From positions 124,001 through 188,000 of the forward strand of contig NW_026250406.1 of the NCBI RefSeq assembly GCF_024521635.1: a stretch of 64,000 nucleotides of DNA. Direction: 5' to 3'. The position numbers were made by a program, and so were the translations under genes. The DNA comes from Tricharina praecox. Its lineage: Eukaryota. The notes under the pieces are model-generated. The model saw only the letters and a list, made by a program, of their open reading frames with translations, ran no database searches and was not told where the DNA came from. Below are positions 1-64,000 of this stretch, piece by piece. Positions within the stretch are counted from its first letter, which is position 1. Each line of letters begins with the position of its first letter.

Positions 1-111
1 ATCCATCATCACGTCATGACTCATTAGATACTCACCCAATTCCCCCCTCCTCCTCCCCCATCTCCTCCTCCTCCTTTTGACATGCCATCCCATTGCCGCA
101 TCACCGGCTGC

Positions 112-626
112 TTAGAAAATCCCCAAAAACCTCCCCTTATCGTCCTGATCCGGATGTGCCTCGACGACCTCGATGACCTCAGCCTCAGACGGACTCGGCT
201 CCTCCGCGTCAACGACGCGGATATGGTCTGCGTCGGGGCTGCCCGAACCCCTTCCGTAGCCGCCGGGATACGACGGGCCCGAAACCCGCTCCTGCATTCA
301 TTCCATCAGCACTCACATCTACGAATATCTTCGGGGAATGGGAGGGGGGAAAGGCATACCACAACGCGCTCTGTCACCCTCCGCCGCCCGTCGGGGCCCT
401 TTTCAAGATCGGTCGAGGAATCGCTGCTACTGGTGTAATCGCTGCCGTCGCCGCGCCCGCCAGCACCGCCGCCACCGCCCCCGCCGCTACCAGACCCACG
501 GCCCCGTCCCCCGAACCCGAGGAAGTTCGGTCGGTGGCAGTACATGCATGTGCAGAGGACTACCGCGCAGATCACTAAAGCCGAGAAGAAGATCGGGAGG
601 AAGACAGCGATTTGCGGTTTAGTCAT
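112..626 (-). CDS. Small hypothetical single-pass membrane protein (2 exons: 626-360, 291-112)
   Basis: ATG at 626 gives MTKPQIAVFLPIFFSALVICAVVLCTCMYC (hydrophobic helix) then a Gly/Ser-rich tail. A GTATGC...GCTGAT...CAG intron (359-292) joins in frame to ERVSGPSYPGG...GRFLGIF*. Confidence 0.6.
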
Positions 627-2742
627 TGTGCGGGAGGAGGGGAGGTGTCGAGGGGAGTGGAGTCGAGGCGCACGGATGTTGCGGGGAGGGTGTTTCGTTT
701 CGTTTCGTGTTTCGTGAGTGAGTGAGTGCGTTTTTTTCGTGAGACCGCGCAAAGAAGGAAGTAGGGTGAAGAACGAAAAAAACGGTCGATGTGTGTGTGT
801 CAAGATCGCACTGGTCACTGGTGGTGGACACTGGTGGTCTGGCGGTGGTCTGGCGGTTCCGGATCTTCGCTCCCTCCCCAGCCACTCACAGGCAACACTC
901 ACAGGCAGCACACACACTGCACACTGCACACACACACCCGCCTTCTCAATTAATTTTCCTTCCTTGCCTGGTTGGTTGCTGACTCGGGCTCGGGCTCGGT
1001 GGCGTAAAGTAAATAACGGCTGTCGCCCCTTCCACGCTCCACGCTCCACGCTCCACGCGACCGGCGAGTGGCATTTCCCAAGCGTGCAAGTGCGCAGAGC
1101 GCAGAACGGAGAGCATTGAGAATGCATGAATCTTCAGCCCTGTGCCGTGCTGTGCGCGCTCGCTATCGCGAGTGTCAACGTTAGATAGCTACGGTACTCT
1201 ATGTACGAGCGGTAGGTACTCTATCGCTCGTTACATGGAACTTGGAAGGAACGAAGCGTATGGCTCGTGCACTTTTCCGTCGCGTTGAGCCTTGAGGCTG
1301 TTTGGCGAGGCGAGGCTACATAGGCGAGACGAGACGAGACGAGGCTAGGCGAGGAGAGGCGAGGCGAGGCGGGGCGAGTGATGTCTGGCAGTACTGTTAG
1401 AGTGGAGTACTGGTAGGCTGGACGGTTAGTAAGCCGGTATGAGGCCCAGTAACTGAGCGAGTGTTTGCGAGTGTCTGGCAGTCTGCGAGTGAGTTGCTCT
1501 TGCTCTGTGCTCTGTGTTCCTCCAGGCTCCAGCTGTCCGTTTCAACATCCGAAAGTGCCGTGTTGACTCTTCGTATAGACAACCACTCTACCGTAGAGCA
1601 CCTACCAGTAGAGCACCTCGATGCGGTGGAGGTACTCTGCATACAAACGGTATCATTTGGATAGGTACGGGGTAGTTATAGGGTAGTTAATATCCTCAAC
1701 CTTCCTCATCTTTCCCCGCGTTCTCCCCGTATGTATGCACTCCCCGTATGCACTCTACTCTACTCCACTCTACTCTGTTCAATTGCCTATACGCTATTGC
1801 ATTTCCGGGAAACAATTCCTGACTTCCACTCCACAGCAATACTGGTAGAGTATCGACCGACTCCGAGTCCCCAACGACCGTCGACGATGGACCGCCAGAC
1901 CGGAAGACACCCAGTGTCTGTGATTCCTGCAGTCGGGCCGGCGACGCATGTATGTATGTAGTATGTAGGGCGGGTTGTGGGTTATGGGTAACTACATCCA
2001 CATACATCCACATACTGTACCTACCTATCTACACAACATACACTGTATACATACACTGCCGCCTGTATGTACCGCCCACCGGCTGGAGCGTCTCAGTTGG
2101 AGCTCAGTTCGAAGTTCCAACTCGGCGGTCGAGTCCAGTACTACCGGTATGGTATCGCTGTGCCAGCTCGTCCACTGGCTGGCTGGCTGGCCGTGTCTAA
2201 TTCAATTCAATTCACTGCAGAAGTCTCGCTGTAGTTGTGTAGATCTCATTTTCGTGGTCGACTCTACATGTGCTCCCGTAACGATCCGACCGACCAACCA
2301 GCCAACTAACCGCGGTACGGTGCGGGACAGGTACCCACATACTCTACATACCCCTCCTCTTCGTACCTTGGGCTTATGTATGTCGATTATGCCGAGTAGT
2401 ATATGTATGCAGTTACAGTTCCCTTCCCTTCCGTTCCCGCGGAAAGGCTTGGGCTTGGTTTGGGCTTGGATTAGGTTAGGCTTGGATTAGGTTTGGTTTG
2501 GATTGGGGGTTCGGTCACCTCGGTGTGTGTCGGAAACGTGTAGCTTTTTTTCCTTCTTTACTTTCGCTGGATGCCTTGTGGTAGTGGAGGAGAAGGAGGG
2601 GATGAGTGAGATGATAGATCACTATTCCTACCGAGCAGAGTGCCTACTTCTCACTAGAGTAGTAACAATAGTAACACCACCCAGTTTCAACTTGCAACTT
2701 TCCGCTCGTATGTATGTAATCGCGAACTGCACTTTTCTCCCG

Positions 2743-2790
2743 TCCATCCGCATGTCCATCCGCATGTCCATCCGCATGTCCATCCGCATT
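2743..2790. repeat. (TCCATCCGCATG)n tandem repeat, about 4 units
   Basis: Read directly from sequence. Confidence 0.85.
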
Positions 2791-3939
2791 CCGCATTCCC
2801 GCACGCACCACACTCGTATGTAAAAACCGGAAATCCCACGATCGCACAAGTAATCGAGTCGTGGTGGAATGGTGGTGGTGGAGTGCCGGTTGAATCTAAA
2901 AGTCACCCCTCCCACCCCACAGCGGCGATGCAGGCCCGACTCCCACTTCCCACTTACCGTACTTCCCGGCATCGCGTTGCCACGGCCGACTGACCGACTG
3001 TCAGAAATCCCAGCCGCGCCGGAAGGACCGCAGGTGCGGTGCGGTGGGGTGCGGGGAGCATCATGGTTAGTTAGGCGCAGGTGATGGTCTACCTACATAC
3101 ATAGACACGGGCACCTACCTGGCTGGCTGGCTGGCTGGTTAATATATCGAGAGCGCGCGAGTGGGCAGATACCGTACCTACCCCAGAAAATCTGGATGGG
3201 TGCGTATCTAGGTGGGTGCGTGGGTGCAAGGTGGGTGTGCTGCCCCTGGCATGAGGGCGAACGAGGGGTAGGATGGGATGGGATGGGATGTGAGGAGTGG
3301 GCGGGGTTTTTTTACTTTCTTTCTCGACTGCTGTCGGCAGAGATGGATGCGAAGGACGGATGGTTGTGCGATTGTGAGTGGAGTGAGAGTTTCGATGCCA
3401 TTGTGAGCGAGACCAAGTGGGGCGAATGGCGGCGGCGACAATGGACGAGGGAGCAAGGCGAGATCCGTCGATTGGCATTATTTCGATGGCATCGTTTTGG
3501 CTTTGTTGAGGGCCGGGGCTTCGTCTTCGTATTATCCTCCCCTTCCGTCGTCGGCGACTCGTCGTGGCTGCTTGCGATTGTCCGGTGGCTCGCCTCACTC
3601 CCGCTCCGACTCGTGCCTCTCTCTCGGTCTCACGTTCTGCCCCACCCCCCGGAGACTATCAACCGAGTGAACATCAAGCATCATGGTTTGGACTTGTCCG
3701 TGTTCGGTTTCGCCATGGTTAACTTAGCACTTGGTGCTCTTCCAGCAAGGTGGTTGCAGCATCGTCATCGCTGGTGCCAACTTTGTGTGCAGGTAGAGTG
3801 GAGTTGTCGTGCGGCGAGGACAGGGAGCTGGGGGCCAAGGCAGGCACGCAGGAAGGCAAGGGTAAGAGGGTAAGCAAGATTGAGGTGGATAAAGTTAGTC
3901 GAGAGTTGGGGAGCGGAGAGTGTAGAGCAGAGCAGAGGG

Positions 3940-4285
3940 AGTAAGAGGGTGAGAGAAACAGAAGGGGGAGTGGAGGGGGAGAGAGAGGGGGAGGGAGAAA
4001 GGGGAGGGAAACAGAGGGAGACAGTGGAAGACAGAGAGAGACAGACAGAAACAGACAGAGACAGACAGAAACAGACAGAGACAGACAGAAACAGACAGAG
4101 ACAGACGCTGAGAGGAAGGACAGCAACACGCACGGGGCACCTCTCGTCACCATCTTGTTCGCGTTTCGTTCTCACGTCCACCGCTCGCCTTGTCGTTTGC
4201 TACGAACGCAGAGAGAGGAAGAGGAAGAGGGACCGAGACATAGAGAGACAGAGAAAGAGAGATGGAGATTGAGACAGAGAGACGG
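3940..4285. repeat. Purine-rich GA/GACA low-complexity tract
   Basis: (GACA)/(GAGA)/(GAAA) iterations; explains the spurious low-complexity ORFs at 3719-4272. Confidence 0.8.
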
Positions 4286-6243
4286 TGAACTTTTCCACTC
4301 CGCATTCCAGTATACCACTCATCACTCACGTATGTACACTACTTTGCACACTGTACCTGCTGAGATCCCCATTCTCCCTTCAGCTGTGCATCCGTACCAC
4401 GAATACCGTCCAGGTGTCCTGCGTCGAGCATACCGCACGGTACGGCAGAGTAATCCGCCCCCCAAAGTGACTGAGCAGCTCGCAGTTGCAGCAGCGATCA
4501 AAGCTCAACGAGGGAGACCACCAGCATCGACAGCGACATCGATGCACAGCAGCCGCACGGCAACAGCAACATCTGCATCCTTACAGCCGTTCCTGTTCTC
4601 CCCCACGACTTCCCATCCTCATCCTTCCATCCATTCGCTCGAGCACTGACTGGCTGTCTGTCCGTCTCGTAACTCGTTCTCTTCACACCCCTCTCAGTCT
4701 CTGTTCGTCGCCGTGCTGTCCGTTCAATTCCCTCCGCTCCGTTCCACCCTTTCTACTTCCCAAGTACTTGGGTATATACTATATTCCCTCTCGGTCTCTA
4801 GTTATATACAGCCACCACACACACCGATTCCCCCATCATCTCCCTCGCTCGCTCCTTTTCCGCGCCGTACTCACTCATTCCCACTCACAATCCCAACCCT
4901 CAGATCGTCATTGTTGTAACTACCGTACCCCTTCTCCTGCTAGTTACTCCTTTTCCGCAACAACAATCCCTCCATCCCCCCAAAAGGGCAAGTACCTTCC
5001 GTAACAATTCCCACTCTACATACCAAAGTAGAACAGCATCAGCATCTCCATCGTCGATACCACATTCGTTATTTTGCCTGCAGTTCCTTTCTCCTTGACG
5101 CGAAGAGAACCAGTCGAAAAACTGAGCGAGAGAACGAGAGAACGACAGAACGACAGAAGACGCGCCGTAACCTCCATTGCAACAGTCCATCTAACTTTCC
5201 CCAACCCAACCACCCCCTGTCTCCACCAGTCGGTCAGATCGAGTCAAGTCGGTTCGGAGTCCATCGATCAAGTTGCACTGCGCTACCACTATTACCGCTA
5301 CCACCACCACCGTCCAAACCCATTCGACATCACTCTCCGCATACCTGCCGCCAAAACCACACTCAACCCCCCGTCTTACAGCTTCCACCACCACTACCAC
5401 CACCACTACCACCACCTCTACCTACCACAGCTACCACAACCACAACATCCACCACCAACCTCTACTGCAGCCATCCACTGCCAACTCTTCCCACCCCTCA
5501 ATCTTCAGCTGTCCCGCCACCCCAGTGTCTGTCCCAGCTGAGCACATCCGCCCCCCCCCCCCCCGAATATCAACTTCGCAGTCAAACCCCCCCCTCTCCT
5601 TGAACGTTGTACCCGCTCAGCGCTCACCATCACCACCACCTCTTCTCGGAATCTCCGTTTCTGTCCGATACCGTTCTTCTATTCTTCGATCCGCTCGTCC
5701 ATCTTCTGATCACACGTTTCCCCTACCCCACCACCACCGCCGAACGAGATTCTCCATCTCGAGCTGCTCGCACGGATACCATAACTCTTGTCAGCAAGGA
5801 GTAGCCGGTCGTAAGAGAGTCGAACCCGCCACCACCACCACCACCACCACCATCACCACCTCCTCATCCCATCTATACCTCCTCTCCTCGTACGCACCTT
5901 CGCTTTCGCTTCTATTCTCTGCTGCTGTTCCACTAGTAGCCACAGAAAACTCTCGGGATCCCCCGTTGTTGATTTAACCCTCATTCGCCGGTCGAAGCAA
6001 TCCCTGTTGCCCACCCCCCGTCGGTTATATTTGGCGACAGTCCATCTCCAGCCAGGAACGAGCCCCCATTCTCGTAGCCACCCACTTCATCCGTACACGC
6101 ACGAATCATATTTTGGATAACCCAAAAGTAACTCGGCAGCGCTCCAATCGATCGATCCGCTTTCTGCCCCAACTCACCGCGCCGTCACCTCCCACCCCCC
6201 GAGGCCAATCCATCAGTTATCGAGGCCCAACAGGACGCGGTTT

Positions 6244-8542
6244 ATGACGCTGAATCCCGCCAGCGGATTTTCCCCTTCCTCCCAGTTGCATATTACCCCA
6301 CACAACAGCAACGACGTCGACGCTGCTTCTACACGGCGGAGGAACACGGTTGGCTTGCCAACGTCCGCTGCCTTCAAGCCCGCCGCCGCCATTGCGCTCC
6401 AACAGGCACCGCCGGCGACTCAGCACCCTTTCCTGCCCACGCTCTCGCCAGGGCAGCTACAATCACCATCTCCGCCATCGCATCCACTGAACTCTCCGTT
6501 GCAACCCGGGGGTCCGGCTACGGGGGTAAACGGCACGCGGTACAGGAGTAAATCTCCGTCAAACAATCTCCGCAACAACAGCGGCGGCAAAGCAGTGTCG
6601 CCTCACAGCAGGCATCAGCAGTCGAGGTCGCCGGAGAGGGGAATCGAGCAGAAACTGCAAGGAGGATCGAGTACTGCTACCGATTGCGGGGGTTGGTTGG
6701 GTAATGGACGCAAGAACGACAACAGGCAAAACCACCTCAACCCCAAAAGTGGCCCATTCAACATGCAGGGGAAACGAAACGATGTTGTTCCACCATCGAT
6801 AGCAGTCCAGCGGCCGTCGTTTCGGCATTCGCCACATTCAATGTCGATGCCCTCGACCCCAAACTATCAACAACGTCACATGACCAACGGCGTCTCCCGG
6901 AGCCCTTCGCCACCTACCTGTATGCTCGACTCCCCACGCTCGGCCGCTTCCGAACCCCTATCCACCGTCATGACGTTTTCCAAGGCACCACCGCCACCGA
7001 TGAGTGGATGCAGGTACGAGACGTTGTTGATCGACGCCAAGAGGCGGATACCATATTCGCTGGGGAGCGATAGGCTCAAGCCGGAGAAGCCGCTGCTGGA
7101 AAAGCTGCCGCTCTCCCGCGAGGAGGCATTGACGAGAGATATGGAGTTGGAATTCGAGAAGTTGAAGCCCAGCAAGGAGAGCGAAGATCGGAGACGAAAG
7201 TTCTTGGACAAACTCTCACGGATATTGAACGAGGAGTGGCCCGGTCACGATACAAAGGTGCATGCGTTTGGTTCAACTGAGAATCACCTTTGCATGGAAG
7301 ATTCAGATGGTAAGGGAACGATAATAGCCGCGATACCCCCTCCTCTTTCCTTTAATGAATTCAGGCTTATCTTTTTCTTTCTTAGTGGATGTCTGTATCA
7401 CCACCAAATGCAGGGAAATCGAGTCGACATGCAAACTGGCGAAGGCACTAGCAAAACGTGGGTCATCCAGGCAGCTTTTTTTTGCAAATATATGCGAAAG
7501 GGTGAATAAACAGCAGTTCTAACTCGATGTTTCATCTAGGCGGTATGGACAGGATCGTATGTGTGCCAGGAGCCAAGGTGCCGATCGTAAAGATTTGGGA
7601 TCCGGAGTACATGGTGGCGTGCGACATGAATGTCAACAGCACCCTGGCACTCGATAATACGAGAATGATCAAGACCTATGTGGAGATCGACGAGCGAGTT
7701 CGGCCGCTGGCACTGATATTGAAGCACTGGACGAAGCAACGAGTGTTGAATAATGCCGGTGAGTGAAGGCATAAGCCTGTGAGTCAGTGGGGGATCGATA
7801 CTGATTATATGTGGCAGCCATCGGAGGAACGCTGAGTTCTTACACATGGATCTGCATGATTCTCAATTTCTTGCAGACGCGCGAACCCCCGGTGCTACCA
7901 TCGTTACATATGCTCCCTCACAAGAAGAAGCCACCAAATCACGGCGTGGATGTTTCCTTCGCCGACGACATCGAGACGTTACGAGGCTGGGGGAAGGACA
8001 ACAAGGAGACGCTGGGAGAGTTGCTGTTCGCCTTTTTCAAGAAATACGGCCACGATCTGGATTACGAGAAGAGCGTGATATCCGTGAGGACGGGGAGGCT
8101 GCTGGCCAAAGCGGACAAGGGCTGGGTATATCAGCAGAACAATCGGTTATGCGTCGAGGAGCCTTTCAACACCACCCGGAATTTGGGCAACACTGCGGAT
8201 GATTGCTCGATGCGCGGAATACATCTGGAGTTTAGGAGGGCACATAGGCTACTGGCCGAAAAGGGGGATCTGGCCGAGTGTTGTGAGCAGTTCGAATATC
8301 CGCCAGAAGAAATCCATCCGTTACCGCCACCGCCACCACCATCACGGCCTGTTACCTTGTCTAGGAGCAATTCCAATCATAAGAATCGAAACAATGGGTT
8401 CTCCGCGGGAGGTCAGCGCGGGGGAGGACAGGGAGGACGGTTTCAGTATAACAACCATAATCGGAATCACAACCAGAACCGCCGGGGCTCCAATGGTGCT
8501 GCGTTTAATCAGAACATGATGCAGCAACAACAGCAACAACAG

Positions 8543-8577
<35 letters not shown>

Positions 8578-10210
8578 ACAGGCGCAACAGCAACAACATC
8601 CTTACTACCCTGCTGAGATGTTTGGTTACGTCCCAACCACCCAAGAGCAGCTGGCTCTCATTCAGGCTCAGATTCAGGCGCACGCCCATGCTCAGGCGCA
8701 ACTGATTCACGCCGCCCAAGTTCACGCGCAAATGCACTCGCAGCATCAGAACGGGTCTCAATCGCAATCAAACGGCACGACACCTTCCCGGGAAGTTGCC
8801 AATCCGTTCTTTACGTGGCCATACCTAGCCCATCTCTACGGACTCAACCAGTTTTACAATGGATTCCCCATGGGTCAGGGTGCTACAGGCGGTGATGTAC
8901 CGACGGTAGGGGGGTCACCTCCACGTACGCCGGCAGCAATGGTTGAGGGGGTGAACGGCAACAGGCTCGGGTCGGGTCGTGGCGGTCGCCGGAACGGGGG
9001 CTATACCAATGGTTCGCGATCGCAGTCACAGCCACCGTCGCTGTATCCCACCAATGGATACGGTCGAAGCGTGCCAGTCGTTGGTGTTGCGAACTCGGAG
9101 GACGATGACTTTGCTGACCATTCGTCGAACAGCAACCAGCCCGAGACGCCACCGGAAGAGGAAGCCGATGAGTATGTTGGTTACTACACGATAGGCCAGG
9201 CACTTCAGTCGGATCTTGACGTAGTGGTTGGGGAGGACGAACAGGGGACGGAGGAGACGTTTCTGGAGCAGAAGACTGTTGTGGATCGACACAAACGAGT
9301 TTCAAACGAGCGGCTACCTGCTTCGATGTTGGGACTGGTGCGAGGGACTTCTCCTGGTCCTGCGAATCGGAAAGGGGTCGCCGTGAATGGGAACTTATCC
9401 CATCCATTCGTGGGTCCGAATCCCGGCGAGCTTGTGTTTCCGTTTGTTGCTAGTGCTGCAGTCAACGGCGTCAACGGTACATCCGCGAAAATAGACGTCG
9501 GCAGCCAAGGGTACGCGCAGAAGCTACTCGAGGTGCACAATCAGAGATTGGACGCGACACTCCGTGGGTCTGCTGCACAGCACGACCAGCCTTCGACTTC
9601 TTACTCGGGTGTTCCGGTTTCACCAGCTACCACCATGTCGACATTCGACGGTTCAAATTCGGAGGGTGGTCAAGCGGAGAGTTCGGATTCGCTGAAGATG
9701 TCGCCGAGCGTGCGGCAGCGCACTGCTGCTCAACAGGCCATGATCCAGGAAGACTTGACGCTCTCACCTGTCGTTGAGGTTCCGACGCCACCTCCTCAGA
9801 CTTCGGCACGGAAAGGACAGGAACCGAAATCTCCGACGGATACGGCCAAGCGGGAAACGAAGCCGGTCGGCAGTGGCAATGGCGGGTCGAAGAAGAAGAA
9901 TGTTTCCTCCTCCAACACCAAGGACGATCCGGTCCCTCCTACGCCTGCACCAGAGAAGTCTGGTCAGCAGCAGCAGAGGAACGGCAATGCTAGGTCTAAG
10001 GGTAACGGAAGCAACAAGTCTACACCCACCAAAGGCAAGAAAGAACCTACTGAGACCAAGGTGGAGGCAAAGGCTGGAGAGGCCAATGGGGCGAGCACGG
10101 CTACTAGTGGTACCCCTAAGGCCACATTCAAGAAGTGCAAGCCGAAGAGACGTACAATACCCAACATTCGGGAGGTGGCAGCAAAGGATGCCGAGAGGAA
10201 GGGCGGATGA
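6244..10210 (+). CDS. Cid1/Cid13-family non-canonical poly(A)/poly(U) polymerase (terminal nucleotidyltransferase), 3 introns around 7310-7818
   Basis: Pol-beta NTase motif FGS...DSD(V)D split by an intron; AKVPIVK, CDMNVN, LKHWTKQR, GGTLSSY and the PAP-associated LCVEEPFNTTRNLGN motif; long low-complexity C-terminus. Confidence 0.93.
8522..8598 (+). repeat. CAG/CAA poly-Q tract inside the nucleotidyltransferase gene
   Basis: Mixed CAG/CAA run encoding more than 20 Gln. Confidence 0.9.
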
Positions 10211-11102
10211 ACATGAGACCGAGAGATATCACGATTGGACGTTGACTTGCTGAGTGGGATAGATTCGCGTTTGCTTTTCTTGTTTTATGTTTGACCCTTT
10301 CTTTTTCGTTTTCGTATTTCTTCGGTTCTCGGGGCCTATTAGCAGAGCCATCATCATCGTTCATCAGCATCGTTGGTACGGGGCCGGCATTCGGGGTTTG
10401 GTTTGTTCGGTTTGGACATGACTTGGGAATGGGTCGGATGGGGGGGGGGGGTGGGGGAATGGTATGGGGAGGTGAATGTTCGTTTTCCGAGTTTCTGTTC
10501 AGTTTTTTGTAAGATGAGGACAACTGCTTGCTTTTCGATGTTCTTTTGCTCTTTGTTTTTCTTCTAACATTCCACCTTTACGATTATTGTTTTTTTTTGC
10601 TACACGACCAGGACAAAAAAGGCGCAGTTTTTTTTTTTTCTCTTTTTTTTTCTTCGTTTTCTGTTTCGGTTTCTGTTTTATGGGACTTTTTTTTTTTGTT
10701 CTTTTGCTGGCTTTTATTTTATCGATGGTTTTTTCTTTCTTCGAGGGTTCAACTGTTAATGCGTTTGGGGAACTTGGTTGGTTTGTTTGGGGGGGGGGTT
10801 TTTTTTGTTTTTTTTTTGTTTTGTTTTGTGCTGTGCTGTACTGTGCTATCGTCCGGGGGAGGGCTGATGAAGTTGAGGATGTGGATGTGGACTACCTATA
10901 CACCGCGGGGGAAAGGGGGGGGGGAGATGGATGGAGATGGGTGGGTGGATGTTGAGAGGTGGGAGGTGGGAGGTGGGAGGTGGGAGGTGGGAGGGGAGGG
11001 GAGGGGAGGGGAGGGGATGGAAGGATGGGTTGGGTTGGGTTGGCGCAGTATATTATATTATATATCTCGATATCTTGTATACTTCTTGGTTCTTGAGTGA
11101 CT

Positions 11103-11136
11103 TGATGTGATGTGATGTGATGTGATGTGATGTGAT
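11103..11136. repeat. (TGATG)n microsatellite
   Basis: Read directly. Confidence 0.9.
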
Positions 11137-11956
11137 GGTGAGTAAAAGAGACGCTGGCCGGACCGGACTGCGGAGGGCGACGTAGAGGCCGAGGTATGAG
11201 GTAAGCACACGGGATCACTCGGCAGTTTTCCAGTTCTCCGGGATATCGTCGTAATGAGGTGGGGTGGACATAGGGGTAGGCGGCACATAAGTACAATGAG
11301 CTTGTTCGCTCTAAGCGTGCGGAAGTTAGAATGGCTCGCTCTGGTAGGCTACATACGGGAGTGGAGAATACTACCTACTATATGTATAGCCCGGTATTAC
11401 TTCATGTGTTAGCCATGGCCCATGGGCCAATAGTCCACAGACTCCATCACTCCGTCACTGCTGCACACTCGCGGAAGTAAAATGTAGTGGAGTTAGTAGT
11501 CATGGTCGGTGGAAGGTACGAGTGATAAGTACGAGTGATAGCCACGAGATACCACGATAGAAAAGCTCGAATCCCATCTATTCCCCCGCCTCCTAGGTAT
11601 GTAGATAATCCACAGCCATCCACAGCCATCCCCCATGCCCCCCGCCATAGCAACGGATAAAAAGTGAAATCATGGGTAACATCAAGATCAAGCAAGCATC
11701 ATTAATCAATCAATCGCATCATCAATCAATCAATCAATCGCAGCACAAGTACCGTATCTAAGCAGCAAAAGCAAGCAGGTAAAAGCAAGCAAAACGCCCC
11801 GCCCATCACTCACTCCCTCACCCTTCACTACACACACTACTTCCGTACGTTCTCCACCCTCCCCTCTCTGCCATCCCTGCCATCTCTGCTGTCTCTGTTG
11901 TCTCTACTGGCTCTACCCTGACCAACGCGCTTCCTCCATTTTCGGAACCTCCGGTA

Positions 11957-14900
11957 CTACCTTGAGTTTCCGGCCTGCTGTGAGCCCGCTCCCGCTGAGG
12001 AGGAGCCGACGGAGGGAAGCGGGCTCTTACCCCGCTGGACGGTCTGGCAGTCCCATTCGTACTATATCCCGTCGTTAGCCTCTCTCTCCATCTACCAGTG
12101 CACCAAAACAAAAGGGGGGGGGGGCATACCACACGCCCCATCTCATCACCAGTGTAGACAGCGGCGGGCATGGGGAGGACCTCCGTGATCGCAGCCTGGA
12201 CCACGATCTCGCTCTGGAACTGATTCACGTGCTGGAGGCGCTTTACATGGAGCAGCTCGAAGCCGCCGAGCTTGCCGACGCGCTTCTGCCATATGTTGAC
12301 GATGCCGCGCTTGTGTCCCGTAAAGACGAGCTCGCGCTCGAGCCACTCGTTGCCGAACCCTTCGTAGAACGCGCACGAGACGATAGCGTCGTCGCTAGAT
12401 TCGCACACGTTCTGTCGCAGCATGAGAGCGCCGTTGATCGTGAAGATTGTTGCGGTCTGGCCCGCGCAGAGGAGGATCTCGCCGGATACGTCGTTGACCG
12501 CGAGGCAGGTTACGGGTGACGGCGTGGGGAGGTGGCGGATGAACCGCAGGCGGTTGAGGTCCCAGAGGGAGACGGTCAGGTCGTTACTAGCGGTGACGAG
12601 GGTGGAGAAGCTCCGCGAGAGGGCCATGGTCATCACGGGGGCGACGTGGTTGAAGAGCGTGGAGCGGTGGATCAGTTCCACGGATTTGGCGGTGGACTTG
12701 AGCGCCCAGACCGAGACCGTGCCGTCGGTGCCTGCAGTGATGAGGGTTTTGGAGTCGGCAAACTTGGCGCACGAGAGCTGGCCCTGGTGGATGTGTTCGT
12801 GGTGACCGATGAGTTTCTTGCTCTCCGTGTGGTAGAAGCGGACACTGGCGTCGGTGAAGCCCCATTCCATGTATTTGTCGTACGTCGGCGGGATGTTGAG
12901 TCTGAACGCACCCGAACAGAACACCTTCTCGAATTTAGGTGAGTATACCAGCGATGCGACCCGTTCATGACTATCTGTAGACCGGTTAGCCATCCATCCT
13001 CCCAGTCAAAGCGATTACGGGTCCATACCTAGCAAGGGAAACGGCAGTCTAATCAAGCTCTCCGCGCCCACATCGAGCCTTGCACCCTGCGTAGCCCCCG
13101 AATCCTTCTGCGCATGGCTCCTGGCAAAAACCTGATGCGGCGTCTGTCCGAAATTATGGATGATCCCAATCGTTGCCAGGCGTTCCACCGGGTCTTGAAT
13201 ATTATCGAGATCAATCGCACCGGAGTAGCTGAGGTAATGGAAGACATTCGTAGCCTCGACGGCAGCCTCACCTCGCTGCTTAAATCCAAACACCAAATCG
13301 ATCCACTCGTGCAGATGCTGGCTGACATACGGACTCTCGAGGGCCTCGCGGTGCTTGGCGATGAAGATCTTGGGATCACCCTTTGCCCAGGGTGGGAGAA
13401 CGACGTCGTTGATTGGCTCGTCGGTGCCCTGCTTCATGCCAAAGTTGTAGTCGTTGGAATTGACCAGGAATTCGGGCATGAAGAAGAACTCTGGAATCAG
13501 TTCGCGCACATCCGTCATGTTATCCCTCGAGGCCGAAGCCCACGCCTTCTCTATCGAATAGAACAGTCGATCCGCATGGTCGAACTGTCCACCCTGCAGC
13601 AGAAGGTACGACTGAACGAATGGCTGGATGCGGATCAAGAAGGAGCACACGATCATGGCCGACGAGAAGTGCGTTCCGTAGTGAAACGGCGGCGACGCCT
13701 GGTCATTGATATCGCCGAACGAGCGATACCTCTCGCGGAACTCATTCTGCCTCTCGGGCGTCTGGGCTCCCATAGGCTTCGAAAAGTCCCTGAAAGTCCT
13801 CGGGTTCTTAAGATCGAGTTCTTCACTGGTATAATCCGCCAATACCCACGGGAAAACCGGATACTGAGTGAGATCGTTGAACGTCCTGCCAGCCATGGTA
13901 TTGACCAGCATCAGATAGTGGAAATTCGAGATTTCGCCCTTGATCCACTTCTTTGTCGCCGGATTCTGTGTGGGAGATCCAAAGACGTTCGCCAGCTTCG
14001 ATCCGAAATTCGACGGCGCCTCTTGGGTCTTCAAGGACTCGGTCCTCCAGACATCGCCGGTCCATGGCGTGGCAGCATTGCTACTAACATTTGCCGCCTT
14101 CGACAGGAGCCGAGTATGCACGTAGTCCCTCTCCTTTACCGACATGGTGGTGAGAAGATAGCTCCTTCCATCCGAAAAGAACAGCTCCAGCGCCACATCG
14201 CGGAACAGGAACCGACGCTTGCTGATACTGATCAGCTCCTCGAAGGACCAGTGCCTTGTCTCGTGTTCGCTCGACACTGGCTTGCGGTCTTCCGCTTCCC
14301 GGCCCGAAATCATCTGCAGATATTGATCTCTCTCGTCCTTCGGTGCTTGCCATACATTCATAATCTCGCCGTCGGACCGCTGAAAAAAGTTGTCGATGAG
14401 GTACAGACAGTTCTTACCTATAATCAAGAGTCCTTCGACGGCGTCGAGTCCAATGAGTCTGGAAACGTTGCTAACCGATTCCACCACATCACCGTGCTGG
14501 ATGCTTCTCAAAACCTTCCGGTTCTTATCTTCCCAGCCGTCATCGTCTTCCTTGGGGTCGTCGACCAACTCGTAGTCATCATCCATATCATCGTCTCCGC
14601 CGTCTCGACCAGTGTGCTGCCGATCCTGTTCCGGGCTGCCAGGGTCCACGTCTTTGGCCGTCATGATGCTGATCTCATCGCAATCGACCGAGAGGGCATG
14701 CGCTCTTGTAGGCGTCAGGTTTTGCCCGCCGTCACCAAGGCCGGTGAGCCTTCTCTTCGGCTGGTAATTATGCAGATGTCCGCTGCGATCTGGGAGCATC
14801 CGCTTCCTCATGCGATTTCTACCCTCGGTGAGATCGAGCCGCCACTTGACATCCTGGCCGTCATCGAGCAGCCCGCACGGCCTCGTCAACTCGGCATCCA

Positions 14901-17900
14901 GCGTAGCAAACTGCGAAATGGTGAAGTTGAGGCTATCCTGCTGGTCCTGGGACGCGCGTTGGAACTTGAGGTGCTCGGAGGCAAAGATATTCGCCGACCA
15001 GTTATTCGAGATCGACTCGTGTCGGCCGTAGACATCCTCGTTGTTCATATCCTCCGTGATCCACTGCCTCAGCTTCTCCTTTCTCGCAACGATGCGAGCC
15101 TTCGCTGTCTCCTCGGTCTTGCGATTCTCGTCGGTGACGAACGCTTCCCAAGACTTCGAGAGCGCGCCATAGAAGAACGCGTCGAGCTCTTTCCGGTGGT
15201 CATCGATCCAGTACAGCCAGGTGTCGTTATCCTGCTTCCGTCAGTCTTGAATTGCGGTCAACACAGATCCCTTACCAGTTCCATAAGCTTCTGAAATCCC
15301 GAAGACAGCTGCTTGTGATCGATGCTCTTCGCATGGTTGAGCAGTATAGCCGTCTCTGTTGGCTTCTGCACCAACACTATCCGTAGCATCTGCGGAAGCG
15401 ATCCATCAGCAAAGGCGTCCCTGGAAACGAAGGAGGAATACATACATTAGCCGCCGCGATCTTGAGGTCGTGCCTCTGATCGATCAGCCTCGTATACAGC
15501 AGATAACATATCAACCTCGTAAACTCGCCATCCGTATTATCCGGGGACAGAATGACAGTTTGCCAGTACATCATCTTGTTGAGGAAATCGACGATCTGCT
15601 TCGGGTCCGCCTTCGAGTCGTCGAGCTCCGAGAGTCTGAACAGAACCACGCGAGAGACCACGGACCGCAGATTCGTAACGCTCTGGGAACACAGTCTCAC
15701 ACTCTTCAGCTTCGACACATCGGGCCGCTGCAGATACTCCAGGATGAATCCGACAAAGTCGAGCAGGACCTCGGCGCCGTTCAAGAACCAGCCCTCGAAT
15801 ATATAATCCGTAACATGGATTGCAAAGCGGGCGATGTTCGTCAAGATCCGGGGCTCGCACAGCTTCATCATCTCGAAGGCGATGAGGTTCTTGATATGCG
15901 CGATCGTGTTCCGCAGGAGATACGTCTCGAAGTAGATCTGGTGCTCCTGGAAGCCCGGCGGAATCTTAGTGTTGAGACCGAACCCCGTAAATTCCCGTCG
16001 CTCAAAGACCATATCCAAGAACACCGCCATAGCCAGTTCCATCAGACTCTCGACGAGGGAATTCGAACCGCTCAAGCTGGTCACTTTGAGATTCAGGCCC
16101 GATCCGATACCGGGAGTGAGCCGAGCCGGAGACGGTCCGTATTCCGTCGGCTCCTGGGTGACGAGGATAAACGAGGACCTTCTTCTCAGTCTCTCCGAGC
16201 GTCCTCCTGTTGGCGTCGGTGACCGATCCTCCACAGTAACGGTCCGTACGATTGGCGGCGCTGCCGAGGAAACCAATGGTCGGATGACCACATCTCCACC
16301 GTCGAAGGTGAGGGCTGAATCTCTCGAGTTCAACTCCGTCTCTGCGCTGACGTGATCGGAGCTACAGACCACCGGAAACAGTATTCCGAATAGCTCCTGG
16401 ACGAAGCCCGAATTGACGCAGAAATCACGGAAGGCGGGACATGTCGAGTGGAGTTGCGACAGGAACTGTATCAATGTCTGCAGCATCCGGGTCAATCCCA
16501 CCATGCGTTCACTCGAGGTTTGGTTCCCTACATGAGCGGACAAAAGACGTTAAGAGCGTATACAACGGATGTAATGTGGTCACAGAAGACGACGCACCTT
16601 GCGATTGATCATTGACGGATTGCGCCCTACTTCTCGAAGCCTGGGGGACATCTAAGGCAGCTTTGCCCTTACTGCCATTCTCATTCTCATCACCCGAAAT
16701 ATCTGCAACGATGGTTCCAACACCAGCCTTAAGCATGGCGGCGATGACCGGTAGAACATCAGGATAAACCACCTTCGCCTTGCCGCCATCGGCAAAAGCG
16801 TCGAGCAATGCAAAGAGATCCAGCGGTCTATCAACATCGATCTTGGCCACGTCCTTGCCAAACAGTATACAGAAGCATATCGGCCAGAGCGGAGCAACAT
16901 TCCACCATCTCTTGAGTCTGTGTTTCATGATGACGAATCCTCCGGTCTTGCTGGCGAATTTGGATACGTACGTGCCGCCGTGGACAACGAGCAATCTGGC
17001 CACGATCTTTGCGCCCAGAAGTACCACCTTCGGCTCGCTCTCGGCGAGGAGATATAGAAGCCACTGGAAATCCCACTTGCAGTTAGCAGAACGCTCAGCC
17101 CATCCATTGCAGGTGTACCTACCTTGTTCGTAACAGTCTTCGCAAACTTCTTTAAATTGGCCGTGCCATTGCCATCCTCACACAAGAGATCATGATACAT
17201 CTCGAGCACCATAACGCCGATCTGCTGTCTCGTAAACCCGCCATCATCGACCAACTCACCAGCCACACCTGCTGGCGTTAGATATCCCGTCTTCGGTCCC
17301 GCGCCCCCAGGAGATAGCCCAGCACCCTGCCTTCTAAGCTGGGCATTACTCCTCTTGTTACGGAGCGGTCGGCTCGTATTATGCTTATGGAGGGAGTACG
17401 TGATGAATAGCGAGAGGGACCGGAGTACATCCGCCGACATGTTCGTCTTGACGAGGACCTTGAATGCGGTTAGGAAATCGGGGAGGATCTCACGACTGAA
17501 GACCTCCGCCTTCAGGGCGTAAAGGAGCTTCTTCACGATGCCTGATTTGTTCAGTACAGGATTTCTGAACAACGTGGCTTCGTCACCACCACCAGTAGTA
17601 CGGAGGTACTTACGCATGCGCACCAGTCTCTTCGAGTTGAAGTGATGATACTTGCTGCCGCTGGTGAACATCAGGAACTGAGAGAAGTACTCCTTCTGCG
17701 TCTCGATATCGGCCGTCCTCCAGACATCAAAGTCGACCAGGAGTATCCTATACGCCAGCGGGTTGATGATGAAGCTTTCTTCCGGAGCATCGTGACGGTA
17801 CCCGACGAAATCCAAGACCAACCGCAATAGCTGTTTCCCGACGACGCCCTGGGCGTCCTTTTGCCGGAGGAGATGGCTCAGGATGGCAAACCCATTCTCC

Positions 17901-20085
17901 TTCTCCATGGCCTCGCTATTTCTCCAGGAGCCCTTGGTCATTTCGAACAATATCTCGACCGCTTTGCATACCTGCTGTGGTGTCTTCGCAGCCTCAACCA
18001 TTTTCAGCCCGACAGCTGCAGCTCCCCCGATCTTCCATGCCGCGTCGTCAAGAGACTGCGGGACAACCACTATGGGCTCACCGGTCATGACTGCCACTCC
18101 CTGCGGTGATATCAGTGCTTCGTTGATCGAGGGAACGGCACCATTGATGGCTATTGCGCCGCTCCGAGTGAACTGCTGGAGGCTCTTTGCTGCATGTTTC
18201 GAGAGCGATTGAACGAGCATCGACTCGTCGATGTTGTTGTCGTCTCGGTCGTCCAGGACTTGCGTGGCCGAAAGACTCAACATAACTTTGGACTCGGGGA
18301 TTATGGTTGACGCCTTGTGCCGTATGGCGGCGACGATATCGCTCTTCTCCTCTCGACCAGGATGCATCAGTTCGTTCCTCATGTTCAGCGCCGCTGACGC
18401 CTCATATGTCTGGAAAGAGCCCAGGCAGTCTTGAAAGTTTCCATGATACCGAGGCCCAAGCCGGTACAGTACCGCTATCAGATCGTCCGAGAGGGCATCC
18501 TCGAAGAGGTGAGTGGTTCCCAAGCTCCACAGTGAGGACACAACTCCCCTGCCTAGTCTAGGAGAGAGATCCGACGGTGTGCCGAAGAATACCTGGACAT
18601 TATGACCGGTTGGCGGGGATTGGGGGTAACTAGCCTTCTGCTGTTCGACAAACTCGCCGTCCACGTAGAGTGCCGCCTTCGCCGCCGACGTGGTCCGGCT
18701 CCTCCGATGAACGATAGCGACATGGTACCAGCGCCCCGGTTCGAACACGGCTGACTTAAACCGCACCGACGCTCGCGGGGACGACACGGAGGTCTGGAGG
18801 ATAAACTTTCGAGTGTCCATCTCGATATATGCCAGGACGAAGCATCGCTGCGACGCATCAAACACACCGAAAAGCGTGGTATGCATTGTAGGATCAAAGG
18901 ACTGTATATAGATCCACGCGGCAAAGCTAAAGCCCGGCGTATTCGCAGGAGGAAAGACTCGGCCCAGGGATGATAGTTCCATAGAGGCGAATCCGTGTAG
19001 CGACATATCGAACTGGATGTGTGCGGGCTCTCTTGACGCCTTGATGGCCTCTAGTAAAAACGAGGCGACGTTCTCGTCCGTCATGGCCCTCTTGTACATC
19101 TCCTTCGCATCATTCATATTATTGACACCCAGCCTCGCAAGATTCCCGGCAAGATCCCTCAAAACCGTCCTCTCGGATGCGGGCACCGACGGATCCCACA
19201 GTCGTCGAAGTATCGCACTCAGCACGCCGGTCGAATGCATAGCCACCAGGTTGAATTTACTCGCCGAGACAATCGCCAGTAACGACTGCAAGATGATCAC
19301 CGCGGTAACCTCCGAGACCTGCGTACGCGGCATCGCGGCCTGGAAGCTGACGACCAACGGCACGATCTCGGCATTCAACAAGACATCCTTGGGCCCAAAA
19401 TGCACCCGGATCCTGTCCTTCACATATTTCAACTTATCCGCCTCCTTCGCCAGCCGTCCGTTCGCAATTTCCTGTGCGATTCCGCGCTTCGTGGACACGA
19501 TGAGGCTCGATAGGGTAGCGTCATCCATTCCGAAGGCCAACAGTAAGCCGAACAGCTGATCCGGAGCTTCCGTAGGCAGTCCCGTAGCCGCAAGACTCTG
19601 CTGTAGACTATCCCAACCGATGCGCCGGGTGAAGAACCGCCTGTTGCCTGGATGTGCGGACAAGGCTTCCGATATGACGCCGAAAATGCATTTTGCCAGC
19701 TCTATGAAATGGTGTTTCTCCTCATCGGTGCGGTTCGCGGAGCTGTAGAAGCCAGAGAGGGATTGAAGCGTCGACAGCAGTCTCTCGAAGCCCTTCAAGA
19801 CCCGAAACGTATCTGCCGCAGCACCATCGTCAGCACACCACCATCACACCAGCCGCCGCACCCCACCGCACCACCACTTCTCACTAGCCCAAGCGTACCT
19901 TTCGCATTCGGCGAATCCACCAGCGTGCGCTTCAGCAGCGAGAGCCATTGCAGGCGCACCAGGATATCGGGGTCGTCGGCGGCGGCCTCCAGCGAGTCGA
20001 GTAGCGGTTTGATCTCCGCGATGTGGGGAGAGCCGCGTGACGCTGCGGCCGAGGAGACCCGGCGGCGGACGGCGGTCGTCGACAT
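11957..20085 (-). CDS. BPH1: BEACH-domain protein (ConA-like, PH-BEACH, WD40; Bph1/LvsA-like), multi-exon
   Basis: BEACH motifs [67 protein letters not shown]; WD40 repeats in 12993-12130; ORF pieces linked by canonical GT-AG introns; last exon YEWDC...NSR* ends at 11957. Confidence 0.95.
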
Positions 20086-21896
20086 TCGTGCGTAGGTCTG
20101 TGTGCTGGATTGGATGTCAATGGTCGGAGGAGGTGGGGGCTTAGCGCATGTGTTGGGTGCGGTGCCGCGCGAGGTAGTTAGAGTAGATATATCGTGGTTT
20201 GGCTGCTGGATTTACTCGTAGATGGGGTAGGTAACTGGCTGGCTCGAGTCTCGAGGTTTCAACCGCAACGCAACGCCCGTACGGTGGTGCAAGCCCTGTT
20301 TTAGTTAAGTCTGCGGGATTCGGGATGTAGTTACTACTACTGTGGTAGAGTACCCAAGTACACAGGTGCGTGAGATTTGTGCGCAGGGTATCAGCTCAGC
20401 GGGGGTGCGCCTCGAACTCGGGCCGTCGTATTCGTTCGTTCGGTTGTTACTTCTTTTCGATATGACGACGTGCCAGTGAGCGGGATGTACGTATGCGATA
20501 ACTATGGGAGAGCAGCAACGGCGGCGGCAGCGGGTACACGAGTACACCGGAGAAGAGTATAGTAGAGTATAGCAGATCAAAGTCGAGTTGAGCAGTTCGT
20601 TCGTTAGCCCCTCCTCCTCTGTTGCTTCACAGACTAAGCCCAGATGGTGGCGGCAGAAGCTCTATGCCCGAACGGGAGGTGGACTGGTCCGTGCACCCCG
20701 CTAGCGTGTTGGCCAAGCTGTGGGGCGAACAGATTGCGGCTCCGGAAGGACAGTCGGGAGGCCAACACGAAGCTTCTTCCACTTCTATGAGCTTGAGCTG
20801 ATAGGGTAGAGTAGAGTACTAGTGGTAGATAGAATAGTACTACAGAGAGCTGTTCGATGCCTCCATGGCTTGGAGCTCGTCGGACTATCATAGGTAGTAC
20901 ATATCGAGAGCTCAAGAGCTTCCCTCGATCTCGATGTACACGCCCGCGGTGACCCCCCACGAGAGGAAAAAGGGCCTTAGACGGAGTAGGTACTTCAGTA
21001 AGTACTGGCAGGTATCTATTTTATAGTAGCTTCAGTGCTCCGCAGCGCTCCAACTACAGCGCAGAACGTGGGGACGGGGCTGTGCATTCAAAAGAGACGA
21101 TGGCATTATATTATTTATTTCACGCGATCGTAACGCCAATCATCTAAATTCTGATGCGAGATGGTCACTCAAGAATTCCTCCAGCTCTCGGCTGAGCCGA
21201 TGATGTTTCCCACACGGCCGCAGCTGCGACTCTCGGGCGCGTGAGCGCGAGAACACGACCGTGTTTGCAATGCGAAACGTAGAAATCAGAGGCGGAACAT
21301 AGTATAGTAGACACGATAGTAGCCGCTTTTGAAGCGGAACTCGAGCTCGAACGACGCGATGCGAGTCGGCAGTGGGAAATACTTGGGTACTTGTGTAGTG
21401 GAAAGGGCAGAGAGAGTCTTCGGACGATCGGCGGGGCGGACCGACCACCAAGCCGGGTGCGACGGATAAGGCGGATGCCTAGGGACTGGGCAGTTTCAAC
21501 GGCCGGGCCGGTTCCGTCACGACTGGGAGCGACCCTTGGCACCTAGTTATCCGTCAGCTCGGAATCGACGGGGAGGAGGAAGAGGAGGAGGAGGAGGACC
21601 GTACACATGAGGGGAATCCAAGCCCGAGCTGCCACAACGGTGTAGAAGAGTCGCGTCGGCCGAACAATCACCCCCGAATCGAACCTCTCGTCTCCAAGGG
21701 GGTTCTGTAAAGGACTGTTATTTCCGGTCGACGAGATGATGTGGCTTCCGTTTCGTCCGTTCACCTGAGACGCCTGTCCCTGTCCCTGGCCCGTCCTGTA
21801 AAACCGAACCTCGAGATCTGAGACTCCATACCGAGGTGGCAGACGCGGTCAACGTCATGTTGAGTGCGGAGAGACTGGAGAGGAAGAACACCAAGG

Positions 21897-21999
21897 GAAG
21901 AAGAGGAAGAAGAGGAAGAAGAGGAAGAAGAGGAAGAAGAGGAAGAAGAGGAAGAAGAGGAAGAAGAGGAAGAAGAGGAAGAAGAGGAAGAAGAAGAAG
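21897..21999. repeat. (GAAGAGGAA)n 9-mer repeat, about 11 units
   Basis: Read directly. Confidence 0.95.
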
Positions 22000-23623
22000 A
22001 GCGTGGATGGGATCAACGAGCGATCGACGGCGAAGCTCAAGCACATGCCAACCCTCACGGAAAAAGCGCCAAACACGAACGGGGTGCGTCCTCGGGTTAT
22101 GTAGAGCAAATACCCAGAGCCTGAGCTCGAGCTCGAGCTGACACCGGTTCACGACGCGCCGTCACCACTGAGTAGAGAAAGGAAGTAGTTGCCGATATGG
22201 TACATGACTAGGAGACCCGCATGCAGAGTGTCATCCGCGTTTGTTGTCCCCGTCTTGGCCATGCTCGAGTATCTGGGTACCTAGAAGGGAAGAAGGCACG
22301 GAAGCATCTTCCTTCCAGAGAATCGCATCGCGGCCGTGACGGCGCGTTGGTCTCGCGTTGCGCACGCTACGCATCTAGCATGTAGATAGCTCGGAGCTGT
22401 GTGTGTGCTCTGGGTTGCTCGCGCGAACTCTCTTCCCTCGGTAAGCGGAAGGTGGCCACGTCGATGGCATCATCGATTGGAGCTTAGAATGGGGGAATGT
22501 CGAATAGAGTACGGTAACCGACACCTAATAGCCGGCAGCGGCGGTGCCCAGTGCGATATCGGGATAAGTATCTATATTCTCTGAGGGAAACGCGCGCGCT
22601 CTTATCTATCATTGCCATTCTTCCTTTCCGTGTTCATCCACCTTCGTGATCACTCTACGCTATGGAGAACCCCCCGCCACAGAGAGCTCGTATCGCGTCG
22701 TGCTCAGAGTTACTACCCGGTACGGCAACTACACGGCTACCTGGTACATAGTAGTGCTCGGTGTAGTTATGATACGCTCAGCTACATCCTTCCTTCCTTC
22801 CTTCGCATGGCCACGCACAGCCGCGATGGTTGCTCCGAACGCTGTGTCAAGAGTACCGGGGTGATCGATCCGAACGAAGGAAAGAGGCGGCCCCAACATC
22901 TCCAGCAAGGCAGGCCAGCCCCAGACGGCGGCAGGCACCAAAGGGGGCCACCTGATGATGCTGAGGGTGGCTGGTAACTCAACAGAGATTAGATTGTGTT
23001 CTGTGTGCTAGTGGCTCTCCGGCCTTTCCCTTTCTCCACATCATCCTGATCCACATCCGTGAGAAAGCGCCGCCGTTCGTCGCCCTGTCGTAGCCCGATA
23101 TCTGGCAGGACGCGACCATCAGGCCGCAAGCTCAGAGGTCAAAGCTCCGAGCTCCCCCAGAGGAAGCTCTGTAATCTGCATACGCCCAAGTGACCTATGA
23201 TACGTAGCGCCGCTCGCCACTCGCATACCGAGATAGTTAAATGGTGGATTAAACCGGTGACTCCTCGTGATACACACCGCCTCCCCCTCCCCGCCCAGCG
23301 CCCTAGCCGCATTACACCCTCGCTAACCCAGTGTGGCAATGCTCTTTCTATTTGCGGCTCCCCCTTCTCCGGTTGCGGAAGCTCCCTTATCTGCCTTGGC
23401 ATACAATTACCCCAGCCATCTATCCAGCTGAGCAACACCCCCCCAAAGAGAGCTCCCCTTCTTAACTGCGGGTTGCGCCATCAAGTTCTCCCTCTTCCTC
23501 CATCTCCTCCACTTCATCCTCCCTCCCCCACAATAATACACACTTCGTTCATACAACTCACTCACACACGTACACTTCCCTTCACCCAATACACATACAT
23601 ACACTCTCTCTCCATCGCCCAGC

Positions 23624-25339
23624 ATGAAGATCACTTTGACTGCCCCGTTCCTCGCGCTCCTCGCTACCATCTCTGTCACTATCGCTTCCCCCATCTACGA
23701 CACCACTGTTGTCGATAAGGGCGCCGCGCCTCTGATCTCCACCACAAGCTCTGCCGAGCACCAGATCCCCAATAATTACATCGTTGTCTTCAAGAACGGT
23801 GTGGACCATTCCAAGGCCACTGAGCACCACGACTGGGTCGCCAACATTCACAGCTCCTCGCTACGAGGGCTGAAGAAGCGTAGCCAGGAGCCCATCCGCA
23901 ACGCCAATGCGCCCAGCTGGATGGACGAGATTGAGGCCCTGGTCGGTCTCAAGCACACGTACAACATCCCCGGCGGCATGAAGGGTTACTCCGGTGCCTT
24001 CTCGGACGAGGTTTTGAGCGAGATCCGAAAACACCCTGACGTAAGTAATCACTTCTCCTCCACACACCCCGGAGTCAGCTAGTCTCGTACTTGGCGTGCC
24101 CCCTATGGGCCGCGTATGACTTGCATGAACGCGCATGGAAGAGGACACGAATTCTCCACGTGACAGTTTGGCTGACTGGTTTGTTTTCCACAGGTTGCCT
24201 ACGTCGAGAAGGACTCCATTGTCTACGCGCTCGAGAACCCGGTTACCGAGAAGTCCGCCCCTTGGGGTCTCGCCCGTATCTCGCACCAGAAGCGTCTGAA
24301 CTTTGGAAACTTCAACAAGTACGTCCACCAGGCCAACGGTGGTGAGGGTGTCGACGTTTACGTCATCGACACCGGCACGAACGTCGAGCACGTCGACTTT
24401 GAGGGTCGCGCCAAGTGGGGCAAAACCATTCCTGCTGGCGATGCCGATATCGATGGAAACGGACACGGAACTCACTGCTCTGGTACCGTCGGTGGCAAGA
24501 AGTACGGTGTCGCCAAGAAGGCCAACATCTTCGCCGTCAAGGTGCTTCGCTCCAACGGATCGGGTACCATGTCCGACGTCGTCAAGGGTGTCGAGTGGGC
24601 TGCCGAGGCGCACATGAAGAGGGAGGCCGAGAAGGACGCCAACTTCAAGGGTTCCGCTGCGAACATGTCGCTCGGTGGTGGCAAGTCGCCGTCGCTCGAC
24701 ATGGCCGTCAACGCTGCCGTCGAGGTCGGTATCAACTTCGCCGTCGCTGCCGGTAACGACAACGCCGATGCTTGCAACTACTCCCCCGCTGCCGCCGAGA
24801 AGGCCGTCACCGTCGGTGCCTCCACCCTCGACGATCAGCGTGCGTACTTCTCCAACTACGGAAAGTGCACCGACATCTTCGCGCCCGGTTTGAACATCTT
24901 GTCCACCTGGATCGGCAGCAAGTACGCCATCAACACCATCTCCGGTACCTCGATGGCCTCTCCTCACGTCGCCGGTCTTTTGGCCTACTTCCTGTCCCTC
25001 CAGCCGAAGGCCGACTCGGGCTTCTTCACCCAGCTCAAGCCCGCCCAGCTCAAGAAGAACATGATCGCCATCGGATCCCAGGGTGTTCTGTCTGAAATTC
25101 CCTCGGGCACCCCCAACATCCTCATCTACAACGGTGGTGGAAGCGACAACCTGTCCGAGATCTTCCACGGCAAGCCCTACGTCGCCACGCCTGAGGCCGT
25201 CGAGGACGAGGTCGTCACTCTCGCCGAGAAGGCCGTCAGTGAGACCGAGAAGATGCTCGAGAAGCTGGAGTCCGAGGCTCTCGGCGAGGTCAAGGCTGCC
25301 TTCGAGAAGGCCAAGAAGATCATTGGACACAACGCATAG
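23624..25339 (+). CDS. PRB1: Vacuolar subtilisin-like serine protease (proteinase B type), intron 24041-24193
   Basis: Signal peptide, I9-type propeptide, catalytic VDVYVIDTG / GNGHGTH / SGTSMASPH; strong codon bias. Confidence 0.95.
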
Positions 25340-26945
25340 GCTAATGGCGCATAATGAGGGTGGCGTTTGTTTGTTTTCCGGTTGCTTGTTATTTCTTCCT
25401 AGATTGTGCCTGTACGCTTTTTTGACGTGATGTGTATGTGTGTACGTTTGTTTGTTTGCTGGTTTGTTTGATTGCCTGGGTAACATGGGGATGGGATTCG
25501 GTCTTGGATTGGTTCGGGTGAATGGTATTGTTTTGCGTTGCCGTTGCGCTTGACGCTTTTCTATGCTGTATTTATGGCTTTGGCTGGTGTTATCGAATAC
25601 CTACCTCAATCTTTTGAGCCTTTGTGCATCGTGTGAACCATATGATCTACCTGCATGAGTGATCCTGGTGGTTGCTGCTGTGAACTAATAGATGATGAAG
25701 AGTCATTGGTTAAGTAGAGTGGCCCAGGCATGTGCCCCGGGCAGGTGAGACATTAAGACGTCGCTGTTGGATGTCGAGTAACATTTGGGATATTGGTACA
25801 TCGTGGGATTGGTGTGCCTGGCTGTTGGACGGTAGCCAGTTGAACAGAGTTAGAGTAGCGGCTTTCGAGCAGTTCGAAGTGATGGTGATGGTGATGTTTG
25901 CAGAGCTATGCAGTATGGACACGACTTTCGAAACAGCGCATGTCAATTGACTCATCGAGGCCATGGCTTCGCAAGTTTGCATCCCCAACGTACTGCCACA
26001 TCCACTGGTTAAGGATTGCCTCCTCCGTGATCGTGGCGAATTCCTCCTCTATCCATCACTACCTGCTCTAGATCCAGAGGCATCCACAGTCCCAGTCCCA
26101 CTCCCACTCCCACTCCCACTCCCACTCCCACTCCCAGTCCGCCATCCGCAATCCCCAATCGCAACCAGCCAGCCAGCCACCCACCAGTCAGCCACACTCT
26201 ACCTAAGTACTCTACAGTAGGGTGTCAACATTCCCTTCGCATGTAGATACCCCATTCCCCGCCTCCATCCTCTCCATCTTCTCCTCGCCACCACCACCCT
26301 CCCCTCCCCCACTGAGTCGCTGACCAAGCACCCATCCCATCCCATCCCACCCGACGGCCCACCCGACGGCCCACCCGACGGCCCCTTCACGACCACTCAC
26401 TCACTCACTCACTCACGCACCCACCGCGCTCTGCGCTGCCGAGAGATCCGAATCCAAGCCCTATCCGGCGTAGCGTGGTGGTCCGAACTTCGAATGGGAG
26501 GGGGAGTGACGCAGGCGAGGATTTAGAGTACCTATGCTACATACATTTTTTTTCCTGGGGGCGAGAGAACGGGGCGAGATGGCGAAGGCTTATTTTATTT
26601 TACATACATGATGTGATGTCTCATGGCCCATGGGACTGGGTGTGCATGTACCTACTGGAAGTCTGCCTATATAAGCTCCAGATGCAAGATTTCAGAAGCT
26701 TGATGTTTCGTAGATATGCTAGGTGGTGGGGATTGAACTGGAACTAAGATAGCTACATACCTTTAACCACTACTTAGAAGTTAGCGACGGAACTACCTAC
26801 CTCTACCTATACATACACGGCGAGCTCACGGCCTCGACTCTCGAGAGATACGGTTGATACCCTGTTACCCACCTATGCCGACGACGACAACGACGACCTC
26901 CCCACCTACGCCGACGACAACGCCGCCCACGCCCCCGCCGCCGCA

Positions 26946-27738
26946 ATGGCACAAGCCCACCACCCGATCGCGGCGACGGTGCTCGGTCTGATCGGCACAA
27001 TCTGCTGGTGCATCCAGCTGATCCCCCAGATCGTGCGCAACTACCGTAGCAAGTCGACGGAGGGACTTCCAGGGAGCATGATGTTCCTGTGGGGGGTGTG
27101 TACGTCTCGCCCTTCCCTTCCGTTTGCTTTCCAGCTAGGTTGCTCGAGTATGTAGCTAACACAGAATCACAGCGGGCGTCCCCTTCGGCGTCTACGCGCT
27201 CCTCCAAAACCTCAACATCCCTTTACAAGTGCAGCCCCAGATCTTCATGGTTCTGTCTCTGACGGCATGGGGACAGTGCCTGCACTACTCCCACTCCTTT
27301 TCCTCCCTTCACGCCATCCTCCTCTCTAGCGGCCTCCTCGCTGTGCTCGGCGGCCTCGAAGCCGTCTTAGTCCTTTTCCTCCCTCGCAGCACCGCTGCCC
27401 TCACCACCGTGGGCGTTGTGGCGGCGGTATTGCTCGCCGCGGGACTGCTGCCGCCGTATAGAGAGATTGTCAAAAGGAGGGGGAGGGTGGTGGGTATTGA
27501 TTGGGTCTTTCTGATGGTGGATTGGGCCGGCGCGTTTTTTAGTCTTATGAGTCTTGTTGCGCAGGAGGAGTTTGATGTCCTTGCCGGGGTTATGTATATC
27601 GCGTGTCTTTGTCTGGAGAGTGGGATTTTTGCGTGTGGGGTCGTGTGGTGGGTAAGGCATCGTGGGAGGAAGGGTGATGTGGATTTGGAGGGGGTTGGGG
27701 AGGGGGAGGTTGAGGGGAAAGAGGAGAAGGCGGTGTAA
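26946..27738 (+). CDS. PQ-loop repeat membrane transporter, intron 27100-27172
   Basis: GTICWCIQLIPQIVRNYRSKSTEGL first PQ loop; second loop LLPPYREIVKRRGRVVGID; multiple TM helices. Confidence 0.9.
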
Positions 27739-28241
27739 ATGTCTGGGACGGTTTGATGATCTTATGGTATATATGGGCGGTTCACTTTGGCTTCAATAGA
27801 TGGAATGGATGCACCCTTCCCTACCCGGTGTAACAAGCAGTGAACACTCAATGGTCCATACAAGTTGATTGCGAACCCCTTCACCCCTCATAATACAAGT
27901 TAAGTAAGAAAATACCAGAACTAAAACCCACTGATATTGCAAACACATCCATCGATTTCCCGACTCAATCGACTCAAATCAAAGTAAAAGTAAAAGGAAG
28001 GAAACACAAAACACCGCTCCATCCCAGGGAATACGCTCTAGAACCCCCCGTGCCCACTACCACCACACCCCCCTTTCCGAGCGCATTCAGTTTTGATATT
28101 TTTTCTCACCACGACAGAAAGAAGAACACAAAAGAAGAAACGAACGCTTCGTACACGGGTCATCAATCGCATCAACCACTACCCCCCACTACCCTGACGC
28201 AACTATTATTAACAAAGGAAAGGACTGGCTGGCTGACGGGC

Positions 28242-29440
28242 TTAGGCGGTGATCTTGTCCTTGATGATTTTCCGGAGGGTAATCGCATCGGCTGGGTAAG
28301 TGTTAGTAGTGTACTTGTGAGAAGGGGACAGACAGGTCACTCACCAGCGAAACCACGGATACCCTGACTGAGCTTCTCAGTAGCCATCTGATCCTCGTTA
28401 AGCGCGAAGCGGAACTCGGCCTCGTTATCAACGTAGCTTAGCTTCTCAAGGTCCAAGTTGGTTGCATCCTCAGACGACAGCTTCTTGGGGACCGAGTCCT
28501 CGCTGTTGAACAGCTCCTCGAGAAGGTTGGGCGAGATGGTAAGGTAGTCGCAGCCAGAAAGCTCGGTGATCTCGCCGACATTGCGGAACGAAGCTCCCAT
28601 GACGATAGTCTTGTAGCCGAACTTCTTGTAGTAGTTGAAGATGTTCTGGACGCTCTTGACACCGGGGTCCTCGTTCGAAGCGTACGCCTTTCCGGTCGAG
28701 GCCTTGTACCAATCAAGAATACGACCAACGAAAGGAGAGATCAGGAAGGCACCGGCCTCGGCGGCGGCAATAGCCTGCACCTGGGAGAACATAAGGGTAA
28801 GGTTGCAGTTGATGCCGTGCTTGCTCTGAAGCTCGCGAGCGGCCTGAATACCCTCCCATGTAGAAGCGACCTTGATGAGCACGCGCGACTTGTCAATGCC
28901 GACGGACTTGTAGAGGTCGATGATGTGCAGAGCCTTCTCGACGGAGGCCTTCTTGTCGAAAGAGAGACGGGCGTCGACCTCGGTGGACACCTTGCCGGGA
29001 ATGATCTTCAGGATCTCCTTGCCGAACTCGACGAGGAGACGGTCCATAGCAGCCTCGACCTGCGACTCAACGTCCTTGCCATTGGTCTTACCGTACTCAA
29101 CGGCGGCGTCGACGAGCTTCGCGTACTCGGGCTTCTTGGAGGCGGCGAGGATTAAGGAAGGGTTCGTGGTAGCCTGTATGACGTAGGAACATGGTCAGAA
29201 CATTTCCCCTAGGGAAGATGCACCCAGATGAGGGTGGCGGGGGCATTCGCAAGACGCAGGTATACGCACATCCTGGGGCTGGTACTTGGCGATGGTCGCG
29301 AAGTCTCCGGAGTCGCAGACAACGGTCTATTCACATCAAACGTCAGTTTTCTCTCTCTCTCAATCGACTCTGGTGGCGGGGGAGGGAGGTGGGACACATA
29401 CAGTACCGGCGGCCTTCAACTGGTCAAGAGCGGAAACCAT
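28242..29440 (-). CDS. TAL1: Transaldolase (introns 29401-29327, 29269-29174, 28344-28292)
   Basis: [67 protein letters not shown] motifs. Confidence 0.97.
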
Positions 29441-31252
29441 TGTGAATGATGTAGAAGGAATATTGGGAGGTGGCGAATTGGTGCGGGAGTCGTGCGTTCG
29501 TGCGGGTTGTTTGGATGGCAAGGAGAGAGAGCGTGCTTGAAGGATGAGAAACCTTTCAGCTATAAAGGGTTGTGAAGATGTCAAATCAGGATAGACACCG
29601 GTTGATGGGCAAGCGTCGTTTTCCTGGCTCGGCGCGGGATAGCATTGAGCAGTGAGGGGTTTCCGGGGCACACCCCTCTAGCCAACCAGGGGAGAACCCC
29701 GCTTCCCGAATCTTCCGCTCACTTCTCGACGACAAATCGACGCCCCCAACCAGCTGTGGGTCAATTGCGACAGCCCATGACCGCACGTTGTCGTTTTCCG
29801 CGACGCATTTATCCGGTGCCCACGATCCGTCTGTTAGGTGTCCGCAGCGAGCCAAAGTGCACGTATGCAGACTCAGAGTGCCGTCCACTCCACCACCGGC
29901 AGAGTGCACGCGGCACTCTAGACAGACGGCGCCCTGCAGCAGTATCGCAGATGCGCAGTAGCCCACAATGAACGCCGAACCTGTCTCTTGCAGCGAGGAC
30001 ACAGACCGCCATGTCCGTTCGGCGTTCTCTTCTCCGGTTTCTCCTCGGATTTATCCCAGTCCCGGCCGAAGACACTCCATCACTAAGCCGCTGCAATCTC
30101 GGCTTCTACACCCCGCCAACCCACCCCGCTCCGAGGATGGATGCATGTCAGCTTCTCCGTACGAATGAAATAGCCTGTTGTCAGGAGTCTCCTCCTCAAC
30201 AAACACATCGCCGGCAATAGATAGGCGTCCGTCATATATGCATGGGAAATCGTTAAATTCTATGAGTGCTTTTTCCTCACTGTTTGTTCCGTTGCTCGCG
30301 TTACACGGCGGCGCGCCTACCCTCGATATGTGCGAGGCGAGTTCATTCGCCGTCTTGGTCACTGCCCATCATGTAGAGCTCGGCACTTGTCGCTAAACAC
30401 GTTCTGGGCGACTGCAGCACACCGGCGATAGCGTGGACGTGAGTGACGAGTCGTGAAGGGCTGCGAGGCGAAAACGCTCGTTCCCACCGTATACGGCCGT
30501 AGAACAGAGAGCTTGACACCAAACGAGCTGTATCGCAGCGAGCCGTTCTGGTCTGCTGTTACGGCCGGAATGGTGTGACCATATTCTTTCGATCTGATAG
30601 GTGATTCGCTGGTGTGAAAGGCGAAGGAGCGGCCCCAACAGCGGTGAAGTCGACGTCTCGGCCTGCTACCTAGTTCTGAGTGACCTTGACGAGACCAAAG
30701 CTCTTCGCCGTCACACGAGAAACCACATCTCGGGCGAGTCACGAGTGCACACTTCCGGGGAACTCTGAAGCTGGATCTTTGAGTCCCCATGCCCGGGCCA
30801 ACGATATAGTAACCCTCCATGCGGCAGTTGATTCTGGAGAGAAACAGCCGTGCCTTGTCTCCTCCGGTGTTGGCTATTCATTATCAACTGTAACAGAGAG
30901 GGTCAATACCGAGGGAAGTGCTCCAGTTGAACAAGTTCCGAATGTCCGCAGATGATCCAGCGCGGCGTGTCGGCTCACTATCTGCAAAATCTACGGCTGG
31001 TGTCAAACTGGCCTCTCCGGGGCCCAACAGGCAGCTCCAAGGCGAAAGGGGTGGTTTATAAATGAGGTGGATAGAAGATTATAATAGTATCCGGTACAGC
31101 AAAAACATCATAAGCAGCGAGCTCTCTCTACATACAAATTCCATAGACCAGACAATCTCTGCATCTCCAAACATCCCATATCCCGACACTTCCCGACCCG
31201 AACAGCTCTTCCATCATCGTATCCGCCATAGCGGATCCTCCGATCTTGGTTT

Positions 31253-34047
31253 CAACATCAGGATAGCGCATTTGAACTCGGGAAGTGAAGACTTCCCGAG
31301 CTCTCCGTACAACCGGGTGGGCTTCTTCGAGTGAAAAGGAGGGGTGATTGGCCACGCAGTTATACTGCGCGCCGACATTGAATCTGAAGTTGGCAGTCCT
31401 CGTCAACCCAGACACAGCAAAATGGGAGGTTCGCCTGCTGGTATTCCAGCAGTAGCCAGTCCGCGTGCTGGCGGCGATCGTTTGTCGCCTTGATTCGAAA
31501 CTCCATGATGGCCGGACACCCTAGGGAAATGGATGTGAATGTAGGGCCGAGGCCCTTCTCACCGTCCTGATGAAAGTTAATCTTCTGGTTCTCAAGGTAC
31601 CCCACATTGAGAACCTCGTTAAACTCCACATCAGGGTAGAGCATCTGAACCCTCAGAGTGAGGAGTTCGCGAGCTCTCCGTACAACGGGGTGGACCTCCT
31701 CGAAAATGACGGTCGGTTGGTTCGCCACGTAGTTGTACTGGGCGCCGACATTGTACGTGAAATGGGCAGTCCTTGTCAACCCGGACACAGTCTGCATAGT
31801 TTACCTACGGAAAGGTAGGTTCGCTTACTGGTATTCGGACAGCAGCCAGTCCGCGTCCTGAAATATCCCATTGGTTGCCTTATTGGCAAGCATGTGTGTG
31901 ACGGTCCCGCAACCCGGGGAACAGTTCCAAAATTCTCGGCAGCACAAGGGCTGCATACTGAGCCGCAAAGGCCCCGAAGGGCCCTTGCGACGGACGTCCA
32001 TGGGCGCCGAAGCGCCGTCGTCATCCACATCCAGATCGTCGTCTTCCTTTTCGCTGGGAGACCTATGCTCCCTCCGCTATCGCTTCGAGATTTTCGCCTT
32101 GATGCGAAACTCCATGATGGCCGGACACCCTAGGAAAATAGTTGTGACTGTAGGGCCGAGGCCCTTCTCGCCGTCCTGATGGAAGTTCATCTTCTGGTTC
32201 TCAATGTATCCCACATTGAGAACCTCGTTGAACTCCACATCAGGGTAGAGCAACTGAACCCTCAAAGTGAGGAGTTCGCGAGCTCTCCGTACAACCGGGT
32301 GGGCGTCCTCAAAAGTGACGGTCGGTTGATTCGCCACGTAGGTAGTTGTACTGGGCGCCTACATTGTAGGTGAAATGCGCAGTCCTCGTCAACCCGGACA
32401 CCGCAGTTGGCGCATGACCAACAGTCCCATAACTCTCAGCAGCACAAGGGCTGCAAACTGAGCCGCAAAGGCCCCGAAGGGCCCTTGCGAGGGACGTCCC
32501 CGGGCGCCGAAACGCCATCATCAACCATCACTGGTTTCAGCGGGGAGGGCATTGGTCGCCTTGTTGGCCAACATGTGCGTGGCGGTTCCGCTATCTGGAC
32601 GCTCGAGAGTTTCAGTAAATGTGATGCTCAATCGAAGGCATCAGCGGTCGTGCCAATCTCGGGAATCAGCGACATTTCGAGGTCCTCTTCGGCCGCGGAA
32701 GATTCGGTTTTGATGGTTGGCTTGGGGCGCGGCTTCTTGGAGTTCTCCTCCGAAATGTATCTCGCAGTGGCTGCAATCCTGAAACGCCCGGTAGGAATGG
32801 CCGCGTGCTCCCAGATGGTCTGTATCTTTTCGCCGTGCATGATCACGATGTCTCCGTGATTGAGTTTCAGAGACAGGCGCGCCCGCTTCTTTTCGCCTCT
32901 CTCTTCAGCGGCCTTGTCGTCTTCCTTTTCGCTGGGAGACCAATGCTCCCTCCGTCCTCGCTTCGAGTTTTTCGCCCTGATGCGAAACTCCATGATGGCC
33001 GGTCACCGTAGTTGGCGAATTGCCAACCGTCCCATAACTCTCGGCAGCACAAGGGCTGCAAACTGAGCCGCAAGGGCCCAGAAGGGCCCTTGCGAGGGAC
33101 AACCCCGGGCGCCGAAGCGCCGTCATCATCAACTACCACTGGTTTCAGCGGGGAAGGAGGAGCCTCGGATCCTGCATCCCAAGGCGTCCGCGCATTAAGG
33201 CCTGTCACCGCAGTTCGCACATTTCCAGCAGTCCCAGAACTCCCTGCAGCTCAGACGGCCGCATTTCGCACAGCAAAGGCCCTTCCAGCACTTACGAGAG
33301 ACGTCATCAAGTGCCAAAGTCCCGTCGTCGTCCACATCCATGACAGGCTTGAGGTGTGAAGAAGGAACCTCAGACCCTGCATCTCAAGGCGTCCGCATTG
33401 AGGAAATCATAGTCGTAGACTAGATTCGGTGGAGGAAGATTCACACCATCCATCTGCCAGATATTAGTAACGAAATGAGACTTTAGGAGACTGGTACTTA
33501 CCGTCCACCACAGTGGACATAGGGAGTTCACCCACATCCATCCTTGTGCATAAACTTGTAGGGACTCTTGGTCCCAAACAAGGCACACTACACCATCAAT
33601 CTGCCAGATATTAGTAACGAAATGTATCTTTAGGAGACTGGTACTTGCCTTCCACCACAGTGGACACAGTGAGTTCATGCTCATCCACCCTTGTGCATAA
33701 ACCTGTGGGGACTCTTGGTCCCCAACAAGGCAGCAGCCAGCACCACCAATCTGCTAGATATTAGTAGCGAAACAAGTCATTAGGAGAGTGGTACTTGCCT
33801 TCCACCATAGTGGAAGCATTGGTTGCCTTATTGGCAAGCATGTGCGTGACGGTCCCGCAATCCGGGAACTCGTACTGCATGATGGTCAAACCATCCTTCA
33901 CCACACGTGTATACGTGATACCGTCTCCAACGCTGTTCTGCGGAACAGTGTGGCCGGTGTAGATGACGCGGTCGGAGTTGGCGGGTTGTGTTTGTGTGAA
34001 GATGGGTCTCCGCTGCGGGTAGACCCGGTCACCGCAGTTCGTGCATT
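31253..34047 (-). pseudogene. Patchwork of about 13 rearranged fragments of the 3' half (40714-42070) of the AlkB-family gene at 39401-42054, in inverted orientation
   Basis: Reverse complement aligns piecewise to the gene. Peptides such as TVSGLTRTAHFTYNVGAQYNY, FHQDGEKGLGPT and LKLNHGDIVIMHG recur. Several pieces carry stops or frameshifts. Confidence 0.95.
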
Positions 34048-36644
34048 GCTAATATTAATGCGACCGAGAGAAAAAAGGAGGAGTAGGGAGAGGATGACGA
34101 GGACGAGGAGGAGGAGAGGATCGTGACCACAAGGGTCTGAGATAGCGATGGTATAGTCGCAAGGACCTGATGTTGAGAGAAGAAGGTGAATGATGGTAGA
34201 GAAAGAAGGAAGACAGGTGGTGGTGGTGGCAGCAGCTTAGATATAAGATTCGTGTGTGTGTGTGGGCGGAAAAAGCACGTCGCGGACAGTGTGGGCGGAC
34301 CGTCGTGGGCGAAAAGCCCGTCGCGGACAGTGCAGGTGGACCGTTGTAGTCGAGGGCGAGGGCAAGGCGACGGCCGCCGAGCAATGCGTGGATGAGCTTG
34401 CGATTATCACCACTCTCGACCGTCGAAGCCACCCCACCCCACCCGTTCCAGAATATTGGTCGACATCATTCCCTCCTGTCTGATATAGTATGTAGCTATA
34501 GGAGTGTAATCGTGCGCATACTCTCTGCAGTCGTTGTAAAACTAATTGCGGCCGAGACCACCACTTTCGCGAAGGATGACGATCCAACCGCACGGATTGT
34601 CACTCGGAAGAAGTATGACTTCACTCCAGATAAACGTGAAGGTCACGATTGCATGGACAGTAGAGTATTCATTGCCATAATCTAGACAGGCCGTAAGCAA
34701 TTGATGATTAGACAAAGCAGCTTATGATTGCATACCTATCTACCACTAAGCTCGAGCCCACTCCTTTTCTTACCGGTGTCCGGTAGGAAGCAGAGGAAAC
34801 CCGACACTGCTCGTGCCCGAGCTCTTTTCCTGTCCACCTCTATCATTCCACCCCAAAGTCTGCTTTGGCGAGTGACTTCCAATGATCAAGTATCGTAGAA
34901 GGCTATCACTCAAATCGCCACACATACTAGCTACGTCAGCAGTGTGTCGTAACTCAATAAAGGCACAAATCGAATACCTATCTCATCCCATACGTCTGGT
35001 CATCTCCCCTCCTTGCCGTAACTGTTCTCCACACGCCGAGTAGTTCCGCACAAACCAGATGCAGAATCAACATTCATGGTTTCGGTATATAAAAGTAAAG
35101 AACATAGAACAGGCTGACAAGTCGTATCCTTTTTCTCAACAGTCAATGTAAGTCCCCGGGGGGCAAGTCCTACCGTACCTGAAAGTTGAAACTCCTTATC
35201 CGGGAGCAACCTGTATTCCAGCCGATTCGCCACCAGCCCCCTCAGAGGCAGCCATCTCTATCGCGCTATGTCAACATTTCATATCGCTCATTGTCCGCCT
35301 CGCTATCGTCAAATTCTAGCTATAGTTCGACGTGTTGTGACTTGCTTCGCTAACCTATTCGATATCTGCTCTTCACCATCTTGGATCCCAGGAGATAGGT
35401 ATAAGTGCGGGATATTGAAAGGACATGCTCCACTCTTTCGATTCGCGTGCTAGGAAACATCAGCATATGCAAAGGCAATGGAGCACCTTAGAACTTACTC
35501 TTTCGAATGACCACGGCCCTGCGGTGGGATTCCCAACGCGGAAGCTTCTCGGATGGAAAACACTAGGTCGGGGAAATGTTCTTCCGAATGCCCCAATGAT
35601 TGCCAATTTGCAATCAGCAATATCTGTTTGCACCCAGCGATGATTAAGCCACCGATGACCCCGAGTCCAAGTATGGCGCTCCTGTCTCATGTGGTCGTAC
35701 GGCGTCTCGAATCCGGAATCAGTGCACCTCCTACGCACCAAGTGCCGAAGCCTCAGACAGTGTCTGGGCGGAGGGCAATGCCGGCGATGGACATTCAGCA
35801 CCCTCTCGGGATCCATTTCGCAAAGTCGCACTCAACTACCCGTTTGCTGGTAGGTACGGAAGCATGCGTCCGTATAGTAATGCCACCCCCAGCCCAGTTT
35901 GAGACCATTCTCTCCAACTCATGGTGTGTCCAGGTCCTTCTCCTTGTCCGTCCGCTCACTTTTCGCTTGCGAAGCTCAGTCTGTCTCTGCGTGCGAAGCA
36001 GTAGTAGGGAATCTGCATCCGAATCGACCACCGGAATACCTCCATGAACGGATTCAAGGCCAAGTGTGTCGTTCGCAGCGATAACGACTTGTCGCCGAGT
36101 CGTTTAGCCCAATGGTTGGTGGTGGTCTCTGGTAGCCCAAACCCGGCGATACCTTGATAGCATTCCACAGCCTGCCGAGTCTTAGCATCTTTTCAAACTT
36201 CTCAATTGTTCTCGGCCTACCAAACTACACATAGCGAAATTGTCGCCGTCGGTAGGAGCTGTCGTCTGTTTGATTCACCCGATAAATTGTCAGTGTTTTG
36301 CTTATAACGCCGGGTAGGTACTTGATAGTGGGACTGACAGCGACAAGTTGGTAGGGTGCTCGTCGCAGCGCGTTCCCGTAGTAACTAACTCGGTAGCTAT
36401 GTTTACTGAATCGAATCGCCGCTCTTGACTTCTCCGCCAGGAATGTCGATACGTCAAACTGCACTCGGTGATATGTAAACAGCCGCTATTTCGGGTGTCG
36501 GCAGGCAGCGTAGCAACAGCTGCAAGCCTGCAACACCAACAAGCTCAATGCCAAGCTCGCCAAAGCTGGTCCGTGCGTCAGGAACGCGAGAACCCCAGAT
36601 TCTTCCTCACACCACCGCCATTGCCACCCGCCATCTCCACGATC

Positions 36645-37084
36645 ATGCCGTCCTCATGCAAAGATATACGTACGTGCGTCGGCCCTCTCCTACTAGCCAG
36701 TCACGGTCCTAACAAGAGCTTTCTTCCTTCCAGGTGCGGCACTGGCCTCGTGCCTTCAGTACTCCGATTGCGTCCTGATCGATCGGAACAAACCGGCCGA
36801 TTGCCTGAGAGAGCCGCTGCTGCAGACGTTACCAACAAGATGTCAGCAGCTTAAGAAGGGCTACGGCGAGTGCAAGTACGACGACCAACCTGCTCCCCGA
36901 CGAGGGCAAGATGGCGATGCTAACGCTGCATAGGCGAGGAATGGTGGACATGCGCAAGCGGTTCCGAGGGAACCAACCGGTTGCCATTCTCGAGGGGAAG
37001 GAACAGTCGAAAAGCGGTGGACAATTGTACGCGGGCAAGCCGGCATATTCGGATCCCAAATCGTCGGAGACCGAGGAAAAATAA
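36645..37084 (+). CDS. PET191: Cytochrome c oxidase assembly factor PET191/COA5 (exons 36645-36669, 36734-36875, 36934-37084)
   Basis: Spliced translation MPSSCKDIRAALASCLQYSDCVLIDRNKPADCLREPLLQTLPTRCQQLKKGYGECKRGMVDMRKRFRGN... matches the PET191 Cys pattern and the CKRGxxDMRKRFRGN signature; both introns are GTACG...CTAAC...AG. Confidence 0.93.
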
Positions 37085-38179
37085 GAGGAGGTATGCGGGC
37101 AGGCGGCCATACTCATGGGCATGATGCGTATCATCGAGGATGCGGTCTGGCGCTGTGGATTGGGACATGTGCTGGGTGTTCTCGGCGGAGTTGTATGATG
37201 AATTCACGAGAGCTATGTACTTGAATAGTGCCGGTAACTTCGGGGCGGGGTCATCTTCTCTTGAAGCACCCGTTCCTCCGAGGAAGAGGAGCTTGAAGCC
37301 CGTCCATCCATAGGAATCAAGGACTATACATCCACGCGACACCCAGGCCACTGCGAAACCATGGACGTTGGGACTCGGGAGCTTCGAGTGTGCTGCCTGT
37401 TCCCAGAGCGTGAGATGTAACTTGTGCGTGCTATGTATAGTATACGGAACAGACCGTTGCTCGTCTGCAGAATTCCAGAATTGCAGGGGTTCATTCGACT
37501 CGGCTGTTCCATTCGGACGTCGATGGCCTAGCTTTTGCCCACTCCCTAAACCCACTGGAAGAATTAAGCAGGCAAGCATGCACACATCCGTCATCGGGGA
37601 AAGAACCACTTGAGCGGGTCGGGAGCACGTGTCGCATAGCCATACATATAACCTCAGTCCAACACCCTACGCGACCACAGCAAGTCACACTCCAAGAGAG
37701 AAGCCAGAGGGGATCGGAGCCAGCTCATCGATAGTTATCGACGTCCGTCCAACGCGATCTACCACCCGTCTCGTGCTGTGGCGGCTAAAGATACCAGCCA
37801 CCACATAAAGATCCACCAGCAGACCAGCCAGACTGCCATCCCGACTGAGCTGTACGTGTCCGTGAGCAGTTTCAATCGAAGCAGGCTCTGGGTGGAAGCG
37901 AATTGAGCTGAATTGACTTGGTTGTCCTGGTAAAAATAGAGTGAAGCAGAAGGAGGAAGCACCAGCAGTACATGCCAGTAGTACATACCAGCAGATTTCG
38001 TGTCTGGAGGAAAGCACTTAAGCCAGCGTAAATTCTCAGTCCGTTGGGAGGACAGCAGCAATAGATCCGGAGCTTCACGATCAAAACAACCGGAGCTTCA
38101 CGATCAAAACAACCAAAGCATCCGGGGCTGTCCAACCAGAGAATCCAGACACATTCAATCTGGGCCAACATAATCAGTG

Positions 38180-38464
38180 TCCTCGCTCAGACTGTCCTCG
38201 CTCAAGCTGTCCTCCTCGCTCAAGCTGTCCTTCTCGCTCAGGCTGTCCCCGCTCAAGCTGTCCTCCTCGCCCAGGCTGTCCTCGCTCAAGCTGTCCTTCT
38301 CGCCCAGGCTGTCCTCGCTCAAGCTGTCCTTCTCGCTCAGGCTGTCCTCGCTCAGGCTGTCCTCGCTCGGGCTGTCCTCCTCGCTCAAGCTGTCCTCCTC
38401 GCTCAAGCTGTCCTCGCTCAAGCTGTCCTCCTCACTCAGGCTGTCCTCGCTCAGGCTGTCCTCG
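38180..38464. repeat. 15/18-bp minisatellite, unit CTCGCTCA(A/G)GCTGTC(CTC/CTT)
   Basis: About 17 imperfect units; the minus-strand reading EDSLS has no in-frame ATG. Confidence 0.9.
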
Positions 38465-38739
38465 AATGACTTCACAGATCTAGCAAGACCCGAGCGCAGC
38501 TTCCCTGCTGTACGTATCGTACATCTGAGGTATCCCGCACATCTAAGGTACCCTGCGCTGCAGCTCTACATTCAATCCGTCCATATCGGGTAACCTCCCT
38601 CTAGATCTGTCGTTGTCCTGCAGCTCCATAGAACTTTTCCCTCTTGGAACCTTCAAAAGGCACGGCCAGCAACGGTCTCCTAGCAACCATTCAATTGCAC
38701 CACACGGTCTTTTGAGCAAGTAGTGTGCTCGCCGCCATC

Positions 38740-38745
38740 TATAAA
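38740..38745 (+). promoter_or_regulatory. Probable TATA box of the AlkB-family gene; 5'-UTR intron signals at 38894-39305
   Basis: TATAAA followed by a pyrimidine-rich leader, GTAAGT donors at 38894 and 39146, and GCTGAC...TACAG acceptor ending at 39305. Confidence 0.55.
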
Positions 38746-39400
38746 GACCCCCCGGTCGTCCCATCTTCTGGTTTTTTTCATCCCATCCTCCTCAATCCTT
38801 CAATCCTCCATAGATCCTTCACAACCTCCGACAATTTCCTTCCACAATTTCCTTCCACACATTCCTTCCACAGTTTCCTTGCACCCAAATAAAGTAAGTT
38901 CAATCTCCTTCATCGTCCGATAGTTTCATCTCTGGTTCCATCGGTGCACTTGCAATTATTCGGCGAACCATTGTGGCGGTGCACAATGTATCATCAGTAG
39001 TGGCTCGCCGAACTTTGTCGTGCATTTCTGTTCCTTATTTTCGACTTTCCCTTTAGCTGTCTCGCCCACCGGTTGATAATGAATGGGAGCTGACCCTCAG
39101 TTGATAGGAACACAATGGAATCATCATCTATTCCAAAGAGCCTCAGTAAGTACCCTCGCTGGCCTGTTTCATCTCTTTCACATCCTCTCTCACCTGTCTT
39201 ATCGCCTTGGAACGATTCTATCTTTGTTAACCTTTGTTTTTCTTTCCTCATGTTGCGAGAATTTATCATGTATCCATCAATGCTGACATCCTGCTCCCGC
39301 TACAGACGGCGAGACTGGTTCTCTGGAACTGGTTTCTAGCCCGCTCTCCAGCCCCCCATCCACCATTCTGACGCCTGTATTTGGGCCGATCAATGAAGTC

Positions 39401-42054
39401 ATGGAGGATATGATGGACATGGGGGATTTCTCTGTGTCTGATCACGAAGATGTCACTCCCACTACATCTAATCTCGAAGAAGATGTCGCTCCCACTGCAT
39501 CTATACTCGAAGAAGATGTCACTCCCACCACATCTAATCTCGAAGATTTCGCTCCCGCCACATCTGATCACGAAGATGTCGCCCCCACCGCTGAGTTCGG
39601 CAATAATGTGCTGGGAAATACCACTGCAATGGAGGTGGACACACCCGTCACTGGTTCATGTATGCCTTTCGCTACCCTTAATTCTTATTTATCCGCAAGA
39701 ACTGACTGATATCACTAGCCATCAACCAAGCTAATCCGGAGACGCTTGCGGATGACAACCACGGCCCAAATAAACCTCGACCGTGCACCCAGTAAGTTCA
39801 CCAACCACTTCTCTATAAGACACCAATCTAATCCCTACAACAGATGTCAAACCCACAAGAAATATTGCGATAGACAGATTCCTTGTGGGTCTTGCATCGC
39901 GAAAAAGACGCCACACCGTTGTGAGAGGGCTCCGACGACGTCGACTCGTGTACCGCAGGTAAAAGCAAATCGAGGTATCAAGCACAAGGCCAGTGCGGTA
40001 CCCCTCGCAGGAAACCCCCACAAGCTCTTGAAGAAAGACAATACCGATATCAGCAAGGATGTTCCGAAACCGGCTACAAAACCGCCCGGATTGCGTCTAC
40101 CAGACATCTGGTGCGAAGTATGTTATTCCAGACTCAATAGTTGCTCTACTTTTCCTAACTTATACCTCTAGACGCGCCAAGAGCTTTGTGAAGGGCTTCC
40201 TTACTACCGAGCTTACCAGAGCGGTGCATACGGCCATGATGGCGTGGTCCATGGGTACCTTCTGGATGGCTGTCCGTCCGAGCGGGAGTTCATGAGCGGC
40301 AAGGTGGTCATGTCGCACTGCGGAGGAAAATCAGAGGACGCCGGAAATGGGATGCGAAAGCTGCGACAGAACCAAACCGTGGACGACATCAGGGTCAAAT
40401 CTCTTCTGACAAACATGCAGAACCAGATCCCTCTCGTCTTGTTGATTGGTAAGTAACTATATCTATACTACTTTGCGTCATTGATTGCTGACTCGTACGG
40501 ACAGGGAACCAGTGCGGAGCCAGCCCGAGCCAGCTCCATCACCGCTATGCGGTGATGGACTGGTTCAAAATAACCCACGCCTGGGAGGAGCAGTGCACTC
40601 TCAGCAAGTTCACGAGGTGGAGGTTCCGCTTCGAGAAACTTGATTTCTCGACCGATGGCTGGTGGGCCACGGAGGTCTCGGAGATCGATCGAGAGGCCCA
40701 GGTCAAGGGGGCGGTCTGCCTTGTCTGTAAACAAGAGTCCCCACAAGTCTATGCACAAGGGTGGATGTGCATGAATTCCCTATGTCCACTGTGGTGGAAG
40801 GCAAGTACCAGTCTCCTAAAGACTCGTTTCGTTACTAATATCTGGCAGATGGATGGTGTGAGTCCTCCACCAGTCAATCTAGTCTATGACTATGATTTCC
40901 TCAATGCCCGGACCCCTTGGGATGAAGGGTCCGAGGTTCCTCCTTCACCCCTCAAGCCTGTCATGGACGTGGACGACGACGGGGCTTTGGCGCTTGATGA
41001 CGTCTCTCGTAAGTGCTGGAAGGGCCTTTGCTGTACGAAATGCGGCCGTCTGAGCTGCAGGGAGTTCTGGGACTGCTGGAAATGTGCGAACTGCGGCGAC
41101 CGGGTCTACCCGCAGCGGAGACCCATCTTCACACCGACACAACTCGCGGACCCCCACCGCGTCATCTACACCGGCCCCGCCGTTCCACAGAACAGCGCTG
41201 GAGACGGTATCGCATATTCCCGTGTGGTGAAGGAAGGCTTCACCATCATGCAGTACGAGCTCCCGGGTTGCGGGACCGTTACTCACATGCTTGCCAATAA
41301 GGCAACGAACGGGAGATTTCAGGACGCGGACTGGCTGCTGTCCGAGTACCAGCAAGCGAACCTCCCTTTCCGTAGGTACACCATGCAGACTGTGTCCGGG
41401 TTGACGAGGACTGCCCATTTCACGTACAACGTCGGCGCCCAGTACAACTACGTGGCGAACCAACCGACCGTCACTTTCGAGGAGGCCCACCCCGTTGTAC
41501 GGAGAGCTCGCGAACTCCTCACTCTGAGGGTTCAGATGCTCTACCCTGATGTGGAGTTTAACGAGGTTCTCAATGTGGGGTACATTGAGAACCAGAAGAT
41601 GAACTTTCATCAGGACGGTGAGAAGGGCCTCGGGCCGACAGTCGCATCCATTTCGCTAGGGTGTCCGGCCATCATGGAGTTTCGCATCAAGGCGAAAAAC
41701 TCGAAGCGAGGGCGGAGGGAGCATAGGTCTCCCAGCGAAAAGGAAGACGACGACGAAGCTGTGGCCAAGGCCGCTGAAGAGAGGTGCGAAAAGAAGCGGG
41801 CGCGCCTGTCTTTGAAACTCAATCACGGAGACATCGTGATCATGCACGGCGCGAGGATACAGACCATATGGGAGCACGCGGCCATTCCTACCGGGCGTTT
41901 CAGGATTGCGGCCACCGCGAGATACATTTCGGAGGAGAATTCTAAGAAGCCGCGCCCCAAGCCAACCATTAAGGCTGAACCTTCCGCGTCCGAAGAGGAC
42001 CTCGACATGTCGTTGATCCCCGAGATTGGCACGACCACCGATGCCTCCGATTGA
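39401..42054 (+). CDS. Zn2Cys6 + SRA-like + Cys-cluster + AlkB-type 2OG-Fe(II) dioxygenase (introns 39660-39718, 39792-39843, 40118-40171, 40449-40504, probable GC-AG 40801-40848)
   Basis: Splicing gives one continuous frame. CTQCQTHKKYCDRQIPCGSCIAKKTPHRC = CX2CX6CX5CX2CX8C. The AlkB-type set is N-x-x-Y...HQD...SISLG...HGD...EH...RIAATAR. The SRA-like call for the middle segment (RQELCE..YQSG..SHCGG..RYAVMDWFKI..RFRFEKL) is by recollection of the family and is less certain. Confidence 0.88.
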
Positions 42055-42206
42055 GCATCACGAAACTTTCGGTTTTCTATTTTTTTCCGAGTCGACATGA
42101 TACGCACAGTTCGCTCATTCTGAGTCAGAACTTTACTTGATTCGATGACTATTCTTTCTACTACTATTTACTTTTACTTGGGGATTACAACGGAGTTCGG
42201 GGATAC

Positions 42207-42330
42207 GGGATTGGCTTGCTTTTTACTGGTTTGCGAGGGATGCGGGATTGGCGTTGCTTGATCTTATTGATTTGAGATGGATGCGGGATTGGCTTGCTTG
42301 CTTCTTACTGATTTGAGAGCGATGCGGGAA
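42207..42330. repeat. About 39-bp tandem repeat x3 in the 3' UTR of the AlkB-family gene
   Basis: Unit roughly CGGGATTGGCTTGCTT...TTACTGATTTGAGA..GATG. Confidence 0.8.
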
Positions 42331-43359
42331 TAATTTGCTTTGACGATTTGCATTTTGCCTTATTTTTTTCTTCTTCTACGATTTGCTTCTGCTTTTACGA
42401 GAACAACGAGGGGGAAAAGGGGGATTGTTAGAGATGATCATGATGAGATGTTTTTTCTTTCTTTTACTACCTGGACACGACGATAGCAGGTTCGGGTTCA
42501 GGTTCATGAGCAGCTGGATGAAAAATGGGGAAGCGATGACGAACGAGATGATTGAATGAACGAAATGATTGACTGCAATACGATGCGAATGATACAGCCG
42601 TTTCGTCGTGACTCGTGGATATGCACATGGCTCTTCCACCGTCGGCGGTGCCCATCAACCAGTGCGATAGATTTCTAGCCAGCAGAGAACAGGCTGGAGG
42701 ATCACTTCATTCCACCGACACCACACTAACTCATATATCTAGTTGACCAAGCCCACAGCAAGTCAAGACACACCAGACGGAGACCGACGAGCCCAAACAT
42801 CATATACCGGTAGTATTTCCGACACGACGGAGCGCACACCGTCTAGCCATCGTCCATCGTCCATCGCCCATCTTCCACCGTTCACCGCCCACCGTCCATA
42901 TTCCACCGTCCACCTTCCACCGTCCATCTTCCATCGTCCACCGTCCACCTTCCATCGTCCATATTCAACGCCTTCTACGGGGTGCGGCGTACGAGGTGTC
43001 GTGGGATTAACCATCTACCAGTACATACATATGTACGGGTCCTCGCCCAAGGAAGAAGGAAGGGAGGAGGGGGCCGTCAGTCTTCCGCCAGTCTCGACTC
43101 TCGAGCGGGAGTACCTATACCTATACGACGAAGCTGGGAAGACATTTAAAGCCCTTCTGAGACGGAGGCATGTACATACGCCGAGAACCGCCGGAGGATC
43201 ACTTTATGCCATCGGCACCTTGCTAATCTATAGGCATTTGTAGTAGACAGAGCCCACAGCAGGCAAAGACATCGGACGAAGAACGAGACGGAGACCGAGA
43301 TCGACAAGCCTAGGCACCATATACGGTGGTACTTCCGACAAGACGTAGCACACCCGTTT

Positions 43360-43616
43360 ATCGTCGAAGACCAGATATCGTCGAGGGCATGACATTTGCA
43401 ATAAGCCAGGGTATCGCCAAGGACTGGATATCTTCGGGCACCGCATATCGTCGGGGACGGGATATCGTCGAGAACCACTGTGATATAAGTCGAGGACCGC
43501 ATATCGTCGAGGACCGGATATCGTCGAGAACCACTGTTATATAAGTCGAGAACCGCATATCATCGAGGACTGGATATCATCGAGGATCACTTTGAGAGAG
43601 AGTCGAGGACCAATAT
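43360..43616. repeat. (ATATCGTCGAGGACC..)n roughly 17-bp repeat with a higher-order duplication of about 57 bp
   Basis: GTCGAG(G/A)ACC core recurs many times. Confidence 0.85.
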
Positions 43617-43617
43617 G

Positions 43618-43966
43618 AGAGAGAGAGAACATCTATTTATTTCGCATGCAGCCTGTCTAAACTATGGCGAACCAACGCACTCCTTTTCCTGCCCGCCCTG
43701 GCCAGTCGAGGTGAAAGCCTCAGTACCGACCAGTTCGATGCGGCACCCCGAGTCGAGGACCAATATGAATGGGTGAGTCGAGGACCAATAGTTATGAGCG
43801 AGTGGTGAGTGGTAGTCGAGTGATAACCCGTGAGCGAGTGATATGTATGAGATCCTACTGCTCACTGCTCAATGCCCCTAGTAAGCAGGAAAGGAGTGTG
43901 ACGGTTCGCCATAACTACATAGTCTAGATAGGCTGTATCCGAAATAAACTGAAGATCTCTCTCTCT
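43618..43966. repeat. Long imperfect inverted repeat (arms 43618-43692 and 43885-43966), MITE-like or hairpin
   Basis: Left TATGGCGAACCAACGCACTCCTTTTCCTGC pairs with right GCAGGAAAGGAGTGTGACGGTTCGCCATA; pairing extends out to (GA)n/(TC)n ends. Confidence 0.8.
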
Positions 43967-44360
43967 GCTCAATGCTCAATGCTCAATGCTCACTGCTCAA
44001 TGCTCACTGCTCAATGCTCACTGCTCACTGCTCAATGCTCACTGCTCACTGCTCAATGCTCACTGCTCACTGCTCAATGCTCACTGCTCACTGCTCACTG
44101 CTCACTGCTCACTGCTCACTGCTCACTGCTCACTGCTCAATGCTCACTGCTCACTGCTCAATGCTCACTGCTCACTGCTCAATGCTCACTGCTCAATGCT
44201 CAATGCTCAATGCTCACTGCTCAATGCTCACTGCTCACTGCTCACTGCTCAATGCTCACTGCTCAATGCTCACTGCTCAATGCTCACTGCTCAATGCTCA
44301 CTGCTCACTGCTCACTGCTCACTGCTCACTGCTCACTGCTCAATGCTCACTGCTCAATGC
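43966..44360. repeat. Heptamer satellite TGCTCA(A/C), about 56 units
   Basis: Uninterrupted array of two unit variants. Confidence 0.97.
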
Positions 44361-45023
44361 CTAATACTTCGTTCTCAGTGCCCACTACCCACTGCTCACG
44401 GCTGCCGTGACCGTACTCTACGGTATCCAAGTTTCAAATATTGGGTCCTATGTAACTACCATACCTAGTACAGTAGGTCTGAGTTTTGAGTCCGAAGTTT
44501 CGAGCAGCAAGACCGGTGCATGCTCGGTACATAGCGATAATAGTGATATGTCCATGGAGGCCACCGATGTCCCTCAGCATGTCCCTTATCATGTCCCCTA
44601 GCATGGCAACGATAAACTCCATACTCATCCCAACCCCGCCGGATTCGTGTTTGCAGTGTTTGCAGTGTTTCCACTGTTCATGTTTACACTGTCATTTCAC
44701 CCTCACACACATCACTTCCCACTCCTTCAAAGATAAGTACGCGGCCTTGATCACATCTCATGCATTCATTCCCCACTACTTTTCCCCCCTCCCCTCTTCA
44801 CCCCCTCCACCCTTCACTCCACACCATTACCGCTCGTAGGCACCGTACGTACAAAGTAATAGAGCCCCATCAAATACGCCGAACCAATGCGCCCAGAAAA
44901 TCCCCATAAAGTCAAAGAAAATCAAGGAAAAGGAATCAAAGAAAAGACACCCTATACACACCCCACCACCACACAAAAAGAAAATATTGCCAGGAGAAAG
45001 CACCATGAAACACGAACGAAGAA

Positions 45024-47780
45024 CTACTCTTCATCGGGCCTAGTATCGCCGTACTTCCACATTCCCAAGTGCGCCTCCATAGCCTGATGCATAGCCGCAT
45101 CAAGGTCCGCAATGACGTCCGCGTACGCGTTACGGATGCCAGGCAGCATCTTCGCGGGGACGTAAGCGAGGCCCGCGGCGACCAAGTCGCGGTTGATGCT
45201 CGCGCCGGAGGTCGCGGCTTCGGGCTCGAAGAGGGTGACCATGAGGGAGCCGTCCGACTTGACGTGGTCGACGTTGGCGACGAGCTGGCGGTTGCCAGTG
45301 AGGCTGACCACCATGTCGTAAGCGTCTTCGGCGTACATGCTATCGGAGGGGAACTGGAGGAACGACCAGGTTGCGTCGGCGGCCTGGGGCTTGAGACGGT
45401 CTGCCGAGAACTGGGGCGCGAGGGGACGCATGCGCGTCCATGAAATCTTCTCAGAGTTGCCGAAGTCGACGTAGAGGACCTCGGCTTCCTTTGCGGTACG
45501 GTCGACGTGGCGAATTCTGGCGCGGTAGAAAGTGTCGTCCTCGGTGAACTTGGCGGCAACGAGCTGGCCGACCTTGGGGGGTCCCTCGATCGGCTTGTTG
45601 TTGGCAGGCTGGAGATGGAACTTGCGGAAAGACTGCATCAGCTCCTCGAGGGCGGAGGTGCCGGCGCCAACAAGCTGAAGCTTCAGATTGCCGAGGGTGT
45701 CCGAGTGAGAAACGACGACATCGCGGTAGTCCTTCTTCCGCTCGACGGTTTCTTGCTTGGTGACGTAGCTCGTGGTGTCCTCTTGCTCGGCAGCCTCCTT
45801 CTCAGGACTCCAGTCGTGCCACATTCCCTTGTGTGCAGTCTTCGCCCGGGTCTCGGCCGCAAACAGTTCGTTGGCGTGTCCGGTCTTCTCGGCAGAATAG
45901 GCGTGGACACTGGCCAGTCCCTCCTCGACGAGGCCTCTGGCAACGTTCTCGCGGTTGACGTACATGGTACCGATGAAACCACCGACACGATCGATGTCCT
46001 CAACATCGATTTCGACATCGCGCTGCATGCACTTCTTGGAGACGTACTCTAGTGCTTCCGGGCCGAAGGGCTCCGACTGCTCGTTGGGGTTCCTTGCGGT
46101 TCTCGGGCATCGGATACCGCTCAGGATGAATGTGAGACGCGCATTCTCCTTGGGGATGATGACCTTGAATCTGGAACCAGATGCGACAAAGTCGACGATA
46201 GCGGGGACCCTCTTCTGGCGCTGGAGGAAAGAAAGATAACTCTTGGCCTTCTGTAGAGTCTCAGAAGCCTCGACCATCTTAGCCGACGCAGGTGCCTTCG
46301 AGGCGTACATTCCCTTCGACTCCTTCCTGGCAGCCTCCTCAGCAGCGGCAAGACTGTCCCAGATAGGAGACCGATCAGTGTCGTCCTTTCGGTGGCGAAC
46401 AACGGAAGCATATCCGTTCTCAACCATGAGAAGAGCGATGTTCTTGTCGGCCAGAGTGACAGTAGCCATTTCTCTCTCCTCGTAGCCCTCCTGTGCTGCC
46501 CGCTTTCCGTCGATGCTGACGCGTACGTGCTTGCCGATGAGCTTCTTTCGCAGGAACTCCTTAGCATCCGCCTGGAAGGGCGATTGCGCCGGGTCCGACG
46601 GCTTGGGCTGTCTGATGCTGGAGAGGTTGAGCTTCCGCTCCGCGCCGGCCTTGTTTCTCACAAAGATGGTATCCGCACTAAGGATACGCGAGACCACAGC
46701 ATCAAATTCGCTACCAGACTCCTTCTTCTTCGGTACGTGCGCCTTGAAGACTCGAAGCTGGTTGTCTCTTGCGTGCTTCTCGGCATCTCTGAGTCTGGCC
46801 ATTGCAGCTCCGAGGAAGCCGCTGTGGTAGTCCACACATCTGGCGTAACCCTGGGCAAGGAGGAGTTCGGCAATGTTTCCGGCAGGATGCACAATCGAAC
46901 CGACGAGCTGGCCTTGAGGGCTGACCCCGAGAAGGTCGACGTGGATAGTACGCTGAAGAAGACGGGCCTCGACGAAGTCCTTTGCCTCGTCACCGTACTC
47001 TTCACCGGGGGTGACCATCTGGTTCGCGTCCATTCGGGTAGAGAGAGGTGCACGAACACCAGCGAGGAGAAGAACAAGCTGCTGGTGAAGCTTGGGGGAG
47101 ATGATCATGCGAACCGCGAACCTGTCGGCGGAGATGACACGCTCAATGATGGCTGTGACAACAAGCAAAAAATATCAGCCTCCATCTCACGACATAGTGA
47201 TCAAACACAAACTCACCAGCAATCTGCTTCCCCTTATGCTCCTCGAGGAAATCATGCGGGCTAGCAGGCAGATCATATCTCGCATCGATATGATTATCGC
47301 CGCTCAAGTTCCACACGCCCTTTCCCGCGCTCCTCGCCTGGTCCTCGTAGATGCGGAGCTTATCGACCAGCACGTTGTCCTCGATCCTCTGCGTGTCGTC
47401 ACGGAGCTTGACCTGGCCCTCGGAGACGAGAACTTCCAGGAGCGAACGGCCGTCGGCAAGATTGACGATTCCCAAGTCGCGGTTGGTGTTGGGAACATTC
47501 TGCGTGATGACGAACTGCACTTCCTTGTCCACGACGAGCTTGCGCAGGTAGTCGCGGGATTGGAATGCATGGGGCTATATACACCGAGACGTCAGCAAGC
47601 AAGCCCGGCCTAAATAGATGCTCAAGCTCAGGTGGATGTGCGTACCTCGTCACCCTCGCGGCGGAGGCGCGGGGCGGAAACGTAGGCGAGTGTCAGGATC
47701 TTCTCGGCGTTGGATTTGCTCGACTTGAGGATCAAGGTGTCGCCGCTGGTGACAGCTTTCACTTTTGCGAGAAGAGCCAT
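45024..47780 (-). CDS. SND1: Tudor staphylococcal nuclease (introns 47645-47575, 47216-47153)
   Basis: Repeated SNase domains (VKAVTSGDTL, VISADRF, ILSADTI, VASGSRF) and a Tudor domain (AAKFTEDDTFYRARI...VLYVDFGNSE). Confidence 0.96.
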
Positions 47781-48858
47781 GATTGAGAGTGATGTGCCGG
47801 CGGATAGTGTGTGGTGCGGTAGAGTTGACGGGGTGGTTGAGCAAGCAAGCTGTGGCGTTGCGGGGTGCTGGAGAGAGAGTAGCTTGTTAGCAACCGAGAG
47901 AGAAAGAGACAGAGACCACGAGTGTATAACCACAGGAGCGCAGTGACGGAGGGGATGGAAGCAGCAGTACTATATACCTCTAACAACGTGTATAGGTGGT
48001 TTCGACGGGGTGTGTGTAGATGAAGTTCTTTGCAATTGAGTTGCGGGAAAGAAGAGAAGTGCGGAGAGCGGGAGCGAAAGATGAGGTTTAAGATGGAGGT
48101 TGTGGTATAGGTGTCGGGTTTGACGTGAACGAGCAGGGTTCCTGCATTGTGAGACAACAAAAAAAGTTCCCACCAATTATTTTACGCGTACACTTGACAG
48201 ACGCCCAATCGGAGCATGGAAATCGCGACGAGCCCAGTACCGTATGTGGAGACCCTCGACTGCCCAACGATCTGGACAACGAACGATTTCCCCTGGATCA
48301 TCGTATCCTTGGGACGAGAAGTGGCCACAAGTAGAAAGTCATCGTACGGTCACACGTAACTAAGGTGGAATAAAGGGGTGGTGGCGAAGTGACTTTGCCA
48401 CGGGTCATTCTGGCGCCACATAGGTACATATAGGATCTATCCGCAGCAGCTCATGCCTGCCAAGCGAGGGACTCAGATGCGGAGTTTGATAGCCAGTCCT
48501 ATATAACTACGGAATGAAGGGGTTCGTCTGGAATCTGGATACTTATACCAACGCTGTTCGAAAGCTGGCCAATTCGGCGTCTCGGCCAGCGTAGAATGGC
48601 TTGGTTCCGGACCAGTTTGGGGCCAGCTATCTCAAAAGCCGTACATAAACCGTCAAGTCCGGTGAGTCGGTGGGGCTTTTACGTAGGTACTTCACAGTTT
48701 CCGAGGCAGACGATTGGCAACGATCCCGAAGATGACAATCAAGTAGGAAACGCCTTGGGGGCAACAATTTTTGTCTTCATTATCAGCCACATCTCGGCGA
48801 ACTACACATCTTGAGAATAAATCATCCAACACGAGCAATCGACCGACAGTCCAGCAAC

Positions 48859-49816
48859 TTAGTTGTTGGTGATTCCGATGACACCTAAGGTCACATATCA
48901 GCCCTGTTCCCGCACCGTGGAACGGAAGAAACAGATATCACTTACCGCAAGCGGGGCGGAGACCAGCGTTTCCGGTGGTGACGGACAGCTCGTGTCCTCC
49001 CTTGCCGAGGTCATCAGTGCCGGCGTGGACAACGACAGTCCTCTGCAGCCTCACAGTCAGCCATGCATCCACATCAGCCTTTCTCACCGACAGTACTCAC
49101 TCCCAAGACGCTCTGGGGGCCAATCAGCTTGATGAGGTGGTCCTCGATGCGGCCCTTGGCAACACCGTCGGCGTCGGTCTTGATGTTACCCAAGTCACCC
49201 ACGTGGCGGTTGTCGTCGGTGGGAGCACCGTGGGTCTTTCCGAAGGGGTTGAAGTGGGGACCGGCGGAGGTGCAGCCGTTGGTGTTGTCACCGAACTCGT
49301 GGATGTGCATGCCACGCTCGGCGTTGGCATCGACGTGCTTGATCTCGTACTCGATGATGGTGGGGGCGTTCTCGTTCTCCTGCGAGAACTTGACGGTGCC
49401 GGAGACACCGGAGTCACCGCGGACGACAGCAACTATGGGCGCATCGAGGTCAGTTGCGTTCTTGCGCAGCAAACGACACGCGGGGGGAAGAGAGGCGAGG
49501 AGACAGCCGAGGAGAGGTGTGAGTGCCAGCAAGGTGTCTGTTGACTGCAGGAAGGTGCTGGACCCGTGCATAGATGAACATCCGCAAGCCAACCAGTGGC
49601 AACTATAAAGACCCTGGCGTCCTCTATTCTCGCCCACACCTTTGCCCCCTCCTGCTATCTCGTTGTACCTCCTCCTCACCCTCCTCTTCCTTCTCTTCCT
49701 CCTCCGTTCTCCCAATCGCCAGCCGACATCCGGATTCAAGCGCCCAATCCGACAGAACGGGAAGCGACAGACAGGACAGAAAAAAGGAAACGAATTGACT
49801 TACCAGCCTTGGCCAT
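48859..49816 (-). CDS. SOD1: Cu/Zn superoxide dismutase (exons 49816-49804, 49432-49101, 49042-48946, 48884-48859)
   Basis: [56 protein letters not shown]. Confidence 0.98.
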
Positions 49817-50562
49817 TTCGAAGTAGTTTATTGGTAGTGGTGGTGGTAGTAGTGGGAGGTGATGGACAGGTTCGTGAAAGAAGCGGTTGTTCGAGAGAAT
49901 TTACGAGTGCGGAGTCGGTGGAGAAGGTGGGAAGAGAGGGGATATGATGTAGTATGGTGGGGTGGAGCGGAGCGGGGGACGGAAATACTACTACGTACCA
50001 GGTATAACTTACAGCCGGCGCGCCCCACCAAAAAGCACAGAACCGCTTCGAGAGAGCATCACATACCCTGGGCGGCGAAATGGAAGCTCGAGGAACTCGG
50101 ATCGCGCCAGCTCTTGCATTTGTGATCCTACTCTCCCTGCGAGCTGAACAACTCGTGCGCGGTTGCTTACTCGCATCCGGCGGTCTAGAGCTTGCTGCCC
50201 TCGGAGTTTGGGTGCTGCCGACGATCGTGGTGGGTTGGGATGTCGCGGGATGGCGGGGTTGCACAGTGGAAGCACGAAGAGTCTGACTCTCCCCCCGGTC
50301 CAGTACTCTGCAGGAGTCCACCCGTACACCATAATTGCTAGCATCTTTGTCGTCAACGGTGATTCTCTTTACCAAATTTATGAGTTGTCCGTACCCAGTG
50401 GATTAAAAGCTTACATACTCCCTCTCGCGCGTTCTCGATAACGTGGAGTGCTAGTTTCGGTCTTCCCGCACCCTCCACCGACGTAGAGTAGAGCCCACGA
50501 GGCAAAAACGATCGTCACCAACATCAAAGGAAGATTCTTCGATGCTGGGAAGACACGGACTG

Positions 50563-50634
50563 TGACCCCGACGTGATTTGAACACGCAGCCTTCAGGTCT
50601 GGAATCTGACGCGCTACCGTTGCGCCACGGAGTC
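50563..50634 (-). tRNA. tRNA-Trp(CCA), intronless
   Basis: GACTCCG-TG-GCGCAACGGTAGCGC-G-TCAGA-TTCCAGA-CCTGA-AGGCT-GCGTGTTCAAATCACGT-CGGGGTC-A folds as a cloverleaf with A and B boxes. Confidence 0.95.
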
Positions 50635-53600
50635 ATGATGGGAAATCTTATCAGATTGAGATTATTCTCACTGTTGCTGCTACGAAATGGCCCGAATGAA
50701 TTGTGCGTGAGCTGATATTGCTGGTATACGTTCTGCGTCTTTGCACTGCCACGTTGCTCGCCTTGTAAGCCTCCTGAGCGTGTTGGTAGCAGCTGCGGCG
50801 TGATCCGCAAGCTGCAAACCGAGCTTTTATCTTCCACCCCGGGAAATCATGCGAGGAAATCCAGGTCCTTGTTCTCAGTGGGCCTCGGGGTATGTTTAAA
50901 CTGCAAGCTCGTAGCAGTGCAGTGCAGTCCCTGGCGTCATGGGTCTTTCCACCTCGAGATCTCTTCCATTGGACAACCGCCCGACGAGTGACGACTTATG
51001 AATGCCCCATGCCATACGAGACAGCGCTCCCGCCCGGATCCGCTATATCCCAAACACCTATATGCCGTACACCGGCTCTTCCCGGTTCCGTATATCGGTT
51101 CCCCGGATTGTCGTACCGAAAAAAGAAGCCGTAACCTCCGGGGCCGGGGGTGGGGGAGAGCTTCTTTTCGTCCGGCGGGAGGACGGCGGGAGGACGGGAG
51201 GACGGGTACCTGCCTGTCTGCCTGCTCGCCTGCAGCTTCCATCCCGCCAGAACGAACCTCTCACCCACACACCGAAAACGTTACAACACACCTACCCAAG
51301 CCCAGCTCCCCGGATGGGTACCTGCATCTCCCACCTGCATCACCCAGTGCCCACCTGCATGTTCACCTTCATTCCGTCGGAGACTGAACCCGATCCAGGG
51401 CGTCAGGTAATCTGGTCCAGAAACGGTGTCCGGCTGGATGACTGGGTCCGGTCCGGATGGGTGAGTGCACACTGCAGGGACTCCCGACGGGGACGGGGAC
51501 GCATCATCGTCGGAGACGATGTGTAAAGCGGATACGGCAGTTTCGACTTTCCGGGACGGCTCGACTCTCGAGGCGAGAAGTCTACGTGGAGTGTGGAGTG
51601 GGGAGGATCCGGAAATAGTAGTGAAGTGGAGGAGAGTGGGGTAGGTAGATAGGGAAGGGGCGGGCGGGCGTATGTGTATATATCCCAGACCTGATAGTTG
51701 GGAAGACGGAAAGGAACGAAGGAACGAAGGAACGAAGGAAGGTACGAAGGACAAAGGGTTGGCATGACGGGGAACCGTCCGAGCGTAGCTGCGTAGGTAC
51801 TTCCCTAGGTATTGAATCGAAGTGGAAACCGGTGTCAACGTCGGCTTCCGCGTCGTAACCATAGTAGTACGCATTCGACCGGACAAAGGCCGGTATTCGT
51901 ACATGGATGTATCTGTACCCAAGTAAGTCCAAGTAAGCACCCAAGTAAGTAACTCCTATGATATCCGCGTCCACTGTCCTCAGCTCAATCCCAACCGTTC
52001 GCAGCCCACAAAACTACCGCAATCCCAGGCACGGGGGAGGGGGAGGGGGGTTGCCCACATGGCACAAATCCCAGACGGCCCATACATGCCTCATACATAC
52101 CGGTACCATACAACCCAGACCCCCGCCACCATCACCACAATTCTCCGCCATCCCCCCGTCCGGCAGCGAGCGGGAGAGGCGGGGGGCGGATGTGGCGGGT
52201 ATCCGCAACGCGCGTATGAGATGGGCTCGTGCGTATATAACCGAAAAACTCCGCCAACCAACCTAACCGCAAGCAAAGAGCGGCGAGCGCATTCCTGTCA
52301 ACCACGAGTCCACGGTCCCGCAACAACTCGAGCCGAGTGTGGTATGATGCGTACGTACGTACCACTTGTGTACGGTAGGTATCCTCCCAAACTCGTGGAG
52401 TCGTGGTCAATCAATCTGTTGCGTATGCCGTGCTTGTGTGCCATGCATGCAAGGAACAGAGGTGGGAGATGGGTGGAGATATGTACGAGATATGTACGTC
52501 CCCCGTTGCCCGTTGCCCGTCGCAAGTTGCCAGTTGCCAGTTGCTCGTTATTCTCTCCGCATTGGGGGCCGGAGAGGGGCCGGGGGATGGCAGAGTAGAG
52601 TATCTAGAGGCCAGTTTAGCGTTTCAGGAATATATCTACATGTTTGTTTCGAAACGGCGTCTACTTACCTAGAGTAACGGTGAGAAACCTGCTGTCGAAC
52701 TTGAACTTGACTGGACAGTGCAAGCCTGGGAATGTGATGGGTGTGCACATAGTCTACATACGTAGAGTGCTATGCAGTAAGTGGACTCGTGGAGTAAATT
52801 GACCGGATTGGCAAGGGGTAGGTAGGAAGTAGGAATGTAGGTATGGTAGGTAGGGGATAATACCGGTGTGTAGCAGGTAGCAGGTCGGTAGGCGCTTCAG
52901 ACTGACACGGATCGACGTTTACAGTTCTTACTCTAGGTACTCCACTTTACCAATTGATAGGTACATATCAATGGACGGACGATGACTCGGCGAGGCTGCA
53001 ACTCAGCTGCTTCACCGAGACCAGTGAGTTCGTTTGGGTCGGGGGATTCGCGACGGGTCCGGGGGAGGGTGGCAGACTCCAGAGACGACTGCTGTCGTCC
53101 GAGGCGCAGGGGCGGACTCGGAACCGGACATGGACTCTGGAGCGCAAGGGTGATGGATGGCCACATTCCGGCCGAATCGATGCCATGTGGCGGGTGGGCG
53201 CTTGAGACGGATGGGTATGCACTGTGGATTGTATTGTGTACCGCATTGTGTACTGTGTGGATATTATGATCCGTGAGCAGCTGTGGTTACTGTGCAGGTG
53301 AGCCTGCACAGCTTGCGGCTGATGTATACTCTAGAGTAAGGCCACGAGGTAAGGCGCTCTGACATGACGGCCCATCGGCAAATGATAATATGTACATACA
53401 TGTCTGGCACATGCGAGAGTCCCGGCTTGCAGCATTCACTGGACTCTGGAGGCTTTTTGGTGGTTGAGGAGGAGGAGGAGACATCTGGGTACTCAGCTAC
53501 TGCGGTAGGGCGCCATGTGTCGCTTGAGGAAAGGTGTCCGCCGCGGATGTATTCGGACACCATCAATTCGTACAAGCTGCGAATCGACGTCCCTTGTCTC

Positions 53601-54851
53601 CGGCACACCGGCACCACCGGTACCGTAGGAAGCACCTCCCCTACAAGTGTCCACTCACGCACGTTTCTTCTACCCAGGGATGATCTCTCGATAAGATGCC
53701 ACACACCTTTTTTTTTTTGCATGCCTGGGTTCCCCCTTCGCAGTTCTGCCCGATGTATGTAGAGTACCGGTATGAACTCCAAATATGTAACGTCTCGAGA
53801 AAGAAGAAAGAGAAAAAAGAGAAGAGAAGAGATCGCCAGAAGGAGAGGAGGAGTTACATAAGAGTCGAGGAGGCGGCGGTACATATTGGCACCCAATCTA
53901 TTTTAAACGGCACGGCATGTGCCATCCATCATCCATGTCTGTATGATGTTGGGACCTTGGATGCGGGTTGCGAACGGCGAGCGAGCGCCATGGTCCACTG
54001 GATGGATTCCAGCCGTGGTGGCTGCGGGCTGCGGGGCTTACCTACTGCTGCTTAGCAGTGCAACGCGGACGCGTAATGCGTAGCTTGGATTGGAGCAGTG
54101 AGTGCCCTCTTTGGAGAGCCTCACCCTCCTGGGTATCATACATCCCATACCGCTGTTTATCGCGATCGTTCCGCTGGAGGGGCCGGCTTCTTCTTCTTCT
54201 TTTACTCTCGGCTTCGTCTTCTTTTTCTTTTTCTGTTTCTTCTCGTCTCCTTCTAGTCTTCTTCCTCCTTTCCGCTTACGATTCCCACGAACTTGCGGCT
54301 CTTCTTCTTCCTCCTCCTCCTCTTCCGCTTCTTCCGCCTCTTCCGCATCCTCATCCTCCTCCTCCTCGCCTCCCATTGCTATCCGCTTTTCGAAGGGAAA
54401 GATTGCAGCAATCCGCTTTGGCACATTCGATTTGTCGTTTCGTCGTATCCGAACAAGCCACCCGACTCGATCCAGTAAGGCTCAGGAGGACCGCTCTCGA
54501 GTAAAAAAAGGAAAAAAAGCATTGTGAGCAGCTGCGGCTGGACGAAGGAGCACTGCGCACTACGTTACATCCGTTCTTAGGTCACCCTTGTGGCTCTGTC
54601 GGCAGCTGAAGGAGACTTTTTTCTTCTACTTGTTCCTCCTTATAAGCTTTCAACTTTCCCCCTCGTGCCCGTACTACGCACATCATTGGATCTGCGTTTT
54701 GTCGTCCGATAGATTCACACCCTCGAATTCAGGCATCATATCTTTTGAAGGTCGAACACGACGAGAATATACGACTCGAACGAACCCCTCGTTATCGACT
54801 GCCGCCCACTGAGATCGATCTTTCGGACGAGCTATAGTTAGCACAGCAACG

Positions 54852-56202
54852 ATGGTTACCTTTCGGAAAGCTGTCATCATGGCAGCGGTGCTGCTGTTCA
54901 TGATCTTTATGTTATATCCTCGACATTCATCGATGCACACACAACGAGCTCCAACATCATCACCACCATCAACAGCAGCAGCAGCAGCACCACCGCAATC
55001 TCCGGGGTCCGTGAAGACGGATACAACACCCAATTCCGCCCCACCGATCACGACCCAACCCAAACCCACCGTCCCAAAGGTCGACTCCGGAGCGGCAAAG
55101 GTGCAGCAGAAACTCGCGCTGGCCGCCGTCCAGAATCTCCCCATCGACAAGCAGCTCGCCTACCACTTTCCATACTCGGTCTCGTCAAAGTTCCCCGCGT
55201 ACATCTGGCAGACCTGGAAATACACACCGGCCAGCGGCCAATTCGCGGATAAGTTCCGCGTTCCCGAAGCAAGCTGGACCGAAAAACATCCCTCGTTCGT
55301 TCACGAGGTTCGTCGTCATACCCCCGTGCAACTTGGCAGCTGCTCTAGCCAGGTACCGTCACGAATCACGCTAATCACTGCGGCACTTTAGGTCATCACC
55401 GACGATGTGGCCGAACATCTGATCCGGCATCTCTACTCGGCCATTCCCGATGTGCTGGAAGCATACCTTTCCATGCCCCTCCCGATCCTGAAGGCCGACT
55501 TCTTCCGCTACCTGATCCTCCTCGCCCGCGGAGGAGTCTACGCGGACATCGATACCCAGGCGCTGAAGCCGACCACCGAATGGGTCCCGCAATCCTTCAA
55601 CGCCAAATCTATCGGTCTGGTGATTGGAATCGAGGCGGATCCCGACCGCGCGGACTGGGCCAAGTGGTACTCCCGCCGCATCCAATTCTGCCAGTGGACG
55701 ATCAAGGCGAAACCTGGACATCCGGTACTGGTCGATATCGTCACCAAGATCACGGCGGAAACACTCAAGCGCAAGCGCGAGGGAAACCTCAAGCCCAACC
55801 ACGATGGCGTCGTAGAGTGGACCGGACCGGCCGTCTGGACTGACTCCATCTTCTCCTACTTCAACGATCCCAATTTCTTCGAAACCACTGCGTCGGCCGG
55901 GAACATCACCTTCAAGAATTTCACCGGCATGAGGGACTCGAAGAAGATTGGCGATGTAGTGGTCCTTCCCATCACCAGCTTCTCCCCGGGTATCGGGCAC
56001 AGCGGTGCGGGGCCGGTCGAGGATCCCATGGCGTTCGTCAAACACGAGTTTGAAGGTACCGTCTCACCCACCCTCTTGACACATGATCCGTCGTACTGAC
56101 TCGTTCTGTCCTACAGGCTCGTGGAAACCCGCTACCGAGCGGATAATAGAACCCAAGCCGCAGCATGATGCGAATCAGCAGCAGCAGAACCCACAGACAT
56201 GA
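54852..56202 (+). CDS. OCH1: Initiation-specific alpha-1,6-mannosyltransferase, GT32 (introns 55308-55391, 56056-56116)
   Basis: Type II membrane anchor, PAYIWQTWK, LKADFFRYLILLARGGVYADIDT (DXD), IGIEADPDR, QFCQWTI, WTGPAVWTD. Confidence 0.93.
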
Positions 56203-56790
56203 TTCTTATCTTTTAAATTTTATTCGAGAAAAGTGACTGGCGTGTAAATAGACGGGACGGGGTTTTGGTTTTGTTCTTTTTTGGGTTATATCATTTACAA
56301 TTGGGAAGATCATACCGTTTCTTTCTCTTTCCGGGATGGGGGGTTTTGTTTTGGATAATACCTAGCATTTTTGGTATCTACCGCTGCATGAAATGAAGTT
56401 GCAAACTTGCAACTTGTAACTTGCAGGGCTCCTTTAAGTATAGTCTCAGCTTCGCACTGTGTTTCTCCTCGGCGCGAGGATATGAGGGGGCTGAGCTCCG
56501 GCCTCCAGCCGCGGGAAAGTCCAACATCAATGAGTTGACATACGGCAAGTACGGCAAGTACCTACCGCCCCAGCCACGCTCACGAGTCGGGTGAAACGTG
56601 CGCACCGACCATCCGAACCGACTTGTACCACCACGGCGCCACCACGGCACCAGCACCCTGTGCAACCCCACCACCATCCAAACGCGACCGAGCCGAGCAC
56701 CACCAAGCTCCTACCACCAAGCTCCCAGCTCCCAGCTCCCGCATCCATCACGCACCACCACCCCACCACACGCAAACGAACAAACGAACA

Positions 56791-57593
56791 ATGTCAGACC
56801 CAACCACGACTACCGCGATCGCAACACTGCACACGCTATCCACGCGGCTGTCACGTCTAGAGTTCACACTGACGGGCAGCCCGCGGCCACCCGCTCCATC
56901 TCCTCCAGCAACAACCCCAGCAGCAGCAGCAGCCCCCTCAGCCCCAGCCCCGCCAGCTCCTCCAACGTCGAGCACATCGGCAGACCCGCCAACCGCGACC
57001 CCGATCCAAATCCCAATCCGCACCCGCATCGCAACGCTGCAATCAGACCTGCAGCGCCTGCAGGTAAAATCGCGGACGGTCGCTGAGATATTGCAGATTC
57101 GTGTGCCCCCCCCCCGTCCTTGTCCCCTCCCCGTCCCCCCGCGTCCCCCCCCCTTGTCCCCCGTTCCCCCGCCCCCGCCACTTTCCGCTAAGACTCGCAA
57201 ACAGACGCGAACTACCCCGAAGCCTTCACCTCGACCCCCCATCGCGTAGCGGAGCACGGGCCCCCGGCCTCCTCCAAAGCCGCCACCGTATTGTCCTCTG
57301 CGCCCGACCTCGCGTCGACCGCGTCGCGCCTCAGCGCGATCGGCGACACGCCTATTCCCGCGTCAGCGGCCAGCGCGCGGCTAGTGGCGTTGCTGCCTAG
57401 GCTGCAGGAGCTGGAGGAGACGCAGAGGAGGCAGGCGCGGAAGGTGGCGGAACTTAGGTCCAGGTCGGTTAGGGTGCTGGAACAGTGGTATCAGGTGGGG
57501 GTCGTCGGGGTTAATGAGTGTTTTGCTGAGTGGGATGAGCGCACGGGGAGGGTGGAGAGGGGGGTTGTGAGGAGGGGGGCGGAGGGGGTTTGA
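56791..57593 (+). CDS. RO10: RO10-like nuclear distribution protein (dynactin p24-like), intron 57101-57204
   Basis: N-terminal TLHTLSTRLSRLEFTLTG and C-terminal TASRLSAIGDTPIP...ELRSRSVRVLEQWYQVGVVGVNECFAEWDER resemble fungal RO10; the spliced frame is continuous. Confidence 0.75.
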
Positions 57594-57711
57594 GGATTGG
57601 GGGGGTGGTAATAATGGGTTTGAGAGAGAGAATATCAATTTATTGTCGCGTGCGGCCTTTTGGCAATGTGCTGTTGGGCGGGCGTCACGGCTTGTTTCCG
57701 CCGGGAGAGAT

Positions 57712-58460
57712 ACGGGAGTGAGTGAGACTTTGTGAATGAGACCTTGTGAGCCAGTGAGTGAGGAGGTGGTATTTGTTTGTGCAGTAGTACTACGGAATCT
57801 ACTATACAGTTTACTCAATCATCAACTCCGTCTCCCTCTAAATCCCTAGTTTACTCAATCATCATCATCGTCTCCCTCTATCCATCCATCCATATATCTA
57901 TGACAGCTATCTATGATAGCTATCTATATTTAGCGTAAAACGCCTCCTCCTCGAGCCGGCGGTTGACTTTCTCAACGACGGTACAACCTCTGTGCCTCAG
58001 ACTGCCTCCGAGGTCGTTGGTTGTGCGGTTCATAGGCGGGGGAATGGCAATGGGTGTTTAATGCGCGTCATGGCGTGGAATACTCAAGTGAGCGAGCGAG
58101 GAGGTATTTGTGCAGTGCAGTGCAGTACGGCAGGTACTACGGAATCTACAGTATCTACAGTTTACTCAATCATCATCTCCCATCTACCGTATATATCCAT
58201 CTATCTATCCATCTATCTATTCATCCATCTATCCATCCATCTATCCATCCATCTATCCATCCATCTATCCATCCATCTATCCATCCATCTATCCATCCAT
58301 CTATCCATCTATCTATCCATCTACCGTATCTATGATAGCTGTCTATCTATACTTAGCATAGAACGCCTCCTCCTCGAGCCTTTGCTTGACTTTCTCGACC
58401 ACCTCTGCGCCCCAGACCGCCTCCGAGGTCGTGGGTTGCGTGCGGTTCAGCTGCTAATCA
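57712..58460 (-). pseudogene. Two tandem partial copies of the last 25-30 codons and 3' UTR of the TCD-type gene
   Basis: [16 protein letters not shown] plus 3'-UTR blocks from about 58740-58980 recur at about 57712-58030 and 58085-58450; the second copy has an expanded (ATCC/ATCT)n. Confidence 0.9.
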
Positions 58461-58899
58461 TCTGCTGAGAGGGCATGGTGATATGCTGGGAGGGCATGGT
58501 GATATGCTGTCTGATGCGCTTGGAATACGGGAGTGAGTACAGGGAGCAGGAAGAAAGGGAGGCGGAACTGAGACGAGAGGAGGAGGAGGGTGCTGAGGCT
58601 GAGGAGCCGGGGGCAGGGAAAGCCACATCGGGCCACTCGATGAAAGTCGGGTCGGACAGTTGCGAGGAAACGGAGTGTGTACATATATTGCCATGATCTA
58701 CTTAGGTCGCAAGCAATCACTGATTAAACAAACAAAAATACGGGAGTGAGTGAGTGAGACCTTGTGAGTGAGACTGGGTGGGCGAGTGAGTGAGGAGGTA
58801 TTTGTGCAGTGCAGTGGTACTACGGAATCTACTCTACAGTTTACTCAAGCATCGCCTCCCATCTATGTATCCATCCATCTATCTATCTACATATGATAG

Positions 58900-60563
58900 C
58901 TATCTGTATTTAGCGTAAAACGCCTCCTCCTCGAGCCTTTGCTTGACTTTCTCGACCACCTCAGCACCCCAGACCTCCTCCGGCGACTTCCGGGCGATCA
59001 GAACCTCCAGCTCATGCTTCTTAGCCTCATCCTTCGTCATGAGCACCAAATTATCAACCTGCAGCCTATGATCATCCTCACCCCAGACGCCCTCCATCTT
59101 CTGACAAAACGGCAGAGGGAGCCATCTCGTGAGTGCGAGTCTGGTGGGGTACCCAGAGACGACACTCTTGCCCTTATAGACCTCCTCAACGACATATCCA
59201 ATATCCGCCTCTGTGAGCGGAAGCCTCAGACCCACCGCGTTCCCGCGCAGCCGGCTCTCTAGCCCCGCCAAACGCGCTTGTATGTCCTCGTACAGCTTTG
59301 TGCGGTTCTTGCCGAGCGAGTACTCCACCGGGTACGAGGCGACGTGCGTTAGGATGTGGTTCGCTACGCAGAGCCCGAAGAAGCCCGGCATCGTGCCGAG
59401 AACGGGGAGGATACGCGCACGGAATGTAGGCAGTACGCTGAGCTCCGAGACGCTGCCCTTTGAGAACTCTTCGTCTGCAAGGGGGAGCAAAGTGGCTTTG
59501 CCCGGACCAGCCCGCTCGAGTGAGTACACGACGGGTATGCCGGTGACGATGCCTTTTTGCCGCAGTCGACGCCGTGTGGACCGAGACAGTGGGTCTTCGT
59601 TTGACTCCGAGATATCGCCGATGTTGATCTGTAGTTTTTTCACGGTAAGCGTGGGGTATGGTGAGTGATATCTCGTGGAGCGACGTACCCTGGTAGGATC
59701 GCTCTTGCAGCCGGCGCCCATGGACGAAATCACGGGTATTCCTCTTGAGTGGCAGAAATGCAGCAGGTCGACCTTGGTATCGATATTGTCGATAGCATCG
59801 ACGACGTACGTGGGGTTGCCGGCCAACAGCGCCTCGCCATTCTCCATATTCCACAGCTCGTTCCGCGCATCAATCTCGACCCACGGCGCAACCTGCTCCA
59901 GGTGCTTCCGCAGCGCTTGCACCTTGGGCGTGCCCACGTCCGCCAGCGTCGCCACCGCGTGCCGGTTCAGCGATGACAAAGTCACTTGGTCGAAGTCTAC
60001 CAGTCGCACCTTCCCCACCCCGGAGCGCACGAGCATCGTCGCCGTCCAGGATCCTACGCCCCCGCACCCCACAACGATCACGAACGCGTCCCGCACCTTC
60101 TGCAGGCCGTCGTCGCCGAGGAATACGCGGTTGCGCGCGAGCTGCTCGAGGATCAAGTCTGCACGGCTTAGAACACGGGGCTGGAGGCGTGTGTAGATGC
60201 ATACCTTCGTCCCAATCGCCGCGCCTCGCTTTCGCCGCGAGTTCCGCATCCGGCTCGGTGTGCAACCTGGAGGTGGACGCCGGCGCGCCGCCGTATTCGG
60301 TAAGCTTGAGGCCACAAGGAAAGTCAGAGTTCTGTCGTTCGCTGTGCAAATGGGTTTCGGCGGCTACACACGGCGGTGGAGTCGTCCCGTGACCGGATCG
60401 AGCTCTTGATGTCCCGCAGTTTCTGGTTCTGCCGGGCCGATTGGAAGGCGAGCAGCGTGGTGCCCACGGCTACCCCCGATGCGACCGCTGTTAGCACCAG
60501 CTGCGCACGGTGCGACGAGAGCGGCCCCGTAATCGTCGACCAGTCTAGGTGGTTCGGATTCAT
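58900..60563 (-). CDS. tRNA threonylcarbamoyladenosine dehydratase (TCD1/TCD2-like, ThiF/E1 family), 3 introns
   Basis: N-terminal anchor QLVLTAVASG; EQLARNRVFLG, VVGCGGVGSW, DFDQVTLSSLNRHA, VVDAIDN, SSMGAGCKSDPT, RILPVLGTMP. Confidence 0.93.
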
Positions 60564-61089
60564 CTCGTGCGTGTGCTGTTGTTGTTGTTGCGGCTGTGGA
60601 TTGCGGAGGAATTGGAGAATCCGTGCTATGTATATGAGAGTGGGGGGTGGTACTGTGGCATCCAGACCGTAACACAGCAGCAGATGGAAGGGTATGCTTA
60701 ACGCAACCCATGCGTGGCAGTACAGTGGGTTGGCGCCTCCAGTACCCGCATCTTCAAAACGTAATACGATCCTCCCTTCCTCTCTCTCCTGAGTCGTGTA
60801 CGTACTATTCTCTCTAGTACAGTCCTGGCACACGACACCAATACATAATCACCTGTCACCCTCCCCCACACACAGACACGCTCGTTACCAACACTTACGC
60901 ACCTAATCCCCCATCGCCAGCTCGCCTGCGAGAACGCTGCCAGCTTCCTGGACCCATCCGCCACTCCACGCCTCGCTCGCGATTTCCAACAGTTACAAGT
61001 CACCACGTCCCTGTGCTACCGCATACGCCGCCTAACGCCGCTCCTCGAGGGAGTCACTCTCCAGCCCCAGTACCACGCGCGCCGCAGAA

Positions 61090-62861
61090 ATGGTATCGCA
61101 GAGCTATTCTGCGATCAGCCAGAGCGATGTCGATGGCGGGCCGGTGGTGTCAGCACCCGGCTCGGTTTCGGGCACACCCAGGTACGTACCTCCCGGTGTA
61201 GTTACCGTTGGACTGCTGCCGGCGCTGACTGATGTGTTGCTTCGCAGACGCCGACGGAATAGTAAAGTACACTACGGGCAGGCAACATGGACGAGCAGCG
61301 TGGTGAATTTGCTCAACACGAGTCGGTCTCCCCCTGCCTCCGAGTAGTTTTGGTGGCGAACGGCGCTTACATTACCGGAACGTGTAGTTGTCGGCGCGGG
61401 AGTCCTAGCGATGCCGCATGCCATGAGCCAGTTCGGAATGGCACTCGGCGTTTTTGTCATTGTATTCTCCGGCTGCATGTCCGGATTCGGCCTGTATCTG
61501 CAGGCAAGGTGCTCGAAGTATGTCGAGCGCGGGACGTCAAGCTTCTTCGCGCTGAGCCAGCTCACCTACCCCAATGCCGCTATCTTGTTTGATGCCGCCA
61601 TTGCTATCAAGTGTTTCGGTATGCGAGATTCTGCGCGAGGGTGTGGCAGAGCAGAACATTGGGGCTGACTCGGATTAGGTGTGGCGGTGTCGTATCTCAT
61701 CATCATCGGTGACCTGATGCCCCAGGTCGTGCGCGGGCTCGGCGTAGACCCGGAGAGATTCGAGTTTATGCTGGATAGGCATCTCTGGATCACCGTGTTC
61801 ATGTCAGACTGCCCGCATCTCGAGGTTTTCCGGCCGTAACTGACTGTTGTTAGGCTCGTGGTGATCCCGCTGTCTTTCCTTCGCCGGCTCGACTCGCTGA
61901 AGTACACGTCGTTCATTGCCCTGGTCTCGATCGGATATCTCATCATAATTGTGGTGGGACATTACATTATCGGCGATACGATACCAGGAAGGGGCAAGGT
62001 CCACCCGATCCAGTGGGCTGGTCCCATTCAAGCTCTCAGCACGTTCCCGGTCGTTGTGTTTTCCTACACATGTCACCAAAACGTATGTCCTCGATATATC
62101 CCTCGTGGGTTCATTCATTGATGGTTACTAGATGTTTGCGATTGTGAACGAGATTGAAGACAACAGCCACAAGTCTACGCTCAGCGTCGTCGTGGGCTCC
62201 ATCGGTTCCGCAGCAAGCATCTACGTCCTCGTCGCCATCACGGGCTATCTCTCGTTCGGAGACCACATTGGCGGCAACATCATCGCGCAGTATCCCAGCA
62301 CGTTGGCCTCGACCGTCGGCTGCGCAGCCATCGTGATCCTCGTCATGTTCTCGTACCCCTTGCAACTCCATCCCTGCAGAGGAAGTGTTGACAACATCTT
62401 GAAATGGCGGCCCCGCCGAGTGCACAGTCCTGCCATCCCCGGCCGCGCCGTCGAGATGAGCGATATCAAGTTTGCGGTCATCAGTACGATCTTAATCGTG
62501 GGCACTTACATTACCGCGATGAGTGTTAATAACTTGGAGACTGTTCTGGCTTATGTTGGCAGTACCGGTTCCACCGCGATCAGTTTGTACGTCCACCTTT
62601 TTCTTTCCTCCTTAGCAGCATGTACTGATGTCTCGCAGTATCCTCCCAGGCATATTCTACTGGAAGATATCGAGTCCCGACTCCGACAACCGATACCTGC
62701 TCAAAGTGCACGACGAAGAGAACGACACCGAAGCGGCCGTGCAGGAGCAGACCTGGGGCCAAAAGATGCTGCGACGCGGCGCGTTGGCCCTCACCTGCTA
62801 CGGTGTCTTCGTTATGATCACCTGCCTGAGTCTCAATATATTCTACAGTGCTAAACACTAG
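61090..62861 (+). CDS. Vacuolar amino-acid transporter (AVT5/6/7-like, AAAP family), multi-intron
   Basis: SSVVNLLNT(I)VGAGVLAMP, AIAIKCFGV, LDSLKYTS, FSYTCHQN(M)F, FSYPLQLHPCR, VGSTGSTAIS. Confidence 0.93.
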
Positions 62862-63263
62862 AGGTTTTTTTTTTCTATTTGCGTTTTTCGATTTTCGATT
62901 TTCCTGTGTTTTTCTGGGGGCGTTTGGAAGAGGCCGGTCAGAGGTGCAATGCTTGATATATTTCTTGTTTTGTAGACTAGATGGATGACGGACGGGGTGT
63001 ATGATAGGTACTAGGTGAACTACTCTAGAATCTGGGTTGGGTGAAGGGGCACTCGCAATAGAGGCAAATTGATCGGATTTCTGCCATGACTGGTCACTGG
63101 AGACATGATTGTGGACCCTGGAACGTGATCAGTGATCGCCGGCAAATAGTGGTACAAGCAGGCCGGCCGATGACGACATATCAATATCCAGCATCTCACC
63201 GGTATGTAGAAGCCCCTCACCTCTCTCACTCCTCTCCCAACAGCACAGACCATCACCGTCGCC

Positions 63264-64000
63264 ATGCCCGCCATTACCGCTTCTGCATTCTCCTCGCATC
63301 CGGTAACCTTCGATTTCTCCTCGCACACCCTAACCGTGACCCCTTCGGGCGGGGACCCCGCAACAACCATCCCGCAATCGCAGCTGATCTGCCTTCTCCC
63401 CACCTCGTGCGCAGACACATACACGCTCGTGCACCACGCCTCGGACTTCGATCTCGTGCGCACACCCATAACCCACCCACCAGCTGCGCTACTATCATAC
63501 CTATTCCTACACCCCCTCCCAGCGCACCTAACGGACTCCGCCGTAACCGTAGTAGTATCCACGCGCTCCGGCGGCGGCCGAGCAGAGGCGTACTGGGACA
63601 GCGTGCTGGCAGAGTTCTTGACGGAGGACCTTAAGATTCCAGCGCGCGTCGTGAAGACGACCGATGCTAGCAATATAGCCGAGGTGGTATCTGCGCTCTC
63701 CGCGCGGGACGGGGACGGGGACGGGGACGGAAACGGGGACGGCAAGAAGAAGAAGAAGAAGCACACGCTGCTCCTCCTATCCGGCGACGGCGGCGTGTAC
63801 GAGGCACTCAACGCCCCGCGCAGCCCGGGCGGCGAGCAAGCGCTAACCCTCGCGCTCCTCCCCTTCGGCACCGGCAACGCTCTCTCATCCTCGTACCACG
63901 CCGCGCGCGGCTACCCACCACTATACGCGCTCCTCCATGGCGCGCCGCGGGCGCTACCGACATATTCCGCACGGTTCTCGGTGGGGGCGCGGTGGGTGCA
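63264..64000 (+). CDS. Diacylglycerol/sphingosine-kinase catalytic domain protein, truncated by window end
   Basis: Open frame from GCCATG at 63264 with VVVSTRSGGGRA, LLLSGDGGVYEALN and LALLPFGTGNAL motifs; the start codon is uncertain. Confidence 0.85.
   Translation, partial: MPAITASAFSSHPVTFDFSSHTLTVTPSGGDPATTIPQSQLICLLPTSCADTYTLVHHASDFDLVRTPITHPPAALLSYLFLHPLPAHLTDSAVTVVVSTRSGGGRAEAYWDSVLAEFLTEDLKIPARVVKTTDASNIAEVVSALSARDGDGDGDGNGDGKKKKKKHTLLLLSGDGGVYEALNAPRSPGGEQALTLALLPFGTGNALSSSYHAARGYPPLYALLHGAPRALPTYSARFSVGARWV

Follow-up and report, generated by a model that had tools for sequence, protein, structure and literature searches.

How did a fungal gene come to lie beside a dense array of its own fragments, and does that array act on the gene in any way? 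The question is raised by a 2.8-kb array in the cup fungus Tricharina praecox, in which 12 pieces of a dioxygenase gene lie beside the parent gene, each inverted with respect to it, abutting one another and scrambled in order. The array is part of the 64,000-nucleotide stretch of contig NW_026250406.1 that we analyzed (hereafter the window, whose numbering is used throughout). A sequence-only reading of the window had proposed that sequence was added here repeatedly over time, as in a cassette archive or a fragment-trapping silencing locus. Our results support a history in several layers; the array itself is most likely decaying repair debris that serves neither to silence the gene nor to store cassettes for it.

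The parent gene lies on the plus strand at 38893..42057, and its product matches Tricharina praecox BZA05DRAFT_471384 (836 aa). The product appears to combine a Zn2Cys6 part, an SRA-like part of divergent sequence, zinc knuckles and a dioxygenase domain of the AlkB-like 2OG-Fe(II) type, with matches to PF13532 (E 1e-17) and ALKBH3 (E 1.6e-4), and a weak match of the SRA-like part to SUVH5 (E 0.019 only). Fusion dioxygenases of the SAD/SRA-AlkB type have been described in fungi (PMC4738411). The parent product is a predicted nucleic-acid demethylase. RNA joints place introns on the plus strand at 38893-39108, 39145-39306, 39659-39719, 40117-40172 and 40798-40847 (the last GC..AG), and sequence reading alone suggests another at 40449-40504.

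Pieces were called by BLASTN of 31000-34300 against 39400-42400 at word sizes 11 and 7. The 13 pieces of the sequence-only reading all proved real, with coordinates matching to within a few bases: 12 were recovered by BLASTN, all on the strand opposite to the gene, and the 55-nt piece G by alignment. The last two pieces of that list merge into one, Lo, giving a total of 12. All lie on the minus strand, and they range from 55 to 439 nt in length and from 70 to 95% in identity to the gene. Among the younger pieces, A (33819..34047; gene 41081-41309, 88%) has a frame open throughout and starts at the gene site at which D, Eo and Ho stop. B (33741..33814; gene 40785-40858, 89%) is chiefly an intron copy, and C (33590..33733; gene 40716-40859, 90%) carries an intron copy at 33601-33648, GC..AG on the minus strand, that has been removed in an RNA contig. 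D (33201..33603; gene 40699-41103) is 89% identical to the gene overall and 96% identical across gene positions 40964-41075, with one frameshift. F (32621..33011; gene 41656-42061, 89%) includes the stop codon and has a 15-nt in-frame deletion, while I (32025..32401; gene 41392-41764, 91%) has one in-frame stop, at 32077-32079, and one frameshift. The youngest piece, K (31480..31918; gene 41262-41700, 94.8%), contains two in-frame stops but is free of frameshifts; between gene positions 41380 and 41690 we counted 13 differences in K, in agreement with the earlier estimate of about 12 over some 305 nt.

The old class consists of Eo (32999..33200; gene 40899-41103, 71%), G (32550..32604; gene 41256-41311, about 73%, or 35 of 48 aligned positions, and missed by BLASTN against the gene), Ho (32392..32549; gene 40942-41105, 70%, with a BLASTN part of 32527-32392 = 40970-41105), Jo (31922..32033; gene 40964-41075, 70%) and Lo (31252..31500; gene 41291-41555, 73-79%). 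Eo is 86-90% identical to Ho and Jo, and each of the three bears a hairpin, which in Eo has an 11-bp stem that is missing from the gene. G is 81% identical to the end of A, and the two pieces stop at a common gene position.

Every piece derives from gene 40699..42067 on the plus strand, the 3' 1.37 kb (1369 nt), which runs from about residue 393 to the stop codon and a few bases beyond. Residues 1-392 have left no remnant within the 64-kb window, and the window holds no further copies of the gene region apart from the gene's own short tandem repeats. Because all 12 pieces come from this part and none from the 5' half, homology-guided copying fits better than a random trapping of fragments. The 48-nt intron (GC..AG) is kept in B, C and D, and copying was therefore at the DNA level, as the earlier reading had concluded from the retained intron. 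At word size 7, BLASTN also gave a single weak same-strand match, 32175-32244 (E 2e-4), which we rejected as a piece; it overlies a short palindrome within the gene copies, one arm of inverted-repeat pair I1. The inverted-repeat scan returned only three pairs, of 26-29 nt, with no inverted arms inside the array, whose pieces all point in one direction, and no terminal inverted repeats around it. There was no Rfam match in 30800-36600.

The array appears to be lineage-specific. Two relatives keep the syntenic order of transaldolase, small gene and dioxygenase (L002/L003 and L007/L008), neither has fragment copies in that interval, and flank copies were found at 0 of 29 homolog loci. Literature searches turned up no comparable locus described in a fungus.

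Shared-derived sites, polarized by two orthologs, show that the pieces differ in age. In the comparison of D with Eo, gene and D shared nine such sites, gene and Eo none, and D and Eo one. The corresponding counts were 5:0:0 for K versus Lo, favoring gene with K; 5:0:0 for A versus G, favoring gene with A; and 4:0:2 for K versus I, again favoring gene with K. Trees of the individual fragments agreed with these counts, recovering an (Eo,Ho,Jo) clade (support 100/99), a (gene,D) pair (97/95) and a branching order of G, then A, then (gene,K) (94/91). These results uphold the earlier inference that divergence is layered and that the array did not arise from one duplication. They place at least two, and probably three, age layers in the array. 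In the tree of segment 40964-41075 the old clade fails to group with the gene against two orthologs, making the source of that clade less certain.

Repeated addition is only part of this history. A 147-150-nt tandem repeat with homologous junctions is made up of B, a partial unit, together with C and the first part of D; this repeat and the (Eo,Ho,Jo) clade show that part of the array is internal amplification and not new additions. At the junctions, microhomologies span 4-12 nt, and they appear commoner at breakpoints than expected by chance. The motif CCGGGT occurs at exactly three sites in the copied 1369 nt, and all three are breakpoints: 41100 is the common end of D, Eo and Ho, 41263 the start of K, and 41396 the start of I. 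The start of F is one of seven CCGG sites (41665). The Ho-I join shows a 10-nt microhomology containing CCGGGT, and the K-Lo join an imperfect one of about 12 nt.

Pieces K and I are disabled by stops, D and again I by frameshifts, and the changes on the pieces' own branches appear near neutral. Non-synonymous or stop changes versus synonymous changes numbered 48:20 on young branches and 90:34 on old ones, compared to a neutral ratio of about 3:1, with polarization at synonymous sites being unreliable through saturation of the outgroups. Transitions outnumbered transversions by 101:74 in the young pieces. The earlier observation that RIP-like saturation is lacking is borne out, as CpA is the context of just 9 among the 70 C>T/G>A changes scored for the seven younger pieces. 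A RIP-mutated repeat was rejected on the same count, the C>T/G>A changes not being dominated by CpA.

We consider it probable that the array is a non-coding mosaic of unprocessed pseudogene fragments, produced by repeated homology- or microhomology-primed copying together with internal duplication and deletion; both the repair mechanism and the absence of function are inferred. Such a history would begin in the intergenic region with an old partial copy, in inverted orientation, of the 3' 1.37 kb of the gene; this copy would then have been amplified and trimmed locally. Later, at least once and probably twice, stretches of about 380-440 nt would have been recopied from the gene lineage beside the old pieces. 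The joins at short microhomologies could reflect replication slippage or break repair with template switching primed by microhomology (of the MMBIR/SDSA type), or alternatively microhomology-mediated deletion between neighboring copies of unlike age. The pieces are now decaying neutrally inside a region transcribed on the minus strand, and their position there would be enough to bring them into spliced RNA, no function being needed.

That the array is transcribed on the sense strand of its fragments is an observation new here. Contigs matching it exactly on the minus strand cover 31117-32133, 32104-32486 and 33472-33785 (overall 31117..33785) in X3 and X4, two runs from two studies that we classed as RNA from their spliced joints and uneven depth, not from run records; array bins that carry no RNA contigs, e.g., 32604-33037, are uninformative on transcription. 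Two spliced joints give minus-strand transcription, sense to the fragments, and at the joint 33600->33649 (side 129) the retained intron copy of C is spliced. The joint 31565->31828 in X4 is weak, with a 29-letter side. Contig depth over the array is similar to or greater than that over the parent gene in both runs, and a role for this spliced RNA may therefore exist.

The array could, for example, be a regulatory repeat locus, whose transcribed fragments trigger homology-dependent silencing of the parent, either through RNA, in a quelling-like route that would lead from aberrant RNA through RdRP to siRNA, or through premeiotic methylation (MIP). The transcription and splicing just described are in keeping with this, and head-to-tail fragments of one gene resemble the transgene arrays that induce quelling. 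Identity to the gene reaches 89-95% in four pieces 377-439 nt long, and there is a mild enrichment of C>T/G>A changes in CpG context (28/70 versus a 27% background). MIP is known from Ascobolus immersus (PMC13297926), in the same order as Tricharina. However, transcripts whose strand can be read from splice orientation were sense only, none being antisense to the gene, and the array lacks inverted arms. The parent is itself expressed in a run that also carries array RNA, where its transcript is spliced as far as the 3' UTR. Furthermore, the pieces are neutral and variable between strains, and the array was missing beside 29 of 29 homologs examined. The earlier suggestion of a silencing locus therefore lacks support in the strand of the transcripts and the layout of the array, and we regard this reading as unlikely.

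The pattern of substitution could instead point to one or more once-functional inverted paralogs, long held under purifying selection and then broken by duplications and deletions. NG86 dN/dS values of the pieces against the gene are 0.14-0.31, and those of the old pieces are 0.14-0.19 with dS above 1. A dead copy compared with its live parent is expected to give about 0.5 or more, and the low pairwise values suggest that part of the divergence may stem from time under coding constraint. The shortfall is marginal once faster third positions are allowed for, by rough arithmetic calibrated on 39 old-piece changes. Third codon positions hold 96 of the 163 differences in young pieces (59%), and open frames survive in several pieces, including ORFs of 145 and 121 aa. 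Nevertheless, the 5' half of the gene (residues 1-392) is traceless in the window, and substitution along the branches leading to the pieces looks neutral. The overlapping pieces I and K are of unlike age, and several paralogs would thus be required, whereas protein searches gave no other T. praecox paralog. We regard an origin of this kind as unlikely, too.

It is also conceivable, if quite improbable, that the array is a silencing trigger that renews itself and is specific to this gene, its breaks being repaired by fresh copying from the neighboring gene while its spliced sense RNA or its repeats feed RNAi or premeiotic methylation. Refilling of array breaks from the gene would allow such an array to keep pace with its target.

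The cassette archive of the earlier reading fares worse. Silent cassettes would act as donors of gene-conversion tracts that diversify or repair the expressed gene, and the layout is vls-like: contiguous, same-orientation partial copies, inverted, near an expressed gene. The signal of conversion is weak, and consists of patchiness in K, which has a 97-nt identical run (P 0.07) and gave P 0.07-0.08 in the tests applied (longest identical run and change-point), the signal in D sitting at that piece's poorly aligned edge. Three clustered strain differences in I (32078, 32079 and 32090) suggest a multi-base event. These observations are set against stops and frameshifts, near-neutral change on the pieces' own branches, and pieces that span differing segments and not one variable region. 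The would-be target is a conserved intracellular enzyme, whose gene-side changes are 22:28 non-synonymous to synonymous. Among the strain differences listed between the window and X2, a soil-metagenome DNA run with its own SNPs and hence a different strain, at least 15 fall in the 2.8-kb array and at least 12 in the other 10.2 kb covered, which fits decay of the array. Only one of those listed (41751) lies in the gene's homologous part, which X2 covers partly, and it equals the base of no piece. On this evidence a cassette function is very improbable.

Variant 'gene' contigs in X1, a second soil-metagenome DNA run, and in X3 bear bases of K, I and F. We rejected them as alleles, since cross-mapped or merged contigs account for them; the X3 contig on gene 41655-41954 with I and F bases was likewise taken as a merged contig. 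An X1 joint from 34109 to 41736 was disregarded (side 21, low-complexity ends).

We give almost no credence to a collapsed or chimeric assembly of gene reads, in favor of which nothing was found: contigs of the two independent soil-metagenome runs (X1, 30233-31419; X2, 32039-32486, 32461-32869 and 32840-33470) reproduce the array's lower border plus five inner junctions, one of these runs being a different strain, and the RNA contigs match the array exactly. Transposon capture of the Helitron or Pack-MULE kind was tried and rejected, there being no flanking terminal inverted repeats, no Helitron ends on inspection by eye, no other copies in the window and no transposon domains among 48 ORFs scanned at 22-50 kb, whose only domains were subtilase, PQ-loop, transaldolase, Tudor-SN and SOD.

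Compared to known systems, the array most resembles unprocessed pseudogene fragments and the products of FoSTeS/MMBIR, with DNA-level copies that keep an intron, disabling mutations and neutral decay. Like FoSTeS/MMBIR or slippage products, it joins fragments of one template head to tail, in scrambled order, at microhomologies of 4-12 nt. Unlike a single catastrophic event of that kind, it holds at least two to three age layers at one site. It also differs from such cases in that one adjacent gene, through its 3' 1.37 kb, is the source of every piece, three CCGGGT sites are reused, and the array is transcribed and spliced. In Borrelia vlsE/vls and the chicken pseudo-V genes, arrays of silent cassettes serve segmental gene conversion. 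The array shares with these its dense, one-orientation partial copies, inverted and a few kb from a single expressed gene. However, its pieces do not represent a single variable region as in-frame cassettes and they contain stops, the parent gene encodes a conserved enzyme, and no mosaic alleles were seen in the one second strain, partly covered. Sequence requirements of quelling and MIP are such that the array's identity (70-95%) and piece lengths (55-439 nt) lie at or below them. The array resembles those systems in its transcribed, repeated gene fragments, MIP being known in the Pezizales (PMC13297926), and differs from them as a natural locus whose parent gene is expressed. Helitron and Pack-MULE captures likewise carry same-orientation gene fragments with introns and are sometimes transcribed, whereas the array has no terminal repeats, no nearby transposase or helicase, a single neighboring source gene and no copies in the window.

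As repair debris, the array would document in nature, and unusually cleanly, how a gene and its own debris exchange copies repeatedly under the guidance of microhomology, in layers that remain readable because this fungus lacks RIP-like erasure. If it is inert, dead fragments can give rise to spliced RNA and to open frames (145 and 121 aa), which calls for caution in annotation. If the array acts on its parent, nature would offer a parallel to transgene-induced quelling or to MIP, with a candidate demethylase as the target, and the silencing of an ordinary host gene by repeats could be studied there. A self-renewing trigger, if true, would tune a predicted nucleic-acid demethylase in the very order of fungi where repeat-induced methylation was discovered.

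The array at 31252-34047 is an inverted mosaic of 12 fragments (pieces A, B, C, D, Eo, F, G, Ho, I, Jo, K and Lo) of the SRA-like/AlkB-like dioxygenase gene at 38893-42057 (+), hereafter the parent gene. A BLASTN comparison of the array and gene regions recovered 12 of the 13 pieces listed in a sequence-only reading (its last two forming Lo), on the opposite strand only and with coordinates agreeing to within a few bases; alignment, together with a match to the end of piece A, identified the 55-nt piece G, so the array had been described correctly. All pieces fall inside the gene at 40699-42067, and residues 1-392 of the parent protein left no trace of copies within the window. Identity to the gene is 94.8% for K, 88-92% for A, B, C, D, F and I, and 70-79% for the old class (Eo, Ho, Jo, G and Lo). 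The T. praecox protein was the closest protein for 10 of the 12 pieces, and B and C, which are mostly intron, scored best on an unspliced metagenome ORF. Simple tandem repeats aside, the array and gene were the sole duplication found in the 64-kb window, in which the gene region matched nothing else except its own short tandem repeats. Arrays of short repeats, tandem or local, lie at 38178-38464, 39446-39589, 42200-42329, 43423-43611 and 57716-58982, and two of them differ in length in the soil-metagenome DNA run X2 (16 nt deleted at 38615, 19 nt inserted at 42391).

Metagenome contigs show that the array is genuine DNA. One of them, from a second soil-metagenome DNA run, X1, crosses the lower array border (30233-31419) with zero differences, and X1 may represent the source strain. 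Three X2 contigs span 32039-33470, crossing five inner junctions, and derive from another strain, since they carry their own SNPs; both runs belong to one study. Piece I has three clustered inter-strain differences (32078, 32079 and 32090), suggesting a single multi-base event, and a stop codon in the reference strain's copy stands where the other strain has a gene-like glycine codon.

The parent product is the 836-aa T. praecox protein BZA05DRAFT_471384, except for a 16-codon in-frame intron. A Zn2Cys6 motif can be read in its sequence; it also has an AlkB-type 2OG-Fe(II) domain (PF13532; ALKBH3 match, E 1.6e-4) and weakly matches the SUVH5 SRA domain (E 0.019). Iyer, Zhang and Aravind (PMC4738411) describe in one passage fungal proteins in which a divergent SAD/SRA domain is fused to AlkB, and suggest there that such proteins are possible demethylases. 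Expression and splicing of the gene are evident in X3, a run taken as RNA, and RNA joints confirmed five of its introns, including an in-frame 48-nt GC..AG intron at 40798-40847. Copies of this intron sit in pieces B, C and D, and copying therefore took place at the DNA level, as the sequence-only reading had held from intron retention. In piece D the copied donor site is now GT. A Tudor-SN gene (SNase and Tudor domains; 45027-47174, minus strand) lies 3 kb past the parent gene, and we attach no meaning to it.

To resolve the age layers, derived sites were polarised with two orthologues, L001 and L003. The gene shared nine such sites with D and none with Eo (D and Eo shared one), five with K and none with Lo (K and Lo, none), and five with A and none with G (A and G, none); in the comparison of K with I, the gene shared four with K and none with I, and K and I shared two. 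Trees concurred, grouping Eo, Ho and Jo (support 100/99) and the gene with D (97/95), and placing G first, then A, then the gene with K (94/91), the last order resting on 50 columns. These counts and trees indicate that the array received sequence from the gene lineage on at least two, and probably three, occasions, which bears out the repeated additions proposed earlier. Over segment 40964-41075 the gene and the old clade fail to group to the exclusion of the orthologues, and part of the old clade's divergence is concentrated in one cluster, at a hairpin present in Eo, Ho and Jo and lacking in the gene and D. This 26-nt near-perfect palindrome (32464-32489, 31964-31989 and 33069-33094; 11-bp stem, -12 to -18 kcal/mol as DNA) occupies the site that encodes a zinc knuckle in the gene. 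The cluster may be one complex event, and the palindrome may be a short template-switch mutation.

The pieces contain stops and frameshifts. A RIP signature was absent, in keeping with the earlier remark that RIP-like saturation was lacking: only 9 of 70 C>T/G>A changes were in CpA context, and 28 of 70 in CpG. A rival explanation is that the pieces once passed through a period under coding constraint. Pairwise dN/dS between pieces and gene was just 0.14-0.31, and third codon positions held 59% of young-piece differences; however, changes on the pieces' own branches were near neutral (non-synonymous or stop to synonymous, 48:20 in young and 90:34 in old pieces, with synonymous-site polarisation being unreliable), and the dN/dS shortfall becomes marginal if third positions are about 1.4 times more mutable, by our own rough estimate. 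Differences among the old pieces (12 synonymous, 27 non-synonymous) also look neutral.

Part of the array arose by internal amplification. With 86-90% identity among them, Eo, Ho and Jo are mutual copies; a tandem repeat of 147-150 nt, whose junctions are homologous, is made up of B, C and the beginning of D; and A and G share an end point in gene coordinates. Three CCGGGT motifs lie in the copied 1369 nt: one at 41100, where D, Eo and Ho all end, one at 41263, where K starts, and one at 41396, where I starts; CCGG at 41665 marks the start of F. Microhomology spans 10 nt from Ho to I and about 12 imperfect nt from K to Lo, and a younger 3' piece comes after each old 5' piece. This junction pattern, together with the confinement of the pieces, points either to homology- or microhomology-guided copying beside older pieces or to deletions at microhomologies that join adjacent copies of different age. 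Independent random capture of the seven younger pieces is unlikely, as all lie in the 3' 45% of the gene (P ~0.004 by our own arithmetic, which assumes independent capture and would be broken by unit duplication).

Comparison with relatives indicates that the array is lineage-specific. The order transaldolase, small gene, dioxygenase is kept in two metagenome relatives (L002/L003 and L007/L008; 65% and 51% protein identity), with no dioxygenase fragment in the syntenic interval of either, and the window has about 2.2 kb more than they do between the transaldolase and the small gene. No extra DNA copy of the gene lay in the flanks of any of the 29 fetched homologue loci; 11 of these had at least 7.5 kb of upstream sequence, and the closest relative (L001, 73%), with 2 kb upstream, is uninformative on this point. 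In L007/L008 the transaldolase gene (2482-3359) is inverted relative to the dioxygenase gene, with the small gene's orientation unchanged.

X3 and a further run, X4, behave as RNA: neighbouring genes show canonical spliced joints, and depth varies between 0 and >400. Contigs from these runs are identical to the array over 31117-32133, 32104-32486 and 33472-33785. In one contig piece C lacks its intron copy (33601-33648; GC..AG, minus strand; shorter side of 129 letters), and a second joint, 31565->31828, is GT..AG on the minus strand, with only 29 letters on one side. Because the spliced joints read the minus strand, the array is transcribed on the fragments' sense strand, not antisense to the parent mRNA. 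Upstream, a spliced minus-strand transcript at 35.05-36.4 kb (35052-36500) has four confirmed short introns (49-73 nt) and neither a long ORF nor a Pfam match; this transcript may be non-coding and divergent from the small gene at 36.5-37.1 kb, which is highly expressed, and the array may lie within the same transcribed region. An 88-nt stretch (35052-35139) looks like a conserved or multi-copy element: contig depth was far above its surroundings in three of four runs (X1 ~55, X2 ~33, X4 ~124-130; X3 12.4), loose contig ends occurred at one or both edges in all four, and it gave no tRNA or Rfam match.

The functions proposed in the sequence-only reading, a cassette archive or silencing, are unsupported: no open cassettes, mosaic alleles, inverted arms or antisense RNA were seen. 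The array is best read as a transcribed, decaying pseudogene mosaic produced by recurrent microhomology-mediated copying, duplication and deletion, for which a silencing role via RNA or repeat-induced methylation is possible.

Follow-up and report, generated by a model that had tools for sequence, protein, structure and literature searches.

Demethylation of DNA in fungi is poorly understood. A 2026 review counts no more than two fungal demethylases as characterised, CcTet and Mucor Dmt1, and its available text does not discuss the family in which an SRA domain is joined to an AlkB-type dioxygenase (PMC13297926). Comparative genomics has predicted that family since at least 2016, when Iyer, Zhang and Aravind described a fungal group combining SAD(SRA), zinc ribbon and AlkB-2OGFeDO, with CC1G_01939, AN3951.2, AFUA_5G07420 and SNOG_03244 among its members (PMC4738411); the supplement of that paper shows the family as sporadic in fungi, not universal. 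As to substrate, the authors called the SRA version divergent and unlikely to be a reader of 5mC and suggested m6A in its place, with RNA or DNA left undecided (PMC4738411).

How does the present locus compare? The window, i.e., the whole stretch of 64,000 nucleotides analysed (positions 124,001 to 188,000 of contig NW_026250406.1 of Tricharina praecox), encodes an 836-aa protein, P0001, listed as 'hypothetical protein BZA05DRAFT_471384 [Tricharina praecox]'. Its last exon, which is 100% identical to P0001, matches CC1G_01939 (P0068) with E 2.7e-31, the divergent SRA, zinc ribbons and AlkB core follow in the same order as in the group of Iyer et al., and that group is the parent family of P0001. 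What P0001 and 19 other family proteins add is an N-terminal Zn2Cys6 cluster, an addition absent from the SAD architectures covered in the supplement of PMC4738411 (places 2-15 of 17), which uses neither 'binuclear' nor 'C6-finger' and names neither Tuber nor Pyronema. The literature searched yielded no Zn2Cys6-AlkB fusion and no biochemical or genetic work on family members: the SRA-AlkB family is already in print and the Zn2Cys6 addition is previously unreported. A sequence-only reading of this DNA had mentioned fungal SRA-AlkB fusions lacking a Zn2Cys6 domain, which agrees with PMC4738411 as far as its architectures go. The Zn2Cys6 form, present in 20 of 228 family proteins, is not unique to this gene.

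We consider it probable, with moderate confidence, that P0001 is a nuclear-type SAD(SRA), zinc ribbon and AlkB protein of a Zn2Cys6 sub-lineage, acting as a DNA-tethered oxidative base demethylase. That role is one we infer, with 5mC, 6mA and 1mA/3mC lesions as candidate bases. The enzyme would act on DNA, the Zn2Cys6 cluster holding it on the duplex; as it is not followed by a coiled coil, the cluster would probably work singly. The SRA-fold domain would engage a modified base that has been flipped out, the zinc ribbons may contribute further nucleic-acid contacts, and the ALKBH3/2-like domain would oxidatively strip the methyl or alkyl group. Of the four accessory modules, three come from DNA-binding families, which was counted in favour of DNA as substrate, and SRA and Zn2Cys6 domains of known structure bind to duplex DNA. 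ALKBH3 favours single-stranded substrates and works on RNA as well, so RNA is a possible substrate too.

Table 1. Features of the P0001 gene, numbered from the first letter of the window.
Feature	Position	Strand	Basis or remark
Exons 1-7	39115-39145, 39306-39659, 39719-39791, 39844-40117, 40172-40448, 40505-40800, 40849-42054	+	translation = P0001
Intron 1	39146-39305	+	contig joint 39145>39306
Intron 3	39792-39843	+	52 nt, GTAAGT...CAACAG; conceals zinc cluster from ORF tracks
Introns 4 and 5	40118-40171, 40449-40504	+	interrupt SRA-fold domain
Intron 6	40801-40848	+	48 nt, in-frame GC-AG; absent from P0001
Acidic N-terminal region	39115..39659	+	exons 1-2; about aa 1-129, S/T/E/P/D-rich, internal direct repeat
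Zn2Cys6 binuclear cluster, aa 151-179	39784..39922	+	six-Cys pattern, split by intron 39792-39843
Divergent SAD/SRA-fold domain, aa 238-392	40097..40671	+	VIA-align fold matches, family profile
Zinc ribbon 1	40717..40785	+	C408, C411, C425, C430; short strands in AF2 model
Zinc ribbon 2	41032..41094	+	C497, C500, C514, C517
AlkB-type Fe(II)/2-oxoglutarate dioxygenase domain, aa 550-797	41191..41934	+	Pfam, Foldseek, VIA-align

The catalytic domain is of AlkB type. Pfam 2OG-FeII_Oxy_2 (PF13532; cut-off 31.2 bits) scores 65.5 bits over aa 594-784 and matches all 44 aligned relatives; Foldseek places ALKBH3 (8jnr) at E 1.2e-11, and with VIA-align ALKBH3 (Z 19.1, rmsd 2.6, 197 residues aligned) stands ahead of ALKBH2 (Z 17.7), FTO (16.4), E. 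coli AlkB (15.2), NMAD-1 (12.0) and CcTet (9.6). H689, D691, H778, R787 and R793 align with the WHSDDE, WQH and RVNLTFR motifs of ALKBH3 and are kept in 44, 44, 42, 43 and 43 of the 44 relatives, respectively. By the ALKBH3 assignments we take the first three to be the metal ligands and the two arginines to be those for 2OG, and the Fe(II)/2-oxoglutarate active site, judged by its residues, is intact. Might P0001 then be an alkylation-damage repair enzyme that reverses 1mA/3mC-type lesions, with accessory domains that do no more than make it bind chromosomal DNA more tightly, and with no epigenetic role? ALKBH3 and ALKBH2 are known as repair enzymes, and they are its nearest solved relatives both by sequence profile and by fold. 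However, a modified-base reader fold together with a transcription-factor-type zinc cluster would be unusual for a lesion scanner, and the sporadic fungal distribution in the supplement of PMC4738411 also speaks against a repair function of this type, which we regard as a minority prospect, somewhat unlikely. If P0001 were only a repair enzyme, its architecture would be a case of ordinary lineage-specific domain accretion.

The domain at aa 238-392 has the SRA fold. P0001 has no match to Pfam SAD_SRA (PF02182) at E<=0.1, and the 13 of 44 relatives that do match it are all below the cut-off (best 24.1 bits vs 30.7). The family profile A1 reaches the solved SRAs of SUVH5 (E 4.1e-7), SUVH4 (1e-3) and SUVH6 (6e-3), and the model superposes on TagI (6ghs, Z 15.7), the NP95 SRA (2zo0, Z 14.3), KRYPTONITE (4qen, Z 14.2) and the SUVH5 SRA (3q0b, Z 13.8, rmsd 2.5, 132 of 148 residues aligned, the model residues being 238-392 and beyond). 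The 5mC pocket consists of stacking tyrosines and an Asp. In the HMM alignment Ser292 falls on the Tyr of the SUVH5 'IYTGQGG' (the YTGxGG motif), and that column holds Ser in 29, Thr in seven and Ala in four of the 44 relatives. A conserved R282-D283 pair stands opposite the SUVH5 Asp, residue 283 being Glu (E283) in P0001, and the alignment stops short of the upstream Tyr. With Ser in place of the pocket Tyr, canonical base flipping and reading is not assured. Every Cys of the two zinc ribbons that follow is kept in 43 of the 44 relatives; an Atlas structure search with them gave, apart from clusters of the family itself, only zinc-ribbon leads of low TM (0.2-0.3).

At the other end, aa 1-145 are disordered (AF2 pLDDT 29-35), the direct repeat there being 39437-39498 vs 39533-39591 at 79% identity. 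Then comes the cluster, where pLDDT rises to 76-87 and the model has two short helices (152-156, 168-172). Once spliced, its motif is C-x2-C-x6-C-x5-C-x2-C-x8-C, within the C-x2-C-x6-C-x5-12-C-x2-C-x6-8-C spacing. Could so short a pattern be fortuitous? Only five of 200,000 shuffles of P0001 contain it, and those shuffles, the presence of the cluster in 20 of 228 family proteins and the profile matches are together the grounds for rejecting a chance arrangement of cysteines. The profile was built from 11 family segments picked by the six-Cys pattern, so that Cys invariance among them is circular; searched against the PDB, all 15 of its matches at E<=1 are Zn2Cys6 DNA-binding domains, Pho7 (2.2e-5) being the best, with Cep3 (1.8e-4), Hap1 (1.9e-3) and Gal4 (0.059) also among them. 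An Atlas structural match of the cluster to Zn_clus (TM 0.75) serves as a lead only. Pfam Zn_clus (PF00172) gives 13.2 bits, below its cut-off of 21, on an exon piece that lacks Cys1; P0001 has no match to it at E<=0.1, and one of 44 relatives matches, P0008 at 17.9 bits. The AF2 model continues after the cluster with a linker predicted to be disordered and shows no coiled coil; binding to specific sequences as a GAL4-type dimer is therefore not implied.

With these domains placed, the four elements that the sequence-only reading had picked out, a GAL4-type Zn2Cys6 motif, an SRA-like segment, two Cys clusters and a complete HxD...H...RxxxxxR core, can all be recognised in P0001: the profile finds exclusively Zn2Cys6 domains, the SRA fold stands at Z 13.8-15.7 with its profile link to SUVH5, both ribbons have their four cysteines, and the core reads H689-x-D691, H778 and R787-x5-R793.

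The 20 bearers of the zinc cluster are from Pezizales, Pseudogymnoascus and Sarcosagium, and all 20, from independent genome annotations, have the order zinc cluster, linker, SRA, ribbons, AlkB; the whole arrangement is conserved in Pezizales and in some Leotiomycetes and Lecanoromycetes. A homology search with the zinc-cluster and SRA part gave 12 matches and no further bearer. The bearers in three fungal classes have a common N-terminal G-x-W-x-x-P extension, which argues for a retained, selected module, and the Pyronema orthologues are without the cluster, which makes it dispensable for the family's core role. A FastTree tree of 59 of the 228 proteins (42 named ones and 17 further representatives of our choosing), 15 of them labelled as bearers, has six changes of the zinc-cluster label, a number that is too high owing to P0223, P0224 and P0227 being miscounted as lacking the cluster, and on which nothing here is based.

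Is the methyl group in question that of 5mC? The sequence-only reading had favoured a locus-specific reader and eraser of DNA methylation. Spelt out for 5mC, the Zn2Cys6 cluster would pick CGG-type sites, the SRA domain would flip out 5mC and the AlkB domain would oxidise it, which would make P0001 a TET-independent active demethylase. In favour of this, each of the three modules is present and conserved; ALKBH2, ALKBH3 and AlkB have been reported to oxidise 5mC in vitro (PMC6582317); and in Pezizales such as Tuber CpG methylation is heavy and 'partly reversible', the main text of the relevant paper naming no demethylase (PMC4165359). Several points count against the proposal: the pocket Tyr is Ser, Thr or Ala in 40 of 44 relatives and Iyer et al. 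think it improbable that an SRA of this version reads 5mC (PMC4738411), the cluster lacks a following coiled-coil dimerisation element and lineages without it also have the family, and the repair enzymes ALKBH3 and ALKBH2 are the closest to the catalytic domain. We judge the proposal unlikely, and its full form, an AlkB-type enzyme, neither TET nor glycosylase, that Zn2Cys6 brings to defined sequences and that removes SRA-read cytosine-5 methylation in Pezizales and a few other Pezizomycotina, we would call improbable. Were it true, a built-in sequence-targeted DNA demethylase would be at hand, one that could explain the partly reversible transposon methylation of truffles.

For AlkB proteins fused to SAD, Iyer, Zhang and Aravind put forward N6-methyladenine demethylation, of DNA or RNA, from the distinct features of their SRA version (PMC4738411), and Ser for Tyr in the pocket fits an altered specificity. 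However, 6mA is described as a prominent mark of early-diverging fungi and not of Dikarya (PMC13297926), and the characterised fungal eraser of AlkB type, Dmt1, is a relative of NMAD-1, from which the P0001 domain is structurally further removed than from ALKBH3 by the Z scores above. We are doubtful of 6mA as the substrate and rate it, too, as unlikely.

There is also the matter of whether the gene model itself can be trusted. Seven joined exons, 39115-42054 on the forward strand, from ATG to TGA with six introns, reproduce P0001 exactly. The sequence-only reading was right that the Zn2Cys6 motif is visible only once intron 39792-39843 is removed, the spliced protein being P0001, and wrong as to the start: the ATG at 39401 that it used is an internal Met, the annotated start being at 39115 with one additional intron (39146-39305). 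Evidence for splicing consists of contigs from sequencing runs X1 and X2, whose RNA nature is only guessed. These bridge the joints 39145>39306 (shorter side 38 letters), 39659>39719 (47) and 40798>40847 (176) and, weakly, with only 23 letters on the shorter side, 40117>40172; among the run contigs no joint is listed for introns 39792-39843 and 40449-40504, and in run X1 the bin 40352-40472 is without cover. Across the junctions without contig support the orthologues align gaplessly, and in them the zinc cluster is uninterrupted. The sixth intron, 40801-40848, had gone unmentioned before. A run contig skips it without mismatches, and its being coding, as in-frame read-through would permit, is rejected as both contig and annotated protein remove the stretch.

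The view that the zinc-cluster exons are part of another gene, lying upstream and wrongly joined to the dioxygenase, draws on the two introns lacking a listed contig joint and on the weakness of 40117>40172, and is very improbable, an annotation artefact being rejected given the same domain order in 20 independently annotated proteins, the lack of either a stop or an alternative start structure between the parts, the stop met within one or two codons on retention of intron 3 or 5 (after one codon for intron 3), and the joining, albeit weak, of the exon with five of the six Cys to the first SRA exon in run contigs.

Returning to the DNA-tethered oxidative base demethylase that we favour, why should it matter? 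The zinc-cluster-bearing members provide a testable handle, since a self-contained DNA-binding module can show where the enzyme goes, and in Pezizales CpG methylation of repeats is well documented. If active on 5mC or 6mA in duplex DNA, P0001 would unite a DNA-targeting domain and a base demethylase in one natural protein, and such a fusion would be of interest both to fungal epigenetics and to the design of epigenome editing.

CcTet, of the TET/JBP family, and Mucor Dmt1, an NMAD-1-like AlkB, are Fe(II)/2OG dioxygenases that act on methylated DNA bases, the role proposed here, and the available text of the review mentions neither an SRA nor a Zn2Cys6 module for them (PMC13297926); to go by the fold scores of CcTet and NMAD-1 against that of ALKBH3, they belong to other clades. 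With human ALKBH3 and ALKBH2 and E. coli AlkB the double-stranded beta-helix, the HxD...H triad and the RxxxxxR motif are shared, but identity over the domain is only 20-25%, and whereas the human enzymes are single-domain, P0001 has a variable charged insert (about aa 717-752) in its AlkB domain plus about 550 residues of extra N-terminal modules. The SRAs of UHRF1/NP95, SUVH4/5/6/9 and TagI have the same fold over aa 238-392 (Z 11.1-15.7), and their GG and DQ motifs are conserved in the family, N311-Q312 being the DQ position in P0001; what sets the P0001 domain apart from them is Ser292 at the YTGxGG tyrosine and its not reaching the Pfam cut-off. With Pho7, Cep3, Hap1, Lac9, Gal4 and Put3 the cluster shares the canonical six-Cys spacing and the Pro ahead of Cys4, while the residue ahead of Cys3 is aromatic in the family (F/Y) and Lys in Pho7. 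Both the linker-plus-coiled-coil dimerisation element and the fungal_trans middle domain of known Zn2Cys6 proteins are absent here, and the zinc cluster is carried not by a transcription factor but by an enzyme.

One gene encodes four folded modules, and its catalytic centre and architecture are conserved. The region around it is fungal and rich in introns, with a stop-to-stop ORF listing and a splice-site scan giving a multi-exon model whose last exon (40849-42051) had 100% identity, in a protein database search, to P0001, an annotated protein of 836 aa recorded as ‘hypothetical protein BZA05DRAFT_471384 [Tricharina praecox]’. Because the seven joined exons translate to P0001 with every residue identical, the coordinates of the sequence-only reading are correct apart from the start: 39401 is an internal Met, and upstream of it the gene has an intron of 160 nt and a short initial exon. 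The 5′ ends are GTAAGT or GTATG in five of the six introns, and the sixth intron, 40801-40848, is 48 nt, in-frame and GC-AG.

Features of the gene and its surroundings
Feature	Position	Strand	Detail
Exons of the P0001 gene	39115-39145, 39306-39659, 39719-39791, 39844-40117, 40172-40448, 40505-40800, 40849-42054	+	joined translation
Transaldolase ORF	28337-29194	-	E 5e-85
Tudor-SN nuclease ORF	45024-47174	-	SNase 2e-60, TUDOR 1.5e-20
Cu/Zn superoxide dismutase-like ORF	49074-49799	-	3e-33
Scrambled array of partial copies of the P0001 gene	31251-34048	- (opposite to gene)	~5 kb upstream

Splice joints were read from contigs of two sequencing runs, whose being RNA is a guess only. Introns 39146-39305, 39660-39718 and 40801-40848 are skipped exactly (shorter sides of 38, 47 and 176 letters, the last with zero mismatches), and 40118-40171 is skipped with a shorter side of just 23 letters, under the bar of 31. 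Among these contigs there was no joint for introns 39792-39843 and 40449-40504, and support for their removal is indirect: if retained, the former brings a stop after 1 codon and the latter after 2, orthologues are uninterrupted over both junctions, and both are spliced out in the annotated model. A spliced segment, 39602-39659 plus 39719-39765, is common to contigs of both runs with dissimilar sequence beyond each side and loose ends at 39602 and 39765; these contigs could reflect a second locus with the same segment or an assembly chimera.

As had been proposed, intron 39792-39843 hides a six-Cys motif: C-x2-C-x6-C-x5-C-x2-C-x8-C is visible solely once that intron is removed, at aa 151-179 of the spliced protein, and 5 of 200,000 shuffles of P0001 reproduce it. 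The whole of P0001 gave no Pfam match to Zn_clus at E<=0.1, and the exon piece without Cys1 scored 13.2 bits against a cut-off of 21. A profile of 11 family segments, picked as those showing the six-Cys pattern, had 15 matches at E<=1 among 177,635 PDB sequences, and all 15 are Zn2Cys6 DNA-binding domains (Pho7 2.2e-5, Cep3 1.8e-4, Gal4 0.059, also Hap1, Lac9 and Put3); the protein atlas offers Zn_clus matches as leads for the segment, which in the AF2 model has pLDDT 76-87 and two short helices. We accept aa 151-179 as a divergent Zn2Cys6 cluster. A disordered basic linker follows (aa 185-225, pLDDT <50 in AF2), and the AF2 model and Pfam revealed no coiled coil after the cluster and no fungal_trans domain in P0001. 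The acidic N-terminal region, predicted disordered, contains an imperfect direct repeat (39437-39498 versus 39533-39591, 79% identical) encoding units like ‘EDV(T/A)PT..S.LEE’.

Pfam SAD_SRA has no match in P0001, and 13 of 44 aligned relatives match below the cut-off. A family profile matched the SRA of SUVH5 (E 4.1e-7), SUVH4 (1e-3) and SUVH6 (6e-3), and an all-against-representatives structural search with the AF2 model aligned residues 238-392 and beyond with the SRA domains of TagI (Z 15.7), NP95 (14.3), KRYPTONITE (14.2), SUVH5 (13.8; rmsd 2.5; 132/148 aligned), SUVH9 (11.1) and ScoMcrA (9.5), from which the modelled fold of aa 238-392 is that of an SRA. Its sequence is divergent: the HMM alignment places Ser292 (S29/T7/A4 among the 44) with the Tyr of SUVH5 ‘IYTGQGG’, which we take to be among the residues that stack against 5mC. 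The GG motif is kept in 44 and 43 and the DQ motif in 37 and 38 of the 44. Both predicted Cys clusters were found, as zinc ribbons at C408/C411/C425/C430 and C497/C500/C514/C517, each Cys being in 43/44 relatives. The C-terminal domain scores 65.5 bits with Pfam 2OG-FeII_Oxy_2 (cut-off 31.2), and its top Foldseek matches are ALKBH3, ALKBH2 and E. coli AlkB (E 1e-11 to 1e-8), with VIA-align Z of 19.1 for ALKBH3, 17.7 for ALKBH2, 16.4 for FTO and 15.2 for E. coli AlkB. The anticipated complete HxD...H...RxxxxxR core is there, H689-x-D691, H778 and R787-x5-R793 matching ALKBH3 motifs and being retained in 42-44 of the 44, and the active site looks intact. The sequence-only observation holds, and its reading of the domains, Zn2Cys6, SRA-like and AlkB, was right.

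How widespread is the added cluster? At a threshold of E<=1e-3 an exhaustive representative search gave 1381 proteins, of which 404 reached E<=1e-30. When an HMM of the cluster was run on 228 family proteins, 20 had the module upstream of the SRA (E<=1.7e-8): 10 in Pezizales (Tricharina, Trichophaea, Sphaerosporella, Geopyxis, two in Rhizina, Choiromyces, three in Tuber), Sarcosagium, six Pseudogymnoascus proteins and three others; Sarea has a degenerate relic (E 3e-4). Among the 228, the two proteins from Pyronema and every one from Basidiomycota or Dothideomycetes are without it. Since a G-x-W-x-x-P stretch ahead of Cys1 is common to modules across fungal classes, a single origin with losses is more likely than repeated gain.

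The flanking transaldolase, Tudor-SN and dismutase-like ORFs are ordinary, with no evident link to the gene. The array comprises at least eight partial copies of the gene's 3′ half, scrambled in order and with broken frames, spanning gene coordinates 40714-42061 (zinc ribbon 1 to stop). DNA identity to the gene is 74-95%, and the differences show a bias, with 82 being C>T or G>A (28 of these in CpG context) and 35 in the reverse direction. One possibility is an inverted duplicate that is methylated or in decay. Run contig ends coincide exactly with copy boundaries, and the 117-nt spacer that separates two fragments recurs in one contig. The runs therefore contain the array itself, which is transcribed if they are RNA; a regulatory role is speculation. 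Downstream, 42200-42330 has about four copies of a ~45-nt unit containing GATGCGGGATTGGCTTGCTT, and is probably 3′UTR as a mismatch-free run contig covers 42094-42478. Upstream, 38155-38600 is a low-complexity repeat in which several frames of both strands are open (‘EDSLSE’ or ‘SLKLSS’), probably a microsatellite-like tract and no gene.

P0001 would be an oxidative demethylase that is bound to DNA. Its zinc cluster and SRA argue for duplex DNA as target, its ALKBH3/2-like core for N-methyl lesions as substrate. That core would be compatible with 5mC also, since ALKBH2, ALKBH3 and AlkB oxidise 5mC in vitro according to the available text of PMC6582317, and the altered SRA pocket counts against simple reading of 5mC. 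We lean towards an enzyme that demethylates DNA bases and carries its own DNA anchor, with alkyl lesions, 6mA and 5mC about equally probable as its substrate; a locus-specific reader/eraser of DNA methylation, as originally proposed, is a plausible candidate role.

In the accessible portion of a review from 2026 on DNA methylation in fungi, the characterised demethylases are Dmt1 and CcTet only (PMC13297926). Within the non-subscription literature searched, there was nothing relevant on a Zn2Cys6-AlkB fusion and a single passing mention of locus tags of listed family members. The accessible text of PMC4738411 suggests that the family's SRA may be a reader of m6A, whether in RNA or DNA, and that these proteins would then be m6A demethylases; its supplement, as far as available, lists CC1G_01939, which is P0068, a match of the P0001 gene in our protein search, and has no zinc-cluster architecture among its SAD-fused ones. 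The parent family, with SRA, zinc ribbon and AlkB, is known from in-silico work only; the Zn2Cys6 addition is unreported as far as our searches reach, and the form bearing it is a clade-scattered subfamily to which the P0001 gene belongs.
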